Positions 1 to 64,000 of a stretch of DNA of 64,000 nt are shown here, one piece after another. Both the position numbers and the translations under genes were made by a program. Numbering within the stretch: position 1 is the first letter of the stretch; each line of letters opens with the position of its first letter. The notes below the pieces were generated by a model. It was not told the origin of the DNA and did no database searches. It saw only the letters and a program-made list of their open reading frames with translations. Location of the stretch: contig JAZNDZ010000005.1 in assembly GCA_045588345.1 (NCBI GenBank), positions 1,138 through 65,137 of the forward strand, written 5' to 3'. Source of the stretch: Bacteroidaceae bacterium. GTDB lineage: Bacteria > Bacteroidota > Bacteroidia > Bacteroidales > Bacteroidaceae.

Positions 1-501
1 GGTGACCAGATGGGCATGATGGCAACTGTAATCAACAGCCTTGCACTCAGTTCGGCTTTAGGCGCGGCAGGCGTGCCGAACAAGGTACTTACAGCAATAC
101 GCATGGAACCGGTAGGCGAGTTCTACACAAAGTGGAAAGCCATTGAGGCAATGGAACAGGGAATGGTCGTAATTATGGCTGCCGGAACAGGAAGCCCCTA
201 CTTCACCACCGATACCGGTTCATCACTGCGCGGCATTGAAATTGAGGCCGATGTAATGCTCAAAGGCACACGCGTTGACGGCATATACACAGCAGACCCC
301 GAGAAAGACCCGACTGCAACCAAATTCCAGGACATTTCCTACGACGAGGTTATCTCCCGCGGCCTTAAGGTAATGGACATTACTGCCACTGCGATGTGCA
401 AGCAGAACAATCTTCCTATCTACGTGTTCAACATGGACGTAGTAGGCAACCTGATGAAAGTAATGCAAGGCGAGGAAATCGGTACATTCGTACACCCGTA
501 A
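1..501 (+). CDS. pyrH: UMP kinase (uridylate kinase), C-terminal part; 5' end lies off the window
   Basis: The frame is open from base 1 (GDQ-MGMMATVINSLAL...). Motifs AAGTGSPYFTTDT and GTRVDGIYTADPEKDP are typical of the amino-acid-kinase-fold PyrH. A hairpin terminator follows. Confidence 0.9.
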   Translation, partial: GDQMGMMATVINSLALSSALGAAGVPNKVLTAIRMEPVGEFYTKWKAIEAMEQGMVVIMAAGTGSPYFTTDTGSSLRGIEIEADVMLKGTRVDGIYTADPEKDPTATKFQDISYDEVISRGLKVMDITATAMCKQNNLPIYVFNMDVVGNLMKVMQGEEIGTFVHP

Positions 502-527
502 GTGGGTTCTGAATCTTAAAGAGAAGC

Positions 528-556
528 GAGGGTGACCCAAAAGTCACCCTCTTTTG
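528..556 (+). terminator. Rho-independent terminator hairpin after pyrH
   Basis: Stem GAGGGTGAC (528-536), loop CCAAAA, stem GTCACCCTC (543-551), then TTTT. Confidence 0.6.
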
Positions 557-671
557 TATGAGGCGTGAATAAAAAGTAAAGTTCAAGGCTTGTGAAGGCT
601 TCAAAACCGCAGTTTACTAAGCGTAAATGAGGATTTTGAAGCCAAACGTAACGTAGAAATTTGCTTTTTAG

Positions 672-1439
672 TCACCCTCGTTTCAACAGCATCTCTACCT
701 CCTTGAATGCATAGCGCGAAAGAGTTCCATCACTGCGGCGAAGCAGAAGGTGCCCGGTAGGTTCAACCCCTTCGATAACTGCCATAAAAACGCCATCGGC
801 ATCAACATACTCACGCTGTTCGCCAAAGCCCAGCAGCAACTCACGATATTCAGCCTGAATCGCTTCTTTGCAGCCCCAACACATCTCGCTATAACAGTTG
901 CTGAAATTGCAAAGCACGTCGCGCAGCACATCTTCAACAGGAACATCCCTGCCCAACAGCATCTTCATTGAAACAGGCACCTTGTCCATTGGCGGGAACT
1001 CCGTCTGGTTCACATTCAGCCCAACACCTATTATCGCCTGCTCCACAAATGCACCGGAGTAATCGAGTTCCACAAGAATACCTGCCAGTTTTCTGTTACC
1101 CACATATATATCATTGGGCCACTTGAGCCTTGTTTCAATGCCATAACACTTCATTGCCGTATGAATGGAAACAGCAACAGCCTGCGAAATCAGGAACTGG
1201 TTCTTTACCTCAAGAGAATTTCCCGGGCGCACAAGAATGCTCATCAACAGGTTACACCCGCTATGCGACTGCCATACATTGCCGCGCTGCCCACGCCCCG
1301 CCGTCTGATGCCGCGCCGTGACTGCAACAATTTCCTTGCCACTCACCCATAGATTGTCAGCCTCGTTGCGCACATAGCGGTTAGTGGAGTCTACCACATC
1401 AAGGTGCTTTATTACAATACTACAAACCATACTTCGCAC
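672..1439 (-). CDS. birA: Biotin--[acetyl-CoA-carboxylase] ligase, group I (no N-terminal HTH)
   Basis: 255 aa. VDSTN lies near the N-terminus and a GRGQRGNVW biotin-binding loop is present. The start overlaps the upstream gene by 20 nt, so an internal Met 3 codons downstream is also possible. Confidence 0.85.
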   Translation of the reverse strand: MRSMVCSIVIKHLDVVDSTNRYVRNEADNLWVSGKEIVAVTARHQTAGRGQRGNVWQSHSGCNLLMSILVRPGNSLEVKNQFLISQAVAVSIHTAMKCYGIETRLKWPNDIYVGNRKLAGILVELDYSGAFVEQAIIGVGLNVNQTEFPPMDKVPVSMKMLLGRDVPVEDVLRDVLCNFSNCYSEMCWGCKEAIQAEYRELLLGFGEQREYVDADGVFMAVIEGVEPTGHLLLRRSDGTLSRYAFKEVEMLLKRG

Positions 1440-1767
1440 GAATTTTCTTCGGTAGTTTCTTCAGCACTTCGTTATATGAATGGTCTATCAACGAGAAGAA
1501 CAATGCATCGTCAAGCGCCGCAATATCCAACTGGTTCCAGTAACGCTTGTTCATGTGCCATGCCGGTTCTATCTGCGGATATTTGTCGCGCAGTTCAATG
1601 GCATAATCCGCATCGCATTTTACACAAAACCACTTGGTGTTCTCAAGGTCACATATCGCAAAAATCCTGTTCTCGACCCTGAATGCAAGTGTAGTTTCGT
1701 CGAATGGGAAATCCTCTGTAGCATTCTCCTTGCTCAGGCAATATAAACGAGCATCTTCAATATTCAT
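1420..1767 (-). CDS. MmcQ/YjbR family DNA-binding protein
   Basis: 115 aa. The N-terminus (ARLYCLSKENATEDFPFDETTLAFRV) and overall size match the YjbR-like family. Tightly packed with the flanking minus-strand genes. Confidence 0.65.
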   Translation of the reverse strand: MNIEDARLYCLSKENATEDFPFDETTLAFRVENRIFAICDLENTKWFCVKCDADYAIELRDKYPQIEPAWHMNKRYWNQLDIAALDDALFFSLIDHSYNEVLKKLPKKIRAKYGL

Positions 1768-1770
1768 AAC

Positions 1771-2133
1771 TTACCATGTTGCCGAAAAGGCATCCTCAAT
1801 ATGTTCTATTCTGTAGGGCTCACACTTGCCGATGACTGTAATGACATCGAAACGGAATTTGAGGTCAACGTCATATTTTAGTATATAGGCCTGTGCTGCC
1901 GATATGAGAAGCCTGATTTTCTTGTCAGTGACAGCATCCTCGGCATTGCCGTATAGTTCACTGGCACGACTCTTGACCTCAACGAAAACAAGCGTATCAC
2001 CTTGTTTGGCAATGAGGTCAATCTCCTTATGCCCCGAGCGCCAATTGTAATGGAGCACGGCATATCCCTCGTTCAGCAAGTAACGGGATGCAAGCATTTC
2101 GCCTTTCTTTCCCAACAGATTGTGTTGCGCCAT
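1771..2133 (-). CDS. YraN family (UPF0102) endonuclease-like protein
   Basis: 120 aa. YL...GY.VL..NWR...EIDLIA...TLVFVEVKSR is the characteristic PD-(D/E)xK-like core of UPF0102. Confidence 0.85.
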   Translation of the reverse strand: MAQHNLLGKKGEMLASRYLLNEGYAVLHYNWRSGHKEIDLIAKQGDTLVFVEVKSRASELYGNAEDAVTDKKIRLLISAAQAYILKYDVDLKFRFDVITVIGKCEPYRIEHIEDAFSATW

Positions 2134-2224
2134 GTGAGTTGCCTTTTTGCCATTTTATTGGCGAAGATAGCACAAGATGCGAGGAAAAGCAAAAGAAAAA
2201 CTTGCTTTTCCTTGCAATATGCTG

Positions 2225-2232
2225 TATTTTTG
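2225..2232 (+). promoter_or_regulatory. Bacteroidetes-type -7 promoter box (TAnnTTTG)
   Basis: TATTTTTG lies 27 nt upstream of the ATG at 2259. Only a partial -33 element (CTTG) is seen upstream. Confidence 0.4.
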
Positions 2233-2258
2233 CAACATACAACATCATCCCCCTGCAC

Positions 2259-2498
2259 ATGAGCGCAAAGAAAACCAAGATTCTCAAGGCCACCACAACA
2301 CGCACGCAACCCGTGCGCCATTCTCGCATTGTATGCCTTGTGAGCGAAGAGGAGATGAGAATCATTGACGAATACCTCAAGAAGTACCGCATCAGCAACA
2401 AAAGCAACTGGATGCGCGAGACGCTTCTTTCATTCATTTACAAGAACCTTGACGAGGACTACCCCACCTTGTTCGGAGAGCATGACATGCGCCGCTGA
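2259..2498 (+). CDS. Small conserved hypothetical protein, possibly ribbon-helix-helix-like
   Basis: The ATG at 2259 inside the longer ORF 2088-2498 gives 79 aa (MSAKKTKILK...VCLVSEEEMRIIDEYLKKY...). It ends 6 nt before tadA. The longer 5' extension overlaps yraN antisense and looks non-coding. Confidence 0.45.
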   Translation: MSAKKTKILKATTTRTQPVRHSRIVCLVSEEEMRIIDEYLKKYRISNKSNWMRETLLSFIYKNLDEDYPTLFGEHDMRR

Positions 2499-2504
2499 CC
2501 CCCT

Positions 2505-2936
2505 ATGACAGACATTGATTACATGAAGCAGGCGCTTATTGAAGCGCAGAAGGCATACGATGCCGATGAGGTACCCATTGGCGCTGTCATTGTATGCAAA
2601 GGCAGAATAATTGCACGTGCACACAACCTCACTGAGATGCTTAACGATGTTACGGCACATGCCGAGATGCAGGCAATTACAGCAGCAGCGAACAATATCG
2701 GAGGTAAATACCTTAATGACTGCACGCTTTACGTGACAGTAGAGCCCTGCCCCATGTGCGCAGGCGCTATCGGTTGGTCACAATTAGGGAAATTGGTCTA
2801 TGGTGCCGAAGATGAGAAACGTGGCTACCGTCGCTACGCACCCGATGTGCTCCACCCCAAGACCGATGTCGTGAGCGGAGTCTGCGCCGAAGAGGCAACA
2901 GCCTTGATGAAAAAGTTCTTCGCAAGCAAGAGATAA
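2505..2936 (+). CDS. tadA: tRNA adenosine(34) deaminase
   Basis: 143 aa. The CDA zinc motifs HAEMQAI and PCPMCAGA are present. Confidence 0.9.
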   Translation: MTDIDYMKQALIEAQKAYDADEVPIGAVIVCKGRIIARAHNLTEMLNDVTAHAEMQAITAAANNIGGKYLNDCTLYVTVEPCPMCAGAIGWSQLGKLVYGAEDEKRGYRRYAPDVLHPKTDVVSGVCAEEATALMKKFFASKR

Positions 2937-2968
2937 CTGCCGGCGTTGTCTGATTTAGTTTTCAGTAT

Positions 2969-3277
2969 TCAGTTTTCTTTTATCTCTTCAAAGTCAACGT
3001 ACTCGCCTTCGTCCTTATCAAAGATAACTTTCTTTTTCTTGTTCTCGCCCGATGCATTGTACCCGCTCCATTCAGAACGTCTTGTACCGCTGTCCGAAGC
3101 ATTGGCACGAGGTTTGCGTTTAGTTGTGCCAAAACCGAACATCATCTTTGCAATGGAAACAAACATTACAACTGCAAAAACAAATATCAGCAATAATATC
3201 AACAGTAGAGATACTGCAAAAGATAATGCAAAAGTCATTCCAACAAATCTAAAATAACAGATATAAATCAGGAACAA
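2969..3277 (-). CDS. DUF4834-like small membrane protein
   Basis: 102 aa with an N-terminal TM helix, a basic linker and a C-terminal EGEYVDFEEI. It sits next to pssA/psd, as is usual in Bacteroidales. Confidence 0.55.
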   Translation of the reverse strand: MFLIYICYFRFVGMTFALSFAVSLLLILLLIFVFAVVMFVSIAKMMFGFGTTKRKPRANASDSGTRRSEWSGYNASGENKKKKVIFDKDEGEYVDFEEIKEN

Positions 3278-3327
3278 TATTCAATGAATTAATGTTCCGT
3301 AAAAAACAGTCTGAGACCTGCTATTTC

Positions 3328-4038
3328 TTAGACAGCCTCACCCTTTAAGTGAAGGATTACAGAAAGGAGCAGATACCATGAGATGATTGCCACCGGAGCC
3401 AAAAAACCGAGCAACAGCATAGGCAAGCAGCAGAGAAGGAATATGTACCTTATCTTATTGCTCTTCCAACTGAAATTCTTGAACTTTAGCGAGAACATCG
3501 GTATTTCCGAAACGAGGAAATATGAGAAAAGACCTATGAGCGCCAGCAACAACAGCCAGCCGGCATTAAGGCTATTCAGCCATTCACCGCCCCCGGCAAC
3601 GAGCGATGACCAAAAAAGGGCATTCGCCGGAGTGGGCAAACCGATGAATGTGGATGTCTGACGTGTATCGATATTGAACTTTGCCAACCTGTATGCCGAA
3701 AACACAGCAATGAGGAATGCTGCATAAGGCAACACAGAAAGCACATCGCTCAAATAAGCCGGATAAAGCAGTTTGTGCTGCATGAACGAAAAGACTATTG
3801 TCGCCGGAGCAATACCGAATGTTATATCATCGGCAAGAGAATCAATCTGCACACCCATTGGGGAGGAAACACCGAGCAGACGGGCCACCATCCCATCAAA
3901 GAAATCGAACACGGCACCGACCACAATGAATGTCATTGCCAAATGGAAATCTCCTTTGAAAGCCATGACGCACGCTACACAACCTGAAAAGAGATTGCAA
4001 CATGTTATGGCATTGGGTATATGTTTCTTGATTGACAT
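3328..4038 (-). CDS. pssA: CDP-diacylglycerol--serine O-phosphatidyltransferase
   Basis: 236 aa multipass protein. The CDP-alcohol phosphatidyltransferase motif DFFDGMVAR...G...DSLADD is present. Confidence 0.9.
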   Translation of the reverse strand: MSIKKHIPNAITCCNLFSGCVACVMAFKGDFHLAMTFIVVGAVFDFFDGMVARLLGVSSPMGVQIDSLADDITFGIAPATIVFSFMQHKLLYPAYLSDVLSVLPYAAFLIAVFSAYRLAKFNIDTRQTSTFIGLPTPANALFWSSLVAGGGEWLNSLNAGWLLLLALIGLFSYFLVSEIPMFSLKFKNFSWKSNKIRYIFLLCCLPMLLLGFLAPVAIISWYLLLSVILHLKGEAV

Positions 4039-4047
4039 AAAGTCCTA

Positions 4048-4746
4048 TTATTTGAATTTCGCAATCACAGTTTCGTTACCTACTGTCTTTTGGTTCAGGA
4101 CAACCTTGATATCTGCATCCAACGGCAGATAAAGGTCAACACGCGAACCGAACTTGATGAAACCCATGTGCTGGTCAATGAAACACTCTTCGCCGGCAGC
4201 AGAATATGTCACGATTCGGCGCGCCATTGCACCTGCAATCTGACGTACCAGCACCTCGCGGCCGTCCTCCATTTCAATCACCACAAGCGAACGCTCGTTC
4301 TCGGTACTGGCCTTAGGCAGCCAGGCTTTATGAAATTTGCCTTTCTGGTGTTCCACACGCTTCACGACACCGTCTACCGGATACCAATTGGCATGAACAT
4401 TGAACGGGCTCATAAAAATAGAGACCTGCATTCTCTCATCCTTGAAGTGGTCCGGTTCAAATACCTTTTCTATAACCACGACCTTTCCGTCGGCAGGTGC
4501 AACGACAACATCCTCTACATCACCGGGGAATATTCGTTTGGGACTGCGGAAAAAGTTAACCATCAACAGATAAAGCACCAGCGAGAAAGCCGATACAATA
4601 GAATTAAGGATAATCCACTCGGGAAGAAAATACCACAGCGGGGCATTCACCAGGACTGCTATGATAAACGCAACAATGAGAATATTGGTACCCTCGCGAT
4701 GGATTCTGTAGTCCTTTAATTTTCTGATTCTTTTAAACTTTTTCAT
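4048..4746 (-). CDS. psd: Phosphatidylserine decarboxylase proenzyme
   Basis: 232 aa with N-terminal TM helices. The self-cleavage site context [14 protein letters not shown] is present. Adjacent to pssA. Confidence 0.9.
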
Positions 4747-4989
4747 AGATGTTAATCTATTTTTAATTTCACAAATGTAACAAGAAAATATTAAACGGCA
4801 AACAAAACAGAATAAAATAAGCCCCTTTTACATAATTTGCCCTACAGCGACACCAATGCAAGACGACAACACCGTGCAGTCGCGATAAAAATAGTTAATG
4901 TTGATAACTTTTTGCAATTACAGCAAAACGATATGGACAAAAGACATTATCTTTATCATGTCATAAAATAAACACAAAGCAAGAACGCC

Positions 4990-7900
4990 ATGCAAGATTT
5001 TGTTCACCTACATGTACATTCACAATACTCTATCCTTGACGGGCAGGCTGCCATAAAGAAATTGGTAGACAAGGCCATTGCCGACGGCATGAAAGGCATC
5101 GCCATAACCGACCACGGCAACATGATGGGAATAAAAGAGTTCTATAATTATGTGAGCAAGATAAACAAGGGCAAGAGCGACGATGAGAGGTTCAAGCCCA
5201 TAATCGGGTGCGAAGTATATATTGCTCCACGCAGGCTCAGCGACAAGGAAACCAAAGACGACCGCGGTTATCACCTTATTCTGCTTGCCAAGAACAAGCA
5301 GGGTTACCATAACCTTGTAAAAATTGTCTCAAAGGCATGGAGCGAGGGATATTACTACAACCCGCGAACCGATAAATTTGAACTGGAGAAATACCATGAG
5401 GGGCTAATATGCTGCTCGGCCTGCTTGGGAGGAGAAGTGCCACAACTTATAAAGAACGGCAATATTGACGCGGCAGAAGAGACTGTAAAATGGTACAAAA
5501 ACCTTTTTGGCGAGGACTATTACCTTGAACTCCAACTTCACAAAGCCACCGTAGAGAAGGCAAACCACGAAGTCTATCCCCTGCAGGTCGAGGTCAACAG
5601 ACACCTCGTTGAATTGAGCAGGAAGTGCGGGATAAAACTTATATGTTCAAACGACGTACATTTTGTAGATGAGGAAAACGCCGAGGCACACGACCGCCTC
5701 ATTTGCCTTAGCACAGGTAAGGACCTTGACGACCCTAACCGAATGTACTATTCCAAGCAGGAGTGGATGAAGACTAAGGCCGAAATGTGGGAAATGTTCA
5801 GCGACATTCCCGAATCAATGGCAAACACCGTAGAGATATGCGACAAGATTGAATACTACTCTATTGACAATGCCCCAATCATGCCCAACTTCGCAATTCC
5901 CGAGGATTTCGGGACCGAAGAGGGCTACAGGCAGAAATTCACCCACGAAGACCTTTTCAACGAATTCACACGTGACGAGAAAGGCAACGTAGTGCTCTCG
6001 CAAGATGAAGCCGAGAAGAAAATCAAGAAACTTGGCGGGTATGACAAACTATACCGTATTAAATTAGAGGGCGACTACCTTCGCAAGATAACATACGACG
6101 GAGCAAAGAGATGTTACAAGGAGCCTTTCTCCCAGGAACTCATTGACCGCATCGATTTTGAGTTGCACATAATGAAGACGATGGGTTTTCCCGGTTACTT
6201 CCTCATTGTACAGGACTTCATACGTGCTGCACGCGAGGAACTGGGTGTATCTGTAGGCCCGGGCCGCGGTTCGGCAGCCGGAAGCGTTGTGGCATACGCG
6301 CTCGGCATAACACGCGTAGACCCTATAAAATATGACTTGCTGTTTGAGCGTTTCCTTAACCCCGACCGTATATCATTGCCCGATATTGATGTGGATTTCG
6401 ATGATGACGGCCGCGGCCGCGTGCTGAACTGGGTAACCGAGAAATATGGACAGGAAAAGGTAGCACACATCATCACATACGGCACCATGGCGACCAAACT
6501 TGCCATAAAGGATGTCGCACGAGTGCAGAAAGTGCCGCTTGACATTTCAAACAAACTCTGTAAGGCTATCCCCGACCGTCTGCCCGATGGGCTGAAGATG
6601 AACCTGCAGAATGCAATCACCGCCGTGCCTGAACTGCGTGAAGCCGAGGCTTCGCCCGACCCACTGTTGCGCGACACTATAAAATATGCGAAGATGCTCG
6701 AGGGCAACGTGCGCAATACCGGCGTGCATGCCTGCGGAACAATCATCTGCCGCGACGACATAACAGACCATGTACCCATAAGCATTGCCGAGGACAAGGA
6801 AACCGGCGAAAAGATGCTTGTGACACAATACGAAGGCAGTGTCATAGAGGAAACCGGTCTAATAAAGATGGACTTCCTTGGCCTCAAGACCTTATCTGTA
6901 ATTAAAGAGGCGCTGGAGAACATACGCCAGAGCCTGAAGATTGAGGTAGACATTGACTCCATTCCCATTGACGACCCTAAGACATACGAATTATATTGCA
7001 AGGGCAGCACCATTGGAACATTCCAGTTCGAGTCACCCGGCATGCAGAAGTATCTGCGCGAACTGCAGCCAAGCACCTTTGAGGACCTCATTGCCATGAA
7101 CGCCCTCTACCGTCCGGGCCCAATGGACTACATCCCCGACTTTATACAACGCAAGCATAACCCAGCGCTGGTGCAGTACGACATTCCCTGCATGGAGAAG
7201 TACCTGAAGGACACATACGGCATTACGGTGTACCAGGAGCAGGTGATGCTCCTTTCACGCCTGCTTGCCGACTTCACACGCGGCGAGAGTGATACCCTGC
7301 GCAAGGCAATGGGTAAGAAACTCAAGGCCAAACTGGATGAGTTGAAACCGAAATTCATCAACGGTGGCAAAGCCAACGGACACGACGAGAAGATTCTTGA
7401 GAAGATTTGGGCCGATTGGGAGAAATTCGCATCATACGCCTTCAATAAGTCACACGCCACATGCTACTCATGGGTAGCATACCAGACAGCATACCTCAAG
7501 GCCAACTACCCGCCACAGTACATGGCCGGTGCCATGAGCCGCAACCTTGACAAGATAACCGAAATAACCAAACTGATGCAGGAGTGCAAGAGCATGGGCA
7601 TAAACGTGCTTGGCCCCGACGTGAACGAGTCGCGCCGTAAGTTCAGTGTAAATAAGAACGGTGACGTACGCTTTGGCCTGTGCGCCGTAAAGGGAGTGGG
7701 CGAAAATGCCGTACAATGCATCATTGACGAACGCGAGGCAAACGGTCCTTTCACAAGCATATTCGACTTCGTTGAGCGCGTGAACCTCACGGCCTGCAAC
7801 CGCAAGAACCTTGAATGCCTTGCTTTTGCAGGAGCATTTGACGAACTCCCGGGCGGCATCACACGCGACCAGTACGCAGGCACCAACAGCCGTGGCGACC

Positions 7901-8682
7901 AGTTCCTTGAGGCACTCATCAAATACGGCAACCTTTACCAGACCGACAAGGCCAATGCCAGCGCATCACTCTTCGGCGACACCGAAATGGCAGAGATTCC
8001 AAGACCCGAAGTTCCCGCCGGCGGCATTTGGAGCACCCTTGAGAGGCTTAACCGCGAAAGGGAACTTGTGGGCATTTACCTTTCGGCCCACCCGCTTGAC
8101 GACTACTCGCTAATCCTTAACGAGTTCTGCAACACAAAAGCAGCCGAAATGGAGAACATGCAGGCACTCATCGGGCGCAAGATTACATTGGGCGGAGTCG
8201 TTAGCGACCCTCCCCGCACCGGTTTCACAAAGAAAGGCAGCCCTTACGGAGTCGCCAAGATTGAAGACTTCTCGGGAACAGCCGAAATGTTCTTCTTAGG
8301 TGACGAATGGATGAAGAAGCAGAACTACTTTATCCCTGGTAACTTCCTTTATATAAAAGGCAGCTGCCAGGCGCGCAAATGGGACCAGACAAAACACGAC
8401 TTTGTTGTGGACAGCATAGAACTGATGCCTGAGATAAAGGACGACATAGTAAAGAGCATAACAGTATCGTTCGACATCATGTCCTTGACAGATGAATTCT
8501 ATGCAACAATCATGGATTACATAGAACGCCACCCGGGCAAGAGCAAACTCATATTCAAGATAAAGGACTATGAGCATGAGTTCTCCCTGGAACTTGCATC
8601 AAAGAACCGCGACATTGAAGTGACACAAGAACTGATAGATTATATAAAAGAGTTCGAGAATATTGAATATAAATTGAATTAA
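4990..8682 (+). CDS. dnaE: DNA polymerase III subunit alpha
   Basis: 1230 aa. N-terminal PHP domain (FVHLHVHSQYSILDG), palm/fingers motifs (PDIDVDF, GLLKMDFLGL-type IKMDFLGLKTL) and a C-terminal OB region. Confidence 0.97.
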   Translation: MQDFVHLHVHSQYSILDGQAAIKKLVDKAIADGMKGIAITDHGNMMGIKEFYNYVSKINKGKSDDERFKPIIGCEVYIAPRRLSDKETKDDRGYHLILLAKNKQGYHNLVKIVSKAWSEGYYYNPRTDKFELEKYHEGLICCSACLGGEVPQLIKNGNIDAAEETVKWYKNLFGEDYYLELQLHKATVEKANHEVYPLQVEVNRHLVELSRKCGIKLICSNDVHFVDEENAEAHDRLICLSTGKDLDDPNRMYYSKQEWMKTKAEMWEMFSDIPESMANTVEICDKIEYYSIDNAPIMPNFAIPEDFGTEEGYRQKFTHEDLFNEFTRDEKGNVVLSQDEAEKKIKKLGGYDKLYRIKLEGDYLRKITYDGAKRCYKEPFSQELIDRIDFELHIMKTMGFPGYFLIVQDFIRAAREELGVSVGPGRGSAAGSVVAYALGITRVDPIKYDLLFERFLNPDRISLPDIDVDFDDDGRGRVLNWVTEKYGQEKVAHIITYGTMATKLAIKDVARVQKVPLDISNKLCKAIPDRLPDGLKMNLQNAITAVPELREAEASPDPLLRDTIKYAKMLEGNVRNTGVHACGTIICRDDITDHVPISIAEDKETGEKMLVTQYEGSVIEETGLIKMDFLGLKTLSVIKEALENIRQSLKIEVDIDSIPIDDPKTYELYCKGSTIGTFQFESPGMQKYLRELQPSTFEDLIAMNALYRPGPMDYIPDFIQRKHNPALVQYDIPCMEKYLKDTYGITVYQEQVMLLSRLLADFTRGESDTLRKAMGKKLKAKLDELKPKFINGGKANGHDEKILEKIWADWEKFASYAFNKSHATCYSWVAYQTAYLKANYPPQYMAGAMSRNLDKITEITKLMQECKSMGINVLGPDVNESRRKFSVNKNGDVRFGLCAVKGVGENAVQCIIDEREANGPFTSIFDFVERVNLTACNRKNLECLAFAGAFDELPGGITRDQYAGTNSRGDQFLEALIKYGNLYQTDKANASASLFGDTEMAEIPRPEVPAGGIWSTLERLNRERELVGIYLSAHPLDDYSLILNEFCNTKAAEMENMQALIGRKITLGGVVSDPPRTGFTKKGSPYGVAKIEDFSGTAEMFFLGDEWMKKQNYFIPGNFLYIKGSCQARKWDQTKHDFVVDSIELMPEIKDDIVKSITVSFDIMSLTDEFYATIMDYIERHPGKSKLIFKIKDYEHEFSLELASKNRDIEVTQELIDYIKEFENIEYKLN

Positions 8683-8733
8683 AATTTATACATTCGCAAA
8701 AGAAAAAAACGACAACATCAAAACATTACAATT

Positions 8734-9051
8734 ATGGCAGTAAATTTGACAAACGACAACGCAAAGGAATTCATGGCAACAGAGTTGCCAATAGTACTTG
8801 ATTTTAGCGCAGCATGGTGTGGTCCTTGCAAGCAGTTGGCACCTATCATCGACGAATTATCAAAGGAGTATGAAGGCCGCATTGCTGTTGCAAAGTGCGA
8901 CATTGAAGAGGCCGATGAACTTACAATGGAATACGGAATACGCAACGTTCCTACAGTCATCTTCATCAAGAACGGCCAGATAGTCGATAAGTTCGTAGGC
9001 TCAAAGTCAAAGAGCGAGGTACAGGCTAGGTTCGAGGCACTAATAGGATAA
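8734..9051 (+). CDS. trxA: Thioredoxin
   Basis: 105 aa with the WCGPCK active site. Confidence 0.95.
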   Translation: MAVNLTNDNAKEFMATELPIVLDFSAAWCGPCKQLAPIIDELSKEYEGRIAVAKCDIEEADELTMEYGIRNVPTVIFIKNGQIVDKFVGSKSKSEVQARFEALIG

Positions 9052-9057
9052 GCAGCC

Positions 9058-9372
9058 ATGAACAACGATGAATTTGCAATGGAAGACCTCGATGACGAGA
9101 AGACCATTGCATACATACGCGAGCGCCTGCCGCAGCATTTGAAGGAGAAGTACAGCGACGACGAGTTCTACTACTTCCTTGATACTATCTACGACTACTA
9201 CGACAAGAGCGGCATACTCGACAGCAACAATGATGAGGTCGACATCGACCTCAATGAGATTGCCAAGTTCATAGCCAAAGAGGCGAAGAAAAACGGAATT
9301 GGCGAATTTGACCCCGAAGAACTCTACTTCGTAGTTGAAGGTGAGTTAGCATACAACGGAATACTCGACTGA
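9058..9372 (+). CDS. Hypothetical acidic protein
   Basis: 104 aa, D/E/Y-rich, starting 6 nt after trxA. No recognisable motif. Confidence 0.45.
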   Translation: MNNDEFAMEDLDDEKTIAYIRERLPQHLKEKYSDDEFYYFLDTIYDYYDKSGILDSNNDEVDIDLNEIAKFIAKEAKKNGIGEFDPEELYFVVEGELAYNGILD

Positions 9373-9456
9373 GTATTCCGTTGTATGCTAATTAACTTAT
9401 AGCAAAATAAGAGCCATAAATCACGCGACAATCTTTTTAAGTTGTATCTAAAGCAA

Positions 9457-9484
9457 GAGGATGACCCAAAAGTCATCCTCTTGT
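9457..9484. terminator. Hairpin between convergent genes (variant of the 528-556 hairpin)
   Basis: GAGGATGAC-CCAAAA-GTCATCCTC. The loop is the same as at 528, and the G-to-A change in the 5' arm is compensated in the 3' arm. Confidence 0.5.
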
Positions 9485-9504
9485 TCTCATATCAAATTAT
9501 CCTA

Positions 9505-11427
9505 TTACAGCAGTCTCGCGAACAACTCTATTGCCTGATACTCGGGCAAGCCTATCTTGTTGAACAGTGCTGCTGTACCCTGTGTACGTTCCTCGGCACG
9601 CTGCCAGAACTCACGTGCGTCCTCACCGGGGAACGGAACAATATCCTTTTGTGAGAGATGGCGGAAGATTGCATGACGCTTGCGTATGAGTTCCTCGGGA
9701 CTGAGGGGCACTGCCATGTCAGCAACCGCCAAATCCCACTCTTGCCATGCGCCTCGGTAGAGCCATATATGGCACTCTTTTGCCCAAGGTTCGTCCTTTA
9801 CCTCCTCGAATGCGCGCAGCACTGCTTCAATACATACGCGGTGTGTACCGTGGGGGTCGGTGAGGTCACCTGCTGCGTAAATCTGATGAGGTTTGACCTC
9901 TCGCATCAGAGCCTTTACTATCTCAACATCTGCATCGCTCAACTGCCCTTTCTTTATACCGCCTGTCTCGTAGAACGGCAAGTTGAGGAAGTGAGCGTTG
10001 GTGCGGTCGTTAAGGCCTATTGAGCGGCATGCTGCACGTGCCTCGGCACGGCGGATAGCACCCTTGAGGTCGAGCAAGCGGCGCGGCTCGGGTTCGCCTA
10101 CCTTCTTATTGGCAATAACCTCGCGTATTTCGTCAAACGCGTCACCGAAGCCCATTTCCTTGGCGGTGTCAATATTCTGAAGCACAACATCGTCGTACAC
10201 GGCAACGTTGCCGGATGTCTCGTATGCAACATGCACATCGTGTCCCTGCTCTATGAGACGGTTGAATGTGCCGCCCATTGAGATTACATCGTCATCGGGG
10301 TGCGGCGAGAAGATGATGACACGCTTGGGGAACGGTGTTGACGGCACAGGACGTGTCGAGTCATCGGCATTGGGCTTGCCGCCGGGCCAACCCGAAATTA
10401 TATGCTGTATTTCATTAAATACGCGGATATTGATTTTGTCGTACGTTCCCACGCGGTCAAGAAGGTCGGATAGCGAGTTCTTGATGTAATCCTGACGTGT
10501 GAGTTTAAGGATAGGCTTGTCAACAGTCTGGCAAAGCCAGATTACTGCTTTGCGTATGAGTTTGTCGCTCCACTCCTGTGGAGGTGCTATAATCCAAGGT
10601 TCCTTGACGCGGGTGAGTTCCTGTGCAGCCGCCTCATCAATTACAACCTGAATATCGTCATGGTCCTGAAGGAATGTTGCAGGATACTCTTCGTTGACTT
10701 CGCCTTCAATGAGGTCGCGTGCTATCGCTGCTTTCTCCTCACCCCACATCATAAGCACAATCTTCTTTGCGCTCATTATTGTCTCAAGACCCATTGTAAT
10801 TGCCATCTTGGGTACTTCGTTGGGATTAGAGAAGAACTTGTCCTGGTTCTTGCGTGTATTGTAGCTGAGCTGGACAATGCGGGTTGTAGAGTGAGCATAA
10901 CTGCCCGGTTCGTTGAAACCGATTTGTCCAAGTTCGCCCACGCCCATAATCATAAGGTCGACATTGCCGTTTACCCTCTTTTCATACTGTTTGCAGTATT
11001 CGTTCAGTTTCTCAACCGGCACAGTGCCGTCGGGGAAATGCACGTTTGCAGGGTTAATGTCTATGAACTTAAGGAAATCCTCGTTCACTCTGTGGTTACG
11101 GCTCTGAGGCGAGTCGGCCGCCATTGGATAGAACTCGTCAAGGCTGTATACCTCTACATTTGCAAAGCTCACCTCGCCTGCGTTGTATCTTTTTACAAGT
11201 TCGTTGTAAAGACCAAGCGGTGTGCGCCCTGTTGAAAGACCGAGCACAAAAGGCTTTTCACCCTTATGTGACTTTATGGCATTTATAACAATGTCTGCTG
11301 CTCTTTGCACACCTTCGCTCTCCTGAGCGCAGATGCGTGTTGGAACTTTCTCGAATTTACAGATGCTTTCTATTGAAGCCAGTATCGGCATTTCGCCGAT
11401 TTTGGGAAGTACAAAATTTGGATTCAT
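9505..11427 (-). CDS. Long-form glucosamine-6-phosphate deaminase-like protein fused to a PIG-L/LmbE-type deacetylase domain
   Basis: 640 aa. The N-terminal half has NagB-like motifs (LGLSTGRTPLGLY, GVGELGQIGFNEPGS). The C-terminal half has SPHPDDDVISMGG, typical of LmbE/PIG-L. Confidence 0.8.
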   Translation of the reverse strand: MNPNFVLPKIGEMPILASIESICKFEKVPTRICAQESEGVQRAADIVINAIKSHKGEKPFVLGLSTGRTPLGLYNELVKRYNAGEVSFANVEVYSLDEFYPMAADSPQSRNHRVNEDFLKFIDINPANVHFPDGTVPVEKLNEYCKQYEKRVNGNVDLMIMGVGELGQIGFNEPGSYAHSTTRIVQLSYNTRKNQDKFFSNPNEVPKMAITMGLETIMSAKKIVLMMWGEEKAAIARDLIEGEVNEEYPATFLQDHDDIQVVIDEAAAQELTRVKEPWIIAPPQEWSDKLIRKAVIWLCQTVDKPILKLTRQDYIKNSLSDLLDRVGTYDKINIRVFNEIQHIISGWPGGKPNADDSTRPVPSTPFPKRVIIFSPHPDDDVISMGGTFNRLIEQGHDVHVAYETSGNVAVYDDVVLQNIDTAKEMGFGDAFDEIREVIANKKVGEPEPRRLLDLKGAIRRAEARAACRSIGLNDRTNAHFLNLPFYETGGIKKGQLSDADVEIVKALMREVKPHQIYAAGDLTDPHGTHRVCIEAVLRAFEEVKDEPWAKECHIWLYRGAWQEWDLAVADMAVPLSPEELIRKRHAIFRHLSQKDIVPFPGEDAREFWQRAEERTQGTAALFNKIGLPEYQAIELFARLL

Positions 11428-11564
11428 AATCTTTTAATTTTAATAGTCAGTTATTTAGTAAATTATTTCTTTTATCACTGTTTGGGCAGTCAATAACCTG
11501 TTCCACCCGAAGTTTTTAGTTTTAACCCTGCTTTGCCCGCTTGTTCAACCGTTGTTCTCTGTTT

Positions 11565-12815
11565 TTAGTTTTCTGTTTTCCGTTTCATCACTCCTGACGC
11601 GGGTTCACCTTTTTCAATAAGGGTTTTCATGCAACGCATGTAAGAGTCGGTATGACGGAAGAACATCTTGTATCCCTCACACAGTACATTCATATACGGT
11701 TCTCCGTTCTTGGCGTATGCAAAGCGGTGCTTTGGGCACTCGCCATGACAGAGAAAATAGTAGTTGCATCGCTTGCACTCCATAGGAAGGGCATCGCGCT
11801 TGTCGCGCCCGAAACTCTGCTGTTCGTCACTGCGGTACATATCGGCCAGTTCACCGGTCATGATGTTTCCCAAACGGTATTCAGGGTAGACGAAGTGGTC
11901 GCATGAATATACATCGCCGTTATGCTCAACCACCATTCCGTCACCGCACACTTCGCCAAAAGCACAAAGCGGGGGCTGTACGCCGCACCAGTTTGCAAGC
12001 GTAACGTCGAAAAGCTGTACAAAGCATTTGCCTACATCGAATTTTACCCATTCGTCGAACACGTCGCACATGAACTGTCCGTATCCTTTTGACGAAACCG
12101 ACCATGGAGCCTCAACGGCATCCTCTTCGTCGGGCGACACAATGAGCGGGCGCTTGCCGGGGCGCTGACGTACATACTCCACTACCGGCAGGAACTGCAT
12201 GAAGGGGTTCAAGGAACGCAGGAACTTGTAGACCTCGGCACCGCGCCCTTCGCTGCGCGCATTCACAGTGGATAGGATATTGAACTCTGTGCCGGTACGC
12301 GACATCAGTTCAACCGCCTTTATGACCCTTGCAAATGTGGGAGCACCACCGCAGTCGCAGCGGAAGGCATCGTGGATATCCTGAGGACCATCGAGCGAAA
12401 GCCCTACAAGAAAGTTGTTATCCTTGAAAAAACTGCACCAATCCTCGTTAACAAGAATGCCGTTAGTCTGCAGGGTATTCTCTATGACCTTGTCACCCGC
12501 ATATTTCTTCTGCAACTCCATTGCCTTACGGAAGAAAGGAAGACCGGCCATAAGCGGTTCGCCGCCATGCCAGCAGAAGGTTATATTCTGCTGCGATACA
12601 CCTTGTATATATTGGCGTATATATGTCTCAAGCAGTTCATCGCTCATGCGGGGCATGCTGTTGCCATAGATTTCGCTCTTATCGCGGTAGTAACAATAGT
12701 GGCAATCGAGGTTGCAGGCCGAGCCGATTGGCTTGACCATTGTGCCGAAAGCAGGGGCGCGCCCCATCTTTGCGACATCGCCAAGATGTATTGTATTCCT
12801 TTTGTTACTTTTCAT
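11565..12815 (-). CDS. Anaerobic sulfatase-maturating enzyme (radical SAM/SPASM)
   Basis: 416 aa. CNLDCHYCYY radical-SAM cluster motif and a C-terminal Cys-rich SPASM region (CKRCNYYFLCHGECPKH). Adjacent to a sulfatase. Confidence 0.9.
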   Translation of the reverse strand: MKSNKRNTIHLGDVAKMGRAPAFGTMVKPIGSACNLDCHYCYYRDKSEIYGNSMPRMSDELLETYIRQYIQGVSQQNITFCWHGGEPLMAGLPFFRKAMELQKKYAGDKVIENTLQTNGILVNEDWCSFFKDNNFLVGLSLDGPQDIHDAFRCDCGGAPTFARVIKAVELMSRTGTEFNILSTVNARSEGRGAEVYKFLRSLNPFMQFLPVVEYVRQRPGKRPLIVSPDEEDAVEAPWSVSSKGYGQFMCDVFDEWVKFDVGKCFVQLFDVTLANWCGVQPPLCAFGEVCGDGMVVEHNGDVYSCDHFVYPEYRLGNIMTGELADMYRSDEQQSFGRDKRDALPMECKRCNYYFLCHGECPKHRFAYAKNGEPYMNVLCEGYKMFFRHTDSYMRCMKTLIEKGEPASGVMKRKTEN

Positions 12816-12833
12816 TACATGTTTACATTACAA

Positions 12834-14411
12834 TCATTCGGCAATGAACTGTTCCTCGCCATACTGCTTCTGAAGCATGACAAGTTTCTCTTTCAGTTGC
12901 GCGGTCACCTCTTCGGTACCGGGTTTGCCATAGATATTGTAAAGTTCATTCTTGTCGGTACGCAAATCATAGAGTTCCCAGATACCGTCCTCGTAGAAGT
13001 GTATGAGCTTGTGGGTCTCTGTGCGCACACCAAGATGACGTTTTACGGCATGCTCATCGGGATATTCATAATAGTGGTAATATATTCCATCGCGGTTGGG
13101 ATTCCACTTTTCGCCCTTGAGCAATGGCAAGAATGATTCACCATGGATATCACCCGGAACATCCACTCCTGCAAGTTCAAGGAATGTTGGAGCATAGTCT
13201 ATATTCTGTACCATCTGAGGTATATCACCCTTTGCCTTGCCACCCGGCAGACGTGCCAGCAACGGAGTACGGAATGACTCCTCGTACATCCAGCGTTTGT
13301 CGAACCAGCCATGTTCGCCCATGTAAAATCCCTGGTCCGATGTGTAGACTATCAGAGTGTTGTCCATCAGTCCGTTCTCTTCAAGGTAATCGAGCACACG
13401 ACCTACATTGCGGTCGACAGATGTTATCACACGCAGATAGTCCCGCATATACTGCTGATATTTCCATGCGTCAAGCGCCTTGCCTTCGTGACCTGCTGCT
13501 TTGAATTTCTCAATCACGGCATCGTAGTGCGCGTCCCATGCCTTTTTCTGCTCGGGATTCATATTGCTGTACATGCGACGGCCCCACTCTTCAAGGTCGG
13601 GACGGCTATGTATGGTACTGTCCTTATCGGCAAGTTTAAGGTCATAGACAAGGTCCATATCCTTGCTTATGGACATTCTCTGTATCTTGGCAGCCTCACG
13701 CCCGTCGTAGTTATCATAGAATGTAGCGGGAAGCGGGAAGTTGCTGTCGGCAAATAAATCCAGGTCGCATGTATCGGGCATCCAGGTACGGTGCGGTGCT
13801 TTGTGGTGCAACAGCAGGCAGAAAGGCTTTGAGTTGTCGCGCCCTGTAGACAGCCACTCGAGTGCGAGGTCGGTTGTAACATTGGTTGCATATCCCTCGC
13901 GCTGTACCTTCTCGCCGTTGCAGATGAATGTCGGGTTGTAGTAATCGCCCTGTCCAATGAGGATATCCCAATGATTGAAGCCGGTGGGTTCGGATGTCAG
14001 ATGCCATTTGCCTATCACTGCTGTCTCGTACCCCTGTTGCTGGAGTAATTTTGGGAAAGTCTGCTGGCTGCCGTCAAAAGAGGAACTGTTATCGGTGAAA
14101 CCGTTAGCAAGACTATGCTTGCCTGTAAGCATACATGCACGAGAAGGACCGCTGATTGAGTTTGCCACAAAACTGTTAGTGAAACGCACGCCGTCGGCCG
14201 CAATGCGGTCAATGTTCGGGGTGCGGATAAAAGTGCTGTCGTATGCGCTGATTGTCTGGTATGAGTGGTCATCGCACATGATAAAAAGTATATTCATGGG
14301 GCCTTCGGGCTTTGCCTCCTCGCCTGCGCATGATGCCAGCATGGGCAATGCAGCCACACCGGTCAATGAAAGTTCCAATGCTTTCCTAGTCTTGTCAATA
14401 ATAATATTCAT
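12834..14411 (-). CDS. Sulfatase (Ser-type formylglycine site)
   Basis: 525 aa. N-terminal signal with LASC lipobox-like site, MCDDHS metal site and sulfatase signature ISGPSRACMLTG (Ser rather than Cys at the modified position). Confidence 0.9.
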   Translation of the reverse strand: MNIIIDKTRKALELSLTGVAALPMLASCAGEEAKPEGPMNILFIMCDDHSYQTISAYDSTFIRTPNIDRIAADGVRFTNSFVANSISGPSRACMLTGKHSLANGFTDNSSSFDGSQQTFPKLLQQQGYETAVIGKWHLTSEPTGFNHWDILIGQGDYYNPTFICNGEKVQREGYATNVTTDLALEWLSTGRDNSKPFCLLLHHKAPHRTWMPDTCDLDLFADSNFPLPATFYDNYDGREAAKIQRMSISKDMDLVYDLKLADKDSTIHSRPDLEEWGRRMYSNMNPEQKKAWDAHYDAVIEKFKAAGHEGKALDAWKYQQYMRDYLRVITSVDRNVGRVLDYLEENGLMDNTLIVYTSDQGFYMGEHGWFDKRWMYEESFRTPLLARLPGGKAKGDIPQMVQNIDYAPTFLELAGVDVPGDIHGESFLPLLKGEKWNPNRDGIYYHYYEYPDEHAVKRHLGVRTETHKLIHFYEDGIWELYDLRTDKNELYNIYGKPGTEEVTAQLKEKLVMLQKQYGEEQFIAE

Positions 14412-14513
14412 CTTATGTCTGGTTTTTTCTGAAATTATGGAAAAAGTCCCTGAAGTCCCTACTGAATAGAGGCTTCGGGGACATTTTATGAATGTCGCTC
14501 GGAATCCCTATCC

Positions 14514-15473
14514 TTAATCCTTCCAGCCGAGAGCCGAAGCACCGAGTACTGCAGCATCAGCACCGGGGAGAGAAGACTTGAGTACCTTTACTTTGTCTTT
14601 CCACAAGAAGACGACATTTTCGTTCATCTGTTTGCGGATTGGTTCAAGCAACAGGTCACCGGCGTTTGCAAGACCACCGAAGAGGATAATGGCTTCGGGA
14701 GCCGAGAAAGCAATGAAGTTGCAGAAAGCATCGCCAAGAACCTTGCCGGTGAACTCGAAAATCTCTTTTGCCAATTTATCGCCCTGCATTGCAGCATCGA
14801 ACAGCATCTTTGACGTGAGTTCGTTAATGCATATATCGCGCAATGAACTTGGAGTATCGCGCTCAACAAGCCATTTCTTTGCTGTGCGTACGATACCTGT
14901 AGCCGAAGCGTATGTCTCGAGACAATCGGTACGGCCGCAACCGCATGCACGACCTTCAAGTACCGGCGATGTGGTATGTCCGAGTTCGCCCGCAAAACCG
15001 TCATGTCCATAGATAAGCTGTCCGTTGGCAACGATACCGCTGCCGACACCTGTTCCGAGAGTGATGTACACAAAATCCTTCATACCCTGGGCCACACCGT
15101 ACTTCATTTCGCCGATGGCTGCTGCATTAGCATCGTTTGTCACCTTTGTGACAAGACCTGTTTTCTTTTCAATGCGCCAGCCCAGAGGCACAATACCCTT
15201 CCATGGCAAATTGGCAGCATTCACAATCTCGCCGGTGTAGTAGTTGGCCATAGGAGCACCCACGCCTACGCCTTCGAGTTTGCCTGTACAACCGTTTTCA
15301 TCGGCAAGTTTCTTTATTACAGCTGCAATAGAGTCTGTATACTCCTCGATGTCGGGATGTGCCTGAGTCTTTATTGAATCATCCTTAGCCAAGATGTGTC
15401 CCTTGGCATCTACAAGACCGATTACGGTATTTGTACCGCCAAGGTCAATTCCAATTACATACTTTTCGTTCAT
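14514..15473 (-). CDS. ROK family sugar kinase
   Basis: The internal ATG at 15473 gives MNEKYVIGIDLGGTN (ATP-binding DxGGT). The ROK Zn motif GHT...CGCGRTDCLE is present. The 22-codon upstream extension looks non-coding. Confidence 0.85.
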   Translation of the reverse strand: MNEKYVIGIDLGGTNTVIGLVDAKGHILAKDDSIKTQAHPDIEEYTDSIAAVIKKLADENGCTGKLEGVGVGAPMANYYTGEIVNAANLPWKGIVPLGWRIEKKTGLVTKVTNDANAAAIGEMKYGVAQGMKDFVYITLGTGVGSGIVANGQLIYGHDGFAGELGHTTSPVLEGRACGCGRTDCLETYASATGIVRTAKKWLVERDTPSSLRDICINELTSKMLFDAAMQGDKLAKEIFEFTGKVLGDAFCNFIAFSAPEAIILFGGLANAGDLLLEPIRKQMNENVVFLWKDKVKVLKSSLPGADAAVLGASALGWKD

Positions 15474-15636
15474 AACTATATTTTGGTTAGTTTTATTCCT
15501 GTTTGCGAATGTAATCAAAAAAAAACAACTTATGCTCACATTGCCGTTATTTTTTATATTTTTTTATTTTATCGTTTACAATTCGGGAACTATTGCGTAT
15601 CTTCGCATGACACTTTAAATAAAAACCGTAACAAAC

Positions 15637-17286
15637 ATGATAAGAAAATTCATCACCTTTTCAATTGCAATATGCCTCGCTGCAACAGGCATCATTGCCC
15701 AGGAACAGGCAAAGCCTTCAGTTCTGCCTCAACCAGCCAAGATGACCCTTGGCAACAGCAACAGCCATTTTGAACTGAACAAGGATACAAGGATTGTATG
15801 CAAGTTTGATAATACCGATGTCAAGTACGCAATAGAAGAACTTGACCGGCTTGCTGTAATCATCTTTGGCAAGAAATTGAAAAAGAGCACAAAAATAGAG
15901 GAGGACAATCATATCATCATACGCCACGACGGTTCAATAAAGGCTGAAGGCTACACGCTTGACATCGCACCCGAAAACATTATAATAAAGGCAAGCGATG
16001 CGGCGGGAGTATTCTATGCCGTACAGACACTCAAACAGATTGTCCCCGTACAGGTTTACGAGACCCCCATTGACCTTGAAAGGATTTCACTCCCCACGAT
16101 GAAGATTGCCGATGCACCGCACTTCGCCTACCGCGGATTCATGCTCGACTGCTCACGCCACTTCTGGGATGTAGAGACCGTGAAGAACGTGTTGGATATT
16201 CTTGCCATGCACAAGATGAACCGTTTCCACTGGCACCTTACCGAGGACCAGGGCTGGCGCATTGAAATAAAGAAATACCCCTTGCTCACCAAGATTGGCA
16301 GCCTGCGCGAACAGACCACAACCGGGCATAACGAGGGCCTGGATGGCATACCCTACGGCGGTTATTACACTCAGAAGGATATAAAGGAGATAGTTGAATA
16401 TGCCAGCCAGCGTTTCATCACCATTGTTCCCGAAATTGAAATTCCAGGACACTCGCTCGGTGCGCTGAGCGCATACCCATGGTTAGGTTGCGAGGGAGAG
16501 AAAGGCAACTACAAGACATGGGCATACTGGGGCGTATCGAAACAGATTGCCTGCGCCGGACGCGAGAGTACATTCAAGTTCTGGGAGGATGTACTTACCG
16601 AAGTCATGGACCTTTTCCCCGGCGAGTACATTCACATCGGTGGCGACGAGGCACCGCGCGACATGTGGAAAGAGTGCCCCGACTGCCAGAGACGCATAAA
16701 AGAGAACAACCTGAAGAACGAGGCTGAACTTCAGTCATACGTAAACAGCCGCATCGAGAAGTTCCTGAACGCACACGGGCGCAAACTTATCGGTTGGGAC
16801 GAAATTCTTGAAGGCGGCGTAAGCCAGGGAGCAACCATAATGTCATGGCGCGGCACAGAGGGCGGCATTGCGGCAGCAAAGAAAGGCAACAGCGTCATAA
16901 TGACACCGAGTGCCTATTGTTATCTCGACTACCGCCAGACAACAGACCGAAAGGACGAACTTGACAGCAATGGCAGTTACGTCCCTCTTCGCAAGACATA
17001 CTCATTCAACCCGTACGACCAACTGGAGCAGAATGAACAGAAGTACATAATGGGTGTACAGGGCAACCTCTGGACCGAATATGTGACAACCCCCATGCAG
17101 TTGCAATACAAGGCACTGCCTCGCTTGGCCGCAATAGCCGAACTCGGCTGGAGCAATCCAGACCCGGCAACCAAAGACACAGAGGAATTCATTGGACGCG
17201 CAAAAGAACTTGCACGCTACTACAGCGTGTTCGGATGGTGTTTCGGCCGTCATTTCTACGAGGATGGCGTTCAGGTAGGCTGGTAA
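15637..17286 (+). CDS. Beta-N-acetylhexosaminidase (GH20)
   Basis: 549 aa with a signal peptide. Motifs RGFMLDCSRHF, HWHLTEDQGWR and HIGGDE (catalytic D-E pair). Confidence 0.9.
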   Translation: MIRKFITFSIAICLAATGIIAQEQAKPSVLPQPAKMTLGNSNSHFELNKDTRIVCKFDNTDVKYAIEELDRLAVIIFGKKLKKSTKIEEDNHIIIRHDGSIKAEGYTLDIAPENIIIKASDAAGVFYAVQTLKQIVPVQVYETPIDLERISLPTMKIADAPHFAYRGFMLDCSRHFWDVETVKNVLDILAMHKMNRFHWHLTEDQGWRIEIKKYPLLTKIGSLREQTTTGHNEGLDGIPYGGYYTQKDIKEIVEYASQRFITIVPEIEIPGHSLGALSAYPWLGCEGEKGNYKTWAYWGVSKQIACAGRESTFKFWEDVLTEVMDLFPGEYIHIGGDEAPRDMWKECPDCQRRIKENNLKNEAELQSYVNSRIEKFLNAHGRKLIGWDEILEGGVSQGATIMSWRGTEGGIAAAKKGNSVIMTPSAYCYLDYRQTTDRKDELDSNGSYVPLRKTYSFNPYDQLEQNEQKYIMGVQGNLWTEYVTTPMQLQYKALPRLAAIAELGWSNPDPATKDTEEFIGRAKELARYYSVFGWCFGRHFYEDGVQVGW

Positions 17287-17326
17287 TCATAAAAAAATAA
17301 TTTATTAAATAAAATTAAGAAAAATA

Positions 17327-17359
17327 ATAGAGGCTTGTTAACAGCAAGTCTCTATTTTT
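17327..17359 (+). terminator. Rho-independent terminator after GH20
   Basis: ATAGAGGCTTG-TTAACAG-CAAGTCTCTAT (one G-U pair) followed by TTTT. Confidence 0.55.
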
Positions 17360-17360
17360 G
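17353..17360 (+). promoter_or_regulatory. -7 promoter box (TAnnTTTG)
   Basis: TATTTTTG lies 60 nt upstream of the ATG at 17421 and overlaps the terminator T-run. Confidence 0.35.
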
Positions 17361-17420
17361 TAACCGACAGGAATTTATTAAACAACTGGATAAACAACAA
17401 ACAACTAACCGTTATTATTT

Positions 17421-20400
17421 ATGAAAAAAATCACTACCTTCTTATGCTTGTTGCTAATGACAACATTTGCATTGGCCGACGAGCCGTTCCGTAACCACCG
17501 TTACGACTCTTTCAAAGTGCTTGCTCCCGGCAACGAGAGCATTGTATTCATAGGAAACAGCATCACCGACATGCATTGCTGGCCCGAGGCATTCAAGACT
17601 TCAAATGGAGATTACCTGCCGATTGTCAACCGAGGCAATTCGGGCACCTATTCAACCGAGCAGAGCAATAACCTTGAAAGTTATATTGCAGGCAAGCCCA
17701 AAAAGGTATTCTTGATGATTGGCACAAACGACATTGCTACAAGCGGAGGCCTCAACTTCAGCGGAGAACAGGTTCTGCAATATGTAAAGAGCATTGTCGA
17801 GCGCATACACCAACGCTCGCCCCAGACAAAAATCTATCTTTACAGCATCCTCAATAACAAGACCGGCAACCGTGTCGAAGCCACATGGTTGCACACCAAC
17901 AAGATTGTAAAGGAGTATGTTGAGGCACAGAATGCCGAATGGTTGAAGTACATCGACCTTTATGACAAACTCACAGGCATTGCACAAGGTGGCGTATGGA
18001 GTTACGACTACCTGCACTTGACAGCCGCAGCATACCAAGTATGGTGCGAAACTATATGCGAGTACCTGGCTGAGGGCGAGGATTATACAGTTTCAACAGT
18101 TTATCCAAAGAACACATCAGCAATACAGGCCAACGGCGGCCTTGGCGGTGCTCATGGCATGCGCGCAACATATTTCAGCGCTTTGCCCATAAGCAATGAC
18201 GATGTACTTGTACTCGGTGACGAGTTCATAAAGAATGGCGAGTGGCAAGAACTGTTGGGTAATCTCAACGTAAAGAACCGCGGTACAGGCTGGGGATACG
18301 GTGGCGACATCGCTACCACAAGCAAACTTGTTGACGCGATGTACGCCGAAACAGGTGTAGAGAAAAAGGATGCTAAGGCAATCTTCATCTACACCGGAAC
18401 AGGCGACTGCAACGGCAGTACAAGCATTGAGACTGTAAAGTCCAATTACAAGGCATTAGTGGACAAAATTGCTGCCAAATCGCCCACATCAAAGATTTAT
18501 CTTTTGGCACTATGCCCCACAAACAACGCCACAACTAATACATCACGCATAAAGGTTCTCAACGATTACCTTGCAACACTTACAACAGAGAACATAGATT
18601 TCGTTGACACATACACCCCACTGCTAAACGGAAGCACAGCGAATACAAGATACTTCTACCCATCGAACTACCTCGGTGCCCTCGGCTATGTAAAGATGGC
18701 GAACCTTATGAAGGATGCTCTCGCTGAAGACTTCCCCGAAGATACATACACGGTGATAAGCGAGACCGATGCAGAAGTACGCTATACACAGGCAACACTG
18801 CGCAATACATTGTCACAGGTGATTGCACGCGGACTGATTATGGAGCGCGGCACTGCAATGGGACAGTATGACCCCGAGAAGATGGCAACATTCGACGCAG
18901 AACTCAACAATGCCTATGACCTGCTTGCCAAGGAAAGCATAACAGAGACTGAGGTTACCGAAATGGCAAACAAATTGAACCATGCCATTGAAACTGCATT
19001 GGCAATGCCAAAGGCAAGTACCACCGATGAAGAGTTCTGGTATCAGTTCACATCTTTGCGCAGCCCTAATCTCTACGTTACAGCAGAGGGTGAAGCCGCA
19101 GGTGTGGCAGGCAAGGACAACACTGCGTCACAGGCAACATCAATGTGGAAATTCGTTGACCGCGGCGACAATTCATTCGACATTGTGAATCGCAAGTACG
19201 GTTCATATCTGAACCCCGTTGCCAATTACAACACACAGATTACAACTACAAAGACCAAGCCCGCAAATGGTTGGACTGTAAGTTATGCAAACACACCCGG
19301 CTATTACATCATCTCTTCAGGTGACGTGCAACTTAACCAGACAGGCTCGGGGCAGAGTTTCACAATATACAACTGGAGTAGCAGCACAAGCCTTGGCAGT
19401 GACCGCGGCGATACTGGTTGCCAGTTGGCAATTGCCGAAGCCGGAGAAATTGAGGAACTGCCCACATCATTCACATATACAGTTGACAAGAACAACGGCA
19501 ATCTTTACCGCGGAACGTCGGTAAACCAAGCATGGAACAGCACATGGAAGAGCAATAGCACACCCCAGTTGCAGTTCGGTTGCGGAACTATTAACAACAT
19601 GAACTGGGTCGACAACAATGTGCAGTTGATGACAGGAACAGCCGGCAGTGCAACATACACACTCACAGCACCTGCAGGCTATACCATTGCCGACTACAGT
19701 TTCACATTTGCCAACAACGGCCATACGACCGGCCTCGCACTGACAATGGATGACGGCACAGAGTACACCACTTCTGCTACCCCGCAGACAATCAGCGCTA
19801 CAAAGAAAGCATTCAGTTCTGTTTCGTTCACACTTGCCGGGAGCAACGGCAAAGGTGTAGTGCTCACTAACTTTACTGTAACAATAAAGGACGATTCTCC
19901 CGAAATGCCGGCAATAAGCACCGAGGGCAACGAGCATTGGTACTATATCACCAGCGCATCCGCAAAGACATATTGCGCAGGCAAGGTAATATACAACGAC
20001 AGCGAAACAGACAAACTACGCTTCGGTGACAAGACATTCAGCGCCGACCGTGTATGGAGTTTCTGGGAGAAGGACGGCAAACTGGCCATCAAGAACTACA
20101 AGGGCGAATATTTCGGCACAGCCGGAGCCGGAACCGGAGGCAGCACCTCATTCGGAACTGTTGAAGAGGCTAACTATATATATAACATACAGAGTTCATA
20201 CGGGTTCTTCATAATCAAGGACAACGCTGTCGAACTCCATGCACAGCAAGCCGGCGAAGTAATTGTACGCTGGGGGGCAGAAGAGGGCGGAGCATCGCTC
20301 TGGCGCTTTGACGAGGTTGACACAAGCAATGCGCTTGCAGAACTTGCTACAACCAATGTTGCACAAGGCAAGGTGAGCACCGGCATCGGCAATAAAGACC

Positions 20401-22070
20401 AGGCTATCGTGCGCTCTACTATACGCATCAGCGGCCTTGAGGGCAATGTAGAGTTCCAGGGCGTGAAGGGCGCGTTTGTCGGGACTGACAAGAACGACAT
20501 CGCCAACGTAAAGGCATACTTCGCCACCAATTCACGCGAACTATTCATTGATGCCGATAAGAAGATGACTTGGCGCGAGGAGAACGGAGAGCAGTTCGGC
20601 CAGGCTGTAACAATCAACGATGACGGCACGTTCAGCATCACCGGCACAAAGAGCCTTGAGCCGGGCGACCACTACCTTTGGATTACATACGACATTGCCG
20701 AAAATGCCAAGGAGGGCAACACCGTTGATGCAAACATCACAGCATACACTGTGGACGGCAAGGATGTTGCCGAGAGCAGGGGCAATCCCGAGCACAGCGT
20801 TACGATATTCCTTTCAGAGGGTGCAGTGCTCATGCCAATGGACAAAGGTTCGCTCTACTACCGCATACCGGCTATCACTGTAACAAAAGACGGCAAACGT
20901 CTTGTCACACTAACCGACGACCGCAAAGGCCATAACGCAGACCTTCCTTCGCACTGCTACCTGGTAGCGCAGTACTCCGAGGACAACGGCCGCACATGGA
21001 GCAACCCTGTTACCGTTGCCGGAACAGCAGAAACAGGCGGTAACTACGGACACGGCGATGCTTCAATCGTTACCAACCGTGAGAATGGCGAAATTGTGGG
21101 TATAATGACAAGTGCCGGAACATACGGCCACGGATTCTTCGCCGGAACAGCAGCAGAGCCTCCACGCTGGAAGACTATTACCAGCCGTGACGGCGGCCTT
21201 ACATGGGAAGCACCTGTTGACCACACTGATGACCTTTTTGGTGCAAACTGTTCAAATCCTAACACAAACACATGGAAGAGCGGATTCTCAGGTTCGGGCG
21301 CAGCACTCCAGAAACGCGACGGAACACTTGTGTCAAGTTTTGTAAACCGCCAGGCCGACAACAGCCAGCATTTCTACTTCTTCATGAGCAAGGACGGCGG
21401 TCAGAACTGGTATGTGAGCGGAACAAGTGGTACAAGCGGTGCCGACGAGCCAAAGACACTTGAGCGCAACAACGGCGACCTTGCCATAAGCGTACGTTCA
21501 AGCGGATACAACTACTACAACTACACATCGGATGACGGCGCTACATGGCATTTGCCTTCACAGACACGTTTCACAAGCGGAATTTCCGGCAATGCATGCG
21601 ACGGCGAGTACATGGTATGGTGCTCCACCGTTGAAGGCAATCCATGGGATGTTGCATTGCAGACACTGCCTAACAGCGGAAGCCGCCAGAACGTGAGCAT
21701 CGCTCTCTCAACCGACGAAGGCGCAACCTTCGGTACGCCGAAGACTATCTGCCCAAGAGGCTCAGCATACAGCGCAGCAGTAGTTTTGCCCGACGGCACA
21801 CTCGGCGTTTATTACGAGGAGAACGGACTGTTCGGAGGCTACACCATGCGTTTCGTGCGCTTCTCGCTCGACTGGGCAAGCAACGGCAAATACAAGTTCA
21901 CTGACGAGAACCCCTTCTACCCTATCAGGTCGACCAACCCTACAGGAGTTGAAGAACTGGAAACTGAAAACGGAAAAGTGAAAGAGATTTACGACCTGCA
22001 AGGCCGCAAGGTAGAGAACCCCGATAAAGGTATATATATCATTAACGGAAAGAAGGTTTTTGTAAAGTAA
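17421..22070 (+). CDS. Multidomain secreted enzyme: SGNH esterase, degenerate SGNH-like domain, lectin-like middle region, GH33 sialidase and T9SS C-terminal sorting domain
   Basis: 1549 aa with a signal peptide. Domain 1 has SGNH blocks FIGNSIT / GNSG / IGTND / DYLH. Domain 2 has GDEF / GTGD / NYLG at the same blocks. The C-terminal part has YRIPAI and Asp boxes SEDNGRTW, SRDGGLTW, SKDGGQNW, SDDGATW and STDEGATF. The tail IYDLQGRKVENPDKGIYIINGKKVFVK is T9SS CTD-like. Confidence 0.85.
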   Translation: MKKITTFLCLLLMTTFALADEPFRNHRYDSFKVLAPGNESIVFIGNSITDMHCWPEAFKTSNGDYLPIVNRGNSGTYSTEQSNNLESYIAGKPKKVFLMIGTNDIATSGGLNFSGEQVLQYVKSIVERIHQRSPQTKIYLYSILNNKTGNRVEATWLHTNKIVKEYVEAQNAEWLKYIDLYDKLTGIAQGGVWSYDYLHLTAAAYQVWCETICEYLAEGEDYTVSTVYPKNTSAIQANGGLGGAHGMRATYFSALPISNDDVLVLGDEFIKNGEWQELLGNLNVKNRGTGWGYGGDIATTSKLVDAMYAETGVEKKDAKAIFIYTGTGDCNGSTSIETVKSNYKALVDKIAAKSPTSKIYLLALCPTNNATTNTSRIKVLNDYLATLTTENIDFVDTYTPLLNGSTANTRYFYPSNYLGALGYVKMANLMKDALAEDFPEDTYTVISETDAEVRYTQATLRNTLSQVIARGLIMERGTAMGQYDPEKMATFDAELNNAYDLLAKESITETEVTEMANKLNHAIETALAMPKASTTDEEFWYQFTSLRSPNLYVTAEGEAAGVAGKDNTASQATSMWKFVDRGDNSFDIVNRKYGSYLNPVANYNTQITTTKTKPANGWTVSYANTPGYYIISSGDVQLNQTGSGQSFTIYNWSSSTSLGSDRGDTGCQLAIAEAGEIEELPTSFTYTVDKNNGNLYRGTSVNQAWNSTWKSNSTPQLQFGCGTINNMNWVDNNVQLMTGTAGSATYTLTAPAGYTIADYSFTFANNGHTTGLALTMDDGTEYTTSATPQTISATKKAFSSVSFTLAGSNGKGVVLTNFTVTIKDDSPEMPAISTEGNEHWYYITSASAKTYCAGKVIYNDSETDKLRFGDKTFSADRVWSFWEKDGKLAIKNYKGEYFGTAGAGTGGSTSFGTVEEANYIYNIQSSYGFFIIKDNAVELHAQQAGEVIVRWGAEEGGASLWRFDEVDTSNALAELATTNVAQGKVSTGIGNKDQAIVRSTIRISGLEGNVEFQGVKGAFVGTDKNDIANVKAYFATNSRELFIDADKKMTWREENGEQFGQAVTINDDGTFSITGTKSLEPGDHYLWITYDIAENAKEGNTVDANITAYTVDGKDVAESRGNPEHSVTIFLSEGAVLMPMDKGSLYYRIPAITVTKDGKRLVTLTDDRKGHNADLPSHCYLVAQYSEDNGRTWSNPVTVAGTAETGGNYGHGDASIVTNRENGEIVGIMTSAGTYGHGFFAGTAAEPPRWKTITSRDGGLTWEAPVDHTDDLFGANCSNPNTNTWKSGFSGSGAALQKRDGTLVSSFVNRQADNSQHFYFFMSKDGGQNWYVSGTSGTSGADEPKTLERNNGDLAISVRSSGYNYYNYTSDDGATWHLPSQTRFTSGISGNACDGEYMVWCSTVEGNPWDVALQTLPNSGSRQNVSIALSTDEGATFGTPKTICPRGSAYSAAVVLPDGTLGVYYEENGLFGGYTMRFVRFSLDWASNGKYKFTDENPFYPIRSTNPTGVEELETENGKVKEIYDLQGRKVENPDKGIYIINGKKVFVK

Positions 22071-22107
22071 CACATCTGAAACGTCAAAGAATGCTTTAGC
22101 ATTTTAC

Positions 22108-22143
22108 ATAAAGAGAGCGCACCCGCGGGGGCGCTCTCTTTAT
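22108..22143 (+). terminator. Strong hairpin after the sialidase gene
   Basis: Perfect 13-bp stem ATAAAGAGAGCGC / GCGCTCTCTTTAT with a 10-nt loop. The trailing T-run is weak. Confidence 0.45.
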
Positions 22144-22310
22144 GTAGAAGATGTGTCCCGTTCTGAAATAGCGTAACGCAAAATACATTTTTTAATCATC
22201 TTCTTTCTGCATCTTCTTTCTGCAACTATGATAGAAAGAAAATATCGGTCAGTGCCTTAATTTCAAGATAAAAGCACTATATTCGCATACAACAACAAGA
22301 ATACACGATA

Positions 22311-24431
22311 ATGAAAAAACTCTTTCTGGCATTATTGCTTGCTTTGCCGCTATTGGCAACAGCACAGGAGAAAATTAAGGTTGCCTGCGTAGGCAACAGT
22401 GTGACATACGGTTACGGGCATGAGAACCCTGCCAAGACATCTTACCCCACCCAATTGCAGCAACTAATGGGCGAGGAATACGAGGTACGCAACTTCGGGC
22501 ACTCGGGCGCAACGCTGCTGAACAGCGGTCACCGGCCATATACCAAACTACCGGAATACAAGGCTGCGCTTGATTGGCAACCGGATATTGTTGTCATTCA
22601 TTTGGGACTGAACGATACCGACCCACGCAACTGGCCAAACTACCGCGATGAATTCTTCAGTGATTACACCGGCATAATTGACAGTTTCAAGAAAGCACAC
22701 CCCGACGGCAACCCACAGATATACATTTGCCGCATGACACCTATTTTCCATTGGCACCGCCGTTTCAAGAGCGGTACACGCGAGTGGTACTGGCAGATAC
22801 AAGAAGAGATAGAAAAGATTGCACAACACTGCAATATTGAACTGATTGACCTGAGCCGACACCTCTACAGCCGTCCCGACCTGATGCCCGATGCACTGCA
22901 CCCAGACCCGGAAGGTGCTGCAATTATAGCCAAGCAGGTCTATTCGGCGATAACCGATGATTTCGGCGGGTTGCAGTTGCCTGCAATATACAGCGACAAT
23001 ATGGTTGTTCAGCGCAACACACCGTTTATTGTCAGCGGAACCGCCGATGCAGGCAAGGAAGTTATTGCACGCTTCGGGAAACAGATGAGGGTGACTAATG
23101 CAGCGCAGGACGGCAGCTGGAAGGTCATGTTCACCCCAATGGATGCAGACGGCGAGAAATACAGCATATCTGTTGAATGCGGGAAGGATAAGATTAAGTT
23201 CAAGAATGTTGTTGTAGGCGAGGTATGGCTCTGCTCGGGCCAATCAAACATGGCATTCATGGTCAAGGAGAGTTCACACAAAGCACAGAGCCTTGCCAAC
23301 ATAAAAGGCAAAGACATTCGCTTCTATGACATGAAGCCGCGTGTTGTTACCGACAATATCGAGTGGGACAGCACTAACCTTGCAGCACTAAACCGTCACG
23401 ACTATTACAAGCCTACGGCATGGCAGTTGCAGAACGAGAAAAACGTGAGCGACTTCTCGGCTGTGGCTTACCATTTCGGAGCAATGCTTGCCGACTCGCT
23501 TGGAGTACCTGTGGGGCTTGTATGCAATGCTGTAGGCGGTGCTCCTGCTGAGGCTTTCATTGACCGCAAGACTCTGGAATTCAACCCCACACTTGTGGAC
23601 ATTTTATACAACTGGCGCGAAAACGGCATGATACAGGAGTGGTGCCGCGGCCGTGCAGCCCAAAACATTGCCAAAAGCACAGACAGACTGCAACGCCACC
23701 CCTACGAGCCTTGCTACCTGTACGAGACAGGCATCGCGCCCATAGCCTGTTACCCAATCAGGGGGGCTATCTGGTACCAAGGCGAATCGAATGCACATAA
23801 TGTAGAACTGCACGAAATAATTTTCCCTACCCTCGTCGACAGTTGGCGACGCACATGGCAGAACCCCGAAATGCCGTTCTACTTTGTACAGTTATCAGGC
23901 ATAAACCGCCCGTCATGGCCACACTTCCGCGACTCACAGCGCAGACTCGCCGATTCTATCCCATTCTGCGACTTTGCAGTATCAAGCGACAAAGGACACC
24001 CTACAGATGTACACCCCAAGGAGAAAGCGCCCGTAGGCGAGCGTCTTGCACGCCTTGCCCTTAATCAGACATACGGCATGAGCCACGTTGCTCAGCATGG
24101 CCCCACCCCCATGAGAGCATTCAGTTTCAATGGAAAGACAGTCATCGAGTTCAGCAATGCCACAGAACTGGCAACCAACGACGGCAAACCATTGCGTGGC
24201 ATTGAGATTGCCGGCAAGACAGGAGGCTTCACCGCTGTCGATTTTGAGAAACAGGCAAAAATCAAAGGCAACAGGATAATAATAAATTGTCCAGCCCACC
24301 GCATACGTTATGCATGGGAACCGTTCACCGATGCCAACCTTGTAAACGAAGCAGGGCTGCCTGCAAGCACGTTCGAAATAAAGGCAAGCGCTAAGCCAAG
24401 ACACCCAAGAAGAGAAAACGGAAACAGATGA
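22311..24431 (+). CDS. Sialate O-acetylesterase (N-terminal SGNH domain plus SASA/DUF303-type domain)
   Basis: 706 aa with a signal peptide. SGNH blocks CVGNSVTYG / GHSG / GLND / DALHP, then SASA motifs CSGQSNM, WYQGESN and DVHPKEK. Confidence 0.85.
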   Translation: MKKLFLALLLALPLLATAQEKIKVACVGNSVTYGYGHENPAKTSYPTQLQQLMGEEYEVRNFGHSGATLLNSGHRPYTKLPEYKAALDWQPDIVVIHLGLNDTDPRNWPNYRDEFFSDYTGIIDSFKKAHPDGNPQIYICRMTPIFHWHRRFKSGTREWYWQIQEEIEKIAQHCNIELIDLSRHLYSRPDLMPDALHPDPEGAAIIAKQVYSAITDDFGGLQLPAIYSDNMVVQRNTPFIVSGTADAGKEVIARFGKQMRVTNAAQDGSWKVMFTPMDADGEKYSISVECGKDKIKFKNVVVGEVWLCSGQSNMAFMVKESSHKAQSLANIKGKDIRFYDMKPRVVTDNIEWDSTNLAALNRHDYYKPTAWQLQNEKNVSDFSAVAYHFGAMLADSLGVPVGLVCNAVGGAPAEAFIDRKTLEFNPTLVDILYNWRENGMIQEWCRGRAAQNIAKSTDRLQRHPYEPCYLYETGIAPIACYPIRGAIWYQGESNAHNVELHEIIFPTLVDSWRRTWQNPEMPFYFVQLSGINRPSWPHFRDSQRRLADSIPFCDFAVSSDKGHPTDVHPKEKAPVGERLARLALNQTYGMSHVAQHGPTPMRAFSFNGKTVIEFSNATELATNDGKPLRGIEIAGKTGGFTAVDFEKQAKIKGNRIIINCPAHRIRYAWEPFTDANLVNEAGLPASTFEIKASAKPRHPRRENGNR

Positions 24432-24439
24432 AGGATATT

Positions 24440-24447
24440 TAATTTTG
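24440..24447 (+). promoter_or_regulatory. -7 promoter box (TAnnTTTG)
   Basis: TAATTTTG lies 45 nt upstream of the gmd ATG. Confidence 0.4.
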
Positions 24448-24491
24448 TATAAATATAATCATCTTTGAATTTAAAAATCGGGAAACATAAT

Positions 24492-25580
24492 ATGAAGACA
24501 GCCCTTATTACAGGAATTACAGGCCAAGACGGCTCTTTCCTCTCGGAGTTGCTTTTGGAAAAAGGATACGATGTACACGGTACAATACGCCGTTCATCGG
24601 TTGACTACCGTGAACGTATTGCACATTTGGAAGGTCACCCTAACTTTCACCTGCATTATGCCGACCTTGGAGACTCCATGAGCCTTATTCAAGTAATCGG
24701 CAAAGTGCGCCCCGACGAGATATACAACCTCGCGGCACAAAGTCATGTACAGGTAAGTTTTGACTCACCGGAATTCACAGCCAATGTAGATGCTACCGGC
24801 GTTCTTCGTGTACTTGAAGCAGTACGCTTGTGCGGGCTTGCCGAAACATGCCACATTTACCAGGCATCGACATCAGAACTATACGGAAAGGTTGAAGAGG
24901 TTCCTCAGAACGAGAACACTCCATTCCACCCCTACAGCCCGTACGCTGTTGCAAAGCTCTACGGTCATTGGATTGTAAAGGAGTACCGCGAGGCATACAA
25001 CATGTTCTGTTGCTCAGGTATTCTGTTCAACCATGAGAGCGAGCGCCGCGGCGAGACATTTGTCACACGCAAAATTACACTTGCCGCTTCACGCATTGCA
25101 CAGGGCAAACAGGAAAAGTTGTACTTGGGCAACCTTTCATCACTGCGTGACTGGGGTTATGCAAAGGACTATGTAGAATGCATGTGGCTAATGCTGCAGA
25201 ACGACAAGCCGGAAGATTTTGTAATTGCGACAGGCGAGCAGCACTCAGTGCGCGATTTCTGCTATTATGCATTCAAGCACGTTGGTATAGAACTTGAGTT
25301 TATTGGCGAAGGTGCCGACGAAAAAGGCATTGACAAGGCAACAGGCAAGGTTCTCATTGAGGTTTCACCCGATTTTTACCGTCCCACCGACGTTGTAAAC
25401 CTTTGGGGCGACCCGTCAAAGGCACGCAAGAAACTCGGCTGGAACCCGCAGAAGACCACATTCGAACAACTTGTAAAGATTATGGTAGATTCAGACATGG
25501 CAAAAGTTGCCATAGAAAAAGCAGGTGACCATATTCGCATGAACCTTGCCGAGTATCTCGAACGTGGAATCGTAAAATAA
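24492..25580 (+). CDS. gmd: GDP-mannose 4,6-dehydratase
   Basis: The ATG at 24492 gives [22 protein letters not shown]. The SDR YxxxK motif (YAVAKLY) and NHESERRG are present. The track ORF begins at an upstream TTG (24465), which is unlikely to be the real start. Confidence 0.95.
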
Positions 25581-25588
25581 GAAGCAGA

Positions 25589-26530
25589 ATGGAGAAGAAC
25601 GCAAAAATATATGTAGCCGGGCATCGCGGAATGGTTGGTTCAGCCATTGTACGCGAATTGCAACGTCAAGGCTACACAAACATCGTTACACGCACGCACA
25701 GCGAACTTGACCTGTGCCGTCAGGAACAGGTAGAGAAGTTCTTTGCCCAAGAGAAGCCCGAATATGTATTCCTTGCAGCGGCAAAAGTAGGAGGCATTAT
25801 AGCCAACCACACTGCTCTTGCCGACTTCATGTACGACAACATGATGCTTGAAATGAATGTAATCAATGCCGCATGGCGCAATGGCTGCAAGAAATTGGAG
25901 TTCCTTGGTTCATCGTGCATCTACCCGCGATTGGCACCTCAACCAATGAAGGAGAGTTGCCTGCTCACATCGGAACTTGAGCCAACAAATGAGGCATACG
26001 CACTTGCAAAGATTTCGGGTCTCAAATATTGCGAATACCTGAACCGCCAGTATGGTACAGATTTCATCAGCGTGATGCCCACCAACCTATACGGGCCAAA
26101 CGACAACTACCACCCCACACACAGTCATGTGCTTCCGGCGCTTATACGCCGTTTCCACGAAGCAAAAGAGAATGGGCTGAAAGAAGTTACATGCTGGGGC
26201 GACGGAACACCTATGCGCGAATTCCTGTACGTCGATGACCTTGCCAACCTTTGCGTGTTCCTCATGAACAACTACAGCGGCAACGAGACTGTAAATGCCG
26301 GAACAGGGAAAGAGATATCCATTAAAGACCTTACCATTCTTGTTGCAAAGGTTGTCGGTTTTAAGGGAGAAATAAAATGGGATACAAGCAAGCCTAACGG
26401 TACTCCGCGCAAGTTGCTTGATGTATCGAAGAGTGCCTCGCTCGGCTGGAGTTACAAGACAGAACTTGAAGATGGCATAAGGCTATCATACGAGGATTTC
26501 CTCACCAACCCGACCAGAGCGGAACGGTAA
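25589..26530 (+). CDS. fcl: GDP-L-fucose synthase
   Basis: 313 aa. Motifs [19 protein letters not shown] and YALAK. It starts 8 nt after gmd. Confidence 0.95.
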
Positions 26531-26563
26531 ACATATAAGAGGGTGACCCAAAAGTTATTTTAC

Positions 26564-26610
26564 AAAAAAAGAGGCTGCTAAAAATTATTTTTTAGTCAGC
26601 CTCTTTTTTT
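26564..26610. terminator. Bidirectional terminator between fcl and kbl
   Basis: AAAAAAAGAGGCTG ... CAGCCTCTTTTTTT, that is, an A-run, a hairpin and a T-run. Confidence 0.6.
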
Positions 26611-26662
26611 GTGGAGATGAATAAAAAGATGTAGTTCAAGGCTTGCGCCTTGAATATTATTC

Positions 26663-27853
26663 TTACTTTATAACCCCCAGTTCTCTACCCACCTTTATGA
26701 AGGCATTGATAGCCTTGTCAAGATGTTCTTGTTCGTGAGCAGCAGAGAGCTGGACACGGATACGCGCCTCACCCTTTGGAACAACCGGATAATAGAAACC
26801 TGTAACAAAGATTCCCTCCTTGGCCATTTTCTGCGCAAACACCTGAGAAAGAGGAGCATCGTAAAGCATTACGGCACAAATAGCCGACTGAGTGGGCTTG
26901 ATGTCAAAGCCGGCAGCAAGCATCTTTTCGCGGAAGTAATTCACGTTGTTCTGCAATTTAGTATGCAATGCATCGCTCTCTGCAAGCATCTTGAACACCT
27001 CAATTGAGGCACCGACTACTGAAGGCGGCAAAGAGTTTGAGAACAGATATGGACGTGAGCGCTGGCGCAACATGTCTATAATCTCTTTGCGGCCGGTTGT
27101 AAAACCACCCACAGCACCACCGAAGGCCTTGCCAAATGTACCTGTAAAAATGTCAATGCGGCCGTAGCAACCGAACTGTTCAGCAACGCCATGGCCTGTA
27201 GCACCTACAACACCTGCTGAATGTGACTCATCGACCATTACCAGTGCATTGTACTTTTCGGCAAGGTCACATATCTTGTCCATTGGAGCCACATTGCCAT
27301 CCATAGAGAAAACACCGTCGGTTACAATAATGCGGAAGCGCTGAGCCTGCGCCTCTTGCAGACAACGCTCAAGGTCGGCCATATCGGCGTTAGCATAGCG
27401 GTAACGCTGAGCCTTGCACAAACGCACGCCGTCAATGATTGAGGCATGGTTCAATGAGTCGGAAATAATTGCATCCTCAGCAGTGAACAACGGTTCAAAA
27501 AGGCCTCCGTTGGCATCGAAGCAGGCAGCATAGAGAATTGTATCTTCGGTCTTGAAATAATCGGCAATTGCCTTCTCAAGAGTCTTGTGATAATCCTGCG
27601 TACCGCAGATGAAACGTACCGACGACATACCATATCCGCGAGCCTCCATAGCCTCCCGGGCAGCCTTCATCAGGCGGGGATTGTTAGAGAGGCCAAGATA
27701 GTTGTTGGCACAGAAATTGAGTGCCTTTGAGCCGTCTTCAAGAGTAATCTCGGCAAACTGCTGCGATGCGATGTTACGTTCTCTCTTGTAAAGACCGGCC
27801 TCATCTATTGCAGCCAGTTCATTCTGCAAATGTTGTTGAAATTTCCCGTACAT
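26663..27853 (-). CDS. kbl: Glycine C-acetyltransferase (2-amino-3-ketobutyrate CoA ligase)
   Basis: 396 aa alpha-oxoamine synthase fold. PLP-lysine context TGTFGKAFGG, plus DESHS. Divergently paired with tdh. Confidence 0.9.
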   Translation of the reverse strand: MYGKFQQHLQNELAAIDEAGLYKRERNIASQQFAEITLEDGSKALNFCANNYLGLSNNPRLMKAAREAMEARGYGMSSVRFICGTQDYHKTLEKAIADYFKTEDTILYAACFDANGGLFEPLFTAEDAIISDSLNHASIIDGVRLCKAQRYRYANADMADLERCLQEAQAQRFRIIVTDGVFSMDGNVAPMDKICDLAEKYNALVMVDESHSAGVVGATGHGVAEQFGCYGRIDIFTGTFGKAFGGAVGGFTTGRKEIIDMLRQRSRPYLFSNSLPPSVVGASIEVFKMLAESDALHTKLQNNVNYFREKMLAAGFDIKPTQSAICAVMLYDAPLSQVFAQKMAKEGIFVTGFYYPVVPKGEARIRVQLSAAHEQEHLDKAINAFIKVGRELGVIK

Positions 27854-27928
27854 AGTTATAGTTTGATTAAATGATTATATTCCTGTCATAAAGTTGCGAA
27901 ACGGCACAGCCCCTTGCCACCTCAAAGG

Positions 27929-27936
27929 CAAATGTA
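27929..27936 (-). promoter_or_regulatory. -7 promoter box for kbl
   Basis: The minus-strand sequence reads TACATTTG, 76 nt upstream of the kbl ATG. Confidence 0.35.
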
Positions 27937-28034
27937 CCTTTTTATCAAAAGAACCGCAACATATACTAATAAAAAATTGCTTTTTTTAACGTAAAAAAGG
28001 AGAAACGATAGAGCGGTATTACAAAAAATAAATG

Positions 28035-28042
28035 TAACTTTG
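28035..28042 (+). promoter_or_regulatory. -7 promoter box for tdh
   Basis: TAACTTTG lies 51 nt upstream of the ATG at 28093. Confidence 0.4.
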
Positions 28043-28092
28043 AAAGCGATAGATAAAATCCAGTCAATTCAGAAACGACATAATACAGGCTT

Positions 28093-29049
28093 ATGAAAAA
28101 CGTACTTGTTATCGGTTCTACCGGACAGATTGGTTCGGAACTTACAATGAAACTACGCAACATGATACCCGACGGCAATATTGTTGCAGGTTATATCCCG
28201 GGTGCAGAGCCAAAAGGCATTCTCCTTGAAAGCGGCCCGGCCGAAGAGGCAAATGTAAAGAATGCACAGCAACTTGCCGATATTGTAGAGAAATACAAGA
28301 TTGACACCATATACAACCTTGCTGCACTTCTTTCGGCTGTTGCCGAGGCCAAGCCGCTGCTTGCTTGGGACATTCAAATGAACGGTCTTTTGAACATACT
28401 TGAGATTGCACGCGAGAAGAAGTGTGCAGTGTTCACCCCGAGTTCAATTGGTTCATTCGGCCCCAACACACCGGCCGACAACACACCGCAAGACACCATT
28501 CAGCGCCCACGCACCATGTACGGCGTGACCAAGGTTGCCACTGAGTTGCTCAGCGACTATTACTTCATCAAATATGGCGTAGACACACGTGCTGTACGCT
28601 TCCCCGGGCTCATTTCAAATGTGACACTCCCCGGCGGCGGAACAACCGACTACGCAGTGGAGATATACTACGCGGCTGTCAAGGGCGAGGACTTTGCATG
28701 CCCAATCCAAGCCGGAACATTCATGGACATGATGTACATGCCCGATGCACTGAAAGCAGCAGTGGACATAATGAATGCCGACCCGTCACGTCTCATTCAC
28801 CGCAACGCATTCAATGTTGCATCAATGACATTCGACCCTGAGATTATCAAGGCATCAATACAGAAATATATCCCCGACTTCAAGATGCACTATGAGTTCG
28901 ACCCCGTGCGCCAGGCTATTGCCGATTCATGGCCGAACAAGATGGACGATTCATGTGCACGCAACGAATGGGACTGGCAGCCATCTTATGACCTTGACTC
29001 AATGACACAGGACATGATAAAGACGCTGCGCGAGAGATTCGGCAAATAA
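28093..29049 (+). CDS. tdh: L-threonine 3-dehydrogenase, SDR/epimerase-family type
   Basis: 318 aa. Rossmann motif VIGSTGQIGSEL and catalytic YGVTK. Divergent adjacency to kbl supports the threonine-to-glycine pathway assignment. Confidence 0.8.
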   Translation: MKNVLVIGSTGQIGSELTMKLRNMIPDGNIVAGYIPGAEPKGILLESGPAEEANVKNAQQLADIVEKYKIDTIYNLAALLSAVAEAKPLLAWDIQMNGLLNILEIAREKKCAVFTPSSIGSFGPNTPADNTPQDTIQRPRTMYGVTKVATELLSDYYFIKYGVDTRAVRFPGLISNVTLPGGGTTDYAVEIYYAAVKGEDFACPIQAGTFMDMMYMPDALKAAVDIMNADPSRLIHRNAFNVASMTFDPEIIKASIQKYIPDFKMHYEFDPVRQAIADSWPNKMDDSCARNEWDWQPSYDLDSMTQDMIKTLRERFGK

Positions 29050-29130
29050 TATACAAAAGGACAAGAGCAACGAACAACAACCATTCATTTTCTGTTTAGA
29101 TTACATTATGTGTTACTAAAACAGAATATC

Positions 29131-29301
29131 ATGAATGTAAAAAAAGAGTATTCAAAACCTTGTTGCACCATTGTAGATTGCGAACTGACTAACGTTATCC
29201 TTGCCGACAGCCAACCACAAAGGAGCAGTAGCGCACAACCGGCAACAGACAGTAGCGACACCACAACCGACGGCGGTTGGAGCAACATCTGGAATAATTG
29301 A
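29131..29301 (+). CDS. Small hypothetical peptide (56 aa)
   Basis: The ATG at 29131 gives MNVKKEYSKPCCTIVDCELTNVILADS... followed by a Ser/Thr/Asp-rich tail. A clean terminator follows directly. No recognisable family. Confidence 0.35.
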   Translation: MNVKKEYSKPCCTIVDCELTNVILADSQPQRSSSAQPATDSSDTTTDGGWSNIWNN

Positions 29302-29302
29302 C

Positions 29303-29338
29303 AAAAAAAAGAGATTTCAAACGAAATCTCTTTTTTTT
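29303..29338. terminator. Bidirectional terminator between the small ORF and nadA
   Basis: AAAAAAAAGAGATTTC-AAAC-GAAATCTCTTTTTTTT. Confidence 0.7.
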
Positions 29339-29361
29339 GTCTGGGGAAGCCGCTAATGCTG

Positions 29362-30342
29362 TTATTTTGAGAGTTCCAGCATTCGCACTATCGGGCGTTT
29401 CGCATCTTCGCGCAAAGTCTCATCGAGTTCAACTGCCGGCCACTCATACTTTAATGTATTATAAAGTTTCTCAAGAGTGTTAAGGCGCATGAACGCGCAC
29501 TCGTTGCAGGCACAACTGCCCGTCATAGGCGGAACAGGAATAAAATTCTTCTCGGGACAACGTTTCTGCATTTCGTGCAGGATACCGCTCTCTGTCGCTA
29601 CAATAAAGTCCTTGGCATCGCTCTTTTGCGCAAATGAAAGGATTGCAGCTGTTGAGCCTATGAAATCGGCCAATGCAAGCACTCCGCTCTTGCATTCGGG
29701 GTGGGCAAGCACTTTTGCATCGGGATATGCACTTCTTAATTCAACTATCTTTTCAATGGAAAATTGCTCATGGACATGGCAACCACCGTTCCATAGCAGC
29801 ATGTTGCGGTGAGTGACAGCATTCAAATAACCGCCAAGGTTCTTGTCGGGAGCAAAGATAATCTTCTCGTCCTTTGGGAAACTGTCAACCACAGCACGCG
29901 CATTGGTCGATGTCACCACTATGTCGGTAAGTGCCTTTACGGCTGCCGAAGTATTCACGTATGCGACAACCTTGTAACCGGGATGCTCAGCCTTGAACTT
30001 TGCAAGTTCCTCGGCCGGACAACTCTCGGCAAGCGAACAACCTGCGTTCAGGTCGGGAATGAGTACTTTTTTTTCGGGAGAGAGAATCTTGTTTGTCTCG
30101 GCCATAAAGTGCACACCGCACATTACAATGATATCGGCTGTAGTCTTTTCGGCCAACTGTGCAAGGGCAAGGCTGTCGCCTACAAAGTCTGCTACATCCT
30201 GAACAGCACCATCGGTATAATAGTGCGCCAGCACAACAGCATTCTTTTCCTCGCACATGCGGCGTATTTCAGCCTTCAGGTCCACTCCCTCGGGAATTTT
30301 CTCATCGATAAATCCCTTTTCTATCCATTCTTGCTTTATCAT
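29362..30342 (-). CDS. nadA: Quinolinate synthase
   Basis: 326 aa. Motifs VLAHYY, MCGVHFMAET, VNTSA, LAHPEC and a C-terminal Cys cluster (CACNEC). Confidence 0.95.
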   Translation of the reverse strand: MIKQEWIEKGFIDEKIPEGVDLKAEIRRMCEEKNAVVLAHYYTDGAVQDVADFVGDSLALAQLAEKTTADIIVMCGVHFMAETNKILSPEKKVLIPDLNAGCSLAESCPAEELAKFKAEHPGYKVVAYVNTSAAVKALTDIVVTSTNARAVVDSFPKDEKIIFAPDKNLGGYLNAVTHRNMLLWNGGCHVHEQFSIEKIVELRSAYPDAKVLAHPECKSGVLALADFIGSTAAILSFAQKSDAKDFIVATESGILHEMQKRCPEKNFIPVPPMTGSCACNECAFMRLNTLEKLYNTLKYEWPAVELDETLREDAKRPIVRMLELSK

Positions 30343-30455
30343 GGTTGTTATGTTTTTTCTTGTAACTACGCGAAGATACTAAAAAATCCCGTACAGCGAA
30401 ACTTTATCGGCATTATAACCTTTTATAACAGTACAGGCAATTATAATTCTCAAAA

Positions 30456-31010
30456 TCAGAAACTCATTGACATGTATATACCACAACGTCCTTCCCCGGT
30501 AACCGTGGGCGAAAGCACAAGATTATGTTTCTTGGCAAACGGGGTTGTGAAGAGCAGACTGCTGCCGGCACCGATTGCCGCGCCGGCAAGGACATCCCAT
30601 GCATCGTGACGTTTGGAATACACCCTGCCCCATGCCACATAACCGCTTACCAGATATGCCGGTACACCCCATTTCCAGCCATAGCGTTTTTGCAGGAAAG
30701 TTGCTCCGGCAAATGAAAAGCCTGTGTGGTTCGAGGGGAACGAGTGGTCATCGCTCCCGTCCGGACGTTTCTTTTTTACTGTGTATTTCAGGGCATAACT
30801 CACTGCCACCTGGGCAGCAAGCGACTCGCCCAACTGCAACAAGCCTTTGTAATCACCCTCGGCAAGCGCAACAGTGGCACCCACTGCAGCGGGAGCAAAC
30901 ATGGCTATGTCGGTAGAAGTCTCAATAGCCTTGCGGCTCTGGGCATTAACGTGCACAACCGAAAACAGCAGTGTCACAACCAAGAATAGTGAACGTTTCA
31001 TCAACTGCAA
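30456..31010 (-). CDS. PAP2 family phosphatase (secreted or membrane-associated)
   Basis: 184 aa with a signal peptide. PAP2 motifs KKKRPDG, PSNH (a PSGH variant) and SKRHDAWDV. Confidence 0.8.
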   Translation of the reverse strand: MQLMKRSLFLVVTLLFSVVHVNAQSRKAIETSTDIAMFAPAAVGATVALAEGDYKGLLQLGESLAAQVAVSYALKYTVKKKRPDGSDDHSFPSNHTGFSFAGATFLQKRYGWKWGVPAYLVSGYVAWGRVYSKRHDAWDVLAGAAIGAGSSLLFTTPFAKKHNLVLSPTVTGEGRCGIYMSMSF

Positions 31011-31128
31011 TCTTTAAACAATGCAAAGATACATACATTAATTTTGATTTTTTTATTAAAAAGATATAAAGAAAGCAAGATTTCCGCAGTTTATCTTTAT
31101 CTTCGCAAGTAACAAACATTTGATTCCG

Positions 31129-31791
31129 ATGGAGTTCATCAATACAATTTTCAACTGGTTCAGCAACATCACCCTGTTGCAGATAATTGATTTCATAGGT
31201 ACATTTGCTTTTGCCATAAGCGGTATACGTCTGGCATCGGCAAAGCAGTTCGACTGGTTCGGAGCATACGTGGTCGGTGCTGCCACAGCCATTGGAGGCG
31301 GAACGTTGCGCGATGTAATGCTTGACGTGCCTGTATTCTGGATGCACGACGGGGTTTATCTCTCTTGTACAGGCATGGCATTGCTATGGGTAATCCTGTT
31401 CAGGAAATACCTTGTACACATGCATAATACATTCTTCATCTTTGATGCTGTGGGACTGGCCTTGTTCACCATTGTAGGTATACAGAAAACACTCGACTGC
31501 GACCTGCCCATTTGGGTAGCCATTGTCATGGGTACAATGACCGGTGCAGCCGGTGGTGTAATACGCGATGTGCTCATAAACGAGGAACCGCTTATCTTCC
31601 GTAAAGAGATATATGCCATGGCATGCGTTGTCGGAGGAATTGTGTACGGCATAAGCGATTGGTTAGGAGCACCGGTCGAGATTACCATGCTGCTTTGCGG
31701 AACTGCAGTATTCCTTACACGTGTATTGGCTGTGAAATACAGCATTTGCCTGCCGACACTCAAGTCCGAGGATGAACCGGAAAAGCAATGA
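31129..31791 (+). CDS. Trimeric intracellular cation channel-like (UPF0126/YadS) membrane protein
   Basis: The glycine motif is duplicated (GGGTLRDV and AGGVIRDV) in a 7-TM-like protein. The track ORF begins at a TTG at 31120; the ATG at 31129 is preferred. Confidence 0.8.
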   Translation: MEFINTIFNWFSNITLLQIIDFIGTFAFAISGIRLASAKQFDWFGAYVVGAATAIGGGTLRDVMLDVPVFWMHDGVYLSCTGMALLWVILFRKYLVHMHNTFFIFDAVGLALFTIVGIQKTLDCDLPIWVAIVMGTMTGAAGGVIRDVLINEEPLIFRKEIYAMACVVGGIVYGISDWLGAPVEITMLLCGTAVFLTRVLAVKYSICLPTLKSEDEPEKQ

Positions 31792-31828
31792 AAAGAAAGA
31801 ATAATAAAAACCTTATAATTGCACAACC

Positions 31829-34800
31829 ATGAAAAAAATTACACTCACCATTCTGGCGATTATCATGTGCCTTCCTATGGCAATGCGCGCCGACAGCGAC
31901 ATCAACCTTACTCCCTTGCCAATGAAGATGAGCAAGGGAAGCGGCAGACTTGTATTGCCGGAAAGTTTCACAATCGCTACAGGAGAACTCAATGAAGTGA
32001 ATGCAGCCGAAGCCGTGAAGTTCGCCGCACTGTTAAGCAAAGTCACAGGCTACAGCATTGAAGTAAAGAAAGATGCCGAAGATGCATTCGTTACAATGTC
32101 AATGTACACGGGCAGCGAAGAACTCGGGAGCGAGGGCTATACACTTGACATCAGTGCCGGCGGCATTGCCATTGCCGCCAATGAAGCCAACGGTTTCTAC
32201 TATGCCTTCCAAAGTATAAAGAAGATGCTCCCTGCCAATGTAATGGCAGAAGTAAAGGACGATAAAGTAACCGAGTACTCACTGCCGGTAGTGAACATTA
32301 CAGATGCTCCGCGTTTTGAGTACCGCGGATTCATGCTCGATGTTAGCCGCCACTATTTCAGCATTGAACAAATCAAACGCATGATTGACGTAATGTCATA
32401 CTACAAGATGAACCGCTTTCATTGGCATCTGACCGATGATCAGGGCTGGCGTTTCGAAGTAAAGAAATATCCTTTGCTTACAACAGTAGGCGCAACACGC
32501 AACGATAACTGGGTCACCGACCGCATATATGGCGGATACTACACAGGCGAGCCCTATGGCCCTTATTACTACACACAGGAACAGTGCCGCGAGATTGTGG
32601 CATACGCAGCAGAGCGTCACATCGAGGTTGTGCCCGAGGTTGAGTTCCCCGGCCATTCATGCGCTGTGAACGCAGCATACCCCGAACTGAGTTGTAACCC
32701 TAACGGAGCGCACAACGTCCAGGTAAACGGCGGCGTGTTCGACGACGTACTTAATGTGGCAAGCCCATTGGTGTTGCAGTTCGCAAAGGATGTTTTAGAT
32801 GAGATAATCGATGTATTCCCCTACAGCCAGATTCACATCGGCGGCGACGAAACACCAACAAGCGCCTGGCAGAATAATGCCGAATGCCAGGCAATGATGC
32901 AGGAACTTGGACTTACCAATGTACGCCAGTTGCAGTCACACTTCGTGCGCAAGTTATCGGATTATGTTACATCAAAGGAAGGCGACAAGAAACGCACCGT
33001 AATCATGTGGAACGAGAGCCTGACAGCCGGCGGCACCGATGAGGAACTAATCAAGGGTACAGGCGGCACAATGATGTGCTGGGAGATAGGCAACGCACAG
33101 CCATGCGCCCTAAAGGCCGCACAGTACGGTATGAAATCAATTATCACCACACAGGTTCCCTACTACATCAACCGCCGTCAGAGCACCGATGCCGATGAGC
33201 CCAAGGTCGCAGGCTACGGAACAGACAATGTAAAGGCGGTGTATGACTACGTGCCGATTCCGGCAAGCGTTCCAACGGAACTGCACAAATACTACATTGG
33301 CGTACAGGGAACATTCTGGACTGAGCATGTGCAGGAACACGACCTGCTCGAATACCTTGCCCTGCCACGTCTCACAGCCATTGCAGAAACCGGTTGGACA
33401 CCGGCAGCAAAGAAGAATTTCACCGATTTCCAGCAGCGTATAACAAAAGATACCCTCTTGCTCAACTACAATAACTACGACTACGGCCGTCACTATATAC
33501 TTGACGGCAACAGCAGCACAAGCGGCAAGGTGATGCCGGCAGCATCTACCGACGAAGAGCAGACCTGGTACCGCATTGTAACAACAGCCACTGACACCCG
33601 TGCCGGCCGTTGCATACAGTTGCTACGCCAAGGAATGAACATTGCCGACAAGACCGGCACCGCACCAGCCGGCCGCCTGTGGAACAGCGAAATAATAGAA
33701 GACAAGAACAACGAGGGATACAACTATCAGCAATGGGCATTCATGCAAGACCCCAATAACCCCGAACGCTGGGCAATAGTAAACAAGGCAAAGCCGAACG
33801 GCTCGGTAAAAGGCACACCTACAGCCGAGAACAATACAGGCCGTTGGGACTATGACGAGAACAACCGCCACTACGACTTTATCCTTGGCGACAAGGCATA
33901 CGCACAGAACGGCAACAACTACAACTACAGCATACGCAGCCAAAAGGTATCGAACAGCAATATGTGCCTCAATTATGCAGGCCCGGGACAGAACTACTCT
34001 ATCAACCTGTGGAGCGACCCGACAGACGGGAACGGTGGTATTTGGGAGTTCCGTCCGGTGGCAGCACAAGGCAGCATTGCAATCAATTACCCTGTAGCAG
34101 GAACATGCTACCGCATTATCAACAACACCGAACGTTTCCGGGGATTTAGCCTATATGACAATGGCAATGCGACCGTGACTGCCGCACAACAGAAGTACGG
34201 TGCCGATGTTTGGGAAATAACCGATGCTGCAATAACCGATGCAGGACAGACATTCAAATTGCGCAACGTGGCAACAGGCCGCTACATAAGCAGTGCCAAT
34301 GCTCCTGTAGCACTGGGCAACAACGGCGTGACACTCACCAATACATACAATACCATAAGCGGCGACTTCAGCATCACGGCCGGTGAAGGTGCACTCTACC
34401 CCATCCCCGAACGTGCAGCAACCAACCCGGGCACTTTAGGCAAGGGTGGCATATACCCGCAAGGTACAGGCTGGGTCTACGAAAGAGCCTTGCTTGCAAC
34501 ATACGAATGCTACGACAGTGACAACAACCTGCTGCAGAAATTCCACCAATCGGTATCGGAAGGCAAAGAATTTACGGCCGAAATTCCGCAAATAGCCAAT
34601 TACGAGGCGACATCGCACACGGTTGAAAGCGACGGAAACAACAAAATCATCAAAGTAAAATATAACCTTGTATCATACAGCATAACCTACAACTGCTACA
34701 CAATGGACGGCAACCTCATTGCAACCATCGATGTACCTTGCAGCATAGGCGACAGTTACTCTGTAGAGTACCCAGATATAGAGTTCTTTACATGCATTGG

Positions 34801-35641
34801 CAGTGACATCAAGGAACGTACAATAATAATCCCCACTGAAGACACAGTTATTGATGTCTACTACGGTTGCGAGGGCATAATGGGCGTTGCAGCCGTAGGG
34901 GAGGCGGTTACAGAACTTGAGGACGGTGCATCGTACCTTATATATAATGCCAAAGACGAGACCACACGTAGCGGTTTCCTCAGTGTGAGCAAGATTGGCG
35001 ACGGAATAACCACCACCAACGGAATAAGAGAAGCAACTCCCGCATTTGTGTGGAACTTCGATGGCGACAACGACCGCTTCACTGTAATGAACAACTATGG
35101 CATCAGCATTCCGCAGTTGCTGCGCGGTTCGCTTGTCACAGGCAGCGACACCCCAGAAACCTTCATTTTCAGTTTTGATGAAAGCACCGCCACATGGAGC
35201 GTCAAAGGCACAAGCAACAACTATTACTGGAACGGCAACGCCAACAACACCTTCACTGGCTGGGACGGCGGACACCCTTTCATCATCTACCGCTACAAGC
35301 CACAGCCCTACTTCACCGTGTCATACAAGTGTGTCGATGAAGACGGCAACCTGTTGAGCGAGGGCGAGCGCTATGTAAAGGGAGGTGACCGGTTCGCCAT
35401 GCTCACCCCGATATTCGAGGGTTATAGTTTCAAGGAAAGTGATGCAGAATATGAAGAACTTGCATACGTTGCAAAGAACATTGCATTTACCCTCACCTAT
35501 ACAAACGGCGAAACAGGAATAACCGATGTAAAAACTGAAAACAAAAAATCAAAAGGAATCTATGACCTTACCGGAAGAAAAGTAGAAGCCCCCACCAAGG
35601 GCATATACATAATAGACGGCAAAAAGGTATTGATAGAATAG
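31829..35641 (+). CDS. Large beta-N-acetylhexosaminidase (GH20) with lectin-like C-terminal extension and T9SS sorting domain
   Basis: 1270 aa with a signal peptide. Motifs RGFMLDVSRHY, HWHLTDDQGWR and HIGGDE. A QQW-containing ricin-like stretch is present. The tail IYDLTGRKVEAPTKGIYIIDGKKVLIE is T9SS CTD-like. Confidence 0.85.
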   Translation: MKKITLTILAIIMCLPMAMRADSDINLTPLPMKMSKGSGRLVLPESFTIATGELNEVNAAEAVKFAALLSKVTGYSIEVKKDAEDAFVTMSMYTGSEELGSEGYTLDISAGGIAIAANEANGFYYAFQSIKKMLPANVMAEVKDDKVTEYSLPVVNITDAPRFEYRGFMLDVSRHYFSIEQIKRMIDVMSYYKMNRFHWHLTDDQGWRFEVKKYPLLTTVGATRNDNWVTDRIYGGYYTGEPYGPYYYTQEQCREIVAYAAERHIEVVPEVEFPGHSCAVNAAYPELSCNPNGAHNVQVNGGVFDDVLNVASPLVLQFAKDVLDEIIDVFPYSQIHIGGDETPTSAWQNNAECQAMMQELGLTNVRQLQSHFVRKLSDYVTSKEGDKKRTVIMWNESLTAGGTDEELIKGTGGTMMCWEIGNAQPCALKAAQYGMKSIITTQVPYYINRRQSTDADEPKVAGYGTDNVKAVYDYVPIPASVPTELHKYYIGVQGTFWTEHVQEHDLLEYLALPRLTAIAETGWTPAAKKNFTDFQQRITKDTLLLNYNNYDYGRHYILDGNSSTSGKVMPAASTDEEQTWYRIVTTATDTRAGRCIQLLRQGMNIADKTGTAPAGRLWNSEIIEDKNNEGYNYQQWAFMQDPNNPERWAIVNKAKPNGSVKGTPTAENNTGRWDYDENNRHYDFILGDKAYAQNGNNYNYSIRSQKVSNSNMCLNYAGPGQNYSINLWSDPTDGNGGIWEFRPVAAQGSIAINYPVAGTCYRIINNTERFRGFSLYDNGNATVTAAQQKYGADVWEITDAAITDAGQTFKLRNVATGRYISSANAPVALGNNGVTLTNTYNTISGDFSITAGEGALYPIPERAATNPGTLGKGGIYPQGTGWVYERALLATYECYDSDNNLLQKFHQSVSEGKEFTAEIPQIANYEATSHTVESDGNNKIIKVKYNLVSYSITYNCYTMDGNLIATIDVPCSIGDSYSVEYPDIEFFTCIGSDIKERTIIIPTEDTVIDVYYGCEGIMGVAAVGEAVTELEDGASYLIYNAKDETTRSGFLSVSKIGDGITTTNGIREATPAFVWNFDGDNDRFTVMNNYGISIPQLLRGSLVTGSDTPETFIFSFDESTATWSVKGTSNNYYWNGNANNTFTGWDGGHPFIIYRYKPQPYFTVSYKCVDEDGNLLSEGERYVKGGDRFAMLTPIFEGYSFKESDAEYEELAYVAKNIAFTLTYTNGETGITDVKTENKKSKGIYDLTGRKVEAPTKGIYIIDGKKVLIE

Positions 35642-35734
35642 ACAAACCAAACTCCTGATAACAGGATTGTTATGTTCATAAAGATGTATATACAAAAAAG
35701 GTTAAAAAAAGTTGTATGATACAAAAACATGATA

Positions 35735-35742
35735 TACATTTG
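35735..35742 (+). promoter_or_regulatory. -7 promoter box (TAnnTTTG)
   Basis: TACATTTG lies 38 nt upstream of the ATG at 35780. Confidence 0.4.
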
Positions 35743-35779
35743 TTAAAATTTAAGACATAACCATTTAAACACTATTGAT

Positions 35780-37108
35780 ATGAAAAAGTTCTATTGGATT
35801 TTCCTATCGTTGTTTTTTGCAACAACTCTAACATTTGTATCTTGCGGTTCCGATGATGAAGAAGGTCCTGAATCCCCGGAAACTCCGGAGACACCTTCAA
35901 ATCCCAATGTTCCTGGCGGCGAGAAACAGGAAATGGGCATATACGAGCAAAAGGAGTTCATTGAAAGTACCGGAATTGAATTTACAAACAGCATCAAGTC
36001 CGATGATTTCTATGATATTGTCAGACTCGCCGAATATGCGTCAGAAGAGTATGCCGATTATGATACCGAAAATGTAGATGAATGGTTCGGAGACTGTCTT
36101 AAGGATATGACCGAATATCTTGGCAAGGACAAAGAAGAATATTCATACTACATACACCAATATACGAACTATTCCAGATTATATATCCTGTCAAACTTCA
36201 AAGGAAGTTTCAAGGCTACAAACGGTGCATGGGTCAAGAGCAACGCCGATAATCTGAGTTTTACATTTGACGACCAAGAAGGTAATGAGTGTACAATCAA
36301 ACTCACAGCATCAAGCAACGGCAAAAAGGTTTACATTGGCAAATCTGATGATTATACATCTTGGGATTATGATTCTTCATTGGATAAATACATTGAATAC
36401 ATTGATGTATACCAGAATTATATCATCATCCCCGAGAATATTGTGCTTACAGTGACAAAAGACGGCGGAAAGTTGGCCGAAATAAAGCTCACCACAACAA
36501 TGGATATGGACTCTGAATATTTCAACATAAAAGAGGACAATTACTCTGCCACTTTTACATGCAGCATAAATGATTATACGATAAGCATTGACAAGGCATC
36601 ATACAAGGCACAGAAAAATGCAGCCGTTTCAATGCAGATAAAGAAAGGGAAAAAGATACTTGCAAGTACAAGCATATCGGCCGACGGCTACATCAAAGAT
36701 GAAGAAGTCGGTGACATAAAGAACGCCAAGATATCTTTTGAGATTATGGAAAAAGTTGCAGTAAAAGGTTATTGCAACGACATACTTCGCCTTGCCGACA
36801 AGATTGAAAAGGCAGAGGAGAACGAAGATGACGAAAAAGCATTCAAGTCATACGTAACTGACATAAACGAACTTCTGGACCTTGGAGTGTATTACAACAA
36901 ATCGGACAAGAAACAGGCATACGTGCAGATTGAAGCTGTCTATGAGGACGATTGGGGATATGAGTATTGGGATTTCCTTCCCGTAATATGCTTTGATGAC
37001 GGTACAAAGTACAACACGTTTGATGCATTCTTTGACAAAGACGACTTTAAAGACCTTATAAACAGTTTCAACAAATTAGTAGATGATTTTGAATGGTTAC
37101 TACGCTGA
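35780..37108 (+). CDS. Hypothetical lipoprotein
   Basis: 442 aa. Signal peptide with lipobox (LTFVSC-GSDDEE), then acidic and Tyr-rich sequence. No recognisable family. Confidence 0.5.
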   Translation: MKKFYWIFLSLFFATTLTFVSCGSDDEEGPESPETPETPSNPNVPGGEKQEMGIYEQKEFIESTGIEFTNSIKSDDFYDIVRLAEYASEEYADYDTENVDEWFGDCLKDMTEYLGKDKEEYSYYIHQYTNYSRLYILSNFKGSFKATNGAWVKSNADNLSFTFDDQEGNECTIKLTASSNGKKVYIGKSDDYTSWDYDSSLDKYIEYIDVYQNYIIIPENIVLTVTKDGGKLAEIKLTTTMDMDSEYFNIKEDNYSATFTCSINDYTISIDKASYKAQKNAAVSMQIKKGKKILASTSISADGYIKDEEVGDIKNAKISFEIMEKVAVKGYCNDILRLADKIEKAEENEDDEKAFKSYVTDINELLDLGVYYNKSDKKQAYVQIEAVYEDDWGYEYWDFLPVICFDDGTKYNTFDAFFDKDDFKDLINSFNKLVDDFEWLLR

Positions 37109-37171
37109 TTGCACAATATTAATCATTGCATATAATAGATTTGAGACACTCATCCATTGTATGTCTCGATT

Positions 37172-39190
37172 ATGAAATTTATACAGAATATTGTTCTCGC
37201 ACTCTGTCTGTGCAGTTGTCTTGAAACAACTGCACAGACAGACTCATTATATAATTTACTTGATGGCGTAACTGTTACCGAAAAGAGGATAAACCTTGAA
37301 ATAAAAGGAAACAGCGCACAGAAATTGAGTTGGGAGATGAGCATGATGCATGAATTACCCAAGATATTGGGTAATGCCGACCCTATGCACTACACTCAAC
37401 TTTTACCTGGAATACAGACATGCTCGGAGTATGACGCCGGACTTCATGTACAGGGATGCGACAATGCCCACAATTTCATTGCGATAGACGGTGTTCCAAT
37501 ATACAATGCCGGACACATGTTAGGCCTCTTTTCCGTATTCAACGCCTCACATTTCCCAAGAATGGAGATATCAAAGAATGCACTCAAGGGTTCATCGCAA
37601 AGCAGGCTTGGAGGAAGCGTTGACATGCTGTTATATGATGACGTTCCAGAGAAAAGAACCGGAGTGTTCATCTTAGGCCCGATGTCATCGCAAGGTACAC
37701 TGCGCCTGCCGACCGGAAAAAACAGCAGCCTTACAGTTTCGGCACGCGCTGCTTATCTTAATTTGCTGTATGCTCCATTCCTGAAGTTTGACGACAGCCA
37801 AATGAAGTACAGTTTCCAAGACTACAACGTTACATATTTCTGCAGAATAAAAGAACGTACATCGTTGTGGCTAAACTTATACTGCGGCAATGACAATGTT
37901 TTTATAGAAGACCGTGCTAACAGAGACGGTATAAAAATGAATTGGGGGAATCTGCTGGCATCAGCCACCTTGAAGAACGATTTTAGTAATAATTCATATA
38001 TTAAACAGACGCTCTACTACACCGGTTACAAAAACCGGCTGAAATGGAATACTGTAGGGAATGAAATAAAAATCCCATCAAAGATACAAACTTTTGGCTA
38101 CAACCTAAAGTTGAAACTTGGCCCGTTCAATACAGGAATTGAAGCAGGGTTGCACAACATACATCCGCAAAGGGTGGCAAGGAGCGTGGGAACAAAAGTC
38201 TGCAACGAGGGGGAAAACGGATTATGGGTAAACGAATATGTACTGTTTATCGATTATACACTCCCTATCGGCAACTGGTTATTTTCTGCGGGGTTAAGAG
38301 GAACATATTATAGGGGAGATAATTTTAAAAACTATACAGCATTAGACCCTACCATTACAGCCGAGTACCAATTCTCAAACAGCAGCCGCATGGCTGTAAG
38401 TTACGGTTGGAGACACCAGTATCTTCACAAAGCAGGTTTCTCCAATATGGGATTACCGACAGAGTTCTGGCTTCACAGCAACAGTGAGCGTAAGCCGCAA
38501 TATGCGCAATTCGTGAGTACGTTCTACGAGACACCCATTTTTAGCAAGAACTACAATCTCACCATTGAACTTTACTACAAGCGGCTCAGCAACCAGATTG
38601 AGTACAAAGGGAACATTCTGGATATGCTGCATGAGGAATACAGGCTTTCCAACCAACTTCTCAAGGGCAACGGAGAAAATTATGGGCTAAACATAATGTT
38701 GAAGAAACTCAGCGGAAAGTTCACGGGCTGGGTAAGCTACTCGTTAGGACGTGCGATACGCACTTTCAATTATCCTGAATTCAAAGGCAGTTACCCGGCC
38801 TCACACGAACGCATACATGAATTAAACATTGTCGCGACCTTCAAACTAAACGACAAATGGAGTTTCAGCGGAACATTTGTAGCAGCATCAGGTACTCCAT
38901 TTACGGCTCCTAAATACTTTTATGTAATAGGGAACCAACTGGTTTCAGAATTCGGGGAGCATAATGGCAATAGGCTAAGACCATACGTGAGATGCGATTT
39001 GTCAGTCAATTACTATATTGTAAAAAACAGGCAAAAGGAAAGCGGCATCAACCTGTCTGTATACAATGTAACTGCAAGAAGTAATAACATATTCTACCGT
39101 TTGAAGATTTACGAAGATGAATTCGCATACAGACCAGTCAATTTCCTTTTGAGAGTAATGCCTTCAATAAGTTATTTCTATAAATTCTAA
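37172..39190 (+). CDS. TonB-dependent receptor-like outer-membrane beta-barrel
   Basis: Signal peptide. Plug-like region (LPKILGNADPMHYTQLLPGIQ, IAIDGVPIYN) and an alternating beta-strand pattern ending in an aromatic residue (SYFYKF). The ATG at 37172 is preferred over the TTG at 37157. Confidence 0.75.
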   Translation: MKFIQNIVLALCLCSCLETTAQTDSLYNLLDGVTVTEKRINLEIKGNSAQKLSWEMSMMHELPKILGNADPMHYTQLLPGIQTCSEYDAGLHVQGCDNAHNFIAIDGVPIYNAGHMLGLFSVFNASHFPRMEISKNALKGSSQSRLGGSVDMLLYDDVPEKRTGVFILGPMSSQGTLRLPTGKNSSLTVSARAAYLNLLYAPFLKFDDSQMKYSFQDYNVTYFCRIKERTSLWLNLYCGNDNVFIEDRANRDGIKMNWGNLLASATLKNDFSNNSYIKQTLYYTGYKNRLKWNTVGNEIKIPSKIQTFGYNLKLKLGPFNTGIEAGLHNIHPQRVARSVGTKVCNEGENGLWVNEYVLFIDYTLPIGNWLFSAGLRGTYYRGDNFKNYTALDPTITAEYQFSNSSRMAVSYGWRHQYLHKAGFSNMGLPTEFWLHSNSERKPQYAQFVSTFYETPIFSKNYNLTIELYYKRLSNQIEYKGNILDMLHEEYRLSNQLLKGNGENYGLNIMLKKLSGKFTGWVSYSLGRAIRTFNYPEFKGSYPASHERIHELNIVATFKLNDKWSFSGTFVAASGTPFTAPKYFYVIGNQLVSEFGEHNGNRLRPYVRCDLSVNYYIVKNRQKESGINLSVYNVTARSNNIFYRLKIYEDEFAYRPVNFLLRVMPSISYFYKF

Positions 39191-39197
39191 TCCACAA

Positions 39198-40040
39198 ATG
39201 AAATATCTGCTGACATTCATATTCATTTTCGGCATTGTTTCCTGCACAGAAAATGATGAAATAAACATTGAAGAACCAATGTTAGTCGTTGAAGGCTCTA
39301 TCGAGACCGGAGAGTTCCCAATTGTCTACCTCTCAACAACCGTTCCTATAAAAAAAGGTTACCAATCGACATCCAATGTAAACGACTACATCATCAAATG
39401 GGCAAAGGTCACAATTAACGACGGTGAAAACGAGGTTATACTCACAGGGAGATACGACAGCGACAAGTTCCCACCTTACAGTTACAGCACAACTGAAATG
39501 CATGGAGAAACCGGGCACACATATACGCTCACTGTCGAATATGAGAATTACCGTGCCAGCGCTGTTACAGCCATTCCTGCTGCAATAGTGATTGACTCAT
39601 TCAAAATAAAAGAATCGGGTAAGGGAGAAGGGTCAAGGCACATAACGGCATATTTCAAGAACAGCGACAGCAATAAAGAGAATTTCCAGTTTTTCACCTA
39701 CTCTACAAGCGACAGATACAGAAGTTACTCCGCATCACACATGGGCTATGTGAGTAGCGTTACAAACGATAGCACAGTCAAAAGTGATGTATGCCGCGGA
39801 AGGACTATCTACAACTGGGAGACATTCAAATCCGGATTCAATCCTGGCGACAGTGTCATGGTCAAGATTTGCCGGCTTGACTCAATTAGTTCTGAATACT
39901 GGAAAAGATTCGAAGAGATGTCTATACTGTCACGCAACCCTCTATTCCCTGCGACAAAAAGCCTTGTATCAAATGTAAACGGTGCATTAGGGCACTGGTT
40001 TGGATACGGTTCTGCGGAGTACCTGCTGGTTATGCCCTAA
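39198..40040 (+). CDS. DUF4249-like lipoprotein
   Basis: 280 aa with a lipobox (GIVSC-TEND). It starts 7 nt after the TonB-dependent receptor, the usual receptor-DUF4249 pairing in Bacteroidota. Confidence 0.6.
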   Translation: MKYLLTFIFIFGIVSCTENDEINIEEPMLVVEGSIETGEFPIVYLSTTVPIKKGYQSTSNVNDYIIKWAKVTINDGENEVILTGRYDSDKFPPYSYSTTEMHGETGHTYTLTVEYENYRASAVTAIPAAIVIDSFKIKESGKGEGSRHITAYFKNSDSNKENFQFFTYSTSDRYRSYSASHMGYVSSVTNDSTVKSDVCRGRTIYNWETFKSGFNPGDSVMVKICRLDSISSEYWKRFEEMSILSRNPLFPATKSLVSNVNGALGHWFGYGSAEYLLVMP

Positions 40041-40096
40041 TAAGCCAGATAACCGAAAAAATGATATCCGGAACAAAGGATTTAATGAATATTCGC

Positions 40097-40104
40097 TATC
40101 TTTG
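40097..40104 (+). promoter_or_regulatory. -7 promoter box (TAnnTTTG)
   Basis: TATCTTTG lies 28 nt upstream of the ATG at 40132. Confidence 0.4.
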
Positions 40105-40131
40105 CTAAAGAATAAAACACAGGAATATAAA

Positions 40132-40398
40132 ATGAAGACAATAACCTACCAAACCAGCGGAACATGCTCACGTTTCATTGAGCTCACAGGCGATAACGGC
40201 AAAATAACTAACGTGCAATTCTACGGAGGTTGCCATGGTAACTTGCAAGGCATAAGCAGCCTTGTTAAAGGGATGAAGTACGAGGATGTCATCGCACGCC
40301 TCAAAGGTATAAGCTGCAACGGCAAGCCCACATCGTGCCCCGACCAGTTGTGCCGTGCGATAGAGCAACTGATGGAAGAAGAAAAAAAGGAGAACTAA
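40132..40398 (+). CDS. TIGR03905-type TSCPD domain protein
   Basis: The internal ATG gives 88 aa, MKTITYQTSGTCSR.I...G.I..V.F.GGC.GNLQGIS.L..G...C.GK.TSCPDQL. This matches my memory of the 4-Cys TIGR03905 family. Confidence 0.7.
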   Translation: MKTITYQTSGTCSRFIELTGDNGKITNVQFYGGCHGNLQGISSLVKGMKYEDVIARLKGISCNGKPTSCPDQLCRAIEQLMEEEKKEN

Positions 40399-40520
40399 AG
40401 TAAACAAAGGGGTAAAAAGGGGAATTTAAGAAAACCAAAGGAGATTAAACGCTATCAATGTTTCTTTGGCAACATTAACAACCCTTAGTATCCCTTAATC
40501 GCACTTAGCTACTTAAACTC

Positions 40521-40931
40521 ATGGCAAAAATCAAAAACCCGGAATACAAACTCAAGAACGAAGCCTTCATGCAATCGCTGCGTGAAGGCAAGGAGGAACT
40601 GTTTGAAATATCACAAGGCGTGCTTGTGAAGATTCTCAAGAGCGGTGACGGCGACCGTTGCCCCCGTGCAGGCAATGTAGTGACGGTAAACTACAAAGGC
40701 AGCCTCATCAATGGCAAGGTATTTGACAGCAGTTACGAACGCGGCTATCCCGAGGCGTTCCGCCTCAGCGACCTCATCGTCGGGTGGCAGATTGCACTCA
40801 CACAAATGCACGCAGGTGACCATTGGATAGTATACATTCCTTGGGAAGCAGGCTACGGCAGCCGTGCAAACGGTTCCATTCCGGCATACTCCACACTGAT
40901 ATTTGAAATGGAACTTGTTGCAATAATGTAA
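40521..40931 (+). CDS. FKBP-type peptidyl-prolyl cis-trans isomerase
   Basis: 136 aa. Motifs VTVNYKGSLINGKVFDSSY, GWQIAL and IPAYSTLIFEMELV. Confidence 0.9.
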   Translation: MAKIKNPEYKLKNEAFMQSLREGKEELFEISQGVLVKILKSGDGDRCPRAGNVVTVNYKGSLINGKVFDSSYERGYPEAFRLSDLIVGWQIALTQMHAGDHWIVYIPWEAGYGSRANGSIPAYSTLIFEMELVAIM

Positions 40932-41035
40932 AATTGATGAAAAGACCGGAACAGGAAACTTTGTCTTAACAAATCCCGTTTATATAAACAAACATTCCCC
41001 ACTCCGTTTTCAGTTTTCCGTTTTCCGTTTAAAAC

Positions 41036-42361
41036 ATGAAATCCTACACCACGCACTACAAGGAACTGTTCCGTTTGGGACTGCCTATCATCATTGGACA
41101 GATTGGTATCATCTTTGTTTCGTTTGCCGACACATTAATGGTAGGCCGGCACGGCACTGATGACCTTGGCGCAGCAAGTTTCGTGAACAACATGTTTAAC
41201 CTTGCCATAATTTTTGCAACAGGTTTCTCATACGGACTAACCCCAATCGTGGGCAAACTGTTCGGCAGCAATCAAAAACGCGAGATTGGCACCACATTGA
41301 AAAATGCACTGCTGGCCAACAGCGCCATAGCACTGCTGCTAATCGCTGTAATGGGAGTGCTGTACCTGAACATAGGCAATCTTGGGCAACCCGAAGAACT
41401 GCTTGGGCTCATGCGCCCCTACTACCTTGTACTGCTGATGACAATACCGTTCATCATGCTGTTCAATGCCTTCAAGCAGTTTGCCGACGGCATTACCGAC
41501 ACCAAGACACCGATGTGGATTCTGCTCACCGGCAACGTGCTGAACATTGTGGGCAACTACATGCTCATCTTCGGCAAATGCGGAATGCCCGAACTCGGAC
41601 TGCTGGGTGCCGGAATCGCAACCCTGCTGTCACGTATGGCAATGCTTGCAATCTTCATGTTCATATTCTTCCGCAGTAAACGTTACAGGTCATACGCTCA
41701 AGGATTCATGCACGGGAAAGTCACCATGCGGGAGCAGAAAGAATTGTTTGGCATCGGAACGCCCGTAGCCTTGCAAATGGGTATGGAAACAGCCTCATTC
41801 AGCCTTGCCACCATTATGGTAGGCTGGATAGGTACGACTGCACTTGCGGCACACCAGATAATGTGTACAGTAGGACAATTGGGATTCATGATGTACTACG
41901 GCATGGCTGCGGCAGTAGCCGTAAAAGTGAGCAACTACAGCAGCAATGATGACTTGCCCAACATTCGCCGTTCGGCCAATGCCGGGTTCCACCTTATACT
42001 TGTCATGGCATTGATTGCATCGTTGCTCATATACCTTACCCGATATGAAGTCGGCGGCATCTTCACCGACAACAGCGAGGTCGCATTGCTTGTGGCACAA
42101 CTTGCCGTGCCGTTCATCCTGTATCAGTTCGGCGACGGCCTGCAATGCAACTTCTCCAATGCACTGCGTGGAATTGCCGATGTCAAGCCCGTAATGCTCT
42201 ATGCCTTCATTGCATACTTTATAATATCCCTTCCGGCAGGTTACCTGTTCGGCTTTGCATTCGGGTGGGGATTGACTGGGGTGTGGATGTCATTCCCCTT
42301 CGGTCTCACCAGCGCCGGAATAATGTTCTACCTGCGGTTCCGCTCAAAGGTCAAAGGATAG
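41036..42361 (+). CDS. MATE family efflux transporter
   Basis: 441 aa, about 12 TM helices. N-terminal LGLPIIIGQIG...ADTLMVG and an internal repeat. Confidence 0.9.
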   Translation: MKSYTTHYKELFRLGLPIIIGQIGIIFVSFADTLMVGRHGTDDLGAASFVNNMFNLAIIFATGFSYGLTPIVGKLFGSNQKREIGTTLKNALLANSAIALLLIAVMGVLYLNIGNLGQPEELLGLMRPYYLVLLMTIPFIMLFNAFKQFADGITDTKTPMWILLTGNVLNIVGNYMLIFGKCGMPELGLLGAGIATLLSRMAMLAIFMFIFFRSKRYRSYAQGFMHGKVTMREQKELFGIGTPVALQMGMETASFSLATIMVGWIGTTALAAHQIMCTVGQLGFMMYYGMAAAVAVKVSNYSSNDDLPNIRRSANAGFHLILVMALIASLLIYLTRYEVGGIFTDNSEVALLVAQLAVPFILYQFGDGLQCNFSNALRGIADVKPVMLYAFIAYFIISLPAGYLFGFAFGWGLTGVWMSFPFGLTSAGIMFYLRFRSKVKG

Positions 42362-42403
42362 TATTTGCCAATCTTTAACAGCACAATAAAAATCACAAAA
42401 AAC

Positions 42404-43249
42404 ATGAACGATTATACAAGAGTAAAGTTTACCGTTGCTCCCAATGAGGAAGCAGCAACCGATGTCCTTGCAGCATTGCTTGCCGAAGTAGGATTTGAAA
42501 GTTTTGTACCCGAGGAGAATGGCATGTCGGCCTACGTTCCTCAGGCACTGTACAATGCCGACAGCATTGCAGCAACAGTAGAAGAATTCCCCTTGCCAGG
42601 ATTCAGCATAACATACGAGAGCGAACTCATTGAGGGCGAAGACTGGAACGCAGAGTGGGAAAAGAACTACTTTCAGCCCATTGTGCTTGGCGATGATTGT
42701 GTAATACACAGCACCTTCCACAAGGATGTTCCCAAGGCGCGTTACGACATACTCATAGACCCCAAAATGGCGTTCGGCACAGGCTATCACCAGACCACAT
42801 GCCACATGCTGCGCGCAATACTCGCCAGTGACATGAACAACAAGAGCGTGCTCGACATGGGCTGCGGTACAGCACTCCTTGCCATTCTTGCCCGCAAGCA
42901 TGGAGCAACCGGCGTGGTTGCCATTGATATTGACGAGTTCGCTTTTGAGAATGCCAAGGAGAATATCGTGCTCAACGGCACGCCCGACATTGAAGTGCGC
43001 CTTGGCGGTGCCGATGCAATAAAGGAGAGCGACAGTTTCGATTTCGTAATCGCCAACATCAACCGCAACATTCTGCTCATGGACATGGCAAACTATGTAC
43101 GTTGCATGCACAGCGGTTCACAACTGTTCATCAGCGGGTTCTACACCGACGATATGGAGGTACTCAAGGAGGAAGCAGCCCGCCATGGCCTGTACTACAT
43201 TGACTACGCCGAAGACAACAACTGGGCAATGATGAGGTTTGGATTGTAG
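42404..43249 (+). CDS. prmA: Ribosomal protein L11 methyltransferase
   Basis: The ATG at 42404 gives MNDYTRVKF. Motifs IDPKMAFGTGYHQTT, SAM-binding VLDMGCGTALLAI and ANINRN. Confidence 0.9.
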   Translation: MNDYTRVKFTVAPNEEAATDVLAALLAEVGFESFVPEENGMSAYVPQALYNADSIAATVEEFPLPGFSITYESELIEGEDWNAEWEKNYFQPIVLGDDCVIHSTFHKDVPKARYDILIDPKMAFGTGYHQTTCHMLRAILASDMNNKSVLDMGCGTALLAILARKHGATGVVAIDIDEFAFENAKENIVLNGTPDIEVRLGGADAIKESDSFDFVIANINRNILLMDMANYVRCMHSGSQLFISGFYTDDMEVLKEEAARHGLYYIDYAEDNNWAMMRFGL

Positions 43250-43332
43250 TTTTTAGTAATTTTAATAAGGGCAGTTTTTTTAGAAAAAAAGGCACTAAGG
43301 GGGGTTAAGAACACTAAGGGCATTATTTTTTT

Positions 43333-43368
43333 CCTTTTGGCCTTTGCCGCCCTTTTGGCCCTTGCCGC
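43333..43368. repeat. 18-bp tandem direct repeat, two copies
   Basis: CCTTTTGGCCTTTGCCGC followed by CCTTTTGGCCCTTGCCGC (one mismatch), 46 nt upstream of the SemiSWEET start. Confidence 0.8.
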
Positions 43369-43413
43369 CTGCAACAAAAGCACGGCACAATCGTTATTTA
43401 AACAAAAAACACC

Positions 43414-43719
43414 ATGGACCAGGAAACGATATACAGCATTTGCGGGTATGTTGCCAGCATTGGCATGATACTCGGTTATCTGCCACAAGCAATAACCACC
43501 ATACGCACCCGCAACACCGACGGCATTGCACTGCCAACCTTCCTTATGATGGCTATTGGAGCATTTGCCTTTGTTGTGCAAGGATTACTGCACAAAGACG
43601 GCATAATATGGTCAATGGTAATAACAAACGCCGTTACCTGCAGTTGCAGTTGTATAGTCTTTGCTATTAAAATGTATAACGACTATTTCAAGAAGGGAAA
43701 CAGACAAGGAGAAAGGTAA
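43414..43719 (+). CDS. PQ-loop / SemiSWEET-like small transporter
   Basis: 101 aa with three predicted TM helices. The LPQ motif (GYLPQAITTIRTRNTDGI) is present. Confidence 0.7.
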   Translation: MDQETIYSICGYVASIGMILGYLPQAITTIRTRNTDGIALPTFLMMAIGAFAFVVQGLLHKDGIIWSMVITNAVTCSCSCIVFAIKMYNDYFKKGNRQGER

Positions 43720-43796
43720 AACGAGGCAAGGAATACAATTGAGACTCCTTGCCTTTAGCGATTATTGTAACGTTCGCCGTGTACGTGAACAATATC

Positions 43797-44411
43797 CTAT
43801 CTTACAAAACTTGTTGATATCGGTTCTTCTCTCTCAGGGCGCTCCACCCCGGGAGCATTCAGTGCCTTCAGCATCCACGCCATGTTACGCGCAAGCGTAC
43901 GCATTGTCTGCAAACCCTCGGCATCCTGTTCCGCATCACCCGGCACAAGACCGTGAACGCTGTTCCAATATTGCGACGGAACCACAGGCATATTGCTGAT
44001 TGTGAAATATTTATTCAGGCGGTCAAATGTTGCGCTTGCCCCACCCCTGCGACACACTGCCACAGCCGCAGCCGGCTTATACTGCAAGTGCTGCTTGCTC
44101 GAAAAGAAAAGCCTGTCAAGTAGCGCACATAGCGAACCGTTAGGCCCGGCATAATAGACCGGCGAACCAACGACAAGGCCATCGGCACTCTCAATTTTCT
44201 CACGAATTATCATATAAGGAGTATCATTGAACACACAACGCCCAAGCCCCTTGCAACGGAAGCATGCAATGCAACCCTGCACCGCAACCGGACCGATATG
44301 TACAATTTCACTCTCTATGCCCAACGTCTCAAGCGTTGTTGCAATCTCCGTTAAAGCACGGAAAGTATTGCCCGCCTTACGCGGACTGCCGTTTATAAGA
44401 AGGACTTTCAT
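43797..44411 (-). CDS. Flavodoxin-fold FMN reductase / iron-sulfur flavoprotein-like
   Basis: MKVLLINGSPRKAGNT and a compact Cys motif CIACFRCKGLGRC (Cx2Cx2Cx5C). The ATG at 44411 is preferred over 44423. Confidence 0.75.
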   Translation of the reverse strand: MKVLLINGSPRKAGNTFRALTEIATTLETLGIESEIVHIGPVAVQGCIACFRCKGLGRCVFNDTPYMIIREKIESADGLVVGSPVYYAGPNGSLCALLDRLFFSSKQHLQYKPAAAVAVCRRGGASATFDRLNKYFTISNMPVVPSQYWNSVHGLVPGDAEQDAEGLQTMRTLARNMAWMLKALNAPGVERPEREEPISTSFVR

Positions 44412-44415
44412 AATA

Positions 44416-45084
44416 TCAATCAATAAATTTCACCTTATTAATATCACGCGGCTTTGCTGCAGACACCTCATCGGGATAACCGAATGCAATGCACAGGCAC
44501 AGTTCATACCCTTCACTGAAGCCCAGTTTTGTGAGAACCTTATCCCTTCCAGGGCTTGTAAGGATAAAACGTACCGGACTGCCAAGACACACCGAACCAA
44601 CTCCAAGCGAATGAGCCGACAGCATCATATTCTCTGCAAGCAGACCACAGTCGATTGTAGAGAAATCATACGAATTGTCACGCGCGATGAACACCCACAC
44701 AGGAGCATTATAGAAACAGCCCGCAGCACGCTCGCCACCAGCGGCAGCCATCACTGCTTTTATCTCATTCTGGAACTCAGGATTGTCAACAATGCGCACC
44801 TCCCACGACTGCTTGTTCTGCCCGTTAGGAGCATTTATTCCGCACAATGCAATCTCCTCCATAACATCACGCGCAACAGGCTCATTCCTGTACTTGCGTA
44901 TGCTGCGGCGCGACATAATATTTTCAATAACAGCATTCTCACCGGCCTTTTCGGTACACTCAGCAGCCCCTTTATCACAAGCGACTTCACATGCTGACTG
45001 CTTTTCGCAATTGCCGCACGACACAGCAGCCAACAAAGAAAGGCTGCACAGAACAGTTCTAAAGTATCTCATATCCTTTTTCAT
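44416..45084 (-). CDS. Nitroreductase family protein with signal/lipobox
   Basis: 222 aa. N-terminal LLAAVSC, then RRSIRKY, the canonical nitroreductase FMN-binding start. Confidence 0.8.
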   Translation of the reverse strand: MKKDMRYFRTVLCSLSLLAAVSCGNCEKQSACEVACDKGAAECTEKAGENAVIENIMSRRSIRKYRNEPVARDVMEEIALCGINAPNGQNKQSWEVRIVDNPEFQNEIKAVMAAAGGERAAGCFYNAPVWVFIARDNSYDFSTIDCGLLAENMMLSAHSLGVGSVCLGSPVRFILTSPGRDKVLTKLGFSEGYELCLCIAFGYPDEVSAAKPRDINKVKFID

Positions 45085-45276
45085 TATTACAGTTACACCG
45101 CGAATATAACAACCATTTCCTGCAAAGCACCAAAAAAAACTGATTATTTTTTGTTAAAAGAGATTTTTGCACAGAGAAAGAACAATACCGGCAATGCATT
45201 CAAGGCTTCATTGTATATTTTCCTGCTTTTATAAAAATTCATCTGTACAGTCCTGCTTTTATCAAATATTTTAGTA

Positions 45277-45362
45277 GTTTCGACAACATTGCCTAACCGT
45301 AACCCACGCGGTGCCACTGCACGGCACTACGCGTGACTATTTACTGGCGATGTTATCGAAAC
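45277..45362. other. Nested inverted repeat (possible structured RNA or recombination or operator site)
   Basis: The outer arms GTTTCGACAACATTGCC (45277-45293) and GGCGATGTTATCGAAAC (45346-45362) pair at 15 of 17 Watson-Crick positions plus one G-U. They enclose an inner hairpin ACGCGGTGCC-ACTGCAC-GGCAC-TA-CGCGT. Confidence 0.3.
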
Positions 45363-45796
45363 TTATCTTTCTATTCAGGATATAAGTTCAATAAAATTTC
45401 TACTAACATTCATAGAGTTTCTTTTTTTTTAATTAGTTTTGCAGTGCGTGGTACATACCACGCAAGACATAGATAAGGCGTTTACTACGCTTGGTTTTGA
45501 CGTTCTGAAACTTTCCACAATTAACAGAATCGTGGTCAAAAACAAAGCAGCGGTGAATGCCCCATAGGTGTGTTATATACATACCTCAAATGCCTCTATA
45601 GCCATTGGTGTACCCATACGCCAACGGCGAACATCGGTATTGGGGGGATTGTTATACATACACGCGTGGGGCTCGCGTTGCTCGTTTTACTACGATGGGC
45701 ACGTGGAAAGGCCTCAGAACGTGAAGCGAGCATAGTGCAGGGCTTCACGCTTGAACCGAAATAAGATTCATACTTTGCTGATTATCAGTGAAACAT

Positions 45797-45857
45797 TAAC
45801 GGAAACTATATGAATTGATACCATAAAGTTCCCGTTGTTTTTATTTTTCCAAGAAGC
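45797..45857 (+). repeat. Copy A of a ~60-bp hairpin-containing repeat
   Basis: TAACGGAAACTATATGAATTGATACCATAAAGTTCCCGTTGTTTTTATTTTTCCAAGAAG aligns by eye with copy B at 47547, roughly three quarters identical with small indels. Confidence 0.6.
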
Positions 45858-45940
45858 AAGTTTTTATAACAACACACCGATTCTCTATCGGTAAGTCGAA
45901 AAATAACAGAGTTACCGATATGGAATCGAAAGATTTTGCT

Positions 45941-45948
45941 TACCTTTG
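45941..45948 (+). promoter_or_regulatory. -7 promoter box (TAnnTTTG)
   Basis: TACCTTTG lies 23 nt upstream of the ATG at 45971. Confidence 0.4.
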
Positions 45949-45970
45949 CATCAACTTAAATGATTGAAGT

Positions 45971-47383
45971 ATGAACGAGGTTATCATAGGCAGAAAGGCA
46001 GAGCAGGAAATTCTGCGCCAGCGTATTGAATCAAAGTCACCAGAACTTATTGCCATTTATGGCAGACGTCGTATTGGTAAGACCTATCTGGTAAGACAAT
46101 ATTTCAATGATACTTTCAGTTTCTATTCTACTGGTATTTATCAAGGAACGAAGAAAGAACAACTTGGAGAGTTTACTCGACAATTAGAGCACTATTCTGG
46201 TCGTAAATGGAAGGTTGCAAAAGATTGGTTTGATGCATTTGCTCAGTTGCGTGAATACCTTGAATCAATTAACGGAGATAGCCCCATTGTCGTTTTTCTT
46301 GATGAATTGCCTTGGATGGATACTCAAAAGAGCCGATTCATTAAAGCCTTTGAATACTTTTGGAACTCTTGGGGTGTGACTAACAATCGCTTGAAACTTA
46401 TCGTTTGTGGTAGTGCTACCACTTGGATGCGAGAGAATGTTCTTTCGGATAAAGGTGGATTGTATAATAGAACTACTCGAAGTATCTATCTCGCTCCATT
46501 TTCATTATATGAGACAGAGCAGTACCTTATATCACGCGGAATAAATTGGAATCGCTACCAGATTGCAGAGTGTTATATGATACTTGGTGGTACTCCTCTA
46601 TACCTTCAGATGCTTGAACGAGACAAGAGTTTGACGCAAAATATAGATAATCTTTTCTTTGTGCAAAATGCACCGCTTTCACGAGAGTATAACTTTTTGT
46701 TCCGTTCTCTCTTCAACGAGGCTACATTACACAAACAGGTTATTGAAGCATTGGCAAGTAAGGCATCAGGATTGACTCGTACGGAAATTATGGAAGCCAC
46801 TAAGATCGAAGATGGTGGAGCCTTAACCAAAGCGCTGCGTAATCTCTGTGATTGCGACTTTATTCGTCAATATACAGCATTTGGTAAGACAGAGCGAGGA
46901 ACGATATATCAATTAACAGACTTGTTCACATTGTTCCATCTCCGCTATGTAAAAGGGTATCGTGGTCAGGATGAGAATCATTGGCAAAACATGATTGATT
47001 CTCCATCTCGTAGAGCGTGGAGTGGTTATTCATTTGAACAGTTGAGTCTGCATCATATTCGACAGATTAAGCAGAAGTTGGGCATTAGTGGTGTGCAAAG
47101 TGATATATGTGGCTGGAAAGGTGATGGGGCACAAATAGACTTGCTCATTGACCGCAGAGACCAAACCATAAACCTATGTGAAATGAAGTTCTCGCAATGT
47201 GAGTTTGAAATTACCAAGCAGTATGATGAACGCTTGAGAGAACGTGCGGAGATTTTCCGTTCAGCAACCAAGACACGTAAAGCTATACATCAAACATTCG
47301 TAACCACCTACGGCTTAAAAAAGAATATGTATAGCGGAACTGTACAAAGCGAAGTGGTTCTTGATGACTTATTTGCAGAGTAG
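45971..47383 (+). CDS. AAA ATPase (archaeal-ATPase/ATPase_2-like) with C-terminal PD-(D/E)xK (DUF234-like) domain
   Basis: 470 aa. Walker A GRRRIGKT, Walker B VVFLDELPW, and a C-terminal DLLIDRRDQTINLCEMKF (D...E-x-K). Confidence 0.85.
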   Translation: MNEVIIGRKAEQEILRQRIESKSPELIAIYGRRRIGKTYLVRQYFNDTFSFYSTGIYQGTKKEQLGEFTRQLEHYSGRKWKVAKDWFDAFAQLREYLESINGDSPIVVFLDELPWMDTQKSRFIKAFEYFWNSWGVTNNRLKLIVCGSATTWMRENVLSDKGGLYNRTTRSIYLAPFSLYETEQYLISRGINWNRYQIAECYMILGGTPLYLQMLERDKSLTQNIDNLFFVQNAPLSREYNFLFRSLFNEATLHKQVIEALASKASGLTRTEIMEATKIEDGGALTKALRNLCDCDFIRQYTAFGKTERGTIYQLTDLFTLFHLRYVKGYRGQDENHWQNMIDSPSRRAWSGYSFEQLSLHHIRQIKQKLGISGVQSDICGWKGDGAQIDLLIDRRDQTINLCEMKFSQCEFEITKQYDERLRERAEIFRSATKTRKAIHQTFVTTYGLKKNMYSGTVQSEVVLDDLFAE

Positions 47384-47546
47384 CACCTTTAAAATTTTGA
47401 TAATTTTTCAAATCTGAAATTGCTGACCTACATTACTAAATCAAGAGCTTGGAGTATGGAAAGTCTGGAAATCTTACATGAAGTAATCATGAATCCGGCC
47501 TTAGTATCGAAACATAAACCTATTACATTGATAATTAATGATGCGT

Positions 47547-47608
47547 TGCCGGGAATTTAATGAGTTGACACCCATAAATTCCCGTTGCTTATATTCACCA
47601 AAAGAATA
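47547..47608 (+). repeat. Copy B of the ~60-bp hairpin-containing repeat
   Basis: Contains a perfect 10-bp inverted repeat CGGGAATTTA (47550-47559) / TAAATTCCCG (47575-47584). It has the same orientation as copy A and lies between the convergent ATPase gene and the operon end. Confidence 0.6.
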
Positions 47609-47653
47609 AAATCAGTAAATAATCATATGTTTTTTAAATACAAAATCCATGTT

Positions 47654-48415
47654 TTAGAAATTAGGATCAATCAACGATGAAAAATCTGCAAATTTCCCGT
47701 CAGTATGATTTATAAGCCTTTCTAGTGCTTCTGCAATTTGTTCGTTAAGATACCTTATATTCCAATCGCTGTTGTAATACTTTGTATAATAGTACATATT
47801 TTCTATCATACGTATATACCTACTTTTGAAGTCTTCACATGCAAATGGATTTTCCCTATCAAAGTCAGCTTGTGCTTTTTTTAATATTGTTTGAAATTCT
47901 TGATATGAGCTTTCATATTTTTTTAGTGGTTCCTGCACAATAGAATATTCCTGCTTGAAATTAGCCGAATATATTCTGTCAAAATAAGATATGGCCTCTT
48001 TAACAGCGACTCTATCGTATCTTTCGTACAACCACCTATTTGCAAGTTTAACCATACAAGTGTCAACAAACCCCATATTCCCTTGCAGTTTAGCAATTTC
48101 TTTCTCTTTATTGCAAATAACTAACATAAGGGAATCTTTTTGTCGATTTGCTCTTACAATCATTCTCATTGAGTCTTGCTTTGCACTACGTCTTATGGAA
48201 TCTATGAGTTTAATGTTTGCATTAGCAATGCTATCACGATGCGACAATTCACGACGGAGAGAATCTGCTACATACTTTATACTATCAACATTTTCAATCT
48301 TATCTCTTTCAATTTTCCCTTTAAAAAGGGGTTGTCTTTGTTTCTCCTGGGCTGTAACATTAATATTTACAAGACACAGGAAAAGCATAATTGTTACTAA
48401 TTCTTTTATTTTCAT
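47654..48415 (-). CDS. Hypothetical secreted coiled-coil protein (operon gene 9)
   Basis: 253 aa with a signal peptide MKIKELVTIMLFLCLVNINVTAQ and charged heptad-like sequence. It starts 5 nt after gene 8. Confidence 0.6.
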   Translation of the reverse strand: MKIKELVTIMLFLCLVNINVTAQEKQRQPLFKGKIERDKIENVDSIKYVADSLRRELSHRDSIANANIKLIDSIRRSAKQDSMRMIVRANRQKDSLMLVICNKEKEIAKLQGNMGFVDTCMVKLANRWLYERYDRVAVKEAISYFDRIYSANFKQEYSIVQEPLKKYESSYQEFQTILKKAQADFDRENPFACEDFKSRYIRMIENMYYYTKYYNSDWNIRYLNEQIAEALERLINHTDGKFADFSSLIDPNF

Positions 48416-48420
48416 TTCCT

Positions 48421-49689
48421 CTAATTATTTTCGTACGGTATCAAAACATATCCTCTATCTGTACCTTTGCTTACAGAACTATCCTTACGATATACAACAT
48501 AAATAGTATATGTTGACGACTTACTTAAGTTACTCAATGTCACGGTTTTGTAATTATACAAGTTTGTACCTGATGAAGGGCTTCCTTTAGTTGTAGTATA
48601 ATTTGAACTAGTTGTAGGTCTTGAGTCCTTACCAACCATAACATAATCATGATCAGACTCACCATTACTGCGGATATAGAATGTAAATGTATCATACCCC
48701 TTGATTGTAAAATACATTGTTGCTTCAGAATTATCTTTATTATAGTTGCTAGAAGATTGATAAGCTCTATATAAAGTACTTGGTGATATCATACTAGTCC
48801 ATTGGTAATTAGTAGTGATATTTATTTCCTTTCGAGTATAAAACTCTTTTGCATTTCTGTAATATTCAGCTGCTTTTTGCTTTAATGCATCAGTCGTTTT
48901 TGCTCCATATCCATATTTAGATTTATTATTATCGTACTCTTGAATTTTACTATTTGCAGCAGACATCAATGAGTTGAATGACTCTTCTGTCATGTTACGA
49001 TAATTTGCCATCTCATTGACTTTTGATTCAACTTGATAATAATGCGAATTACCGATATTAGACTTTACAGCTGCTAGTTTATTTGTCAAATCTGTACAAT
49101 TTGACAAAGGATCCATTGTCCTATACTTTTCAGCATTCTGTATCTTTGTATTGGCATCGCTCACAGAATAGAATGTAGAATATGTCGCTACTTTCTTTGC
49201 TTCCTTATAGTTGCTAATAATCTGTTCTATTCTGCGAAGATCAGTCTCATATGAACCCGCAACTGCACTAGTTTCCCCATAATCAACTTTTAATGTTCTT
49301 AGATGTGCTATACGCTCAAGCATAGCTTTATGGTCAGACTCACGCCAAGTTGATGCTCTGAACTTTGCATGACTTAATTTCGTGAAGATAGGCAGATATT
49401 TCTGTACTAATGCTTTCGTTTGATAATCAATTTCTTCGTCAGTCATAAAAGCCTCACTCTTATATAGAGCAAGTTTGTCAACAACAACATTATATATCGA
49501 ATCATTGAAAGCAGTGTTCTCCGTTTCAGAAAAACCGTTGATATTAGCTTCAAGAGAAGATTTATGCAAATTATTTACCGTAACATCCACAGGAGGTGCC
49601 ACAATCGTGGGATAGAAAGCAAGAATACCCGCAATTGCAAATGCAATAACGATTCCTAGAATAAGGATTTTTTTACCAGTATTTTTCAT
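48421..49689 (-). CDS. Hypothetical N-terminally membrane-anchored protein (operon gene 8)
   Basis: 422 aa with one N-terminal TM (ILILGIVIAFAIAGILAFYP), a helical middle and a beta-rich C-terminal ~100 aa. Its start overlaps the gene 7 stop (ATGA). Confidence 0.6.
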   Translation of the reverse strand: MKNTGKKILILGIVIAFAIAGILAFYPTIVAPPVDVTVNNLHKSSLEANINGFSETENTAFNDSIYNVVVDKLALYKSEAFMTDEEIDYQTKALVQKYLPIFTKLSHAKFRASTWRESDHKAMLERIAHLRTLKVDYGETSAVAGSYETDLRRIEQIISNYKEAKKVATYSTFYSVSDANTKIQNAEKYRTMDPLSNCTDLTNKLAAVKSNIGNSHYYQVESKVNEMANYRNMTEESFNSLMSAANSKIQEYDNNKSKYGYGAKTTDALKQKAAEYYRNAKEFYTRKEINITTNYQWTSMISPSTLYRAYQSSSNYNKDNSEATMYFTIKGYDTFTFYIRSNGESDHDYVMVGKDSRPTTSSNYTTTKGSPSSGTNLYNYKTVTLSNLSKSSTYTIYVVYRKDSSVSKGTDRGYVLIPYENN

Positions 49690-51035
49690 AACATATCTCC
49701 TTGTTTTGTTTTTGACTTCTGTTGCACTTTAGGTTGACTTTTCTTTGTCGTACTTGTTGTACTAGTTTTCTTAGTCTTATGAGTCGTTCCTGCATCCTCG
49801 AGCGCTTTTATATAACCTTTCTTATCGCCATCAGGCTTAATAGTTATATCGAAATCATTAGGATGTGTATTAAAGTTACCAGAGAAAGGCTTATGACGAT
49901 TTTTGGTTATCGCAGCTACCAGTTCTTTGAATATTGCGGATTTGCCAAGAACATTCTCATAGGCCAGTATATCATCAAAACGTCTCTCATTCATTGCATC
50001 CCACAAACCTTTTAGCGGTTCGTGTTTTTCCATCTCAGTTCTGTTCCAGACATTATTATGGTCTATATATGAGATCGCTGCATCTACTAATTTTTCATCA
50101 CTATTACTCTCTGAACCTTTTGGTGCATAATTGTAGTTGCGTTTTTCTAACTCCTTAATGCGACTCTTCAAATCAGCATTTTCTTTCGTTAATTTGCCAA
50201 CTTCTTGATTATCTGCCTTACCTCCAATAAAGTCGTTTAAAGCATAACCACCGCAGATACCGAGCAGTAGGACTATTATAGAACATATCAGGCATGTAAT
50301 CCAGAATTTGCGAGTGAATGGCTTGAATCGCAAGTAATTTTTATCATTGCGTGTAACATATCCATTTTCTGTTACATAGCCTTTCACAGGCGAATTTTTC
50401 ATTTTTCTATTGCCAGATATCTTAATTGGGTAATAGCCCTCTTCATTTTTGAGAGGCAATAGAAACTCATATGCATATGTCTCCTTTACTAATTTTAATT
50501 GTACAGGTTGTGTTAAATTCAAATGACCAGAAATTGGTTCAAAACCTTCAGCATGAATTTTTACCCAAACATTATTAAGAGTTGCTTCGCTAATGCGTAT
50601 ATCTTCGTTTTTACTAATACGCTGCTTCGCTACATATAAGTCGTAATCAGTTACACGTTGACTCCATTCATCAACTACTTTTATGTAATTATAGTTAAGC
50701 ACTCTAACATATTGATTAGGTGTTGGAACAGAATACTTTGCGCCAGGCGCAATTATACTCTTCGTATGGATAGGCATATACCCATCTCTTCTCCATTCAA
50801 TATCTATCGTACCTCCTTCAATGGCATAAATCTGTCCAACAAAAGGTCGCTCTCCAATATAGGGAACAAAAGAATCTATTTTCCCAGGTGATTTTACTAC
50901 TACCATCGAGTATACTTTCTGGTCTGACAAGTTATCTCCTTGAAGGCATTTTAACTTCGATGAATTATCTAATAGGAATACACTCTTATAACTCTTATAA
51001 TATGATTGACACATATCTTTTAGAAGCTCAGACAA
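49686..51035 (-). CDS. Hypothetical bitopic membrane protein (operon gene 7)
   Basis: 449 aa. Beta-rich N-terminal ~235 aa, a central TM (FWITCLICSIIVLLLGICGGYAL), a coiled-coil (LTKENADLKSRIKELEKR), a C-terminal globular part and a Lys/Thr/Ser-rich tail. Confidence 0.6.
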   Translation of the reverse strand: MSELLKDMCQSYYKSYKSVFLLDNSSKLKCLQGDNLSDQKVYSMVVVKSPGKIDSFVPYIGERPFVGQIYAIEGGTIDIEWRRDGYMPIHTKSIIAPGAKYSVPTPNQYVRVLNYNYIKVVDEWSQRVTDYDLYVAKQRISKNEDIRISEATLNNVWVKIHAEGFEPISGHLNLTQPVQLKLVKETYAYEFLLPLKNEEGYYPIKISGNRKMKNSPVKGYVTENGYVTRNDKNYLRFKPFTRKFWITCLICSIIVLLLGICGGYALNDFIGGKADNQEVGKLTKENADLKSRIKELEKRNYNYAPKGSESNSDEKLVDAAISYIDHNNVWNRTEMEKHEPLKGLWDAMNERRFDDILAYENVLGKSAIFKELVAAITKNRHKPFSGNFNTHPNDFDITIKPDGDKKGYIKALEDAGTTHKTKKTSTTSTTKKSQPKVQQKSKTKQGDML

Positions 51036-51053
51036 TGTGTACTTTGCTCCTTG

Positions 51054-51494
51054 TCAATAGTATCTGAATGCACACTTTTCGCCATTGCTTTTTGTAGTGA
51101 TTCTAGATGCAGGTGCTGATTCATATGTTTTCGAAAGAAGTTGGGTTAATCTTTCATCATTTCTTTCGTTAGCAAGAATCTCTTTTTTAACAGCATCTAC
51201 TATTTCAACAAGTTCCTTTCCTGCAATATTAATTGAAGCAGGAACATATATCCATGCGCTAATACAATCAGTGATACGACCCTCAATAAGCGAAGCTACA
51301 GTTAATATGTGTCCAGTATCAATGCTTGTAAGCATTAGTACTGCTGATGAACCATCCAAGTTATCAATGTTCTCAAGGTCTTTGCGGATATCCCAGACGT
51401 TCTTAGTCCATACCTGGTCTCCGTTTATTTCAAATAAATCTGTATAACCCTGATTTATACGAACTATCTTTAAACCTAATTTATTATTATCCAT
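51054..51494 (-). CDS. Small soluble protein, possibly Roadblock/MglB-like (operon gene 6)
   Basis: 146 aa, starting 6 nt after the GTPase gene. The stretch LDGSSAVLMLTSIDTGHILTVASL resembles the Roadblock/LC7 core pattern. This is a weak assignment made by eye only. Confidence 0.55.
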   Translation of the reverse strand: MDNNKLGLKIVRINQGYTDLFEINGDQVWTKNVWDIRKDLENIDNLDGSSAVLMLTSIDTGHILTVASLIEGRITDCISAWIYVPASINIAGKELVEIVDAVKKEILANERNDERLTQLLSKTYESAPASRITTKSNGEKCAFRYY

Positions 51495-51500
51495 AGTTTG

Positions 51501-53147
51501 TTACTTTTTTAATATGTCAAACAAGTTCTTAATCTTTCCAGGTTTGTATCCATAAGACCTCTTAATGAGTGTTCTAACAACCGTTGCTGCTGTATCTTCT
51601 TTGAATTTACAGTAGTTCTGGAAACATACTGTACCTAACGTAAATGGCTGGATCTCCACATTACCACCATTTATTTCATTGTCCTTACAAATCTTCTTCA
51701 AACCATTATAGAAGCCTTGATAGTTCTCAGAGATATAGTTTCTCAGTTTTTCCTGCAACTCCTTGCCCACAGCTTTTGCTTTATCAACCTTAGTAATAAG
51801 GAGATATAAGCCATCTGTGTCCTTTTTGAAAATTCCTGTTCTCTGGATATAAGCCACAGCTGCTTCTAGATAGATATTTTGAGGCAGACCTTCATACTCT
51901 CTGTCCTCAGCACCATACTCTATCACAAAGAAATGAATCTTTCGGTTATCAGTTCTGTTATCAATTAATATGTTGGTCAATGTCTTAAGAACATTCTGCT
52001 GCTCATCTGTCAAAGGCTCTCCGGCGTCTTGCTTATACATACATCTAACAAGCTCACCTGCGAGGTCAATACATGTAATTGGATGCTCTTTTCTGTCTTC
52101 ATCTTCGAGAATAAAACCCATTTCATAAGTAGATGATATTGCGGTACCCTCAGGTAGTGTACCAACAGCACCATTTGTCTTGAATAGATTAGCCAATCTA
52201 TTCATATATCCGTAGCCCTGACAATCTGGGTCACGTTGCATGCTTTTTGCAACTCTACCACTATTAGCAGAACTCAAAATTGCACCTAATGCACAACTTT
52301 TACCAGATGACGGAATACCCCAAAAGTAAACTTCTGTACATGGAGACTTTGTAATCTTTGTTATTGGTTCAGGAGTTTGGAATTTCTGAGGAGTGATATT
52401 AGACATCATGTGTGCAATGAAATCGCCATCAATCCCCGCTCTTGAAAAGTCTGATATAATTCCGTTCTCCCACAACAAATTTGCAACCGTACCGCTAATG
52501 AAGTTATTATCCTCTGAGATAGCAGAAAGAAGGTCATCTACACTAATTTTGCCCGTATTAATGCAGTTGACTATTCTATCATATATAGCCTTCTCTGGAT
52601 TATTAATTCTAGCATCTGTACGTATTGCCTTAATCTGTCTTGCAAGAGCTCGGATATCAACTCCTAGATATTGTTCTCTGCGCAACTCTCTTAAAAGGCG
52701 TGTGGCTTCTGCAAGGTAAGTACTATTAGGATGATTGTCTACAAAATTTTGCAGTTCAGTAATACTTCCTTTGTTAACGCTATCCCAAATCTCATCACTG
52801 GCGCCACTTTCCGCCAATTTCTGCAGTTCCTCAATTCTATCACGGGCAGAACTTCGATATTCGCCTTCTGGATACGAATCAAGGTAATTTTGGTATGCCT
52901 CTTCTGTATTAATGCGTTTGGCTTCTTCCCAGTCTTCCTCTTCGCAGTTCGCAAATTTCTCAGCGACCTGATCCTGTATAGACTTTTTTACAGGTGTACC
53001 TGCTTCTCGAGCCGCATCTCGAAACTCTTCAAAACTCTTTATTCCGGCCTGTTTCAAGGCCTTTACTAGGTCATCGATGTTGTTGCTGTACTCATCGATA
53101 TTATCAAATATAGTATCTAAATCAATCATATTATTGGAATTTTTCAA
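51501..53147 (-). CDS. P-loop GTPase with Ras-like G1/G3/G4 motifs and a helical N-terminal extension (operon gene 5)
   Basis: 548 aa. G1 GIPSSGKS, G3 CIDLAGE and G4 ITKVDK appear in canonical order and spacing. The N-terminal ~270 aa are helical, with two similar segments (YQNYLDSYPEGEYRSSARDRI and LQNFVDNHPNSTYLAEATRLL). Confidence 0.7.
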   Translation of the reverse strand: MKNSNNMIDLDTIFDNIDEYSNNIDDLVKALKQAGIKSFEEFRDAAREAGTPVKKSIQDQVAEKFANCEEEDWEEAKRINTEEAYQNYLDSYPEGEYRSSARDRIEELQKLAESGASDEIWDSVNKGSITELQNFVDNHPNSTYLAEATRLLRELRREQYLGVDIRALARQIKAIRTDARINNPEKAIYDRIVNCINTGKISVDDLLSAISEDNNFISGTVANLLWENGIISDFSRAGIDGDFIAHMMSNITPQKFQTPEPITKITKSPCTEVYFWGIPSSGKSCALGAILSSANSGRVAKSMQRDPDCQGYGYMNRLANLFKTNGAVGTLPEGTAISSTYEMGFILEDEDRKEHPITCIDLAGELVRCMYKQDAGEPLTDEQQNVLKTLTNILIDNRTDNRKIHFFVIEYGAEDREYEGLPQNIYLEAAVAYIQRTGIFKKDTDGLYLLITKVDKAKAVGKELQEKLRNYISENYQGFYNGLKKICKDNEINGGNVEIQPFTLGTVCFQNYCKFKEDTAATVVRTLIKRSYGYKPGKIKNLFDILKK

Positions 53148-54152
53148 TTACATAGTGAATGAACCGTAATCGCCTTCGTTTGAAGAGGAATCATCATCCA
53201 TACTAAATGTCATATCATCTTCAGGGCGGTCAATTTTGCTAGTTTTCTTAGACTTTTTGCGTTTGGGTGTATATGAGTCACCTTCAGAGCCAATGAGTCT
53301 AAATGTACTTTTGGTATTTCTACTTTGAATGATGTACGGAAACAAAAGCAATATATATAGTAGGACTCCAATACCAATTGCAAGCATTGATGGGGTACCC
53401 ATTGTTGTGTACACAGAGCGTAGATTATTTAGGTTCTCCTTAGCCGTTGTTACACTTGGATCAGAGGATGAGAATGGTTCGACTCCATTGGGTTCGTCTG
53501 ACATAATTTTACCAGAGAATTCACTTAGCGAGTTATTCCAATTTTCAATAGCGCCTTCAATCTTTTTGATGTTGCCAATCATAAAGACATTCCATACAGT
53601 CGCCCCTGATGCATTATCAATCCACTGAACCGCTGATTCTTTCAAAGCATTATAATTATCAGCAATCAATTGCAGTCTAAGAGCCTCTACTTCGTTAGTT
53701 CTATGAACAGTCTTTGTTTTATTTTGAGCCAATTTCTTGTCATACTCCTTTATTCTATTATTTGCGTAGACCTCATAAGATTCAAACATACCCTTTGTTG
53801 TCTTTATAGACTCTGAGAAAGTCTTTTCTACTTGACTTCGGTTATCAAAAACTGTCCAAAAGTGAGCATATGGGACCATTACCGCAATAAAGGACAAAGG
53901 TGCAGAGAAGAAAAGAATACGCTCAAAAACGAACTTTCTGCAAAATTTCTCATCAGCCCCTTTCAAAATTTGAGGTATGATGAAAAATATAATCAGTACA
54001 AGATTGATTATCAACACGCCCAATCCCGCATACAGGAAATCTCCATCAGTCAAATATGTGATTCCCATAAATGAGACATAACTGATAAATATCAGTGCAA
54101 TAAATGCAATGATATGTCCCCATGAAAATTTTAATGTTTCATTAATTGCCAT
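53148..54152 (-). CDS. Multipass membrane protein (operon gene 4)
   Basis: 334 aa. Three N-terminal TM helices, a ~150-aa loop, a fourth TM (MLAIGIGVLLYILLLFPYII) and a charged tail. Its stop abuts the gene 5 start. Confidence 0.65.
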   Translation of the reverse strand: MAINETLKFSWGHIIAFIALIFISYVSFMGITYLTDGDFLYAGLGVLIINLVLIIFFIIPQILKGADEKFCRKFVFERILFFSAPLSFIAVMVPYAHFWTVFDNRSQVEKTFSESIKTTKGMFESYEVYANNRIKEYDKKLAQNKTKTVHRTNEVEALRLQLIADNYNALKESAVQWIDNASGATVWNVFMIGNIKKIEGAIENWNNSLSEFSGKIMSDEPNGVEPFSSSDPSVTTAKENLNNLRSVYTTMGTPSMLAIGIGVLLYILLLFPYIIQSRNTKSTFRLIGSEGDSYTPKRKKSKKTSKIDRPEDDMTFSMDDDSSSNEGDYGSFTM

Positions 54153-54161
54153 ATATCGTCC

Positions 54162-57140
54162 TTATTTATTTTCAGGTAATAATTTTTCAAGTTCACTTAT
54201 CTTTCTCTTATAGGATTCTATTAGTTTTCTAATAGAATCGTAATCTGTTCCATCATTCTCATCTTCAGATGTTGGCGGAGTTGTTTTACCATTATCATTT
54301 CCCGGATCCTTAGGACTTGGTTTGTTTCCAGGATTATGTACATCTTGGCCTGGCGTTTTACCAGTATCGCCAGGATTATCTCCATCTACATTGCCACCTG
54401 TTTCTCCTGAATTCTCATTGACTGGTGATTCTCTATCGATTGGGTTATTACCAGAACCTCCATCCACTACATTAGGATTTGTAATTTCGTTATTGGCATT
54501 ACCATTTGTGTCTGGGAGTTCTGGTATCACACCTGTTTTCAACGCTATTAGAGCATCGTCAACTTGAATCATAGGTGGCATATAATCAGATGCTCGCTCA
54601 CCAGTTGCCTGTAAAATATGAAGTACTTCTGTCACCGAGATATCTTGGTTTAAACTCTTCATTAATGCTACCGTACCTGCAACTATTGGAGCAGCCATAC
54701 TTGTACCATCAAATACGGCATATTCATTGACGGGTATAGAACTATAAATGCCCTTACCTGGAGCAGAGATGTTAGAACCTCTACCATAATTGGTGAAGTC
54801 TGTACCTTTTATTTGCCTATCAACAGCAGCGACATTTACGGTGAAATTCGTTCGATTCTCAGGAGGAATGTTTGCGAGTATATTGTCATTACCTACTGCA
54901 AAAACGATTATCACATTATGCTCATTTGCGACATTAATAATACGTTTCCACACACGCTCTTCGTTTTTGAATTGAGTTTTAGCAATATAATCCTGGTCTG
55001 GGAGAGGTAGTATATCTAGTCCTCTGAAATTCGGACCAATAGATACATTTACAACATTCGCTCCATTGTGAATGGCGTACATTATTCCGCTTGTTACTGA
55101 CGAAAATGTACACATACCATTGTCAAATACCTGTATTGGCATTAGTTTACATTTAGGCGCAACTCCAGATACGCCTTTGTCAAACATCTTATCAGAGCCA
55201 ACTGGCAATCCAGCTACGTGTGTACCATGTCCCTGGCCAACACTTAATCTATTATCCTGAGTAAACACATTGTAAGGGCTTACAATTCTTCCTTTAAGGA
55301 TATCATGTGTTGCATCAATACCATCATCAACAACTGCTACGGTGATATTTGGGCTTCCCTTAGTAATTTCCCAACCTTCTTCTACATCAATTGCATCAAG
55401 ATGCCAGCCTATATTTGCTGTATCCGTACTAATATCGCCAACAATGGTAAAAATTGACTCATCAACTATGAAAAACTCATAGTTTGGAAGCTGTGCATTC
55501 AAACCCTCTCTAATAGCGTCTCGCATATTTTCAGAAATAAGAATCTGTATCATTGTCACATTCTTATCAAAGCCAATGACTTGACACTCATTTTCTGAAT
55601 ACATCTTAGAAAGGTCTGATATAAACTGTTCAAGGTCTACATTCGCGTCTTCAAAGTATATATTTAGCCTATTTGCAACAATATCTGGCGTCCCAGGATT
55701 TGAAACAATAGGAGGCTCTTTGCCGTCATCCCCTACGATAGGTGCTACGACATTATTATTAGGCAACTTGCCATCATCACCAACAATACCCTTGACAGGT
55801 CCATTGTTATCAATAACACGCCCGTCATTTGTCTCAATTACAGGTGTAGGCTCTACTGGGCCACCGCTTTCACATGATCTTAAAAGCCATGACAATAAGA
55901 ACAGCAAAAGTAATAGGAGTAACAACCACAATAGCCACTTTAAACATCCTTTACCTGTAAACCAAGCCCATAAGCGCTTATACCATGGTATGTCCTTTTC
56001 ATATTGAGCTGTAAATGTTGTATCACCATTCAAAGTGTAATCAATCGGTGACTTGTCCCAACCTATAAACTTATAACCTCGTTTAGCCTTAATTGCCGGG
56101 GTATTATCATTATTGAATATTGAACCATAAGGCAGTGTAAAGCAATCTGTACCCTCAATTGAACCGTGTTCACCAGCGACAAATTGACATGTTACATTAT
56201 CTCTATTGAAGATAGCAGTGAAAGTTGCATCCTCATAGATAGCTCCCAAATCGGGCTGAATATCCCAGCCAACGAAAGAATAACCGTTATTAGGTACAGC
56301 CGATGGAATTTGCATTACATCTAGATATGTCCCCTTCTCTATGGAGCATTCAGTTGTTCCACTCAATGAGCCGCCAACACCTGCTAAGAAGGTAATATGC
56401 ACATTTTCTTTTTCTGCGGGAACATCATCTTCAATAGGTGCCTCATCATATAGTGCTGTAAAAGAAAGAAGTCCATTAACCTTCATACCCAATGGATTTG
56501 GATCCCATCCCTTAAATACATATCCCTTCTTAGGAGTTACGGTAGGCAGATCAATATTTGATAATGTGGCACCATCAGGGCGACTAACAACCCCAGCTAA
56601 TTTATCTGTAAGAGTGCCATTTTCTCCTACAATAAAACGTACTTTGTGATTGCTTTGAATCTTTAAATCATGTATTACTGCACCCTTCACGACATGTTTG
56701 TGAGAGTCAGGCGACATACCCCAAGCAACTACTACTACTTTTTCATCATAGCAGAACATAAAGTCCTCATCAATATACTTGAGGGCACCTGTTAGAATCT
56801 GCTTATCCTCACCTGTCAGATTTTTACGTACTTTTTCATATGCTGCAATTGTTTTTTCTTTTATCGCAGCATACTTAGCCTTATCAACATCTGATAAATC
56901 ACTATATGCACACGGTGTATGATTCCACTCGCGCACATACCATAATATCTGATCCTCATCTGAATATATAGGATGAGCTAGAAAGTCTCTATATTGAGGC
57001 TCTACATTCTTCTCAACTACTGAATATACGCTGTCAAATCTCTTGTACAGCGGATCGCGACCGATTCCTTGGAAATCGGTAAAATCAGTAACCTCTGTGT
57101 AACAGAGTTTTCTCTTGCCATATAGAGTATGTTCTGCCAT
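54162..57140 (-). CDS. Membrane-anchored subtilisin-like (S8) serine protease with an N-terminal domain and three Listeria-Bacteroides-type repeats (operon gene 3)
   Basis: 992 aa with no signal peptide. Repeats GYVFKGWD, GYSFVGWD and GYKFIGWD; TM WLLWLLLLLLLLFLLSWLL; S8 triad contexts VAVVDDGID, GHGTHVAG and GTSMAAPIVAG; then a low-complexity N/G/P-rich tail ending in a coiled coil. Confidence 0.8.
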   Translation of the reverse strand: MAEHTLYGKRKLCYTEVTDFTDFQGIGRDPLYKRFDSVYSVVEKNVEPQYRDFLAHPIYSDEDQILWYVREWNHTPCAYSDLSDVDKAKYAAIKEKTIAAYEKVRKNLTGEDKQILTGALKYIDEDFMFCYDEKVVVVAWGMSPDSHKHVVKGAVIHDLKIQSNHKVRFIVGENGTLTDKLAGVVSRPDGATLSNIDLPTVTPKKGYVFKGWDPNPLGMKVNGLLSFTALYDEAPIEDDVPAEKENVHITFLAGVGGSLSGTTECSIEKGTYLDVMQIPSAVPNNGYSFVGWDIQPDLGAIYEDATFTAIFNRDNVTCQFVAGEHGSIEGTDCFTLPYGSIFNNDNTPAIKAKRGYKFIGWDKSPIDYTLNGDTTFTAQYEKDIPWYKRLWAWFTGKGCLKWLLWLLLLLLLLFLLSWLLRSCESGGPVEPTPVIETNDGRVIDNNGPVKGIVGDDGKLPNNNVVAPIVGDDGKEPPIVSNPGTPDIVANRLNIYFEDANVDLEQFISDLSKMYSENECQVIGFDKNVTMIQILISENMRDAIREGLNAQLPNYEFFIVDESIFTIVGDISTDTANIGWHLDAIDVEEGWEITKGSPNITVAVVDDGIDATHDILKGRIVSPYNVFTQDNRLSVGQGHGTHVAGLPVGSDKMFDKGVSGVAPKCKLMPIQVFDNGMCTFSSVTSGIMYAIHNGANVVNVSIGPNFRGLDILPLPDQDYIAKTQFKNEERVWKRIINVANEHNVIIVFAVGNDNILANIPPENRTNFTVNVAAVDRQIKGTDFTNYGRGSNISAPGKGIYSSIPVNEYAVFDGTSMAAPIVAGTVALMKSLNQDISVTEVLHILQATGERASDYMPPMIQVDDALIALKTGVIPELPDTNGNANNEITNPNVVDGGSGNNPIDRESPVNENSGETGGNVDGDNPGDTGKTPGQDVHNPGNKPSPKDPGNDNGKTTPPTSEDENDGTDYDSIRKLIESYKRKISELEKLLPENK

Positions 57141-57144
57141 ATAC

Positions 57145-59988
57145 TTAATTATTTATATATAGGGTACTGCTAGTGTCAATTATGTCTTTAATAGCTGCAT
57201 TTGCTACTGAATCAACATGGGAGATATCACTGGCGAATAGTAATCCTATCGTAATAAAGTTCTCCCAACGCTGGTAACTATCCCAGAATGGCAACTTTTT
57301 TAGTGTCGCTAAATCAATGCGAGAATTGTTCATCTCATCTCTTGATTGATCAAGAGCCGAAAGGACTTCTAATAGAGGCTGAGGCTTTATATTCGAACTT
57401 GATGCTGCCGGGGACAAATCAATCTCCAAATGGCATGATTTTGCCTTTTGTGCAATATTTGCCATATCCTTTTCTGACATATATTCTCGACCTACTGTGC
57501 TAACAAAGTTATTTAATGTCAAAGAGGCATAATCAGCTATTGCATTAGGGAGTCCATTTCTATCAAAAACATCGTAATATCTATTTATCTTATCCGAAAT
57601 AGCTCGCTTAACACCAAGTTTGTTCAATAATGTTAGAATCATGAATGCTATCTCATCTGCATGAGGAAGCACATCGCCCATATTTTTTACTTGTTCGTTA
57701 ATATGGTTATTCCAATACTCAATGATGTGTTTAGCGATAACATCGGGGACAGTGGCTAGTAATTCACTTTCATCAGATATTACATCCTCTAATGTGACAC
57801 CCATTTCGGCAAAGAACGATTTTAATTCACTCTCTTCCTTATTGTATCTCTTGCAGAGTTTCTGGATATTAGTAGACTTATCATCGTTAATATCAATCTC
57901 ACAGAATGCACGAATCATCTTAATAGATGACACGCTCTGCGGTTCCTCAATATGACGAACTATGATGTCGTATGCAATGGTTCGAATGTCTGCAGACGAT
58001 ACCATCAAATCATCAATGATACGACCAAATCTTTCAGGTTTTTCACCAAAAGCAAATTCAGTCCTTAGTTTAATGTCTCCTGTAATTTGGCGTATTCTCA
58101 CATTGTTTTCTTCCTTGTCATCAGACTCATAGTAAACGCTTAACCTATTGATGATTTCATCGCGTATTTCTATAAGTTGCTGCAAGTATCGTTCGTGTCT
58201 TGCGTCATCAAGCACTTCGGCTATGGCATCAAGATTCCTAATGATAGCCTTAGAACCATCATTGTTAATTGTTGCTACATCATCCCAAGCTTGTTGAGGT
58301 TTAGCAAAATGCTTTTTAACAAAGGGATTTGCTAGGAAACTTTCTCTCAAATCGTCAAAATATCCCGGGTATTCATCGAATATATGGACACTACTCTCGG
58401 TAGTTCCCTTTTGCTCATTATATCCGTCAAACACTTGGTTTTTAGAGGACCAATAAAAGTCTCGAAGCAAATATACATTTTGGAAGCAAGGAGATGTAAA
58501 TGAGCCTCCTAGAGACACCCATTCATCAAGCCACTTCTCGGGCTCAATAATTTTTGGAATTGTAGTATTGAACCTTGCCCAGTGGTTGTCTAACTTTGAG
58601 GCTGACTCAGGCGTATCGTTCTTCGTTTTTTCAAGGTCAATGTTGAACTTTGTACAAATCAAAAACAGAGGTGCAATACCATTTGTCCTTGATAGTACAT
58701 TGGCTCTAACATCAGGTGTTTCACCGATATTATCCTCAATCCAATTATGTATAGATGCTCCAATTGTAGGTTCAGTCTTTTGGTCATTATGATGACAGAA
58801 GAGTACTGAACTAATCTTCAAAGAACGAGAGTACTTATTAAATAAATAGGCGACTTTTCCTCTTCGAAGAATCGTGGGCAGAACTTCTCCCAACTGCTGT
58901 TCCTTGATTTTTTCTCGGGATCGTGCACCCGGAAAATCCAATAAATCAATCTTCTTCAGGAATTTTCTTTCTGTTGCGATATCCTCTGGCAATACAAAAG
59001 TTAATTCTCCGATTAAAGCAGAGAGGTATGCTTTACTAAAATCTTTTGCAATAAGTTCGCCTTCACGATTATATACGTCTGTATAAAGGACATCATCATT
59101 AGACTCTTTATGAATACCACATACCGAATCAAGCCAATCAATCTTAAGCAATGTACCTTTATCTCTTAGTACTGCGTCGAACGGCACATACACTTCAGTT
59201 AAAAAGTCTAATTTTTTGTACTCATTGATAAGGGTACTGAACAATCTGTTTAACTCTGGATTATTATTCCATATAAGGCCAAAAATATTAACCCAGTTAT
59301 CGCTTGCTACATAACTAATAATAGGGGCAATAATTTTGCAAAAATTTGACTTGCAAATATTTGCAGCATTATTTCCAATGATATCATTGAGATAATCACA
59401 AATATCTCTTATGTCATCCTCAGTAATAATATTGTGAGCTGGCGACTTCCCACTCCACAATTCTTTCATTTGAGACAGAGAATTATCTATATCAGTGTTG
59501 AGCATAACACTATCCGTGTTAATCTTAACATCGTTATAATAAGAGTCTGCCAATAAAAGAATGATATCGACTACTGACAAGTTTGTGATTTTCACATAGT
59601 CAGCCATCTTCTTATTACTTTGCCTAATTGTAAAGCGAGTTATAACACCAGTAGATTCCTGTTTGGTATTATTGCCTCCGCTAGGATTAATCTCATCAAT
59701 AAAACTATAGCGAACGCCATTATTCTCAATAACAAATGGAGCATCTGGCGTTGACAGAAGGCTACTCATCAGATAGGATTTTCCGACCTGACTCTCACCA
59801 TATGCTGCAGCAGAACAGTTCTCCGAGAGAGCTTCTCCAATCCTTCTCAGCTTTCTGCGATAATTCTTAAACACTTCCCTTGGGAATGAGTCTTTCTCGT
59901 ATTTATCTGCCCAAGCAACTGATTGCTTGATAACTTCGAGGTTAGTAATTATATCTCTTGTCATATATGCCAAATTCAATTTATTCAA
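57145..59988 (-). CDS. SrfC-like large P-loop GTPase (dynamin-like) (operon gene 2)
   Basis: 947 aa. Walker A/G1 GESQVGKS (residues 64-71), candidate G2 GVITRFT, G3 LLDFPGARSRE (DxPG as in dynamins), candidate G4 CTKFNID, and a long helical C-terminal half. Confidence 0.65.
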   Translation of the reverse strand: MNKLNLAYMTRDIITNLEVIKQSVAWADKYEKDSFPREVFKNYRRKLRRIGEALSENCSAAAYGESQVGKSYLMSSLLSTPDAPFVIENNGVRYSFIDEINPSGGNNTKQESTGVITRFTIRQSNKKMADYVKITNLSVVDIILLLADSYYNDVKINTDSVMLNTDIDNSLSQMKELWSGKSPAHNIITEDDIRDICDYLNDIIGNNAANICKSNFCKIIAPIISYVASDNWVNIFGLIWNNNPELNRLFSTLINEYKKLDFLTEVYVPFDAVLRDKGTLLKIDWLDSVCGIHKESNDDVLYTDVYNREGELIAKDFSKAYLSALIGELTFVLPEDIATERKFLKKIDLLDFPGARSREKIKEQQLGEVLPTILRRGKVAYLFNKYSRSLKISSVLFCHHNDQKTEPTIGASIHNWIEDNIGETPDVRANVLSRTNGIAPLFLICTKFNIDLEKTKNDTPESASKLDNHWARFNTTIPKIIEPEKWLDEWVSLGGSFTSPCFQNVYLLRDFYWSSKNQVFDGYNEQKGTTESSVHIFDEYPGYFDDLRESFLANPFVKKHFAKPQQAWDDVATINNDGSKAIIRNLDAIAEVLDDARHERYLQQLIEIRDEIINRLSVYYESDDKEENNVRIRQITGDIKLRTEFAFGEKPERFGRIIDDLMVSSADIRTIAYDIIVRHIEEPQSVSSIKMIRAFCEIDINDDKSTNIQKLCKRYNKEESELKSFFAEMGVTLEDVISDESELLATVPDVIAKHIIEYWNNHINEQVKNMGDVLPHADEIAFMILTLLNKLGVKRAISDKINRYYDVFDRNGLPNAIADYASLTLNNFVSTVGREYMSEKDMANIAQKAKSCHLEIDLSPAASSSNIKPQPLLEVLSALDQSRDEMNNSRIDLATLKKLPFWDSYQRWENFITIGLLFASDISHVDSVANAAIKDIIDTSSTLYINN

Positions 59989-59991
59989 CCA

Positions 59992-62900
59992 TTAAAAATC
60001 AAATGCTCCAGAATCCAACCAATATTGATCATCAACACCCAAACTCTGAATGTGAATCTCAATACTGCTATCAGACAATTCAACTCCATTTCTATCTTTG
60101 ATAGAGCTAATAGTTAGATTCTCCTTATCTTCAGGATCACGGTCTATCGTAATCTTAAATGGCATTCGTTTTTTGAAACCCTCTACCTCGTCATTCGCCA
60201 TTGACTGAACAGCTGCATCTGAAGGATTATACCCGTTATCCAATGCTTTATTACGAATTTTGTTTACCAATTTCATATAGTTAAAGTCAATGGAATACAG
60301 CGCCCTTGACGGATAACTGGTCAAGCCGAATTGACGAACATTTAAGATATCAGGGATTCGGCTTACAGTCAGTTCTCCCTGCAACTTATCAGGAGTAATT
60401 AAGTACTCAATAGGCTGGCCATCTCTTGATGCTTCAATATAGTTGACCGTAGACTTCAGATTGCTCTTGAGTTTCTCCAAATTAATGGAGAACTTATCAA
60501 GATTAGAGTACTCGGAAGCATAATGGCCAATTACACCTCCCATAGCCACTATGGTCTTTGGATTGGTGATATATCCAGTGTTTTGACAGAAAGGGTACCA
60601 ATCACCAACATAGTAGTTGTTTAGAGTTATAAGTCGATTTGGCGATACAGGATAGTACTTTAAGAAGATGTTTCGTATTGCTGGTAACGATGACGGTCTT
60701 CCTGACAGTAAAATCACATCACAGGAATAAGCAAAGAACATTGTGGCAATCTTCTTCAAAAGTGGTTCAAACTCCTTTGAAATAATATCGGCTACGAACT
60801 CCTTATTGTACTCCCAAGTAAGAGATGTGATGTCTATTCCCATCCTTCTCTTAAAGTCGTCTATTACGCGTTGGTTAGGTTGGTTAACCTTAAATACATC
60901 GTCATACTTAACTATACAACTACAGCTATCATTTGATGCCAACTCCAAGAAATATGTCATCAACGGGATAGAATACTGTATATTGAAATCGCGCCTTGCA
61001 ATGCGATCGGCAATAGTTTGACCATTATAATCTGGGCCAAAGAAATTCTTAATCTTTTGCCTATACTGTATTGGGTCAAGACTACGAAGAGCCTTGCGGA
61101 AAGCACTATGCTTTTCGTCAAGCAACATCACATTCTTGACTAAGGCCTTGAGCATATCATCGCCTGCAAAATAGAAACTATCGTAAAACTTTGGATCCGG
61201 GGTAATGGTAGTTAAGTCACCTTTTGTGAAAGAGTATTCGCTAATCATCAAATCGGATGTTCCTGCTCCAATATCCAATGAACCAACTGTAAGTGTAGGT
61301 TGCTGATTACCATCCACAACCTTTCCGTACAAATTAAAGAATTCGCTACATACGCCTTTGTATTTATGGCCTACCTCGCCATAAATATACACGAGTTGAG
61401 CGCAAGTCGCTTCATCATAATACCACGAGCCATCATTATCCTTCATTGAACGTACAGCTGGTATAATATCGATGGCAGGAGCTCCATTGCCGTATATAAA
61501 TCTGCCATACAATGTAACAGCATCTTTAGCACATTTCACAAGGGCCTCTCTCTCAATCTTGGACATTGCGGTCGGGCAAGTAATAATTATTCGCTTTATC
61601 TTGCGTGGAACTGTTTTCCAGCCAACATCAATTCGATATGGCTCACTATTAATCTGGCTATTAGCCTGCGAGAGCATCTCCAAGAAGGCAAAGGTCATAA
61701 GGCTCCTTCTAGAGTAATGTGAAGAGCGCCCACCATCAGTACCTGTCACATCGATTCGTCCATCGCTCATAAGATTGGAACTAATGCCTCGAATATTAAG
61801 TATGTGATTAGACTCTTCACCTGGAAGAACTAAAAATTCCCACTCCTTTTTGCTTGGCTTATTATCCCACAAGTATCTTTTAGGACTTGAGTATGTTGAC
61901 AATGTCTCCTCTTCCCATGCTGAACTACAAGCGCGATGTATAAGGGCGCTTGCTTCCTGACCAAGTCTGATAAAGCTAGGATACACAAATTGCTTGCTAT
62001 CATTAATGCCAAAAGAGCCGAAATCAACTCTTCTAAAGGCTAAACGCATGTCGAAAGGTTCGTTGTAAGAACGGATACGAACTTTGTCATCTTTTTCCTG
62101 TAACAAATCCGTGTAATCAATTAAACTTAAAGGCTTAACTTGATTAAAATTCGAATTATCTTCAATCAATAATGCAGTAGTTCTAGAATTGCCAATATCT
62201 ATTACCATATCAACATTTCTAACTTCGACATCTTGGTCTTTGTACAACTTTATAGCTGGGAATAATTTGTTTTGAGCCAAATAATTCACCAAGAAAATGT
62301 AAGATGCAATGTAAGACATCTTGTGAGTATTTGCGCCCTTGATTTGCGACACACTGCTGAGTGTAGGATGAACCAATTTGAAAATATACTCATCAATATA
62401 GCTCCAATTCTCCTTTGGGGAACAATAGTCCATCAAGAAAAACTCGTTGTCGCATAACGCAAAATTCATCTCAGAGCAATACTGGTCAGGGAATACCGGA
62501 AACTCATTATATTCATCAGACGAATAACCAGCTCTTGTATCAAACGCGAGAATAACATCGTATTCAAGTTCGGTTTTACCTTCACTTCTAGGCACAAACT
62601 TAACTCGAGACCAGTTCATTGGGCTAAACTTAAAGCGCTTCTCTGTTCTTTTGAAAAAGTATGGAATAGGAATCCATTTATTCTCAAAATTCTTTAATGC
62701 GTTATGTTTGTCAGAGAAAGTCAACTTATATAGCTCTCCTCTGACTCCGTTGCACATTTCATCATCAATCTTGAGAGAATTGATTCCGTCATTTCGCAAT
62801 TCTATAGGATCATATTCGATTGTTGGGTCGTTCAGATAGCCTCCATCGAATAATTCGTGCTTGTCGTAAAACAAAACATTATCATCGGTAGCAACTTCAT

Positions 62901-63042
62901 GGGCAAGGTCCAATCTCCATTGCCCATTACTTGTGTCATACCATTCTCGGAACCACATTTTAAATTTATCCTGAGTATTCAATTTAAGTCTGAATGTCAG
63001 CAATTGAATACCTGAATTCGCTATCAATGAGAAGCTGTCCAT
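59992..63042 (-). CDS. SrfB-like protein with an actin/Hsp70 (ASKHA) ATPase core (operon gene 1)
   Basis: 1016 aa. The N-terminus SLIANSGIQLLTF resembles the SrfB family start as I recall it. ASKHA motifs occur in order: VIDIGNSRTTALL (phosphate 1), ITCPTAMS, DEATCA, LDIGAGTSDL (phosphate 2) and ILLSGRPSSLPAI (adenosine). Confidence 0.7.
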   Translation of the reverse strand: MDSFSLIANSGIQLLTFRLKLNTQDKFKMWFREWYDTSNGQWRLDLAHEVATDDNVLFYDKHELFDGGYLNDPTIEYDPIELRNDGINSLKIDDEMCNGVRGELYKLTFSDKHNALKNFENKWIPIPYFFKRTEKRFKFSPMNWSRVKFVPRSEGKTELEYDVILAFDTRAGYSSDEYNEFPVFPDQYCSEMNFALCDNEFFLMDYCSPKENWSYIDEYIFKLVHPTLSSVSQIKGANTHKMSYIASYIFLVNYLAQNKLFPAIKLYKDQDVEVRNVDMVIDIGNSRTTALLIEDNSNFNQVKPLSLIDYTDLLQEKDDKVRIRSYNEPFDMRLAFRRVDFGSFGINDSKQFVYPSFIRLGQEASALIHRACSSAWEEETLSTYSSPKRYLWDNKPSKKEWEFLVLPGEESNHILNIRGISSNLMSDGRIDVTGTDGGRSSHYSRRSLMTFAFLEMLSQANSQINSEPYRIDVGWKTVPRKIKRIIITCPTAMSKIEREALVKCAKDAVTLYGRFIYGNGAPAIDIIPAVRSMKDNDGSWYYDEATCAQLVYIYGEVGHKYKGVCSEFFNLYGKVVDGNQQPTLTVGSLDIGAGTSDLMISEYSFTKGDLTTITPDPKFYDSFYFAGDDMLKALVKNVMLLDEKHSAFRKALRSLDPIQYRQKIKNFFGPDYNGQTIADRIARRDFNIQYSIPLMTYFLELASNDSCSCIVKYDDVFKVNQPNQRVIDDFKRRMGIDITSLTWEYNKEFVADIISKEFEPLLKKIATMFFAYSCDVILLSGRPSSLPAIRNIFLKYYPVSPNRLITLNNYYVGDWYPFCQNTGYITNPKTIVAMGGVIGHYASEYSNLDKFSINLEKLKSNLKSTVNYIEASRDGQPIEYLITPDKLQGELTVSRIPDILNVRQFGLTSYPSRALYSIDFNYMKLVNKIRNKALDNGYNPSDAAVQSMANDEVEGFKKRMPFKITIDRDPEDKENLTISSIKDRNGVELSDSSIEIHIQSLGVDDQYWLDSGAFDF

Positions 63043-63140
63043 ATTTTTTACTTTTAACTAAACTTCAATTGTTGTGATTTTTTTTGCATCTCCTAACAGG
63101 AGATAGATTATTTTACCTAACAAATCGTAAGTTTATATGC

Positions 63141-63167
63141 AAAAAAGGAGCTCGCTCCCGAACTCCT
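63141..63167 (-). terminator. Terminator after the integrase gene, upstream of the operon
   Basis: The minus strand reads GGAGTTCG-GGAG-CGAGCTCC (one mismatch) followed by TTTTTT, 24 nt after the integrase stop. Confidence 0.55.
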
Positions 63168-63190
63168 CTAAAAAGCAGCAATCATAGCTT

Positions 63191-64000
63191 TCATAATAAT
63201 TTTAGTATTTTCTTATTGGCTTTGTCTATTACATGCGTTTCCAAAGAGGCCAGATATATCTGTGTAGTACTCTCAGAGTCATGTCCCATAGCTTCACTAA
63301 TAACAGATATTGATATTCCTTCATTTCTTGCAATACTTGCCCACGAATGGCGCGCAACATACATTGTCAATGGTAAGTTCAACCCCAACTCTCGACCAAT
63401 CGCTTTTAAGTTATGATTTATAAGTGTTAAAGCATTATGATACTGTTTTCGAGTATTCTTGGTAGGGTCTTTTATAATCGAAAGAAGAAATGGAGAAGTC
63501 AAGGATGAGTATTGATCAACAATCTTTTGCATACAATCTTCCCAATGGATAGATAGTAGTTGCCCTGTTTTCTTTCTTCTGTATGTCAGAACATCATCTG
63601 TCAGATTCTTCTTTTGCAAGTACGCTATATCCACAAATGACATACCTCGTGTATAGAAACTGAACAAGAATATATCACGAGCGAAACTCTTTGATGGAGA
63701 ACAACTCAGATCCAAATCTTTTAATTTGCGAACAAACTTCAACGGGATAGCTCTCTTAATAGTTTTTTCAGATGATGTAAACACCTTTTTGAAAGGATTC
63801 TTATTCTCCACATAACCATCTTCTACAGCATTATTATATATCGCCCGTAAGCGTTTCATATAGAAAGAGATTGTGTTGGGAGCCAATCCCTTCGCTCTCA
63901 AATGATACTCATACGAAATAAGCATTTCCGAATCAATACCATCAAAGCATACATCTACACCTTCCCTAAACTTCCTAAAACTATTAAGAGTTGCTTGATA
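63191..64000 (-). CDS. Tyrosine-type site-specific recombinase/integrase; N-terminus lies off the window
   Basis: The frame stays open upstream of the track Met to base 64000 (...YQATLNSFRKFREGVDVCFDGIDSE-MLISYEYHL). A SAM-like domain is followed by the catalytic region ARHSWAS...GH...TQIYL. Confidence 0.85.
   Translation of the reverse strand, partial: YQATLNSFRKFREGVDVCFDGIDSEMLISYEYHLRAKGLAPNTISFYMKRLRAIYNNAVEDGYVENKNPFKKVFTSSEKTIKRAIPLKFVRKLKDLDLSCSPSKSFARDIFLFSFYTRGMSFVDIAYLQKKNLTDDVLTYRRKKTGQLLSIHWEDCMQKIVDQYSSLTSPFLLSIIKDPTKNTRKQYHNALTLINHNLKAIGRELGLNLPLTMYVARHSWASIARNEGISISVISEAMGHDSESTTQIYLASLETHVIDKANKKILKLL

Follow-up and report, generated by a model that had tools for sequence, protein, structure and literature searches.

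The 992-aa subtilase encoded at positions 54162–57140 of the window (the whole 64,000-nucleotide stretch of a Bacteroidaceae contig that was analyzed) probably takes the part of SrfA in a SrfB/SrfC system of Bacteroidota. In this reading, to which we assign a probability of about 0.65, the product is a bitopic, N-in/C-out protein with a SrfA-N-like cytoplasmic head and a periplasmic pro-subtilisin. To our knowledge, SrfABC has been listed as a “virulence factor” for more than 20 years without a mechanism. In many Bacteroidota, the two large cytoplasmic proteins SrfB and SrfC appear to be connected, across the membrane, with a protease.

The SrfB/SrfC operon and its distribution

The following genes of the operon were identified in the window.

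59992–63042, complementary strand: SrfB homologue, 1016 aa, no TM helix (Pfam PF07520, E = 2e-218)
57145–59988, complementary strand: SrfC homologue, 947 aa, no TM helix (Pfam PF10139, E = 4e-101)
54162–57140, complementary strand: SrfA-like bitopic pro-subtilisin, whole gene (992-aa ORF, ATG start)
53148–54152, complementary strand: conserved 334-aa membrane protein (three N-terminal TM helices, a loop of ~160 aa, one TM helix, basic/acidic tail)
51501–53147, complementary strand: conserved protein of 548 aa whose C-terminal domain is GTPase-like (motifs GIPSSGKS, DLAG and TKVD)
49686–51494, complementary strand: operon gene of ~602 aa with one TM helix near aa 390, interrupted by an in-frame TGA at 51054–51056
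47654–49689, complementary strand: two co-directional operon genes, one of 422 aa with an N-terminal anchor and one of 253 aa with a signal peptide

The SrfB, SrfC and S8 genes follow one another in the window with gaps of 3–9 nt, the start codon of the S8 gene lying 4 nt beyond the stop codon of the srfC-like gene. P-loop motifs (GESQVGKS, DFPG and TKFN) can be read in the sequence of the SrfC homologue, and no relative of SrfB or SrfC with a solved structure was found by sequence. The 548-aa GTPase-like protein yielded just a weak Pfam match to DO-GTPase1 (E = 0.12). Homologues of the TGA-interrupted gene are intact (561–632 aa), and the 422-aa and 253-aa genes are both kept in locus L003. 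The operon is located on a low-GC island adjoining an integrase.

Analysis of the distribution of the system revealed SrfB relatives in at least 562 representative genomes, the best 80 loci being nearly all from Bacteroidota. The SrfB-SrfC-S8 order recurs in 60+ Bacteroidota loci; in virtually every complete Bacteroidota locus examined, srfC is immediately followed by the S8 gene, and in most loci the next gene is that of the 334-aa protein with four TM helices. SrfB, SrfC, the S8 protease, the four-TM protein and the GTPase, in this order, form a conserved core in Bacteroidota. At least 473 homologues of the 992-aa protein were detected (full-length down to 50% identity), originating from Alistipes and other Bacteroidales, and 589 sequences of metagenomic assemblies in Logan and ENA are members of its nearest cluster.

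Domain architecture and membrane topology

The domains of the 992-aa protein, from its N-terminus to its C-terminus, are as follows.

56697–57140, complementary strand: SrfA-N-like domain, aa 1–148, degenerate kinase-like fold, predicted cytoplasmic (AF2, hhalign, HMM)
56439–56654, complementary strand: Flg_new (Listeria-Bacteroides) repeat 1, aa 163–234 (Pfam, AF2, self-similarity)
56199–56408, complementary strand: Flg_new repeat 2, aa 245–314 (Pfam, AF2, self-similarity)
55992–56198, complementary strand: Flg_new repeat 3, aa 315–383 (Pfam, AF2, self-similarity)
55872–55988, complementary strand: juxtamembrane module, aa 385–423, comprising PWYKRLW.W.TGKGC(399)LK, the TM helix (402–420) and R-S-C(423) (conservation, hydropathy)
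55683–55871, complementary strand: extended linker, aa 424–486, with a tandem IVGDDGK(L/E)P motif, predicted periplasmic (conservation)
55350–55682, complementary strand: predicted subtilisin-type propeptide and junction, aa 487–597, beta-alpha-beta-beta-alpha-beta (AF2, Foldseek)
54531–55349, complementary strand: S8A catalytic domain, aa 598–870 (Pfam, invariant triad, PDB matches)
55326–55328, 55227–55229, 55047–55049 and 54699–54701, complementary strand: codons of the catalytic residues D605, H638, N698 and S814, respectively
54246–54530, complementary strand: disordered, variable spacer rich in N/G/P/D, aa 871–965 (alignment, AF2)
54165–54245, complementary strand: C-terminal amphipathic helix, aa 966–992, DYDSIRKLIESYKRKISELEKLLPENK (conservation)

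Every motif quoted in an earlier, sequence-only reading of this DNA was found at its place in the protein. That reading had also noted the lack of a signal peptide, in line with the maximal 9-residue hydropathy of 0.61 within the first ~70 residues. Since M1 is invariant in the homologues, no upstream extension could conceal such a signal.

Structure prediction of the N-terminal domain, which the same reading had proposed, gave an AF2 model (pLDDT 81, pTM 0.73) with a kinase-like fold over aa 1–148. The top 50 Foldseek matches of this model in the PDB are all protein-kinase-like folds, none of them significant, and agree with the published description of SrfA-N. Alignment of the domain by hhalign with Salmonella, Rahnella and canonical SrfA profiles was collinear, with shared motifs DxLAxP...D+I.WY and V.xxWG[MF] and E-values of 1.2e-3, 2.5e-4 and 2.5e-4, at probabilities of just 20–43%. 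An HMM built from 149 family N-termini matched the SrfA proteins of Salmonella (5.6e-8) and Rahnella (4.6e-8). The sole NCBIfam match of aa 1–167 was SrfA_fam (NF040486), at 11.6 bits, which is below the cut-off of 150; the same model was matched by 24 of 46 relatives (best 7.6e-13). Judged from these profiles, residues 1–148 are remotely homologous to SrfA-N, which is the cytoplasmic domain of SrfA and resembles a degenerate kinase. With 74% identity among the homologues, this part of the protein is conserved to the same degree as the catalytic domain. In a 2026 preprint, SrfA-N of proteobacterial SrfABC was modelled with AlphaFold3 as a platform that binds SrfB and then SrfC.

The N-terminal domain is followed by three repeats (GYVFKGWD at 206, GYSFVGWD at 286 and GYKFIGWD at 355), all located before the helix, as had been described. 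They pass the Pfam gathering scores of Flg_new (PF09479; 35 bits vs 27) and Flg_new_2 (PF18998; 36.6 vs 23.6), resemble one another with z = 13–22 against 300 shuffles, and are modelled by AF2 as beta-rich units (pLDDT 80–88).

The single strongly hydrophobic helix of the sequence-only reading corresponds to aa 402–420 (WLLWLLLLLLLLFLLSWLL; Kyte-Doolittle 2.76). In a scan with a 19-residue window, no other segment exceeded the threshold of 1.6, and AF2 places helices at 386–395 and 399–422. The helix and the juxtamembrane motif are kept in all full-length homologues, and the motif is also retained by short SrfB-linked S8 proteins without the N-domain. The reported enrichment of Lys and Arg upstream of the helix was reproduced: 5 K/R and 1 D/E occur in the 20 residues before it, compared to 1 K/R and 4 D/E in the 20 residues after it. 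A positive-inside bias was also observed among 102 family representatives (mean K/R 3.5 upstream vs 2.0 downstream; Wilcoxon p = 3e-11), 70 of which are upstream-rich and 13 downstream-rich.

An OmpA-like peptidoglycan-binding domain is present beyond the helix in some sister proteins that share the N-domain and the helix. Since such a domain must be periplasmic, the post-helix side of the family is expected to face the periplasm; papain-like C1 and vWA domains occupy this position in further family members. Two genes stand in for the single one in Flavobacterium, Sphingobacterium and Weeksellaceae: one for a tail-anchored N-domain protein of ~250 aa, and an S8 gene of ~450 aa, whose product has its own N-terminal signal anchor. 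The post-helix part is predicted to fold as secreted pro-subtilisins do, propeptide included, which was counted as additional support. Because of the positive-inside bias, the OmpA-bearing sisters, the split genes and the absence of an export signal on the 400-residue head, an N-in/C-out, single-pass inner membrane topology is supported at the sequence level. The earlier proposal of a cytoplasmic N-terminal part (~400 residues) and an extracytoplasmic protease agrees with every computational test that was run. Exported subtilases are normally ordered signal-anchor, propeptide, S8; the term “inverted-looking” was therefore overstated for the order of anchor, propeptide and S8 domain, but the large cytoplasmic head before the anchor is indeed unusual.

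Flg_new repeats are known elsewhere from surface or extracellular proteins, and the sequence-only reading had concluded that either this expectation or the topology must be wrong. Given the supported N-in/C-out topology, it is the “surface-only” view of the repeats that fails: they would lie on the cytoplasmic side, like the signal-less N-domain. Flg_new repeats should not count as evidence for surface location.

Beyond the helix, the linker (64% identity among homologues) is modelled at pLDDT ~90 with no regular secondary structure. The AF2 model of the propeptide comprises strands at 487–496, 519–525, 530–535 and 556–565 and helices at 503–513 and 537–550. The best Foldseek matches are unprocessed pro-subtilisins (395–489 aligned columns), including pro-subtilisin E and Tk-subtilisin (E ~1e-20; TM-score 0.7–0.8, normalised to the target; AF2 pLDDT ~90), and residues 487–870 are thus predicted to fold like an unprocessed propeptide plus catalytic domain. 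The catalytic motifs lie downstream of the helix, as had been reported (VAVVDDGID at 601, GHGTHVAG at 637 and GTSMAAP at 812). No variation was seen at D605, H638, N698 and S814 among 52 non-redundant homologues, and these residues align with the motifs of AK.1 protease. Peptidase_S8 (PF00082) was detected at 598–847 (145.9 bits vs a cut-off of 21.8; E = 2e-42), and the closest PDB match of the catalytic domain was AK.1 protease (4.5e-32), followed by thermitase. The D-H-S order, the oxyanion Asn and the predicted propeptide-bearing subtilisin fold place the protein in S8A. At residues 871–960, the N/G/P-rich tail pointed out previously is poorly conserved (16% identity, 42% gaps; AF2 pLDDT ~30). 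The terminal ~30 residues are 71% identical (AF2 helix 967–987), and a similar C-terminal helix is present in the Runella orthologue.

Proposed mechanism and alternative explanations

It is proposed that the SrfA-N-like domain docks the large cytoplasmic SrfB and SrfC, as suggested by its homology to SrfA and by the published AlphaFold3 model of canonical SrfABC. The Flg_new beta-repeats would form a cytoplasmic spacer between this domain and the membrane and the helix would act as an uncleaved signal anchor, while the zymogen, judging from its fold, would fold in the periplasm with the propeptide as intramolecular chaperone. More speculatively, nucleotide-dependent changes in the SrfB/SrfC complex might set where or when the protease matures; because the anchor is N-terminal to the propeptide, autoprocessing at the propeptide junction would free the mature enzyme from the anchor. 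The likely substrates of the protease would be envelope proteins encoded by the downstream operon genes, or other envelope components. The earlier idea that cytoplasmic NTPases might regulate a periplasmic protease is thereby given a more definite footing, since the N-domain is homologous to SrfA-N, the modelled platform for SrfB and SrfC; the coupling itself is one that we infer.

A wider interpretation, which we consider possible and advance tentatively, is that SrfB/SrfC constitute a cytoplasmic NTP-driven actuator, which acts via interchangeable single-pass SrfA-type adaptors to switch on, position or release periplasmic effector heads. In Bacteroidota the head would be a pro-subtilisin; elsewhere it would be a papain-like, OmpA, vWA or lipocalin domain. 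In the present case, nucleotide hydrolysis in the cytoplasm would gate maturation of the periplasmic zymogen and its release from the membrane anchor. The occurrence of one cytoplasmic head with many periplasmic heads, in split and fused forms, speaks for transmission across the inner membrane as the principle that has been conserved. If this interpretation is true, it would represent inside-out transmembrane control of a kind undescribed so far in bacteria.

The protein might instead be an ordinary membrane-anchored exported protease, which shares a genetic element with srfB/srfC but acts independently of them, its N-terminal part serving another cytoplasmic role (anchoring, oligomerisation or quality control). 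SrfA-N is absent from 27 of 63 SrfB-linked S8 genes, which have a short N-terminal anchor only, and a separate SrfA-N gene was not seen in most of the loci of these 27 genes; any coupling of the protease to SrfB/SrfC can therefore do without SrfA-N. Such independence is nevertheless unlikely in view of the constant, tightly spaced position behind srfC that the S8 gene holds in virtually every complete Bacteroidota locus examined, the homology of the N-domain to a SrfABC subunit modelled to bind SrfB/SrfC, and its conservation, which equals that of the catalytic domain. It also seems unlikely that the protein is the toxic or effector subunit of a SrfABC-type “toxin” that leaves the cell, e.g. 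in membrane vesicles, and acts on other cells. Xenorhabdus SrfABC has been reported as cytotoxic and insecticidal, the 2026 preprint argues for vesicle export of membrane-anchored SrfA, and the low-GC, integrase-adjacent setting of the operon would fit this role; however, the toxicity data concern proteins over-expressed in E. coli and the SrfA of the lipocalin type, the system is found widely among commensals and environmental members of the Bacteroidota, and neither secretion-system genes nor a T9SS C-terminal domain were detected in the operon.

Two further alternatives concern the membrane segment. Cleavage before Cys423 at an internal lipoprotein-type signal would separate a SrfA-N protein with a tail anchor from a lipidated protease. 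These products would resemble those of the naturally split genes, and 98 of 102 relatives do have a Cys within 10 residues past the helix, usually as L-L-[RK]-[GS]-C. Such a cleavage is very unlikely: the lipobox [LVI][ASTVI][GAS]C was not found at the end of the hydrophobic segment of the window protein (L-R-S-C), the canonical lipobox core occurs in 1 of 148 sequences, position -2 being mostly R or K, many relatives have C-x-x-C instead, suggesting a disulfide or a metal site, and the split S8 genes are without such a Cys. The lowest probability, close to negligible, is given to a reversed topology, with the N-domain and repeats outside and a cytoplasmic S8 domain, as in intracellular subtilisins or IetS. 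The otherwise extracellular occurrence of Flg_new repeats and weak PADLOC matches to IetS point that way, but the IetS/IteS scores reflect the S8 core only (28 bits vs 900). Moreover, a signal peptide that could export 400 folded residues is lacking, the charge bias runs in the opposite direction, the OmpA-domain relatives and split genes contradict such an orientation, and the propeptide architecture is that of secreted zymogens.

Under the favored reading, that of a SrfA-equivalent subunit, the Bacteroidota variant has a practical advantage. The known SrfA ends in a small binding-type barrel, which offers no assay, whereas a protease precursor in the SrfA slot gives an enzymatic, mutable readout (S814A, propeptide cleavage) of the effect of SrfB/SrfC. 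Since SrfB relatives are so common (at least 562 representative genomes), the role of the system could bear on envelope biology, the formation of vesicles or conflict in abundant commensals.

Comparison with known systems

The best NCBIfam match of the protein was to mycosin (MycP, T7SS; TIGR03921; E = 2e-38). Both are S8 proteases anchored in the cytoplasmic membrane, and the gene of each belongs to an envelope system of several proteins, NTPases among them. Identity with mycosin was rejected (132 bits vs a cut-off of 278.75). In mycosins a signal peptide stands at the N-terminus and the anchor at the C-terminus, whereas the anchor of the window protein is N-terminal to the protease; no T7SS component families were matched among the operon genes of the window. 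A genetic pairing of an S8 protease with an NTPase is also a feature of IetS/IteS of the IetAS anti-phage system. This identity was rejected as well: only the S8 core matches NF042956 (28.4 bits vs a cut-off of 900), and the partners and the architecture differ. PADLOC gave no match to an IetA partner among the operon genes, and no clear defence-island signal was found.

With secreted pro-subtilisins (pro-subtilisin E, Tk-subtilisin and fervidolysin) the protein shares the propeptide, the S8A fold, the D-H-S triad and the oxyanion Asn, thermitase and AK.1 protease being the comparators for its catalytic domain. It differs from them in having a predicted uncleaved signal anchor after a cytoplasmic region of ~400 residues in place of a cleavable signal peptide, and in the additional conserved linker, disordered tail and terminal helix. 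The GY.F.GW signature of the three repeats is common to Flg_new/InlB B-repeat surface proteins, but in the window protein the repeats sit before the single helix, on its cytoplasmic side. Their presence is specific to the lineage: in the Runella and Flavobacterium relatives a disordered acidic linker takes their place.

The closest parallel is SrfA (Salmonella ssrAB-activated protein, NF040486). Both proteins have a SrfA-N-type N-terminus without a signal peptide, one TM helix after a linker and a folded domain beyond it, and both are encoded in a single operon with SrfB (PF07520) and SrfC (PF10139). In canonical SrfA the domain after the TM helix is a disulfide-bearing lipocalin (2026 preprint). 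This lipocalin-like SrfA-C of ~120 aa, with its four Cys, is absent from the window protein and a pro-subtilisin is found there instead; three Flg_new repeats stand where SrfA has a disordered cytoplasmic linker. The gene order also differs, as the window gene comes after srfC and srfA before srfB, and the window operon contains at least two further conserved genes (for the four-TM protein and the GTPase) that are absent from enterobacterial srf loci. A SrfA-type slot filled by a membrane-anchored pro-subtilisin is a new variant of the SrfA kind.

The subtilase and its operon

The subtilase gene (54162-57140, - strand), whose start codon lies 4 nt past the stop codon of the upstream gene, is the third in a block extending from 63042 down to 47654, in which every gene is encoded on the - strand and neighboring genes are separated by -4 to 18 nt.

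Genes of the operon, in order
59992-63042, - strand: SrfB (PF07520, E = 2e-218), 1016 aa
57145-59988, - strand: SrfC (PF10139, E = 4e-101), 947 aa; P-loop motifs GESQVGKS/DFPG/TKFN
54162-57140, - strand: subtilase, 992 aa; third gene, after SrfC
53148-54152, - strand: 4-TM protein, 334 aa; after the subtilase
51501-53147, - strand: GTPase-motif protein, 548 aa; GIPSSGKS/DLAG/TKVD
49686-51494, - strand: interrupted gene, ~602 aa; in-frame TGA
within 47654-49689, - strand: anchored protein, 422 aa; after the interrupted gene
within 47654-49689, - strand: signal-peptide protein, 253 aa; last of the block

Two of the encoded proteins, SrfC and the 548-aa protein, carry GTPase-type motifs; sequence comparison identified no solved-structure relative of either, and the latter gave a weak Pfam hint alone (DO-GTPase1, E = 0.12). 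Sequence and profile searches yielded no PDB match for SrfB, while those obtained for SrfC were confined to nanobodies, aligned over a short segment, and were rejected as spurious. The ~602-aa gene is divided by a TGA (51054-51056, - strand) into ORFs of 146 and 449 aa. Since intact homologs contain Gly at this site (RYYGQGAKY), a GGA-to-TGA change is indicated; it is a nonsense mutation, making the gene a pseudogene, or else an error in the sequencing.

The whole operon is carried by a low-GC block (~45900-64000; about 35-40%, ~37% for the stretch starting near 46 kb, compared to ~47% upstream), with a tyrosine integrase ORF (63191-63925) toward the window end. Because of these two features, the block is probably an integrated element. 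An integrase is also found beside srfB at a few other loci, L001 among them.

In a 19-residue hydropathy scan of the subtilase, only aa 402-420 (WLLWLLLLLLLLFLLSWLL; Kyte-Doolittle 2.76) exceeded the threshold, and the first ~70 residues contained no hydrophobic stretch. GY.F.GW motifs are present at 206, 286 and 355, and catalytic motifs at 601, 637 and 812. Pfam analysis assigned aa 598-847 to Peptidase_S8 (E = 2e-42), and the Flg_new and Flg_new_2 scores exceeded the gathering thresholds; the mutual likeness of the three ~70-residue repeats is considerable (z = 13-22 against shuffles). In profile comparison the catalytic residues align, D605, H638, N698 and S814 being unchanged in 52/52 non-redundant homologs. 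The description given by the sequence-only reading (no N-terminal signal peptide, one TM segment, three repeats, and the catalytic motifs at the positions claimed) was thus confirmed.

At least 473 homologs were found in Alistipes and other Bacteroidales, full-length to 50% identity, and the closest cluster comprises 589 member sequences. All full-length homologs have a TM helix at ~residue 400. The N/G/P-rich tail (aa 871-960) is the sole poorly conserved region (16% identity, 42% gaps), and the C-terminal 30 residues form a conserved helix. In the AF2 model, aa 487-565 constitute a beta-alpha-beta-beta-alpha-beta propeptide, and the top PDB matches of the full-length model were unprocessed pro-subtilisin E, Tk-subtilisin, fervidolysin and SUB1 (395-489 aligned columns). 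The subtilase is a true S8A pro-subtilisin.

The post-helix linker (aa 424-486; window 55683-55871) contains a highly conserved tandem motif (KGIVGDDGKLP / APIVGDDGKEPP) and is modeled with pLDDT ~90 although regular secondary structure is lacking; its role may be to wrap around the protease or to coordinate metal. Pfam scans (E up to 10) of the tail, the linker and the 334-aa protein gave nothing meaningful. Around the helix (aa 399-423; window 55872-55946), the subtilase and its relatives have conserved Cys residues on both sides, within G-K-G-C before and [RK]-[GS]-C after, the latter often extended to C-x-x-C in relatives. A Cys occurs no more than 10 residues past the helix in 98/102 relatives. 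Lipoprotein cleavage at this residue was rejected, as a canonical lipobox was found in just 1/148 sequences; the residue may form a disulfide, bind a metal or contact a partner.

N-terminal domain and membrane orientation

According to a 2026 preprint, canonical SrfA has a cytoplasmic N-terminal domain of degraded kinase-like fold (here SrfA-N), onto which SrfB, and after it SrfC, binds in an AlphaFold3 model, and which is followed by a disordered linker, one transmembrane helix and a periplasmic lipocalin-like domain with disulfides. The N-terminal ~150 residues of the subtilase, whose fold the sequence-only reading proposed to predict, were modeled confidently by AF2 (aa 1-171; pLDDT 81, pTM 0.73). 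Foldseek comparison with the PDB gave no significant match (best E = 0.026, TM-score 0.25-0.37); all top 50 matches were protein-kinase-like folds, and for this predicted structure the result is informative solely through that uniformity.

Profile comparisons linked the domain to SrfA. SrfA_fam (NF040486) was the sole NCBIfam family matching aa 1-167 at E <= 10 (E = 0.13, collinear), and it was matched by 24/46 proteins bearing the domain (best 7.6e-13). An HMM built from 149 family N-termini directly matched SrfA of Salmonella (5.6e-8) and Rahnella (4.6e-8), and hhalign gave E = 2.5e-4 to 1.2e-3, with the common motifs D(F/C)LA.P...D.(I/V).WY and V(V/I)..WG(M/F). When Salmonella SrfA served as query in a word-indexed search, the best 120 matches were close enterobacterial relatives only, which did little to broaden the canonical SrfA profile. 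Homology between aa 1-148 of the subtilase and SrfA-N is regarded as established at the domain level. A domain profile compared with 1.84 billion representatives found 240 proteins, in which the domain is always N-terminal and nearly always followed by one helix.

Five independent computational arguments point to an N-in/C-out orientation of the subtilase. No export signal precedes 400 folded residues (hydropathy scan). Among 102 representatives, K/R residues in the 15-residue flanks of the helix average 3.5 before and 2.0 after it, and 70 proteins have more before it, compared to 13 with the opposite bias (p = 3e-11). Post-helix modules include an OmpA-like peptidoglycan-binding domain (354-476, past a helix at 289) in one relative sharing the N-domain, and papain-like C1 or vWA domains in others, alongside the disulfide-bearing lipocalin of canonical SrfA. 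The predicted layout of propeptide and catalytic domain is that of exported zymogens. Finally, the slot after srfC holds three genes in Flavobacterium, Sphingobacterium and Weeksellaceae loci:

Products of the split gene
gene 1, ~250 aa: SrfA-N, acidic linker and C-terminal tail anchor
gene 2, ~165 aa: anchored, Cys-containing
gene 3, ~450 aa: S8 protein with its own hydrophobic anchor at the start

The earlier proposal of a cytoplasmic N-terminal region and an extracytoplasmic protease therefore agrees with charge bias, envelope modules, gene splits and fold. It had also been noted that this orientation conflicts with the usual surface location of such repeats, so that one expectation must be wrong; the five arguments place the Flg_new repeats, by inference, in the cytoplasm. 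These repeats are a Bacteroidales-specific insertion, replaced by a disordered linker in Runella and Flavobacterium relatives.

Distribution and genomic context of the loci

A SrfB profile scan (one genome per species) confirmed at least 562 SrfB relatives. The best 80 of these loci are nearly all from Bacteroidota, and almost all complete loci among them show the order SrfB-SrfC-S8-(334-like)-(548-like), the last two being relatives of the 334-aa and 548-aa proteins. Metagenomic contigs share the window gene order, as does a plasmid of Runella (Runella sp. SP2, NZ_CP031031, 1-21150; locus L005), where an orthologous SrfB-SrfC-S8-312aa-GTPase block lies directly downstream of the BREX genes pglZ and brxL. 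The Runella S8 protein lacks Flg_new repeats and has an extra Cys-rich C-terminal domain.

SrfA-N is absent from 27/63 SrfB-linked S8 genes, most of which (520-700-aa forms) retain the juxtamembrane motif PFW.PWG..GCL, the helix and [RK].C at residues ~10-50. Among the Fluviicola, Crocinitomicaceae and Draconibacterium loci (L047, L052 and L087), L052 and L087 each encode two single-pass SrfA-N proteins in one operon, one with S8 and the other with a different or no periplasmic head; at L047 the HMM detected only a stand-alone ~280-aa SrfA-N protein, the S8 protein being SrfA-N-like at its N-terminus by eye only. These arrangements suggest that one SrfB/SrfC pair can serve several adaptors.

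A role in defense was also considered. The gene adjoining the operon on the opposite strand (45971-47383, + strand) encodes a 470-aa ATPase_2/DUF234 protein that aligns from end to end with PADLOC candidate defense family PDC-S27 (E = 2e-200); within the operon, the sole PADLOC match was the generic S8 core. Up to 7 kb upstream of 42 Bacteroidota SrfB loci, the flanks (145 proteins) are heterogeneous, with mostly housekeeping and capsule-type genes; only ~6/145 proteins matched defense models and 3-5/145 contained integrase-type domains, these being raw counts without a matched control set. Because of the few defense matches, the BREX and PDC-S27 neighbors are considered anecdotes and the defense link was rejected. 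Toxin reports on SrfABC concern the lipocalin-type system, and a Serratia phage-infection study merely noted srfCB as down-regulated late in infection.

Proposed mechanism and comparison with known systems

The architecture, homology, orientation and conserved linkage of the subtilase were established computationally. By analogy with the modeled proteobacterial SrfABC, we infer that its SrfA-N would dock SrfB/SrfC. Since the anchor precedes the propeptide, the mature enzyme would be released from both anchor and cytoplasmic head by normal autoprocessing, a putative activity; to remain bound, it would have to be held by the cleaved propeptide, by the conserved wrap-around linker (tandem IVGDDGK.P, pLDDT ~90) or by the C-terminal helix. 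The most economical reading, though speculative, is that of a tethered zymogen in the periplasm whose positioning, oligomerization or maturation is controlled by the cytoplasmic NTPases. As many short S8 forms lack SrfA-N, coupling may also involve the 334-aa membrane protein together with the conserved helix module.

Identity with mycosin was excluded by score (132 bits, compared to a cut-off of 279) and by the opposite anchor arrangement, and identity with IetS by 28 against 900 bits. In the literature searched, SrfB/SrfC were not co-mentioned with subtilisin, serine peptidase, subtilase or Bacteroides, and the SrfA-N preprint mentions neither protease fusions nor Bacteroidota SrfA. SrfABC is classed here as a known but mechanistically obscure system, and its pro-subtilisin-bearing form as new. 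Enterobacterial loci consist of srfA-srfB-srfC with no further genes, unlike the window operon; moreover, the subtilase does not reach the NF040486 cut-off and lacks the C-terminal lipocalin-like domain of canonical SrfA. Like SrfA, it is predicted to act as a bitopic adaptor within a SrfB/SrfC operon; together with its relatives it reveals the modularity of SrfA-type adaptors, and it gives the SrfABC question an enzymatic readout.

Follow-up and report, generated by a model that had tools for sequence, protein, structure and literature searches.

The window, a stretch of 64,000 nucleotides from a Bacteroidaceae bacterium (GCA_045588345.1, JAZNDZ010000005.1:1138-65137), carries on its minus strand a srfC-like gene preceded by srfB and followed by a gene for a membrane-anchored S8 subtilase (Table 1). 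The 947-codon open reading frame at 57145–59988 given in the preliminary description exists and lies on the minus strand. Called mechanically, it opens with a TTG codon at 59988, 3 nt past the SrfB stop codon. Homologues of SrfC are nearly all 935–940 amino acids long and have their N-terminal methionine at the equivalent of codon 9 (MT[RK]DI...). Because of these lengths and N-termini, the true start is probably the ATG at 59964, 27 nt past the SrfB stop. The 3 nt gap from which translational coupling had been suggested would then become one of 27 nt, while the tight operonic arrangement of srfB and srfC stands. The S8 gene starts 4 nt past the srfC stop codon.

Table 1. Features of the srfBC cassette in the 64,000-nucleotide window, in the direction of transcription (SrfC residues in the 939-aa numbering)
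Feature	Position	Strand	Description and basis
srfB, upstream partner	59992..63042	-	1016 aa; Pfam PF07520, E=2.3e-218, 728 bits
srfC-like gene	57145..59964	-	939 aa from ATG at 59964; ORF list, Pfam PF10139, homologue lengths and N-termini
G1 / Walker A P-loop, GESQVGKS	59776..59799	-	residues 56-63; G, S, Q, G, K, S invariant in 77/77
Switch-I / G2 candidate, TGVITRF	59632..59652	-	T105, R110, F111 invariant
SrfC-specific insertion	58960..59574	-	~205 residues (131-335) between switch I/beta2 and G3 strand; DSSP of AF2 model
G3 / Walker B, DFPG	58927..58938	-	D343-G346, context DLLDFPGAR; D, P, G invariant in 77/77
G4-position motif, TKFN	58642..58653	-	T438-N441; Asn invariant in window clade; after strand 433-437
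All-alpha C-terminal stalk/bundle	57148..58362	-	residues 535-939; DSSP of AF2 model, pLDDT mostly 85-95
Bitopic SrfA-N / S8 subtilase fusion	54162..57140	-	992 aa; Peptidase_S8 E=2e-42, Flg_new repeats
SrfA-N-like domain of S8 protein	56706..57140	-	residues 1-145, conserved WGM motif at end; NF040486, hhalign
Single TM helix of S8 protein	55881..55937	-	residues 402-420; Kyte-Doolittle 2.76
S8 subtilase catalytic domain	54600..55349	-	residues 598-847; Pfam stretch
p334, four-TM protein	53148..54152	-	334 aa; same position in 59/86 loci
p548, soluble protein	51501..53147	-	548 aa; in 73/86 loci
Cassette gene with one TM helix	49686..51494	-	~600 aa; interrupted by in-frame TGA at 51054-51056
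p422, N-terminally anchored, peripheral cassette member	48421..49689	-	422 aa; in 34/86 loci

The order srfB, srfC, S8 protease, p334, p548 is kept in about 80 Bacteroidota/Fibrobacterota loci at 27–91% identity. srfB is paired with srfC in 84 of 86 SrfC loci, and the S8 protein gene is present in 80 of them. The cassette is found at no fewer than 570 species-level loci, frequently in Bacteroidales of human and animal guts and in environmental Bacteroidota and Fibrobacterota, and 2306 protein clusters reach E ≤ 1e-5 among the scored candidates. According to the TM scan the S8 protein, p334, p449 and p422 are membrane proteins. Profile scans including Pfam, NCBIfam and PADLOC give no family match for p334. 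p548 combines a TPR/BamD-like N-terminal part with a C-terminal P-loop domain (GIPSSGKS ... GE ... TKVD), and its motifs are conserved in 68 homologues; it has no PDB or Pfam assignment, and its profile is related to that of SrfC only at the P-loop. Homologues of the gene interrupted by TGA are single reading frames of 570–635 amino acids with a conserved glycine (RYYGQG) at the position of the stop.

It is virtually certain that the gene product belongs to the SrfC family. Residues 31–848 match positions 18–810 of the 878 positions of Pfam PF10139 (Virul_Fac) with E=3.6e-101 and 340.3 bits against a gathering cut-off of 28.1, so that the family assignment of the preliminary description is correct. 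The annotated SrfC genes of Runella, Klebsiella and rhizobial plasmids were matched by tblastn. Pfam searches at E ≤ 10 with sub-regions of SrfC gave nothing besides PF10139, and no SrfC or SrfB model was matched in the NCBIfam scan. PF10139 is described as a 'Putative bacterial virulence factor', and srfABC operons are present in Salmonella, Xenorhabdus, Klebsiella and Haemophilus.

The window protein is only 25–28% identical to proteobacterial SrfC. Nevertheless, the two share the Pfam family, the same G1, switch-I and G3 motifs (GxSQxGKS, E[SA]TGxVTRF, DLLDFPG), an equally long spacing between P-loop and G3 (the same in Klebsiella SrfC) and a gene position directly 3' of srfB. They differ in host, the window-type cassette being found in Bacteroidota and Fibrobacterota and canonical srfABC in Proteobacteria, and in their wholly different accessory genes: vWA, Lol-like ABC and SUMF1 genes are absent from the window cassette. 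A proposal that p334, p548, p449 and p422 are homologues of the Klebsiella srfABC neighbours (hypothetical, vWA, ABC, SUMF1, TerB) was rejected; the lone signal, p449 against TerB (Prob 66%), spans a TM helix.

Motif conservation in SrfC was assessed with 77 homologues of 25–85% identity and a mean column identity of 31%. Gly56, Ser58, Gln59, Gly61, Lys62, Ser63, Thr105, Arg110, Phe111, Asp340, Asp343, Pro345, Gly346 and Asn441 are invariant in all 77, and conservation of the motifs is far above chance. The strings quoted in the preliminary description occur where it placed them (GESQVGKS at 64–71, GVITRFT at 114–120, LLDFPGARSRE at 349–359 and CTKFNID at 445–451 in the 947-aa numbering). In the AF2 model G1, G2 and G3 are topologically correct: the P-loop connects β1 (50–56) with helix 59–70, the switch-I candidate is the loop directly before strand 108–112 (β2) and G3 sits at the C-terminal end of strand 339–343. 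Both the G3 and the G4 candidates are thereby found on strand ends within the nucleotide-binding fold. The threonine inside the heptapeptide GVITRFT of the preliminary description is Thr or Ser (69/8); the invariant one is the residue just before it (ES-T-GVITRF), and this Thr105 would coordinate Mg2+. TGVITRF resembles the dynamin GIVTRRP motif. DLLDFPG is identical in three proteobacterial SrfC proteins.

The G4 candidate, CTKFNID, is not of the dynamin type in the window clade. Its threonine and asparagine are conserved (75/77 and 77/77, respectively), but the lysine is present in only 28/77 and the motif is no canonical [NT]KxD, the guanine-specifying aspartate being replaced by asparagine. 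Proteobacterial SrfC proteins have TMCD, TMFD or, in Cereibacter, the canonical TKFD at this position, in contrast to TxFN in the window clade. A D-to-N substitution at G4 is the classic change that turns GTPases to XTP use. Because of the non-canonical TxFN the nucleotide specificity of SrfC is uncertain, and since the invariant asparagine takes the place of the guanine-specifying aspartate, this motif suggests that the nucleotide used may be other than GTP. The label GTPase is therefore unproven, while a functional NTPase site is predicted with good confidence.

The AF2 model of SrfC (pLDDT 90.1, pTM 0.82) probably represents a dynamin-superfamily-like fold. When the full-length model is compared with the PDB using Foldseek, the best 26 matches all belong to this superfamily, with SynDLP (E=4.5e-7) and BDLP (E=1.1e-5) followed by dynamin-1, Fzo1, Campylobacter DLP, Drp1, Mgm1, LeoA (E=0.024), MxB and Mfn1 (TM 0.49 normalised to the target). 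In BFVD the best match is a Klosneuvirus dynamin-family GTPase (E=8.6e-4). The resemblance to dynamins noted earlier is in agreement with this result, as nothing else is retrieved at the top of two independent libraries. The alignments with BDLP and SynDLP cover both G domain and stalk. The model also bears out an all-helical C-terminal region, although it comprises about 405 residues rather than the ∼500 first proposed. A paddle in this region is not supported by the Kyte–Doolittle profile of SrfC, which reaches at most 1.46 over 19 residues (threshold 1.6) and shows no hydrophobic paddle or TM segment.

BDLP (Nostoc, 2j69), SynDLP (9em7) and mitofusin/Fzo1, the best structural matches, resemble SrfC in architecture, with helices at the N-terminus, then a large G domain and a long bundle of helices, as well as in a DxPG-type G3 and a switch-I threonine followed by arginine. 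They differ in that SrfC has an insertion of ∼200 residues inside the G domain, consisting of a helical part (131–250) and a β part (257–324) according to DSSP, in its lack of a hydrophobic membrane paddle or TM segment, in its non-canonical G4 and in its pairing with an ASKHA-motif protein. Similarity to these proteins is undetectable at the sequence level. Pfam Dynamin_N does not match SrfC even at E ≤ 10, searches of all PDB chains with SrfC and the 77-sequence profile (phmmer, hmmsearch) give only spurious matches (nanobodies, designed repeats), and in hhalign the SrfC profile aligns with E. coli K-12 RdcA/YjdA only at the P-loop, this single-sequence template being too weak.

It is very improbable that the likeness to dynamin is superficial, with SrfC being a P-loop ATPase or a non-catalytic nucleotide-binding scaffold whose full-length matches reflect no more than a generic P-loop domain and the long helices behind it. 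Global TM-scores of these matches are indeed low (0.1–0.25 normalised to the query), and Lys and Asp are missing from G4 in the window clade. The G domain folded alone (residues 44–520) gives no significant match (best Fzo1, E=0.024, TM ∼0.2), and its list contains Toc34, BDLP, EngA/B and GIMAP at low probability besides AAA+ Msp1 chains as noise; probably it is the insertion that degrades this match. On the other hand, SrfC has the invariant DxPG, not hhhhDE, together with the invariant switch-I threonine, both hallmarks of kinase-GTPase/TRAFAC proteins, and proteobacterial members keep T[KM]xD, including TKFD. The GTPase model MMR_HSR1 matches 12 of 27 SrfC G domains (best E=1.1e-5), stronger and more often than the weak P-loop matches to AAA_22 (8/27), so that profile searches do not place SrfC among the ABC or AAA ATPases. 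The exclusively dynamin-family nature of the top matches in the PDB and BFVD likewise argues for the dynamin-type fold.

The upstream partner had been described as an ASKHA protein. It is SrfB, in which DIGNSRT, DIGAGTxD and LSGRP are conserved in 78 homologues and, by eye, form ASKHA-type phosphate-1, phosphate-2 and adenosine motifs, so that from its motifs SrfB appears to be an ATPase-like protein of this type. The only trace of the fold in Pfam is MreB_Mbl (E=0.12), and a PDB sequence search with SrfB gave nothing. In a Kyte–Doolittle TM scan neither SrfB nor SrfC has a TM helix or signal sequence.

The S8 protein retains its catalytic Asp, His and Ser in 69 homologues. Its first ∼145 residues are, on profile evidence, homologous to the N-terminal domain of SrfA (SrfA-N): NCBIfam NF040486 (SrfA_fam) matches 9 of 19 homologues (best E=5.9e-8), and hhalign aligns residues 9–144 with 9–153 of Klebsiella SrfA (Prob 85%, E=6e-6). 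Basic residues precede the TM helix. Because this helix is the only one and the SrfA-N domain is cytoplasmic, the S8 domain should be periplasmic. Canonical srfABC has a separate upstream srfA, whose product comprises SrfA-N, a TM helix and a lipocalin-like C-domain, whereas at the window locus srfB is preceded by a tyrosine-recombinase fragment, the lipocalin-like domain is absent from the cassette and SrfA-N is fused to the downstream protease. A similar arrangement is seen in Alphaproteobacteria, where SrfA-N is joined to a trypsin-like protease, as beside srfA-srfB-srfC in Cereibacter (Prob 93%, E=2.5e-7). The cassette looks like the SrfABC system in a rewired Bacteroidota form, in which a membrane-anchored protease takes the place of the usual SrfA.

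The cassette lies within a low-GC island (∼0.36 versus ∼0.49) beginning near 45 kb, with the tyrosine-recombinase gene at its boundary. Between the recombinase and srfB nothing convincing was found as an invertible-promoter-type inverted repeat, nor as sigma-70 promoters or terminators, the sigma-70 consensus being unsuited to Bacteroidota. Recombinase homologues are directly upstream in 7–10 other loci and the flanks are otherwise variable, as expected of a mobile cassette. This would suit an anti-phage or other conflict function of the abortive-infection type, in which SrfB, SrfC and p548 would be NTP-dependent sensors or switches that activate the anchored protease; by analogy with ATPase-plus-subtilase pairs such as IetAS, infection or envelope damage might be the trigger and the protease might be suicidal or protective. 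The Runella homologue adjoins the BREX genes pglZ/brxL and McrBC, and the exchange of protease outputs (S8, trypsin-like) on a shared adaptor domain is a pattern typical of conflict systems. The S8 domain also weakly matches PADLOC subtilase/IetS models and NCBIfam IteS, with scores well under the family cut-offs (28 bits versus 900). Like the anti-phage pair IetA/IetS, the cassette links an NTPase genetically to an S8-family peptidase, but here the peptidase is membrane-anchored and carries SrfA-N, and the NTPases are SrfB and SrfC rather than an AAA-type ATPase. We nevertheless regard a conflict function as unlikely. No PADLOC-DB v2 model matches SrfB, and SrfC gives only LmuA at the noise level (E=0.0064). 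Defence families are sporadic among 142 upstream ORFs at 51 loci (BrxL; PD-T4-6, mad3/6 and MkoA at one locus each), where housekeeping genes predominate. The predicted location of the protease domain is the periplasm rather than the cytoplasm, and the cassette is large (5–8 genes) with many membrane proteins.

LeoA/LeoBC of ETEC (the 'Eleos'/Dynamins defence system) and B. subtilis DynA, for which roles in vesicle release or phage resistance have been proposed, share with SrfC a dynamin-like NTPase character and a setting in small operons within mobile islands. The partners of LeoA/LeoBC are further dynamin-like paralogues, in contrast to SrfB, the S8 protease and membrane proteins for SrfC, and PADLOC Leo models have no match in the SrfC cassette.

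For some 25 years SrfABC has carried the label 'virulence factor' with no mechanism attached to it. In the literature searched for SrfC or SrfB together with GTPase, dynamin, Hsp70 or defence, the relevant items were the papers on the Xenorhabdus toxin, a screen for swarming in Salmonella and a single preprint of 2026 on SrfA-N, with no description of SrfC as a dynamin-like NTPase and no link of SrfA-N to proteases. Genetic evidence on the family is limited to indirect observations: swarming is poor in a Salmonella srfC mutant (PMC4219756), and lysates with Xenorhabdus SrfABC have cytotoxic and insecticidal activity that needs all three components (PMC6950479). For Xenorhabdus and Haemophilus a tripartite exported toxin has been proposed, and in such a role SrfC would act on eukaryotic or competitor cells. 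The preprint argues for OMV-mediated export (10.64898/2026.09.18.752743). SrfC might leave the cell, for example, in outer-inner membrane vesicles with its anchored partner, and a dynamin-like activity could drive the formation of these vesicles, as LeoA does in ETEC; the structural matches include LeoA, a dynamin-like protein tied to the release of vesicle-associated toxin. For the window protein such a role appears quite improbable. SrfC and SrfB have neither signal peptide nor TM helix, and strong purifying selection on their nucleotide-binding sites fits enzymes that work where NTP is available. The wide occurrence of the cassette in gut commensals and environmental bacteria also speaks against it, as does the absence here of the lipocalin-like domain and of the Lol, vWA and SUMF1 genes that mark the 'toxin' loci.

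We consider it reasonably probable instead that SrfC is part of a cytoplasmic SrfB/SrfC NTPase pair docked on the membrane-anchored periplasmic protease of a Bacteroidota SrfABC variant. SrfC would be a soluble, cytoplasmic large P-loop NTPase of the TRAFAC/dynamin-superfamily type, with an N-terminal G domain, the ∼200-residue family-specific insertion and a C-terminal helical stalk of ∼400 residues, presumably co-transcribed with srfB and the gene of the bitopic protein, which would expose a SrfA-N homologue to the cytoplasm and an active-looking S8 subtilase to the periplasm. SrfB and SrfC would assemble on SrfA-N at the cytoplasmic face of the inner membrane, and a complex of the three at the membrane is likewise fairly probable. 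An AF3 model places SrfB, and then SrfC, on SrfA (bioRxiv 10.64898/2026.09.18.752743). Nucleotide binding and hydrolysis by SrfC might then lead to G-domain dimerisation and stalk rearrangement as in BDLP/mitofusin-type proteins. This cycle would organise, cluster or remodel the membrane around the anchored protease and the other cassette membrane proteins, so that NTP turnover in the cytoplasm would be linked to an output in the periplasm or envelope. That SrfC actually remodels or organises membranes is proposed tentatively.

More speculative, and somewhat doubtful, is a generalisation to the whole family, in which ASKHA-type SrfB and dynamin-like SrfC form a widespread two-NTPase engine in the cytoplasm. 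SrfA-N, as a small adaptor, would couple it across the inner membrane to interchangeable periplasmic effectors, which in Enterobacteria would be the lipocalin-like domain, in Alphaproteobacteria the trypsin-like protease and in Bacteroidota the subtilase, and the D-to-N replacement at G4 would be a natural switch in the base specificity of Bacteroidota SrfC. If true, such an engine would represent a class of modular trans-envelope machine or immunity system that had not been recognised before.

The dynamin-superfamily architecture with its strictly conserved catalytic site, the pairing with an ASKHA-motif protein and the periplasmic domains on SrfA-N, which differ between phyla, give a vaguely annotated family hypotheses that can be tested, namely that nucleotide drives assembly at the inner membrane, that a periplasmic protease is controlled and that nucleotide specificity is altered. 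Since Bacteroidales of human and animal guts commonly carry the cassette, its function, which could concern envelope remodelling, vesicle production or defence, is relevant to gut-microbiome biology.

The srfC gene (57145-59988, minus strand) is a single ORF of 947 codons when read from a TTG, and in this 947-aa translation the four strings picked out in the preliminary description lie precisely where they had been placed (GESQVGKS at residues 64-71, GVITRFT at 114-120, LLDFPGARSRE at 349-359 and CTKFNID at 445-451). The TTG is located 3 nt past the stop codon of srfB, which had suggested translational coupling. Nearly all of the 120 SrfC homologues listed are 935-940 aa long and have the counterpart of codon 9 as their initial Met (MT[RK]DI...), so the probable start is the ATG at 59964, giving a protein of 939 aa (the numbering used below) and a gap of 27 nt to srfB. 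The tight operonic spacing is thus retained while the 3 nt gap is not. The gene for the S8 peptidase starts 4 nt past the srfC stop, and srfB, srfC and the S8 gene are clearly operonic. SrfC is matched by PF10139 (Virul_Fac, SrfC family; E = 3.6e-101) and by tblastn to genes annotated as 'virulence factor SrfC family' on plasmids, among them those of Runella, Klebsiella, Mesorhizobium and Cereibacter (23-28% identity). The assignment to this family in the preliminary description is therefore correct, and SrfC is a genuine representative of a known but mechanistically uncharacterised family. The 1016-aa protein encoded upstream is SrfB (PF07520, E = 2.3e-218).

At the sequence level, of the two profile families proposed initially SrfC is recovered and dynamin is not (no Pfam match to Dynamin_N), and neither the protein nor a 77-sequence SrfC profile matches a solved GTPase in a PDB sequence search. 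Compared with Escherichia coli RdcA/YjdA, the profile aligns through the P-loop alone. MMR_HSR1, a generic TRAFAC GTPase model, gives weak matches (best E = 1.1e-5) to 12 of 27 SrfC G domains, and AAA_22 matches eight of the 27 (best E 0.024). The putative nucleotide site is strictly conserved in 77 homologues (25-85% identity) drawn from an exhaustive search, which yielded 977 representative clusters. Invariant residues are Gly56, Ser58, Gln59, Gly61, Lys62 and Ser63 of G1; Asn93; Thr105, Arg110 and Phe111 in a motif E[SA]-T-G-x-[VI]-[TS]-R-F that recalls GIVTRRP of dynamin; Asp340, Asp343, Pro345 and Gly346 in the G3 context DLLDFPG; and Asn441. DxPG is the form that G3 takes in dynamin, mitofusin and BDLP.

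An AlphaFold2 model built from the 77-homologue alignment is confident (pLDDT 90.1, pTM 0.82) and places the nucleotide-site motifs at canonical positions: G1 between β1 (50-56) and helix 59-70, Thr105 in the loop preceding strand 108-112, DFPG at the end of strand 339-343 and TKFN at the end of strand 433-437. From residue 535 to 939 the prediction is all-helical, and no membrane paddle is present. The top 26 PDB matches found by Foldseek all belong to the dynamin superfamily; they include SynDLP (E = 4.5e-7), BDLP (1.1e-5) and LeoA, the comparison with the latter two having been proposed at the outset, as well as dynamin-1, Fzo1, Campylobacter DLP1/2, Drp1, Mgm1, MxB and Mfn1/2 (TM 0.49 for Mfn1, target-normalised). 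Among predicted viral structures a dynamin-family GTPase ranks first (E = 8.6e-4), followed by an AIG1 GTPase. Global TM-scores are low, which is to be expected of hinged multidomain proteins. When the G domain is modelled by itself (residues 44-520, pLDDT 87), no structural match is significant, the best hit being Fzo1 (E = 0.024), with Toc34, BDLP, EngA/B and GIMAP at low probability. A likely reason is an insertion of about 200 residues (131-335) that is specific to SrfC, lies between switch I/β2 and the G3 strand, and recurs in Klebsiella SrfC.

We also considered that SrfC might be a P-loop ATPase outside the dynamin superfamily. This is disfavoured by the DxPG motif together with the switch-I Thr, by the T[KM]xD found in SrfC relatives and by structural matches that are exclusively to dynamin-family proteins. 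On balance, SrfC is, in predicted fold and architecture, a large TRAFAC/dynamin-superfamily-like NTPase, very divergent and with a conserved catalytic site.

The G4 motif was located correctly in the preliminary description, but it is not canonical. All 77 sequences of this Bacteroidota-type clade carry T-x-F-N, with Lys in just 28 of them, whereas proteobacterial SrfC proteins have TMCD (Klebsiella), TMFD (Mesorhizobium) or the canonical TKFD (Cereibacter). From this difference it appears that a dynamin-type G4 is ancestral in the family and that the guanine-specifying Asp was replaced by a fixed Asn in the Bacteroidota clade. Among classical GTPases the same substitution moves specificity to xanthine nucleotides, for example in EF-Tu D138N and Ras D119N, and SrfC of this clade may therefore use a nucleotide other than GTP.

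No separate srfA gene is present at the srf locus of the window. NCBIfam SrfA_fam (NF040486) instead matches nine of 19 orthologous S8-protein N-termini (best E = 5.9e-8), and their profile aligns co-linearly with Klebsiella SrfA (9-144 to 9-153, probability 85%, E = 6e-6), stopping at a conserved WG motif. Judged from these alignments, the S8 protein begins with ∼145 residues that are homologous to the N-terminal domain of SrfA (SrfA-N). In Bacteroidota SrfA-N, one TM helix and an S8 subtilase are fused. The alphaproteobacterial operons read trypsin-like protease, srfA, srfB, srfC; the Cereibacter protease has an SrfA-N-like start (probability 93%, E = 2.5e-7) and then a TM helix, and that of Mesorhizobium resembles it in size and in having a TM helix. 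Together the two kinds of fusion suggest that SrfA-N serves as an adaptor to which alternative periplasmic domains are joined, whether lipocalin-like, trypsin-like or subtilisin-like. In a 2026 preprint (bioRxiv 10.64898/2026.09.18.752743) SrfA-N is modelled as a platform that binds SrfB and then SrfC, with no mention of proteases, Bacteroidota srf loci or NTPase folds.

Features of the srf cassette and its surroundings, with the alphaproteobacterial protease genes used for comparison
Feature	Position	Strand	Remarks
GH20 beta-hexosaminidase, 1270 aa	31829-35641	plus	C-terminal MucBP domain
ATPase_2/DUF234-type AAA ATPase gene	45971-47383	plus	Left edge of low-GC island
Interrupted cassette gene	49686-51494	minus	In-frame TGA at 51054-51056, giving 146-aa and 449-aa ORFs
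p548, 548 aa	51501-53147	minus	TPR/BamD-like N-terminal part, C-terminal P-loop domain
SrfA-N-like domain, first ∼145 residues of S8 protein	56706-57140	minus	NF040486 and profile alignment
SrfB	59992-63042	minus	Conserved motifs DIGNSRT (residue 282), DIGAGTxD (590), LSGRP (779); 78 homologues
Tyrosine-recombinase ORF, 244 aa	63191-63925	minus	Directly upstream of srfB, in low-GC island
Protease genes compared with 56706-57140	L089:656-2524; L088:791-2449		Alphaproteobacterial srf loci

The cassette products partition between soluble and membrane proteins. SrfB, SrfC and p548 contain neither a TM helix nor a signal sequence, while one TM helix is found in the S8 protein (402-420), four in the 334-aa protein p334 and one in each of the next two cassette proteins. 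An exported tripartite toxin (PMC6950479) is disfavoured by this absence of export signals and by the conservation of the NTPase sites. The three SrfB motifs fit the phosphate-1, phosphate-2 and adenosine motifs of ASKHA proteins, although no Pfam or PDB sequence match to the actin, Hsp70 or MreB families was found (MreB_Mbl E = 0.12 at most). The catalytic Asp, His and Ser of the S8 domain are conserved across 69 homologues. p548, for which no Pfam or PDB assignment was found, conserves GxPxSGK, GE and [T]KxD in its C-terminal part (68 homologues) and could be another GTPase, one whose G4 is canonical; its detectable relation to SrfC is confined to the P-loop. Homologues of the interrupted gene are unbroken, at 570-635 aa, and have a conserved Gly (RYYGQG) at the TGA codon; we therefore read the TGA as either a nonsense mutation (GGA>TGA) or an error of sequencing. 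On both sides of it the residues still match those of the closest homologue exactly.

In a scan of one genome per species, SrfC relatives occur at at least 570 loci, the best 80 of which are nearly all from Bacteroidota, plus Fibrobacterota. Cultivable strains among the carriers include Bacteroides muris NM69_E16B and Phocaeicola paurosaccharolyticus JCM 15092. In these 80 and four others the order srfB, srfC, S8 peptidase, p334, p548 is conserved, and synteny with SrfB and the SrfA-N-protease fusion is strict: SrfB is present at 84 of 86 loci, S8 at 80, p548 at 73 and p334 at 59, with identities down to 27%. The GC content of the window falls from ∼0.49 to ∼0.36 at roughly 45 kb and remains low to its end, which marks about 45000-64000 as a horizontally acquired island holding the whole cassette. 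The left part carries housekeeping genes (PrmA, MatE transporter, FKBP, nitroreductase) and the GH20 gene, whose three following ORFs (35780-40040) have no Pfam match; the GH20 gene and these ORFs are probably a glycan-utilisation cluster unconnected with srf. An ATPase_2/DUF234-family homologue also flanks the cassette at another srf locus (L005). The recombinase is probably truncated, since its N-terminal Arm-binding part is missing, as is the greater share of the SAM-like domain. Homologues occupy the equivalent position in 7-10 other srf loci. Between the recombinase gene and srfB there is a terminator-like hairpin (63146-63159), and no convincing invertible-promoter repeats were found there. 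A conflict or anti-phage system in which the protease is the effector is favoured by the mobile low-GC island, by the swappable proteases and by the BREX genes next to the Runella homologue, but among 142 upstream ORFs from 51 loci tyrosine recombinases are the sole recurrent neighbour and defence matches are sporadic, and PADLOC recognises neither SrfB nor SrfC.

As the preferred reading, we propose that SrfB and SrfC would come together on SrfA-N on the cytoplasmic side of the inner membrane. Nucleotide would drive dimerisation of the SrfC G domains and movement of the stalk, and together these would organise or remodel the membrane that surrounds the anchored periplasmic protease. For this family the existing genetics consist of one phenotype: Salmonella srfC mutants are defective in swarming (PMC4219756).

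None of the remaining Bacteroidota cassette genes is related to the vWA, Lol-like ABC and SUMF1 genes on the flanks of proteobacterial srfABC. The cassette looks like a rewired SrfABC and is not a categorically new system; its srfB-srfC-[SrfA-N::S8] architecture and the Asn at G4 are variants specific to the clade. The literature searched describes neither these nor the dynamin-like fold of SrfC, and they provide concrete, testable handles on a very widespread and long-unexplained gene set.

Follow-up and report, generated by a model that had tools for sequence, protein, structure and literature searches.

A SrfB-family protein with a predicted Hsp70-like core heads a variant SrfABC cassette in a Bacteroidaceae bacterium

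The srfB cassette and its setting

The window analysed here is a 64,000-nucleotide stretch of a Bacteroidaceae contig (JAZNDZ010000005.1). It contains a low-GC block at 46–64 kb, where the following features lie (window coordinates):

47654..49689, minus strand: two ORFs of 422 aa (N-terminal TM anchor) and 253 aa (signal-peptide-like N-terminus)
49686..51494, minus strand: sixth cassette gene, split in the window into ORFs of 146 aa and 449 aa
51501..53147, minus strand: 548-aa protein, BamD/YbgF-like TPR repeats at the N-terminus plus a P-loop domain; order conserved
53148..54152, minus strand: 334-aa protein with four predicted TM segments; order conserved in ~33 loci
54162..57140, minus strand: srfA', a 992-aa bitopic protein (Pfam Peptidase_S8, 2e-42, and Flg_new)
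54600..55349, minus strand: S8 subtilase domain of srfA' (Pfam, aa 598–847), predicted to be periplasmic
55881..55937, minus strand: single TM helix of srfA' (aa 402–420, from hydropathy)
56676..57140, minus strand: SrfA-N-like domain of srfA' (aa 1–155), with W140 invariant in a conserved AWGM
57145..59988, minus strand: srfC, a 947-aa member of the SrfC family (Virul_Fac; Pfam PF10139, E=3.6e-101)
59992..63042, minus strand: srfB, intact (1016 codons and a stop)
63088..63104, read on the minus strand: solitary recombinase-type site ATCTCCTGTTAGGAGAT in the 148-nt recombinase–srfB spacer
63191..64000, minus strand: 3' part of a tyrosine recombinase gene (Pfam Phage_integrase and Phage_int_SAM_5)

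The srfB frame is intact and encodes 1016 aa, as the original prediction had it; the strand, left unstated there, is minus, and the plus-strand translation of the same interval is riddled with stops. The proposed membership in the SrfB family was borne out by a match to Pfam PF07520 (E=2.3e-218, 728 bits, gathering cut-off 27.1) that runs the full length of the model, pairing aa 3–1014 with HMM positions 11–991 of 992. The N-terminus, described earlier as SrfB-like, carries the segment LIANSGIQ, which is near-invariant in the family; the Pfam match begins at residue 3. The protein, for which neither a signal peptide nor a TM segment is predicted, is an ordinary, intact SrfB-family member.

srfB leads an operon of closely spaced genes, at the conserved core of which stands the SrfABC trio, permuted to B-C-A'. 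The co-directional srfC begins 3 nt past the srfB stop. The arrangement had been called unusual, but it is standard across Bacteroidota and therefore ordinary within the phylum: the order srfB-srfC-srfA'(S8)-membrane protein-P-loop protein is found in about 35 of 47 loci, among them loci whose SrfB copies are only 34–39% identical and one on a Runella plasmid. The surveyed cassettes come from commensal Bacteroidales of the gut and from environmental Bacteroidota.

The 334-aa membrane protein has no match in Pfam, NCBIfam, PADLOC or PHROG and is unrelated to the proteobacterial hypothetical protein encoded after srfC. The 548-aa protein is a P-loop NTPase with GTPase-type motifs (G1 GIPSSGKS, G3 DLAG, G4 TKVD) and invariant residues G277, G282, K283, G364, E365, K453 and D455; its profile finds the lipoprotein/BamD-like chain 9hiv_D in the PDB (2.9e-6). 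Compared with SrfC, it is not a close paralogue. The sixth gene is interrupted by an in-frame stop at 51054–51056 (RYY*QGAK in the window, RYYGQGAK in a relative), whereas in 99%-identical relatives (L054/L055) it is unbroken and encodes 596 aa with one TM helix. The 422-aa and 253-aa ORFs, which follow at gaps of −4 and +5 nt and have no family matches, are probable operon members. vWA, ABC and FGE matches are absent among the downstream genes of the window cassette, and these genes show no relationship to the gene that follows srfC in Proteobacteria.

In 99%-identical relatives, CTnDOT-like tra genes and the recombinase lie upstream of the cassette, which is there the cargo of a CTnDOT-like conjugative element. 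The recombinase frame of the window is open to the window edge (position 64000); in L054–L056 the gene encodes 401 aa. The relatives possess predicted invertons just downstream of a same-strand tyrosine recombinase, with inverted repeats of 15–20 nt around a segment of ~130–260 nt (147–178 nt in most) that carries a TAnnTTTG −7 box; in L054–L056 the paired arms flank 172 nt. The cassette promoter of the relatives is assembled in the OFF orientation. By alignment, ATCTCCTGTTAGGAGAT, which occurs once in the window (against 0.13 chance matches expected), corresponds to the srfB-proximal arm of this inverton; it is the only arm kept, and the invertible segment is missing from the window copy. Judging from the missing promoter segment and the in-frame stop in the sixth gene, the window copy may be inactive or decaying.

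The predicted nucleotide-binding core of SrfB

The AlphaFold2 model of SrfB (pLDDT 83.2, pTM 0.83) divides the protein into three parts, on which the motifs map as follows:

aa 1–~270: N-terminal beta-rich domain (AlphaFold2 model)
aa ~275–849: divergent Hsp70-like nucleotide-binding domain (AlphaFold2 model and Foldseek)
aa ~850–1016: C-terminal alpha/beta domain (AlphaFold2 model)
aa 280–292: motif VIDIGNSRTTALL
aa 487–494: motif ITCPTAMS
aa 543–548: motif DEATCA
aa 589–598: motif LDIGAGTSDL
aa 777–789: motif ILLSGRPSSLPAI
62179..62199, minus strand: PHOSPHATE-1 loop D282-I-G-N-S-R-T288, in a hairpin of strands 275–282 and 288–293 (DSSP of the model)
61867..61899, minus strand: S382-TYSSPKRYLWD-N394 of subdomain IB (alignment to DnaK)
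61402..61416, minus strand: D543-E544-A-T-C547 (invariant columns and DnaK alignment)
61252..61275, minus strand: PHOSPHATE-2 D590-I-G-A-G-T595-S-D597, in a hairpin of strands 583–591 and 596–606
60685..60702, minus strand: ADENOSINE motif G781-R-P-S-S-L786, after strand 776–780

This layout agrees in part with the one proposed before. The ~270 extra N-terminal residues stand (~275 precede the first ASKHA strand); the C-terminal extension put at ~200 residues shrinks to about 170 after the last helix of the nucleotide-binding domain (NBD); and the large insertions are partly a misreading, as aa 324–444 include two motifs of Hsp70 subdomain IB, YPSFIRLG.EA and SSPKRYLWD.

All 50 top Foldseek matches of the model in the PDB belong to the Hsp70 family at probability 1.0, with DnaK, BiP, Ssb and Hsp110 at E values from 4e-14, the best, to 1e-10, and 202 PDB hits fall at E<=1e-3. 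Viral Hsp70 homologues top the BFVD list. Against the NBD-only Hsp72 chain 5mkr, the TM-score normalised to the target is 0.62. The model thus upholds the claim of an ASKHA protein with a two-lobed, actin-like ATPase fold. Where the original prediction spoke of an actin/Hsp70/ParM fold, the Hsp70 part holds and the actin/ParM part does not, neither being among the top 50.

At the level of sequence, Pfam HSP70 (PF00012) does not match SrfB, only the SrfB family being reported at E<0.01; PDB sequences, searched with phmmer and by profile, yield neither an Hsp70 nor any other match, and hhalign of SrfB against Hsp70 sequence alone gives a non-significant probability of 3–6%. The fold assignment therefore rests on the predicted model.

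The five motifs named in the original prediction are all present in the stated order, and every one occupies columns that are invariant in a family alignment of 83 sequences with identity down to 40%: D282, I283, G284, N285 and T288 in the first motif, T488, C489 and P490 in the second, D543, E544 and A545 in the third, D590, G592, A593, G594, T595 and D597 in the fourth, and G781, R782, P783, S785 and L786 in the fifth. They are consequently not chance matches. PHOSPHATE-1, CONNECT-1, PHOSPHATE-2, ADENOSINE and CONNECT-2 follow in canonical order at conserved positions, in the expected beta-hairpin or helix context.

Residue correspondence to DnaK extends this picture to nine motifs, collinear with DnaK residues 4–387 and placed on family-invariant columns. 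D282 is equivalent to DnaK D8, PHOSPHATE-1 being in register with DnaK GIDLGTTNS and kept in proteobacterial SrfB. K388/R389 align with the catalytic K70/R71; columns S385–D393 are invariant in the 83 sequences, and SSPKRYLWD is nearly constant in eight divergent SrfBs, with K388 replaced by Arg in Rahnella. Model confidence is low here (pLDDT <60 at aa 375–400, ~50–56 at S382–N394). E544 corresponds to DnaK E171 of the NEPTAAA motif, and PHOSPHATE-2 to DnaK D194-LGGGT199-FD201, with DIGGGTTD in proteobacterial SrfB. The ADENOSINE motif corresponds to DnaK VGGQTRMP; in an unforced hhalign of SrfB against HscC, no other segment was aligned. Judged by alignment, SrfB retains every catalytic motif, namely the equivalents of DnaK D8, K70, E171, D194/T199/D201 and the adenosine loop, and by correspondence to DnaK these residues would line the interlobe nucleotide cleft.

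The SrfBs of Klebsiella, Rahnella, Cereibacter and Lelliottia share the Hsp70-type motifs. As the motifs lie on invariant columns and proteobacterial SrfB is included, the Hsp70-like core is a trait of the whole family, and the ASKHA motif set is not peculiar to the 1016-aa protein. On the strength of the model, SrfB proteins are predicted ATPases of the Hsp70 type (ASKHA) that have diverged far.

Partners of SrfB and the possible role of the cassette

SrfC has GTPase motifs G1 (GESQVGKS, aa 64–71) and G3 (DFPG, aa 351–354), and G64–S71 and D351–G354 are invariant. Its AlphaFold2 model is of moderate confidence (pLDDT 69.8), with a poor C-terminal third. Foldseek places it with BDLP (2j69, E=4.6e-6, probability 1.0), followed by Fzo1 and mitofusin-1/2 (probabilities near 1.0), dynamin, Drp1 and MxA. 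PADLOC dynamin/Eleos models and PDB sequences yield no sequence-level match, and no signal peptide or TM segment is predicted. From its modelled fold, SrfC is a BDLP/mitofusin-class, dynamin-like large GTPase with predicted activity.

The original prediction held that the operon lacks an obvious SrfA. The gene upstream of srfB is indeed a tyrosine recombinase, not SrfA, and NCBIfam NF040486 (SrfA) matches no window protein at E<0.01; in substance, the statement is wrong, for in its first ~150 aa the third gene product is a homologue of the N-domain of SrfA. hhalign pairs srfA' 9–149 with SrfA 3–148 from a four-sequence alignment at a probability of 98.0% (E=2.1e-13) and with Klebsiella SrfA alone at 96.7% (E=3.6e-10); a further comparison of the N-domain gives 69%. 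This domain occurs in 176 representative clusters and is N-terminal in every one. In srfA' it is followed by Listeria-Bacteroides (Flg_new) repeats, a TM helix, a propeptide-like segment, the S8 subtilase, a low-complexity linker and a C-terminal coiled coil that is conserved in an alignment of 23 orthologs. The charges flanking the TM helix (+5/−2 in the 21 aa before it, +1/−4 in the 20 aa after it) predict an N-in, C-out topology. Flg_new repeats are usually extracellular; with this topology they would be cytoplasmic. The catalytic triad D605/H641/S814 (contexts VVDDGID, GHGTHVAG and DGTSMAAP) is intact and invariant in the 23 orthologs. On this prediction, srfA' is a bitopic inner-membrane protein in which a cytoplasmic SrfA-N homologue is joined to a periplasmic S8 protease that replaces the enterobacterial lipocalin. 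Other outputs are attached to this domain elsewhere: Cereibacter has a SrfA-N::MarP/HtrA protease fusion adjoining srfB, and S8, C1, OmpA and vWA fusions occur among 59 SrfA-N proteins.

Considering the folds, the topology and the gene order, we propose, with a probability of about 0.7, that the cassette encodes an ATPase/GTPase machine of the inner membrane whose task is to actuate an exchangeable effector in the periplasm. At the inner membrane, the cytoplasmic SrfA-N would offer a docking site to SrfB and SrfC, as in the AF3 model for Haemophilus SrfABC. ATP and GTP turnover by SrfB and SrfC would remodel the membrane or drive a conformational change that is passed on through the TM segment and by which the periplasmic effector domain would be activated, released or packaged. 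SrfA-N would serve as an adaptor through which one pair of NTPases is coupled to interchangeable outputs (S8, S1 and C1 proteases, lipocalin, OmpA, vWA). The Bacteroidales module would travel as accessory cargo of a conjugative element and be phase-variable in close relatives, which points to a costly conflict or cell-envelope function and not to housekeeping.

A tentative extension, compatible with this mechanistic core, is that SrfC and SrfB sense phage infection or membrane damage and switch on the periplasmic protease, so that infection would be blocked or the cell killed, by analogy to Eleos (LeoABC) and ietAS. The mobile accessory nature of the cassette, its predicted phase variation in relatives, OFF by default like many costly defence loci, and the dynamin fold of SrfC, as in Eleos, are consistent with such a role, as are the weak resemblance of the S8 domain to IetS, the BREX system that the cassette directly adjoins on the Runella plasmid, and the R-M genes (Types I and III) and PADLOC candidates in a few flanks. 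On the other hand, the flanks of 24 loci hold mostly housekeeping and conjugation genes with no systematic enrichment for defence, and no PADLOC model is matched by SrfB, SrfC or another non-protease member: PADLOC 2.0 returned nothing for SrfB, the 334-aa and 548-aa proteins or the downstream genes, and for SrfC a marginal LmuA match (E=0.006). The S8 domain matches generic subtilase/IetS models only, and its similarity to IetS does not extend beyond about 100 aa of core sequence generic to S8 domains.

Proteases are common as vesicle cargo, and a dynamin-like SrfC could drive vesiculation; both would suit a tripartite toxin, as reported for Xenorhabdus stockiae, that is exported, possibly in vesicles, to hit eukaryotic or competitor cells. 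The reported cytotoxicity of recombinant SrfABC (PMC6950479) and a preprint's case for vesicle export (bioRxiv 10.64898/2026.09.18.752743) argue in the same direction. We consider this doubtful for the present cassette: SrfB and SrfC lack signal peptides and TM segments while keeping complete catalytic sets for cytoplasmic nucleotides, srfA' is membrane-anchored, the hosts are gut commensals and environmental species, and a variable effector domain next to conserved NTPases is more in keeping with a machine of changing outputs than with a toxin of three fixed parts. That SrfB is instead a dedicated chaperone, which folds the large S8 pre-protein or holds it for export and takes no part in membrane remodelling or conflict, would agree with its Hsp70-like fold and with the propeptide-like segment of the S8 protein. 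It is unlikely, however, given that no sequence similarity to the DnaK/HscC substrate-binding domain was detected in aa 846–1016 (although, in the structural comparison, full-length Hsp70s align over ~170 columns more than the NBD alone and score better), that neither a J-domain or GrpE-like partner nor a nucleotide-exchange factor is encoded in the cassette or nearby, that the same SrfB/SrfC pair serves non-protease outputs (lipocalin, OmpA, vWA), and that the link to a dynamin-like GTPase is conserved across phyla. A cytomotive filament of the actin/ParM kind, in which SrfB polymers would segregate or position DNA or some structure of the cell, is very improbable. The ASKHA fold and the carriage on mobile elements and plasmids would allow it, but actin, ParM, MreB and FtsA are absent from the top 50 PDB matches, all Hsp70; equivalents of the Hsp70-specific motifs TPS, IKR, NEPTAA, GGEDFD and NPDEAVA are conserved in SrfB; and SrfB is obligately partnered by a membrane protease and a dynamin-like GTPase, not by a centromere-binding adaptor.

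Relation to known systems

SrfB resembles the NBD of Hsp70/DnaK in its predicted fold and nine collinear motifs, and differs from it by ~275 added N-terminal residues, enlarged subdomains IB and IIB, a C-terminal domain without detectable sequence similarity to the substrate-binding domain and the lack of a co-chaperone gene nearby. SrfC shares with BDLP, DynA, LeoABC/Eleos and the mitofusins a predicted large GTPase fold with a helical stalk and the G1 and G3 motifs; unlike bacterial dynamin-like proteins, it is paired with an Hsp70-like ATPase and not with a second dynamin. The ietAS system likewise brings together an NTPase and an S8 subtilase and lies on mobile DNA, and the cassette S8 domain is weakly similar to IetS (E=6e-8, 5e-7), but the cassette has no IetA homologue and its protease is membrane-anchored and fused to SrfA-N. 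At the sequence level, the repeats, the −7 box and the recombinase placement of the relatives match Bacteroidales invertible promoters with an adjoining tyrosine recombinase, whereas the window copy has a single arm and no invertible segment.

The closest counterpart is the SrfABC system of Salmonella, Xenorhabdus, Haemophilus and Klebsiella plasmids. Recombinant SrfABC of Xenorhabdus stockiae is reported to be cytotoxic to insect and HeLa cells (PMC6950479); this, the only experimental SrfABC literature, describes a cytotoxin and not a membrane machine. A 2026 preprint presents an AF3 model of the Haemophilus SrfA-SrfB-SrfC complex with SrfA as platform and favours vesicle-mediated export (bioRxiv 10.64898/2026.09.18.752743). 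Common to both lineages are a full-length SrfB with a SrfC-family gene immediately adjoining, the same Hsp70-type motifs in SrfB, and a SrfA-N-homologous domain on a bitopic membrane protein. The gene order is A-B-C there and B-C-A' in the window; the window SrfA homologue falls below NF040486 and carries Flg_new repeats and an S8 protease in place of a lipocalin. The proteobacterial accessories (in several loci, a hypothetical protein, vWA, an ABC transporter and an FGE enzyme) give way to unrelated ones (the four-TM protein, the TPR–P-loop protein and the 596-aa protein), and in close relatives the cassette is ICE-borne and predicted to be phase-variable. The window cassette is a variant form of the known SrfABC system.

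SrfB and its Hsp70-like catalytic core

The open reading frame predicted to encode a SrfB-like protein is intact, comprising 1016 codons and a stop on the minus strand (translating the plus strand meets stops throughout), and the five nucleotide-binding motifs attributed to it are all present in the order proposed. Pfam family PF07520 (SrfB) matches residues 3–1014 at HMM positions 11–991 of 992 (E = 2.3e-218), and the N-terminal LIANSGIQ, from which a SrfB-like start had been surmised, is nearly invariant across the family. In an alignment of 83 sequences, which form two clades with 66–91% and about 40% identity to the window protein, the invariant columns are D282, I283, G284, N285 and T288; T488, C489 and P490; D543, E544 and A545; D590, G592, A593, G594, T595 and D597; and, in the adenosine region, G781, R782, P783, S785 and L786. 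Because the motif columns are invariant and LIANSGIQ nearly so, the motifs are real and not a chance pattern. Homologues number more than 1,500 in public protein sets, and NCBI already names several of them 'virulence factor SrfB', including a 91%-identical Paludibacteraceae protein; within this known and annotated family, the window SrfB is ordinary.

An AlphaFold2 model built from the 83-sequence alignment has a mean pLDDT of 83.2 and a pTM of 0.83, with low confidence confined to residues 375–400 and 1002–1006. The ASKHA fold put forward in the original prediction was borne out by a Foldseek comparison of this model with the PDB, in which the best 50 matches are all Hsp70-family chains (among them DnaK 4b9q, E = 4.4e-14, probability 1.0, as well as BiP, Ssb, Hsc70 and Hsp110) and 202 chains match at E ≤ 1e-3. 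Giant-virus and closterovirus Hsp70 homologues head the corresponding list of viral predicted structures. A relative of the actin/ParM/MreB type was considered and judged very unlikely, as no such chain occurs among the top Foldseek matches. Compared with chains restricted to the nucleotide-binding domain, full-length Hsp70s gain about 170 aligned columns and a better score; neither the C-terminal 170 residues nor the N-terminal domain of SrfB has sequence similarity to the Hsp70 substrate-binding domain.

In the model, the motifs appear at the places expected for an Hsp70. Further residues were mapped with hhalign, which served this purpose only and not as evidence of homology: the alignment of SrfB residues 271–850 to DnaK and HscC is insignificant on its own (E about 0.01, probability 4–6%, low stringency), as is that of the SrfB profile to HscC alone or to the DnaK and HscC pair (probability 3–6%). 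The SrfB–DnaK alignment is collinear across DnaK residues 4–387 and yields four additional correspondences.

Table. Correspondence between SrfB and Hsp70 elements (the first five from the model, the last four from low-stringency hhalign).
PHOSPHATE-1: SrfB hairpin 275–282 / 288–293; Hsp70 GIDLGTTNS
CONNECT-1: SrfB strand 480–488 and helix 495–520, IIITCPTAMSKIEREALVKCAKDA; Hsp70 segment of 20 residues
Catalytic Glu: SrfB DEATCA at the start of helix 544–560; Hsp70 NEPTAAA
PHOSPHATE-2: SrfB hairpin 583–591 / 596–606; Hsp70 DLGGGTFD
ADENOSINE: SrfB strand 776–780, then GRPSSLP; Hsp70 VGGQTRMP
SrfB YPSFIRLGQEA; DnaK TPSIIAY..LVGQPA
SrfB SSPK388R; DnaK FAIK70R, including the catalytic lysine
SrfB AG627DD; DnaK GG229ED
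SrfB TN827PKTIVAMG; DnaK VN366PDEAVAIG

Since YPSFIRLGQEA and SSPK388R align with DnaK, part of what had been described as large insertions is Hsp70 subdomain IB. All nine motifs are kept in the SrfB proteins of Klebsiella, Rahnella, Cereibacter, Lelliottia and Runella, and also in those of two metagenome-assembled genomes (MAGs), one from Saprospiraceae and one from a marine Bacteroidetes; the whole SrfB family has the Hsp70-like catalytic core. SrfB has no match to Pfam HSP70 and no PDB sequence match, whether searched as a single sequence or as a 15-sequence profile, so sequence-only methods fail to connect it with Hsp70. The predicted structure nevertheless argues that SrfB is an Hsp70-type ATPase. 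Among the papers found, none relates SrfB to Hsp70 or describes SrfC as a dynamin relative, and the ASKHA fold may already be recorded in Pfam clans, InterPro or ECOD.

The SrfB–SrfC–SrfA' cassette

SrfB heads nine tightly packed minus-strand genes separated by −4 to +18 nt (eight genes if two ORFs split by a stop codon are counted as one). The genes discussed here are:

59992–63042, minus: srfB, Hsp70-like protein of 1016 aa
57145–59988, minus: srfC (gene 2), SrfC family PF10139, E = 3.6e-101
54162–57140, minus: srfA' (gene 3), 992-aa protein with an S8 protease domain
51501–53147, minus: P548, 548-aa protein with TPR repeats and a P-loop
49686–51494, minus: sixth gene, in two ORFs

SrfC carries invariant G1 (GESQVGKS) and G3 (DFPG) motifs. 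Its AlphaFold model (pLDDT 70) matches the bacterial dynamin-like protein BDLP best (E = 4.6e-6, probability 1.0), followed by Fzo1, mitofusins, dynamin, Drp1 and MxA, which suggests a dynamin-like GTPase; the SrfC profile retrieves only spurious nanobody framework matches from PDB sequences. PADLOC and PHROGs return nothing for SrfB or SrfC besides a marginal LmuA match.

The 992-aa product of gene 3 begins with a conserved domain of ~155 aa (SrfA-N), followed by one to three Listeria–Bacteroides repeats and a single transmembrane (TM) helix, whose flanking charges (+5/−2 before, +1/−4 after) predict an N-in topology. Beyond the helix lie a propeptide-like segment, an S8 subtilase domain with invariant D605, H641 and S814, and a conserved C-terminal coiled coil. 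In profile comparisons, SrfA-N matches Klebsiella SrfA alone with a probability of 96.7% (E = 3.6e-10), an unannotated Rahnella gene upstream of srfB with 69% (E = 4e-5) and, over residues 9–149, a four-sequence SrfA alignment (3–148) with 98.0% (E = 2.1e-13). Judged by these profiles, the domain at the N-terminus of the 992-aa protein is homologous to the SrfA N-domain, which overturns the earlier view that the operon has no obvious SrfA. SrfA had looked absent because the domain is too divergent to match the NCBI SrfA model. The cassette is srfB-srfC-srfA', with a protease in place of the periplasmic lipocalin of enterobacterial SrfA (bioRxiv 10.64898/2026.09.18.752743).

An exhaustive search with the window SrfA-N retrieved 176 representative clusters, in all of which the domain is N-terminal. 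S8 domains occur in 24 of the 59 representatives scanned, and fusions to a papain-like C1 protease, to OmpA, to vWA and to an IgGFc-binding-like domain each occur in single representatives; many of the shorter sequences among the representatives with the domain (P0361–P0510) may be truncated by contig ends. On a Cereibacter azotoformans plasmid (L051, 2582–5728), two SrfA-N-containing genes lie directly upstream of srfB: one is SrfA-like and the other encodes a 622-aa fusion of a SrfA-family N region to a MarP/HtrA trypsin-like serine protease (S1). Comparison of this S1 protein with the S8 protein of the window shows that SrfA-N has been coupled to proteases of different folds; the domain behaves as an adaptor with exchangeable outputs.

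The gene order was examined in 47 genome loci, of which nearly all bear a Bacteroidota label and four bear other labels that may reflect mis-binning. Wherever the flank sufficed to assess it, in about 35 loci, the order SrfB, SrfC, SrfA'-S8, 334-aa four-TM protein and P548 recurs throughout, and in most Bacteroidales loci it is also followed by the sixth gene. The five-gene order is kept in the marine Bacteroidetes MAG (39% SrfB identity), and four of the five genes match it in the Saprospiraceae MAG (34%). On the Runella sp. SP2 plasmid pSP2_1 (L048, 1–31150), the cassette starts with SrfB-SrfC-S8 and continues with hypothetical genes; this copy, in which SrfA likewise looks absent, lies ~1.3 kb downstream of BREX genes that form a complete system (brxC, methyltransferase, pglZ, brxL). 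P548 has BamD/YbgF-like TPR repeats (profile match to PDB 9hiv_D, 2.9e-6) together with a P-loop domain that contains G1, G3 and G4 motifs, and matched none of the catalogued families. On comparison, P548 was rejected as a close SrfC paralogue, and neither it nor the 334-aa membrane protein is homologous to the hypothetical protein that follows srfC in proteobacteria.

Mobility and the spacer upstream of srfB

The cassette lies in a block of 34–40% GC that extends from ~46 kb to the right window edge; GC is 45–53% in most of the window up to ~36 kb and 40–48% from 36 to 46 kb. At the low-GC boundary of this island, on the opposite strand, is a 470-aa ATPase_2/DUF234 ('archaeal ATPase') gene (45971–47383, plus). 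Upstream flanks vary among genomes, save for a same-strand tyrosine recombinase gene in about a dozen loci. In contigs with 99%-identical SrfB (L054:1–9667; L056:126–5380), CTnDOT-type transfer genes (TraG, TraJ, TraM, DUF4138/TraN, TraO, TraQ, lysozyme) precede a 401-aa tyrosine recombinase. These transfer genes and the low-GC block thus point to the cassette being cargo of an integrative conjugative element (ICE).

Inverted repeats of 15–20 nt occupy the recombinase–srfB spacer in all nine genome loci with a full-length recombinase and in the three contigs with 99%-identical SrfB:

Genome loci: L004, L015, L019, L020, L023, L026, L033, L042, L045
Contigs with 99%-identical SrfB: L054:9754–9957; L055:1389–1592; L056:5467–5670

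The repeats are perfect in most loci and flank a segment of ~130–260 nt (147–178 nt in most); two loci have such units doubled in tandem. In L054–L056 and eight of the nine genome loci, the arms are similar to (A)TCTCTTnnnnAAGAGA(T); outside L004, each arm is built of palindromic half-sites on either side of an asymmetric core. Inside the segment, the Bacteroidetes −7 box TAnnTTTG faces away from srfB in 10 of 11 cases and toward it in one; in the three 99% contigs it also faces away. A sigma-70 promoter scan was uninformative for a Bacteroidetes genome. The spacer sequence bears the signature of a putative recombinase-driven invertible promoter, mostly assembled in the OFF orientation.

The window itself departs from this pattern. 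Its spacer (63043–63190) measures 148 nt versus 333 nt in the 99%-identical relatives, has a single recombination-type site at 63088–63104 (ATCTCCTGTTAGGAGAT), contains neither the 172-nt invertible segment nor the second arm, and has no detectable TAnnTTTG box. An invertible promoter was rejected for the window, where there is one site only and the adjoining 35 nt are collinear with the pre-arm region of the relatives and not with their invertible segment; this state could be a real deletion, a locked state or an assembly artefact. The sixth gene is present as ORFs of 146 and 449 aa in the same frame, corresponding to one 596-aa gene in the 99%-identical relatives, with an in-frame stop at 51054–51056 replacing a Gly (RYY*QGAK versus RYYGQGAK). 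This stop could be a nonsense mutation, a mark of a pseudogene or a sequencing error, and the window copy of the cassette may be partly degraded. The recombinase frame runs off the window edge, where alone the gene is cut.

A proposed model for a SrfABC machine and its relation to known systems

The 'virulence factor' annotation of SrfABC spans many bacterial genomes, and we found no molecular mechanism for it in the literature. The only experimental report found describes recombinant Xenorhabdus SrfABC as cytotoxic (PMC6950479), a property that fits poorly with two NTPases in the cytoplasm and a membrane anchor. Family identities, predicted folds, conserved catalytic residues, SrfA-N homology, predicted topology, synteny and modular outputs are established for the cassette. 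We propose the following model. SrfB (with ATP) and SrfC (with GTP) would assemble on the cytoplasmic SrfA-N at the inner membrane, a docking in keeping with a reported AF3 model of Haemophilus SrfABC (bioRxiv 10.64898/2026.09.18.752743). Their nucleotide turnover would then drive membrane remodelling or a transmembrane conformational change, which in turn would activate, release or package the periplasmic effector.

That the cassette is accessory, mobile and putatively phase-variable suggests a function that is costly and serves in conflict or at the envelope, for which anti-phage defence, antagonism and vesicle-mediated export are candidates. Defence is favoured by the Runella copy, which abuts BREX, but PADLOC holds no model for the core proteins and the 121 flanking ORFs scanned show no systematic defence enrichment. 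A more far-reaching reading, to which we give a probability of about 0.3, is tentative: SrfA-N, SrfB and SrfC may constitute an undescribed class of inner-membrane machine in which the Hsp70-like ATPase and the dynamin-like GTPase jointly actuate a SrfA-N and TM adaptor with freely exchanged periplasmic outputs (S8, S1, C1, lipocalin, OmpA, vWA), and which in gut Bacteroidales would serve in anti-phage or antibacterial conflict, as an ICE-borne and phase-variable system and not as a 'virulence factor'. If the coupling is true, an Hsp70-like ATPase and a dynamin-like GTPase would be paired in one bacterial membrane machine, of which we found no description, and a widespread 'virulence' annotation would be re-framed in commensals. 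The core parts now have testable identities, namely an Hsp70-type ATPase with named catalytic residues (SrfB), a dynamin-like GTPase (SrfC) and a membrane adaptor (SrfA-N), all as predicted.

The Bacteroidota version is the same SrfABC system, permuted, with the gut Bacteroidales copies on putative conjugative elements and under a putative invertible promoter. Proteobacterial plasmids have the order SrfA-SrfB-SrfC-hypothetical-vWA, after which come an ABC transporter in Klebsiella and Cereibacter and an FGE-type enzyme in Klebsiella, whereas the Bacteroidota order is B-C-A'; the two versions have unrelated accessory genes. Canonical srfABC is carried on widespread Klebsiella plasmids; on one K. 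pneumoniae plasmid (L050, 5758–22074), srfABC sits inside a longer co-directional block, preceded by genes for a glycine-zipper protein, a hypothetical protein and a 'tellurite resistance domain' protein, and followed by those for a hypothetical protein, vWA, an ABC ATPase, an ABC permease and a SUMF1/FGE-type enzyme. Relative to the srfABC described so far, new features are (i) the B-C-A' permutation and its cryptic fusion SrfA-N::S8, (ii) that SrfA-N is recognised as an adaptor whose periplasmic domains are interchangeable, and (iii) the ICE carriage and invertible promoter suggested by sequence in Bacteroidales.
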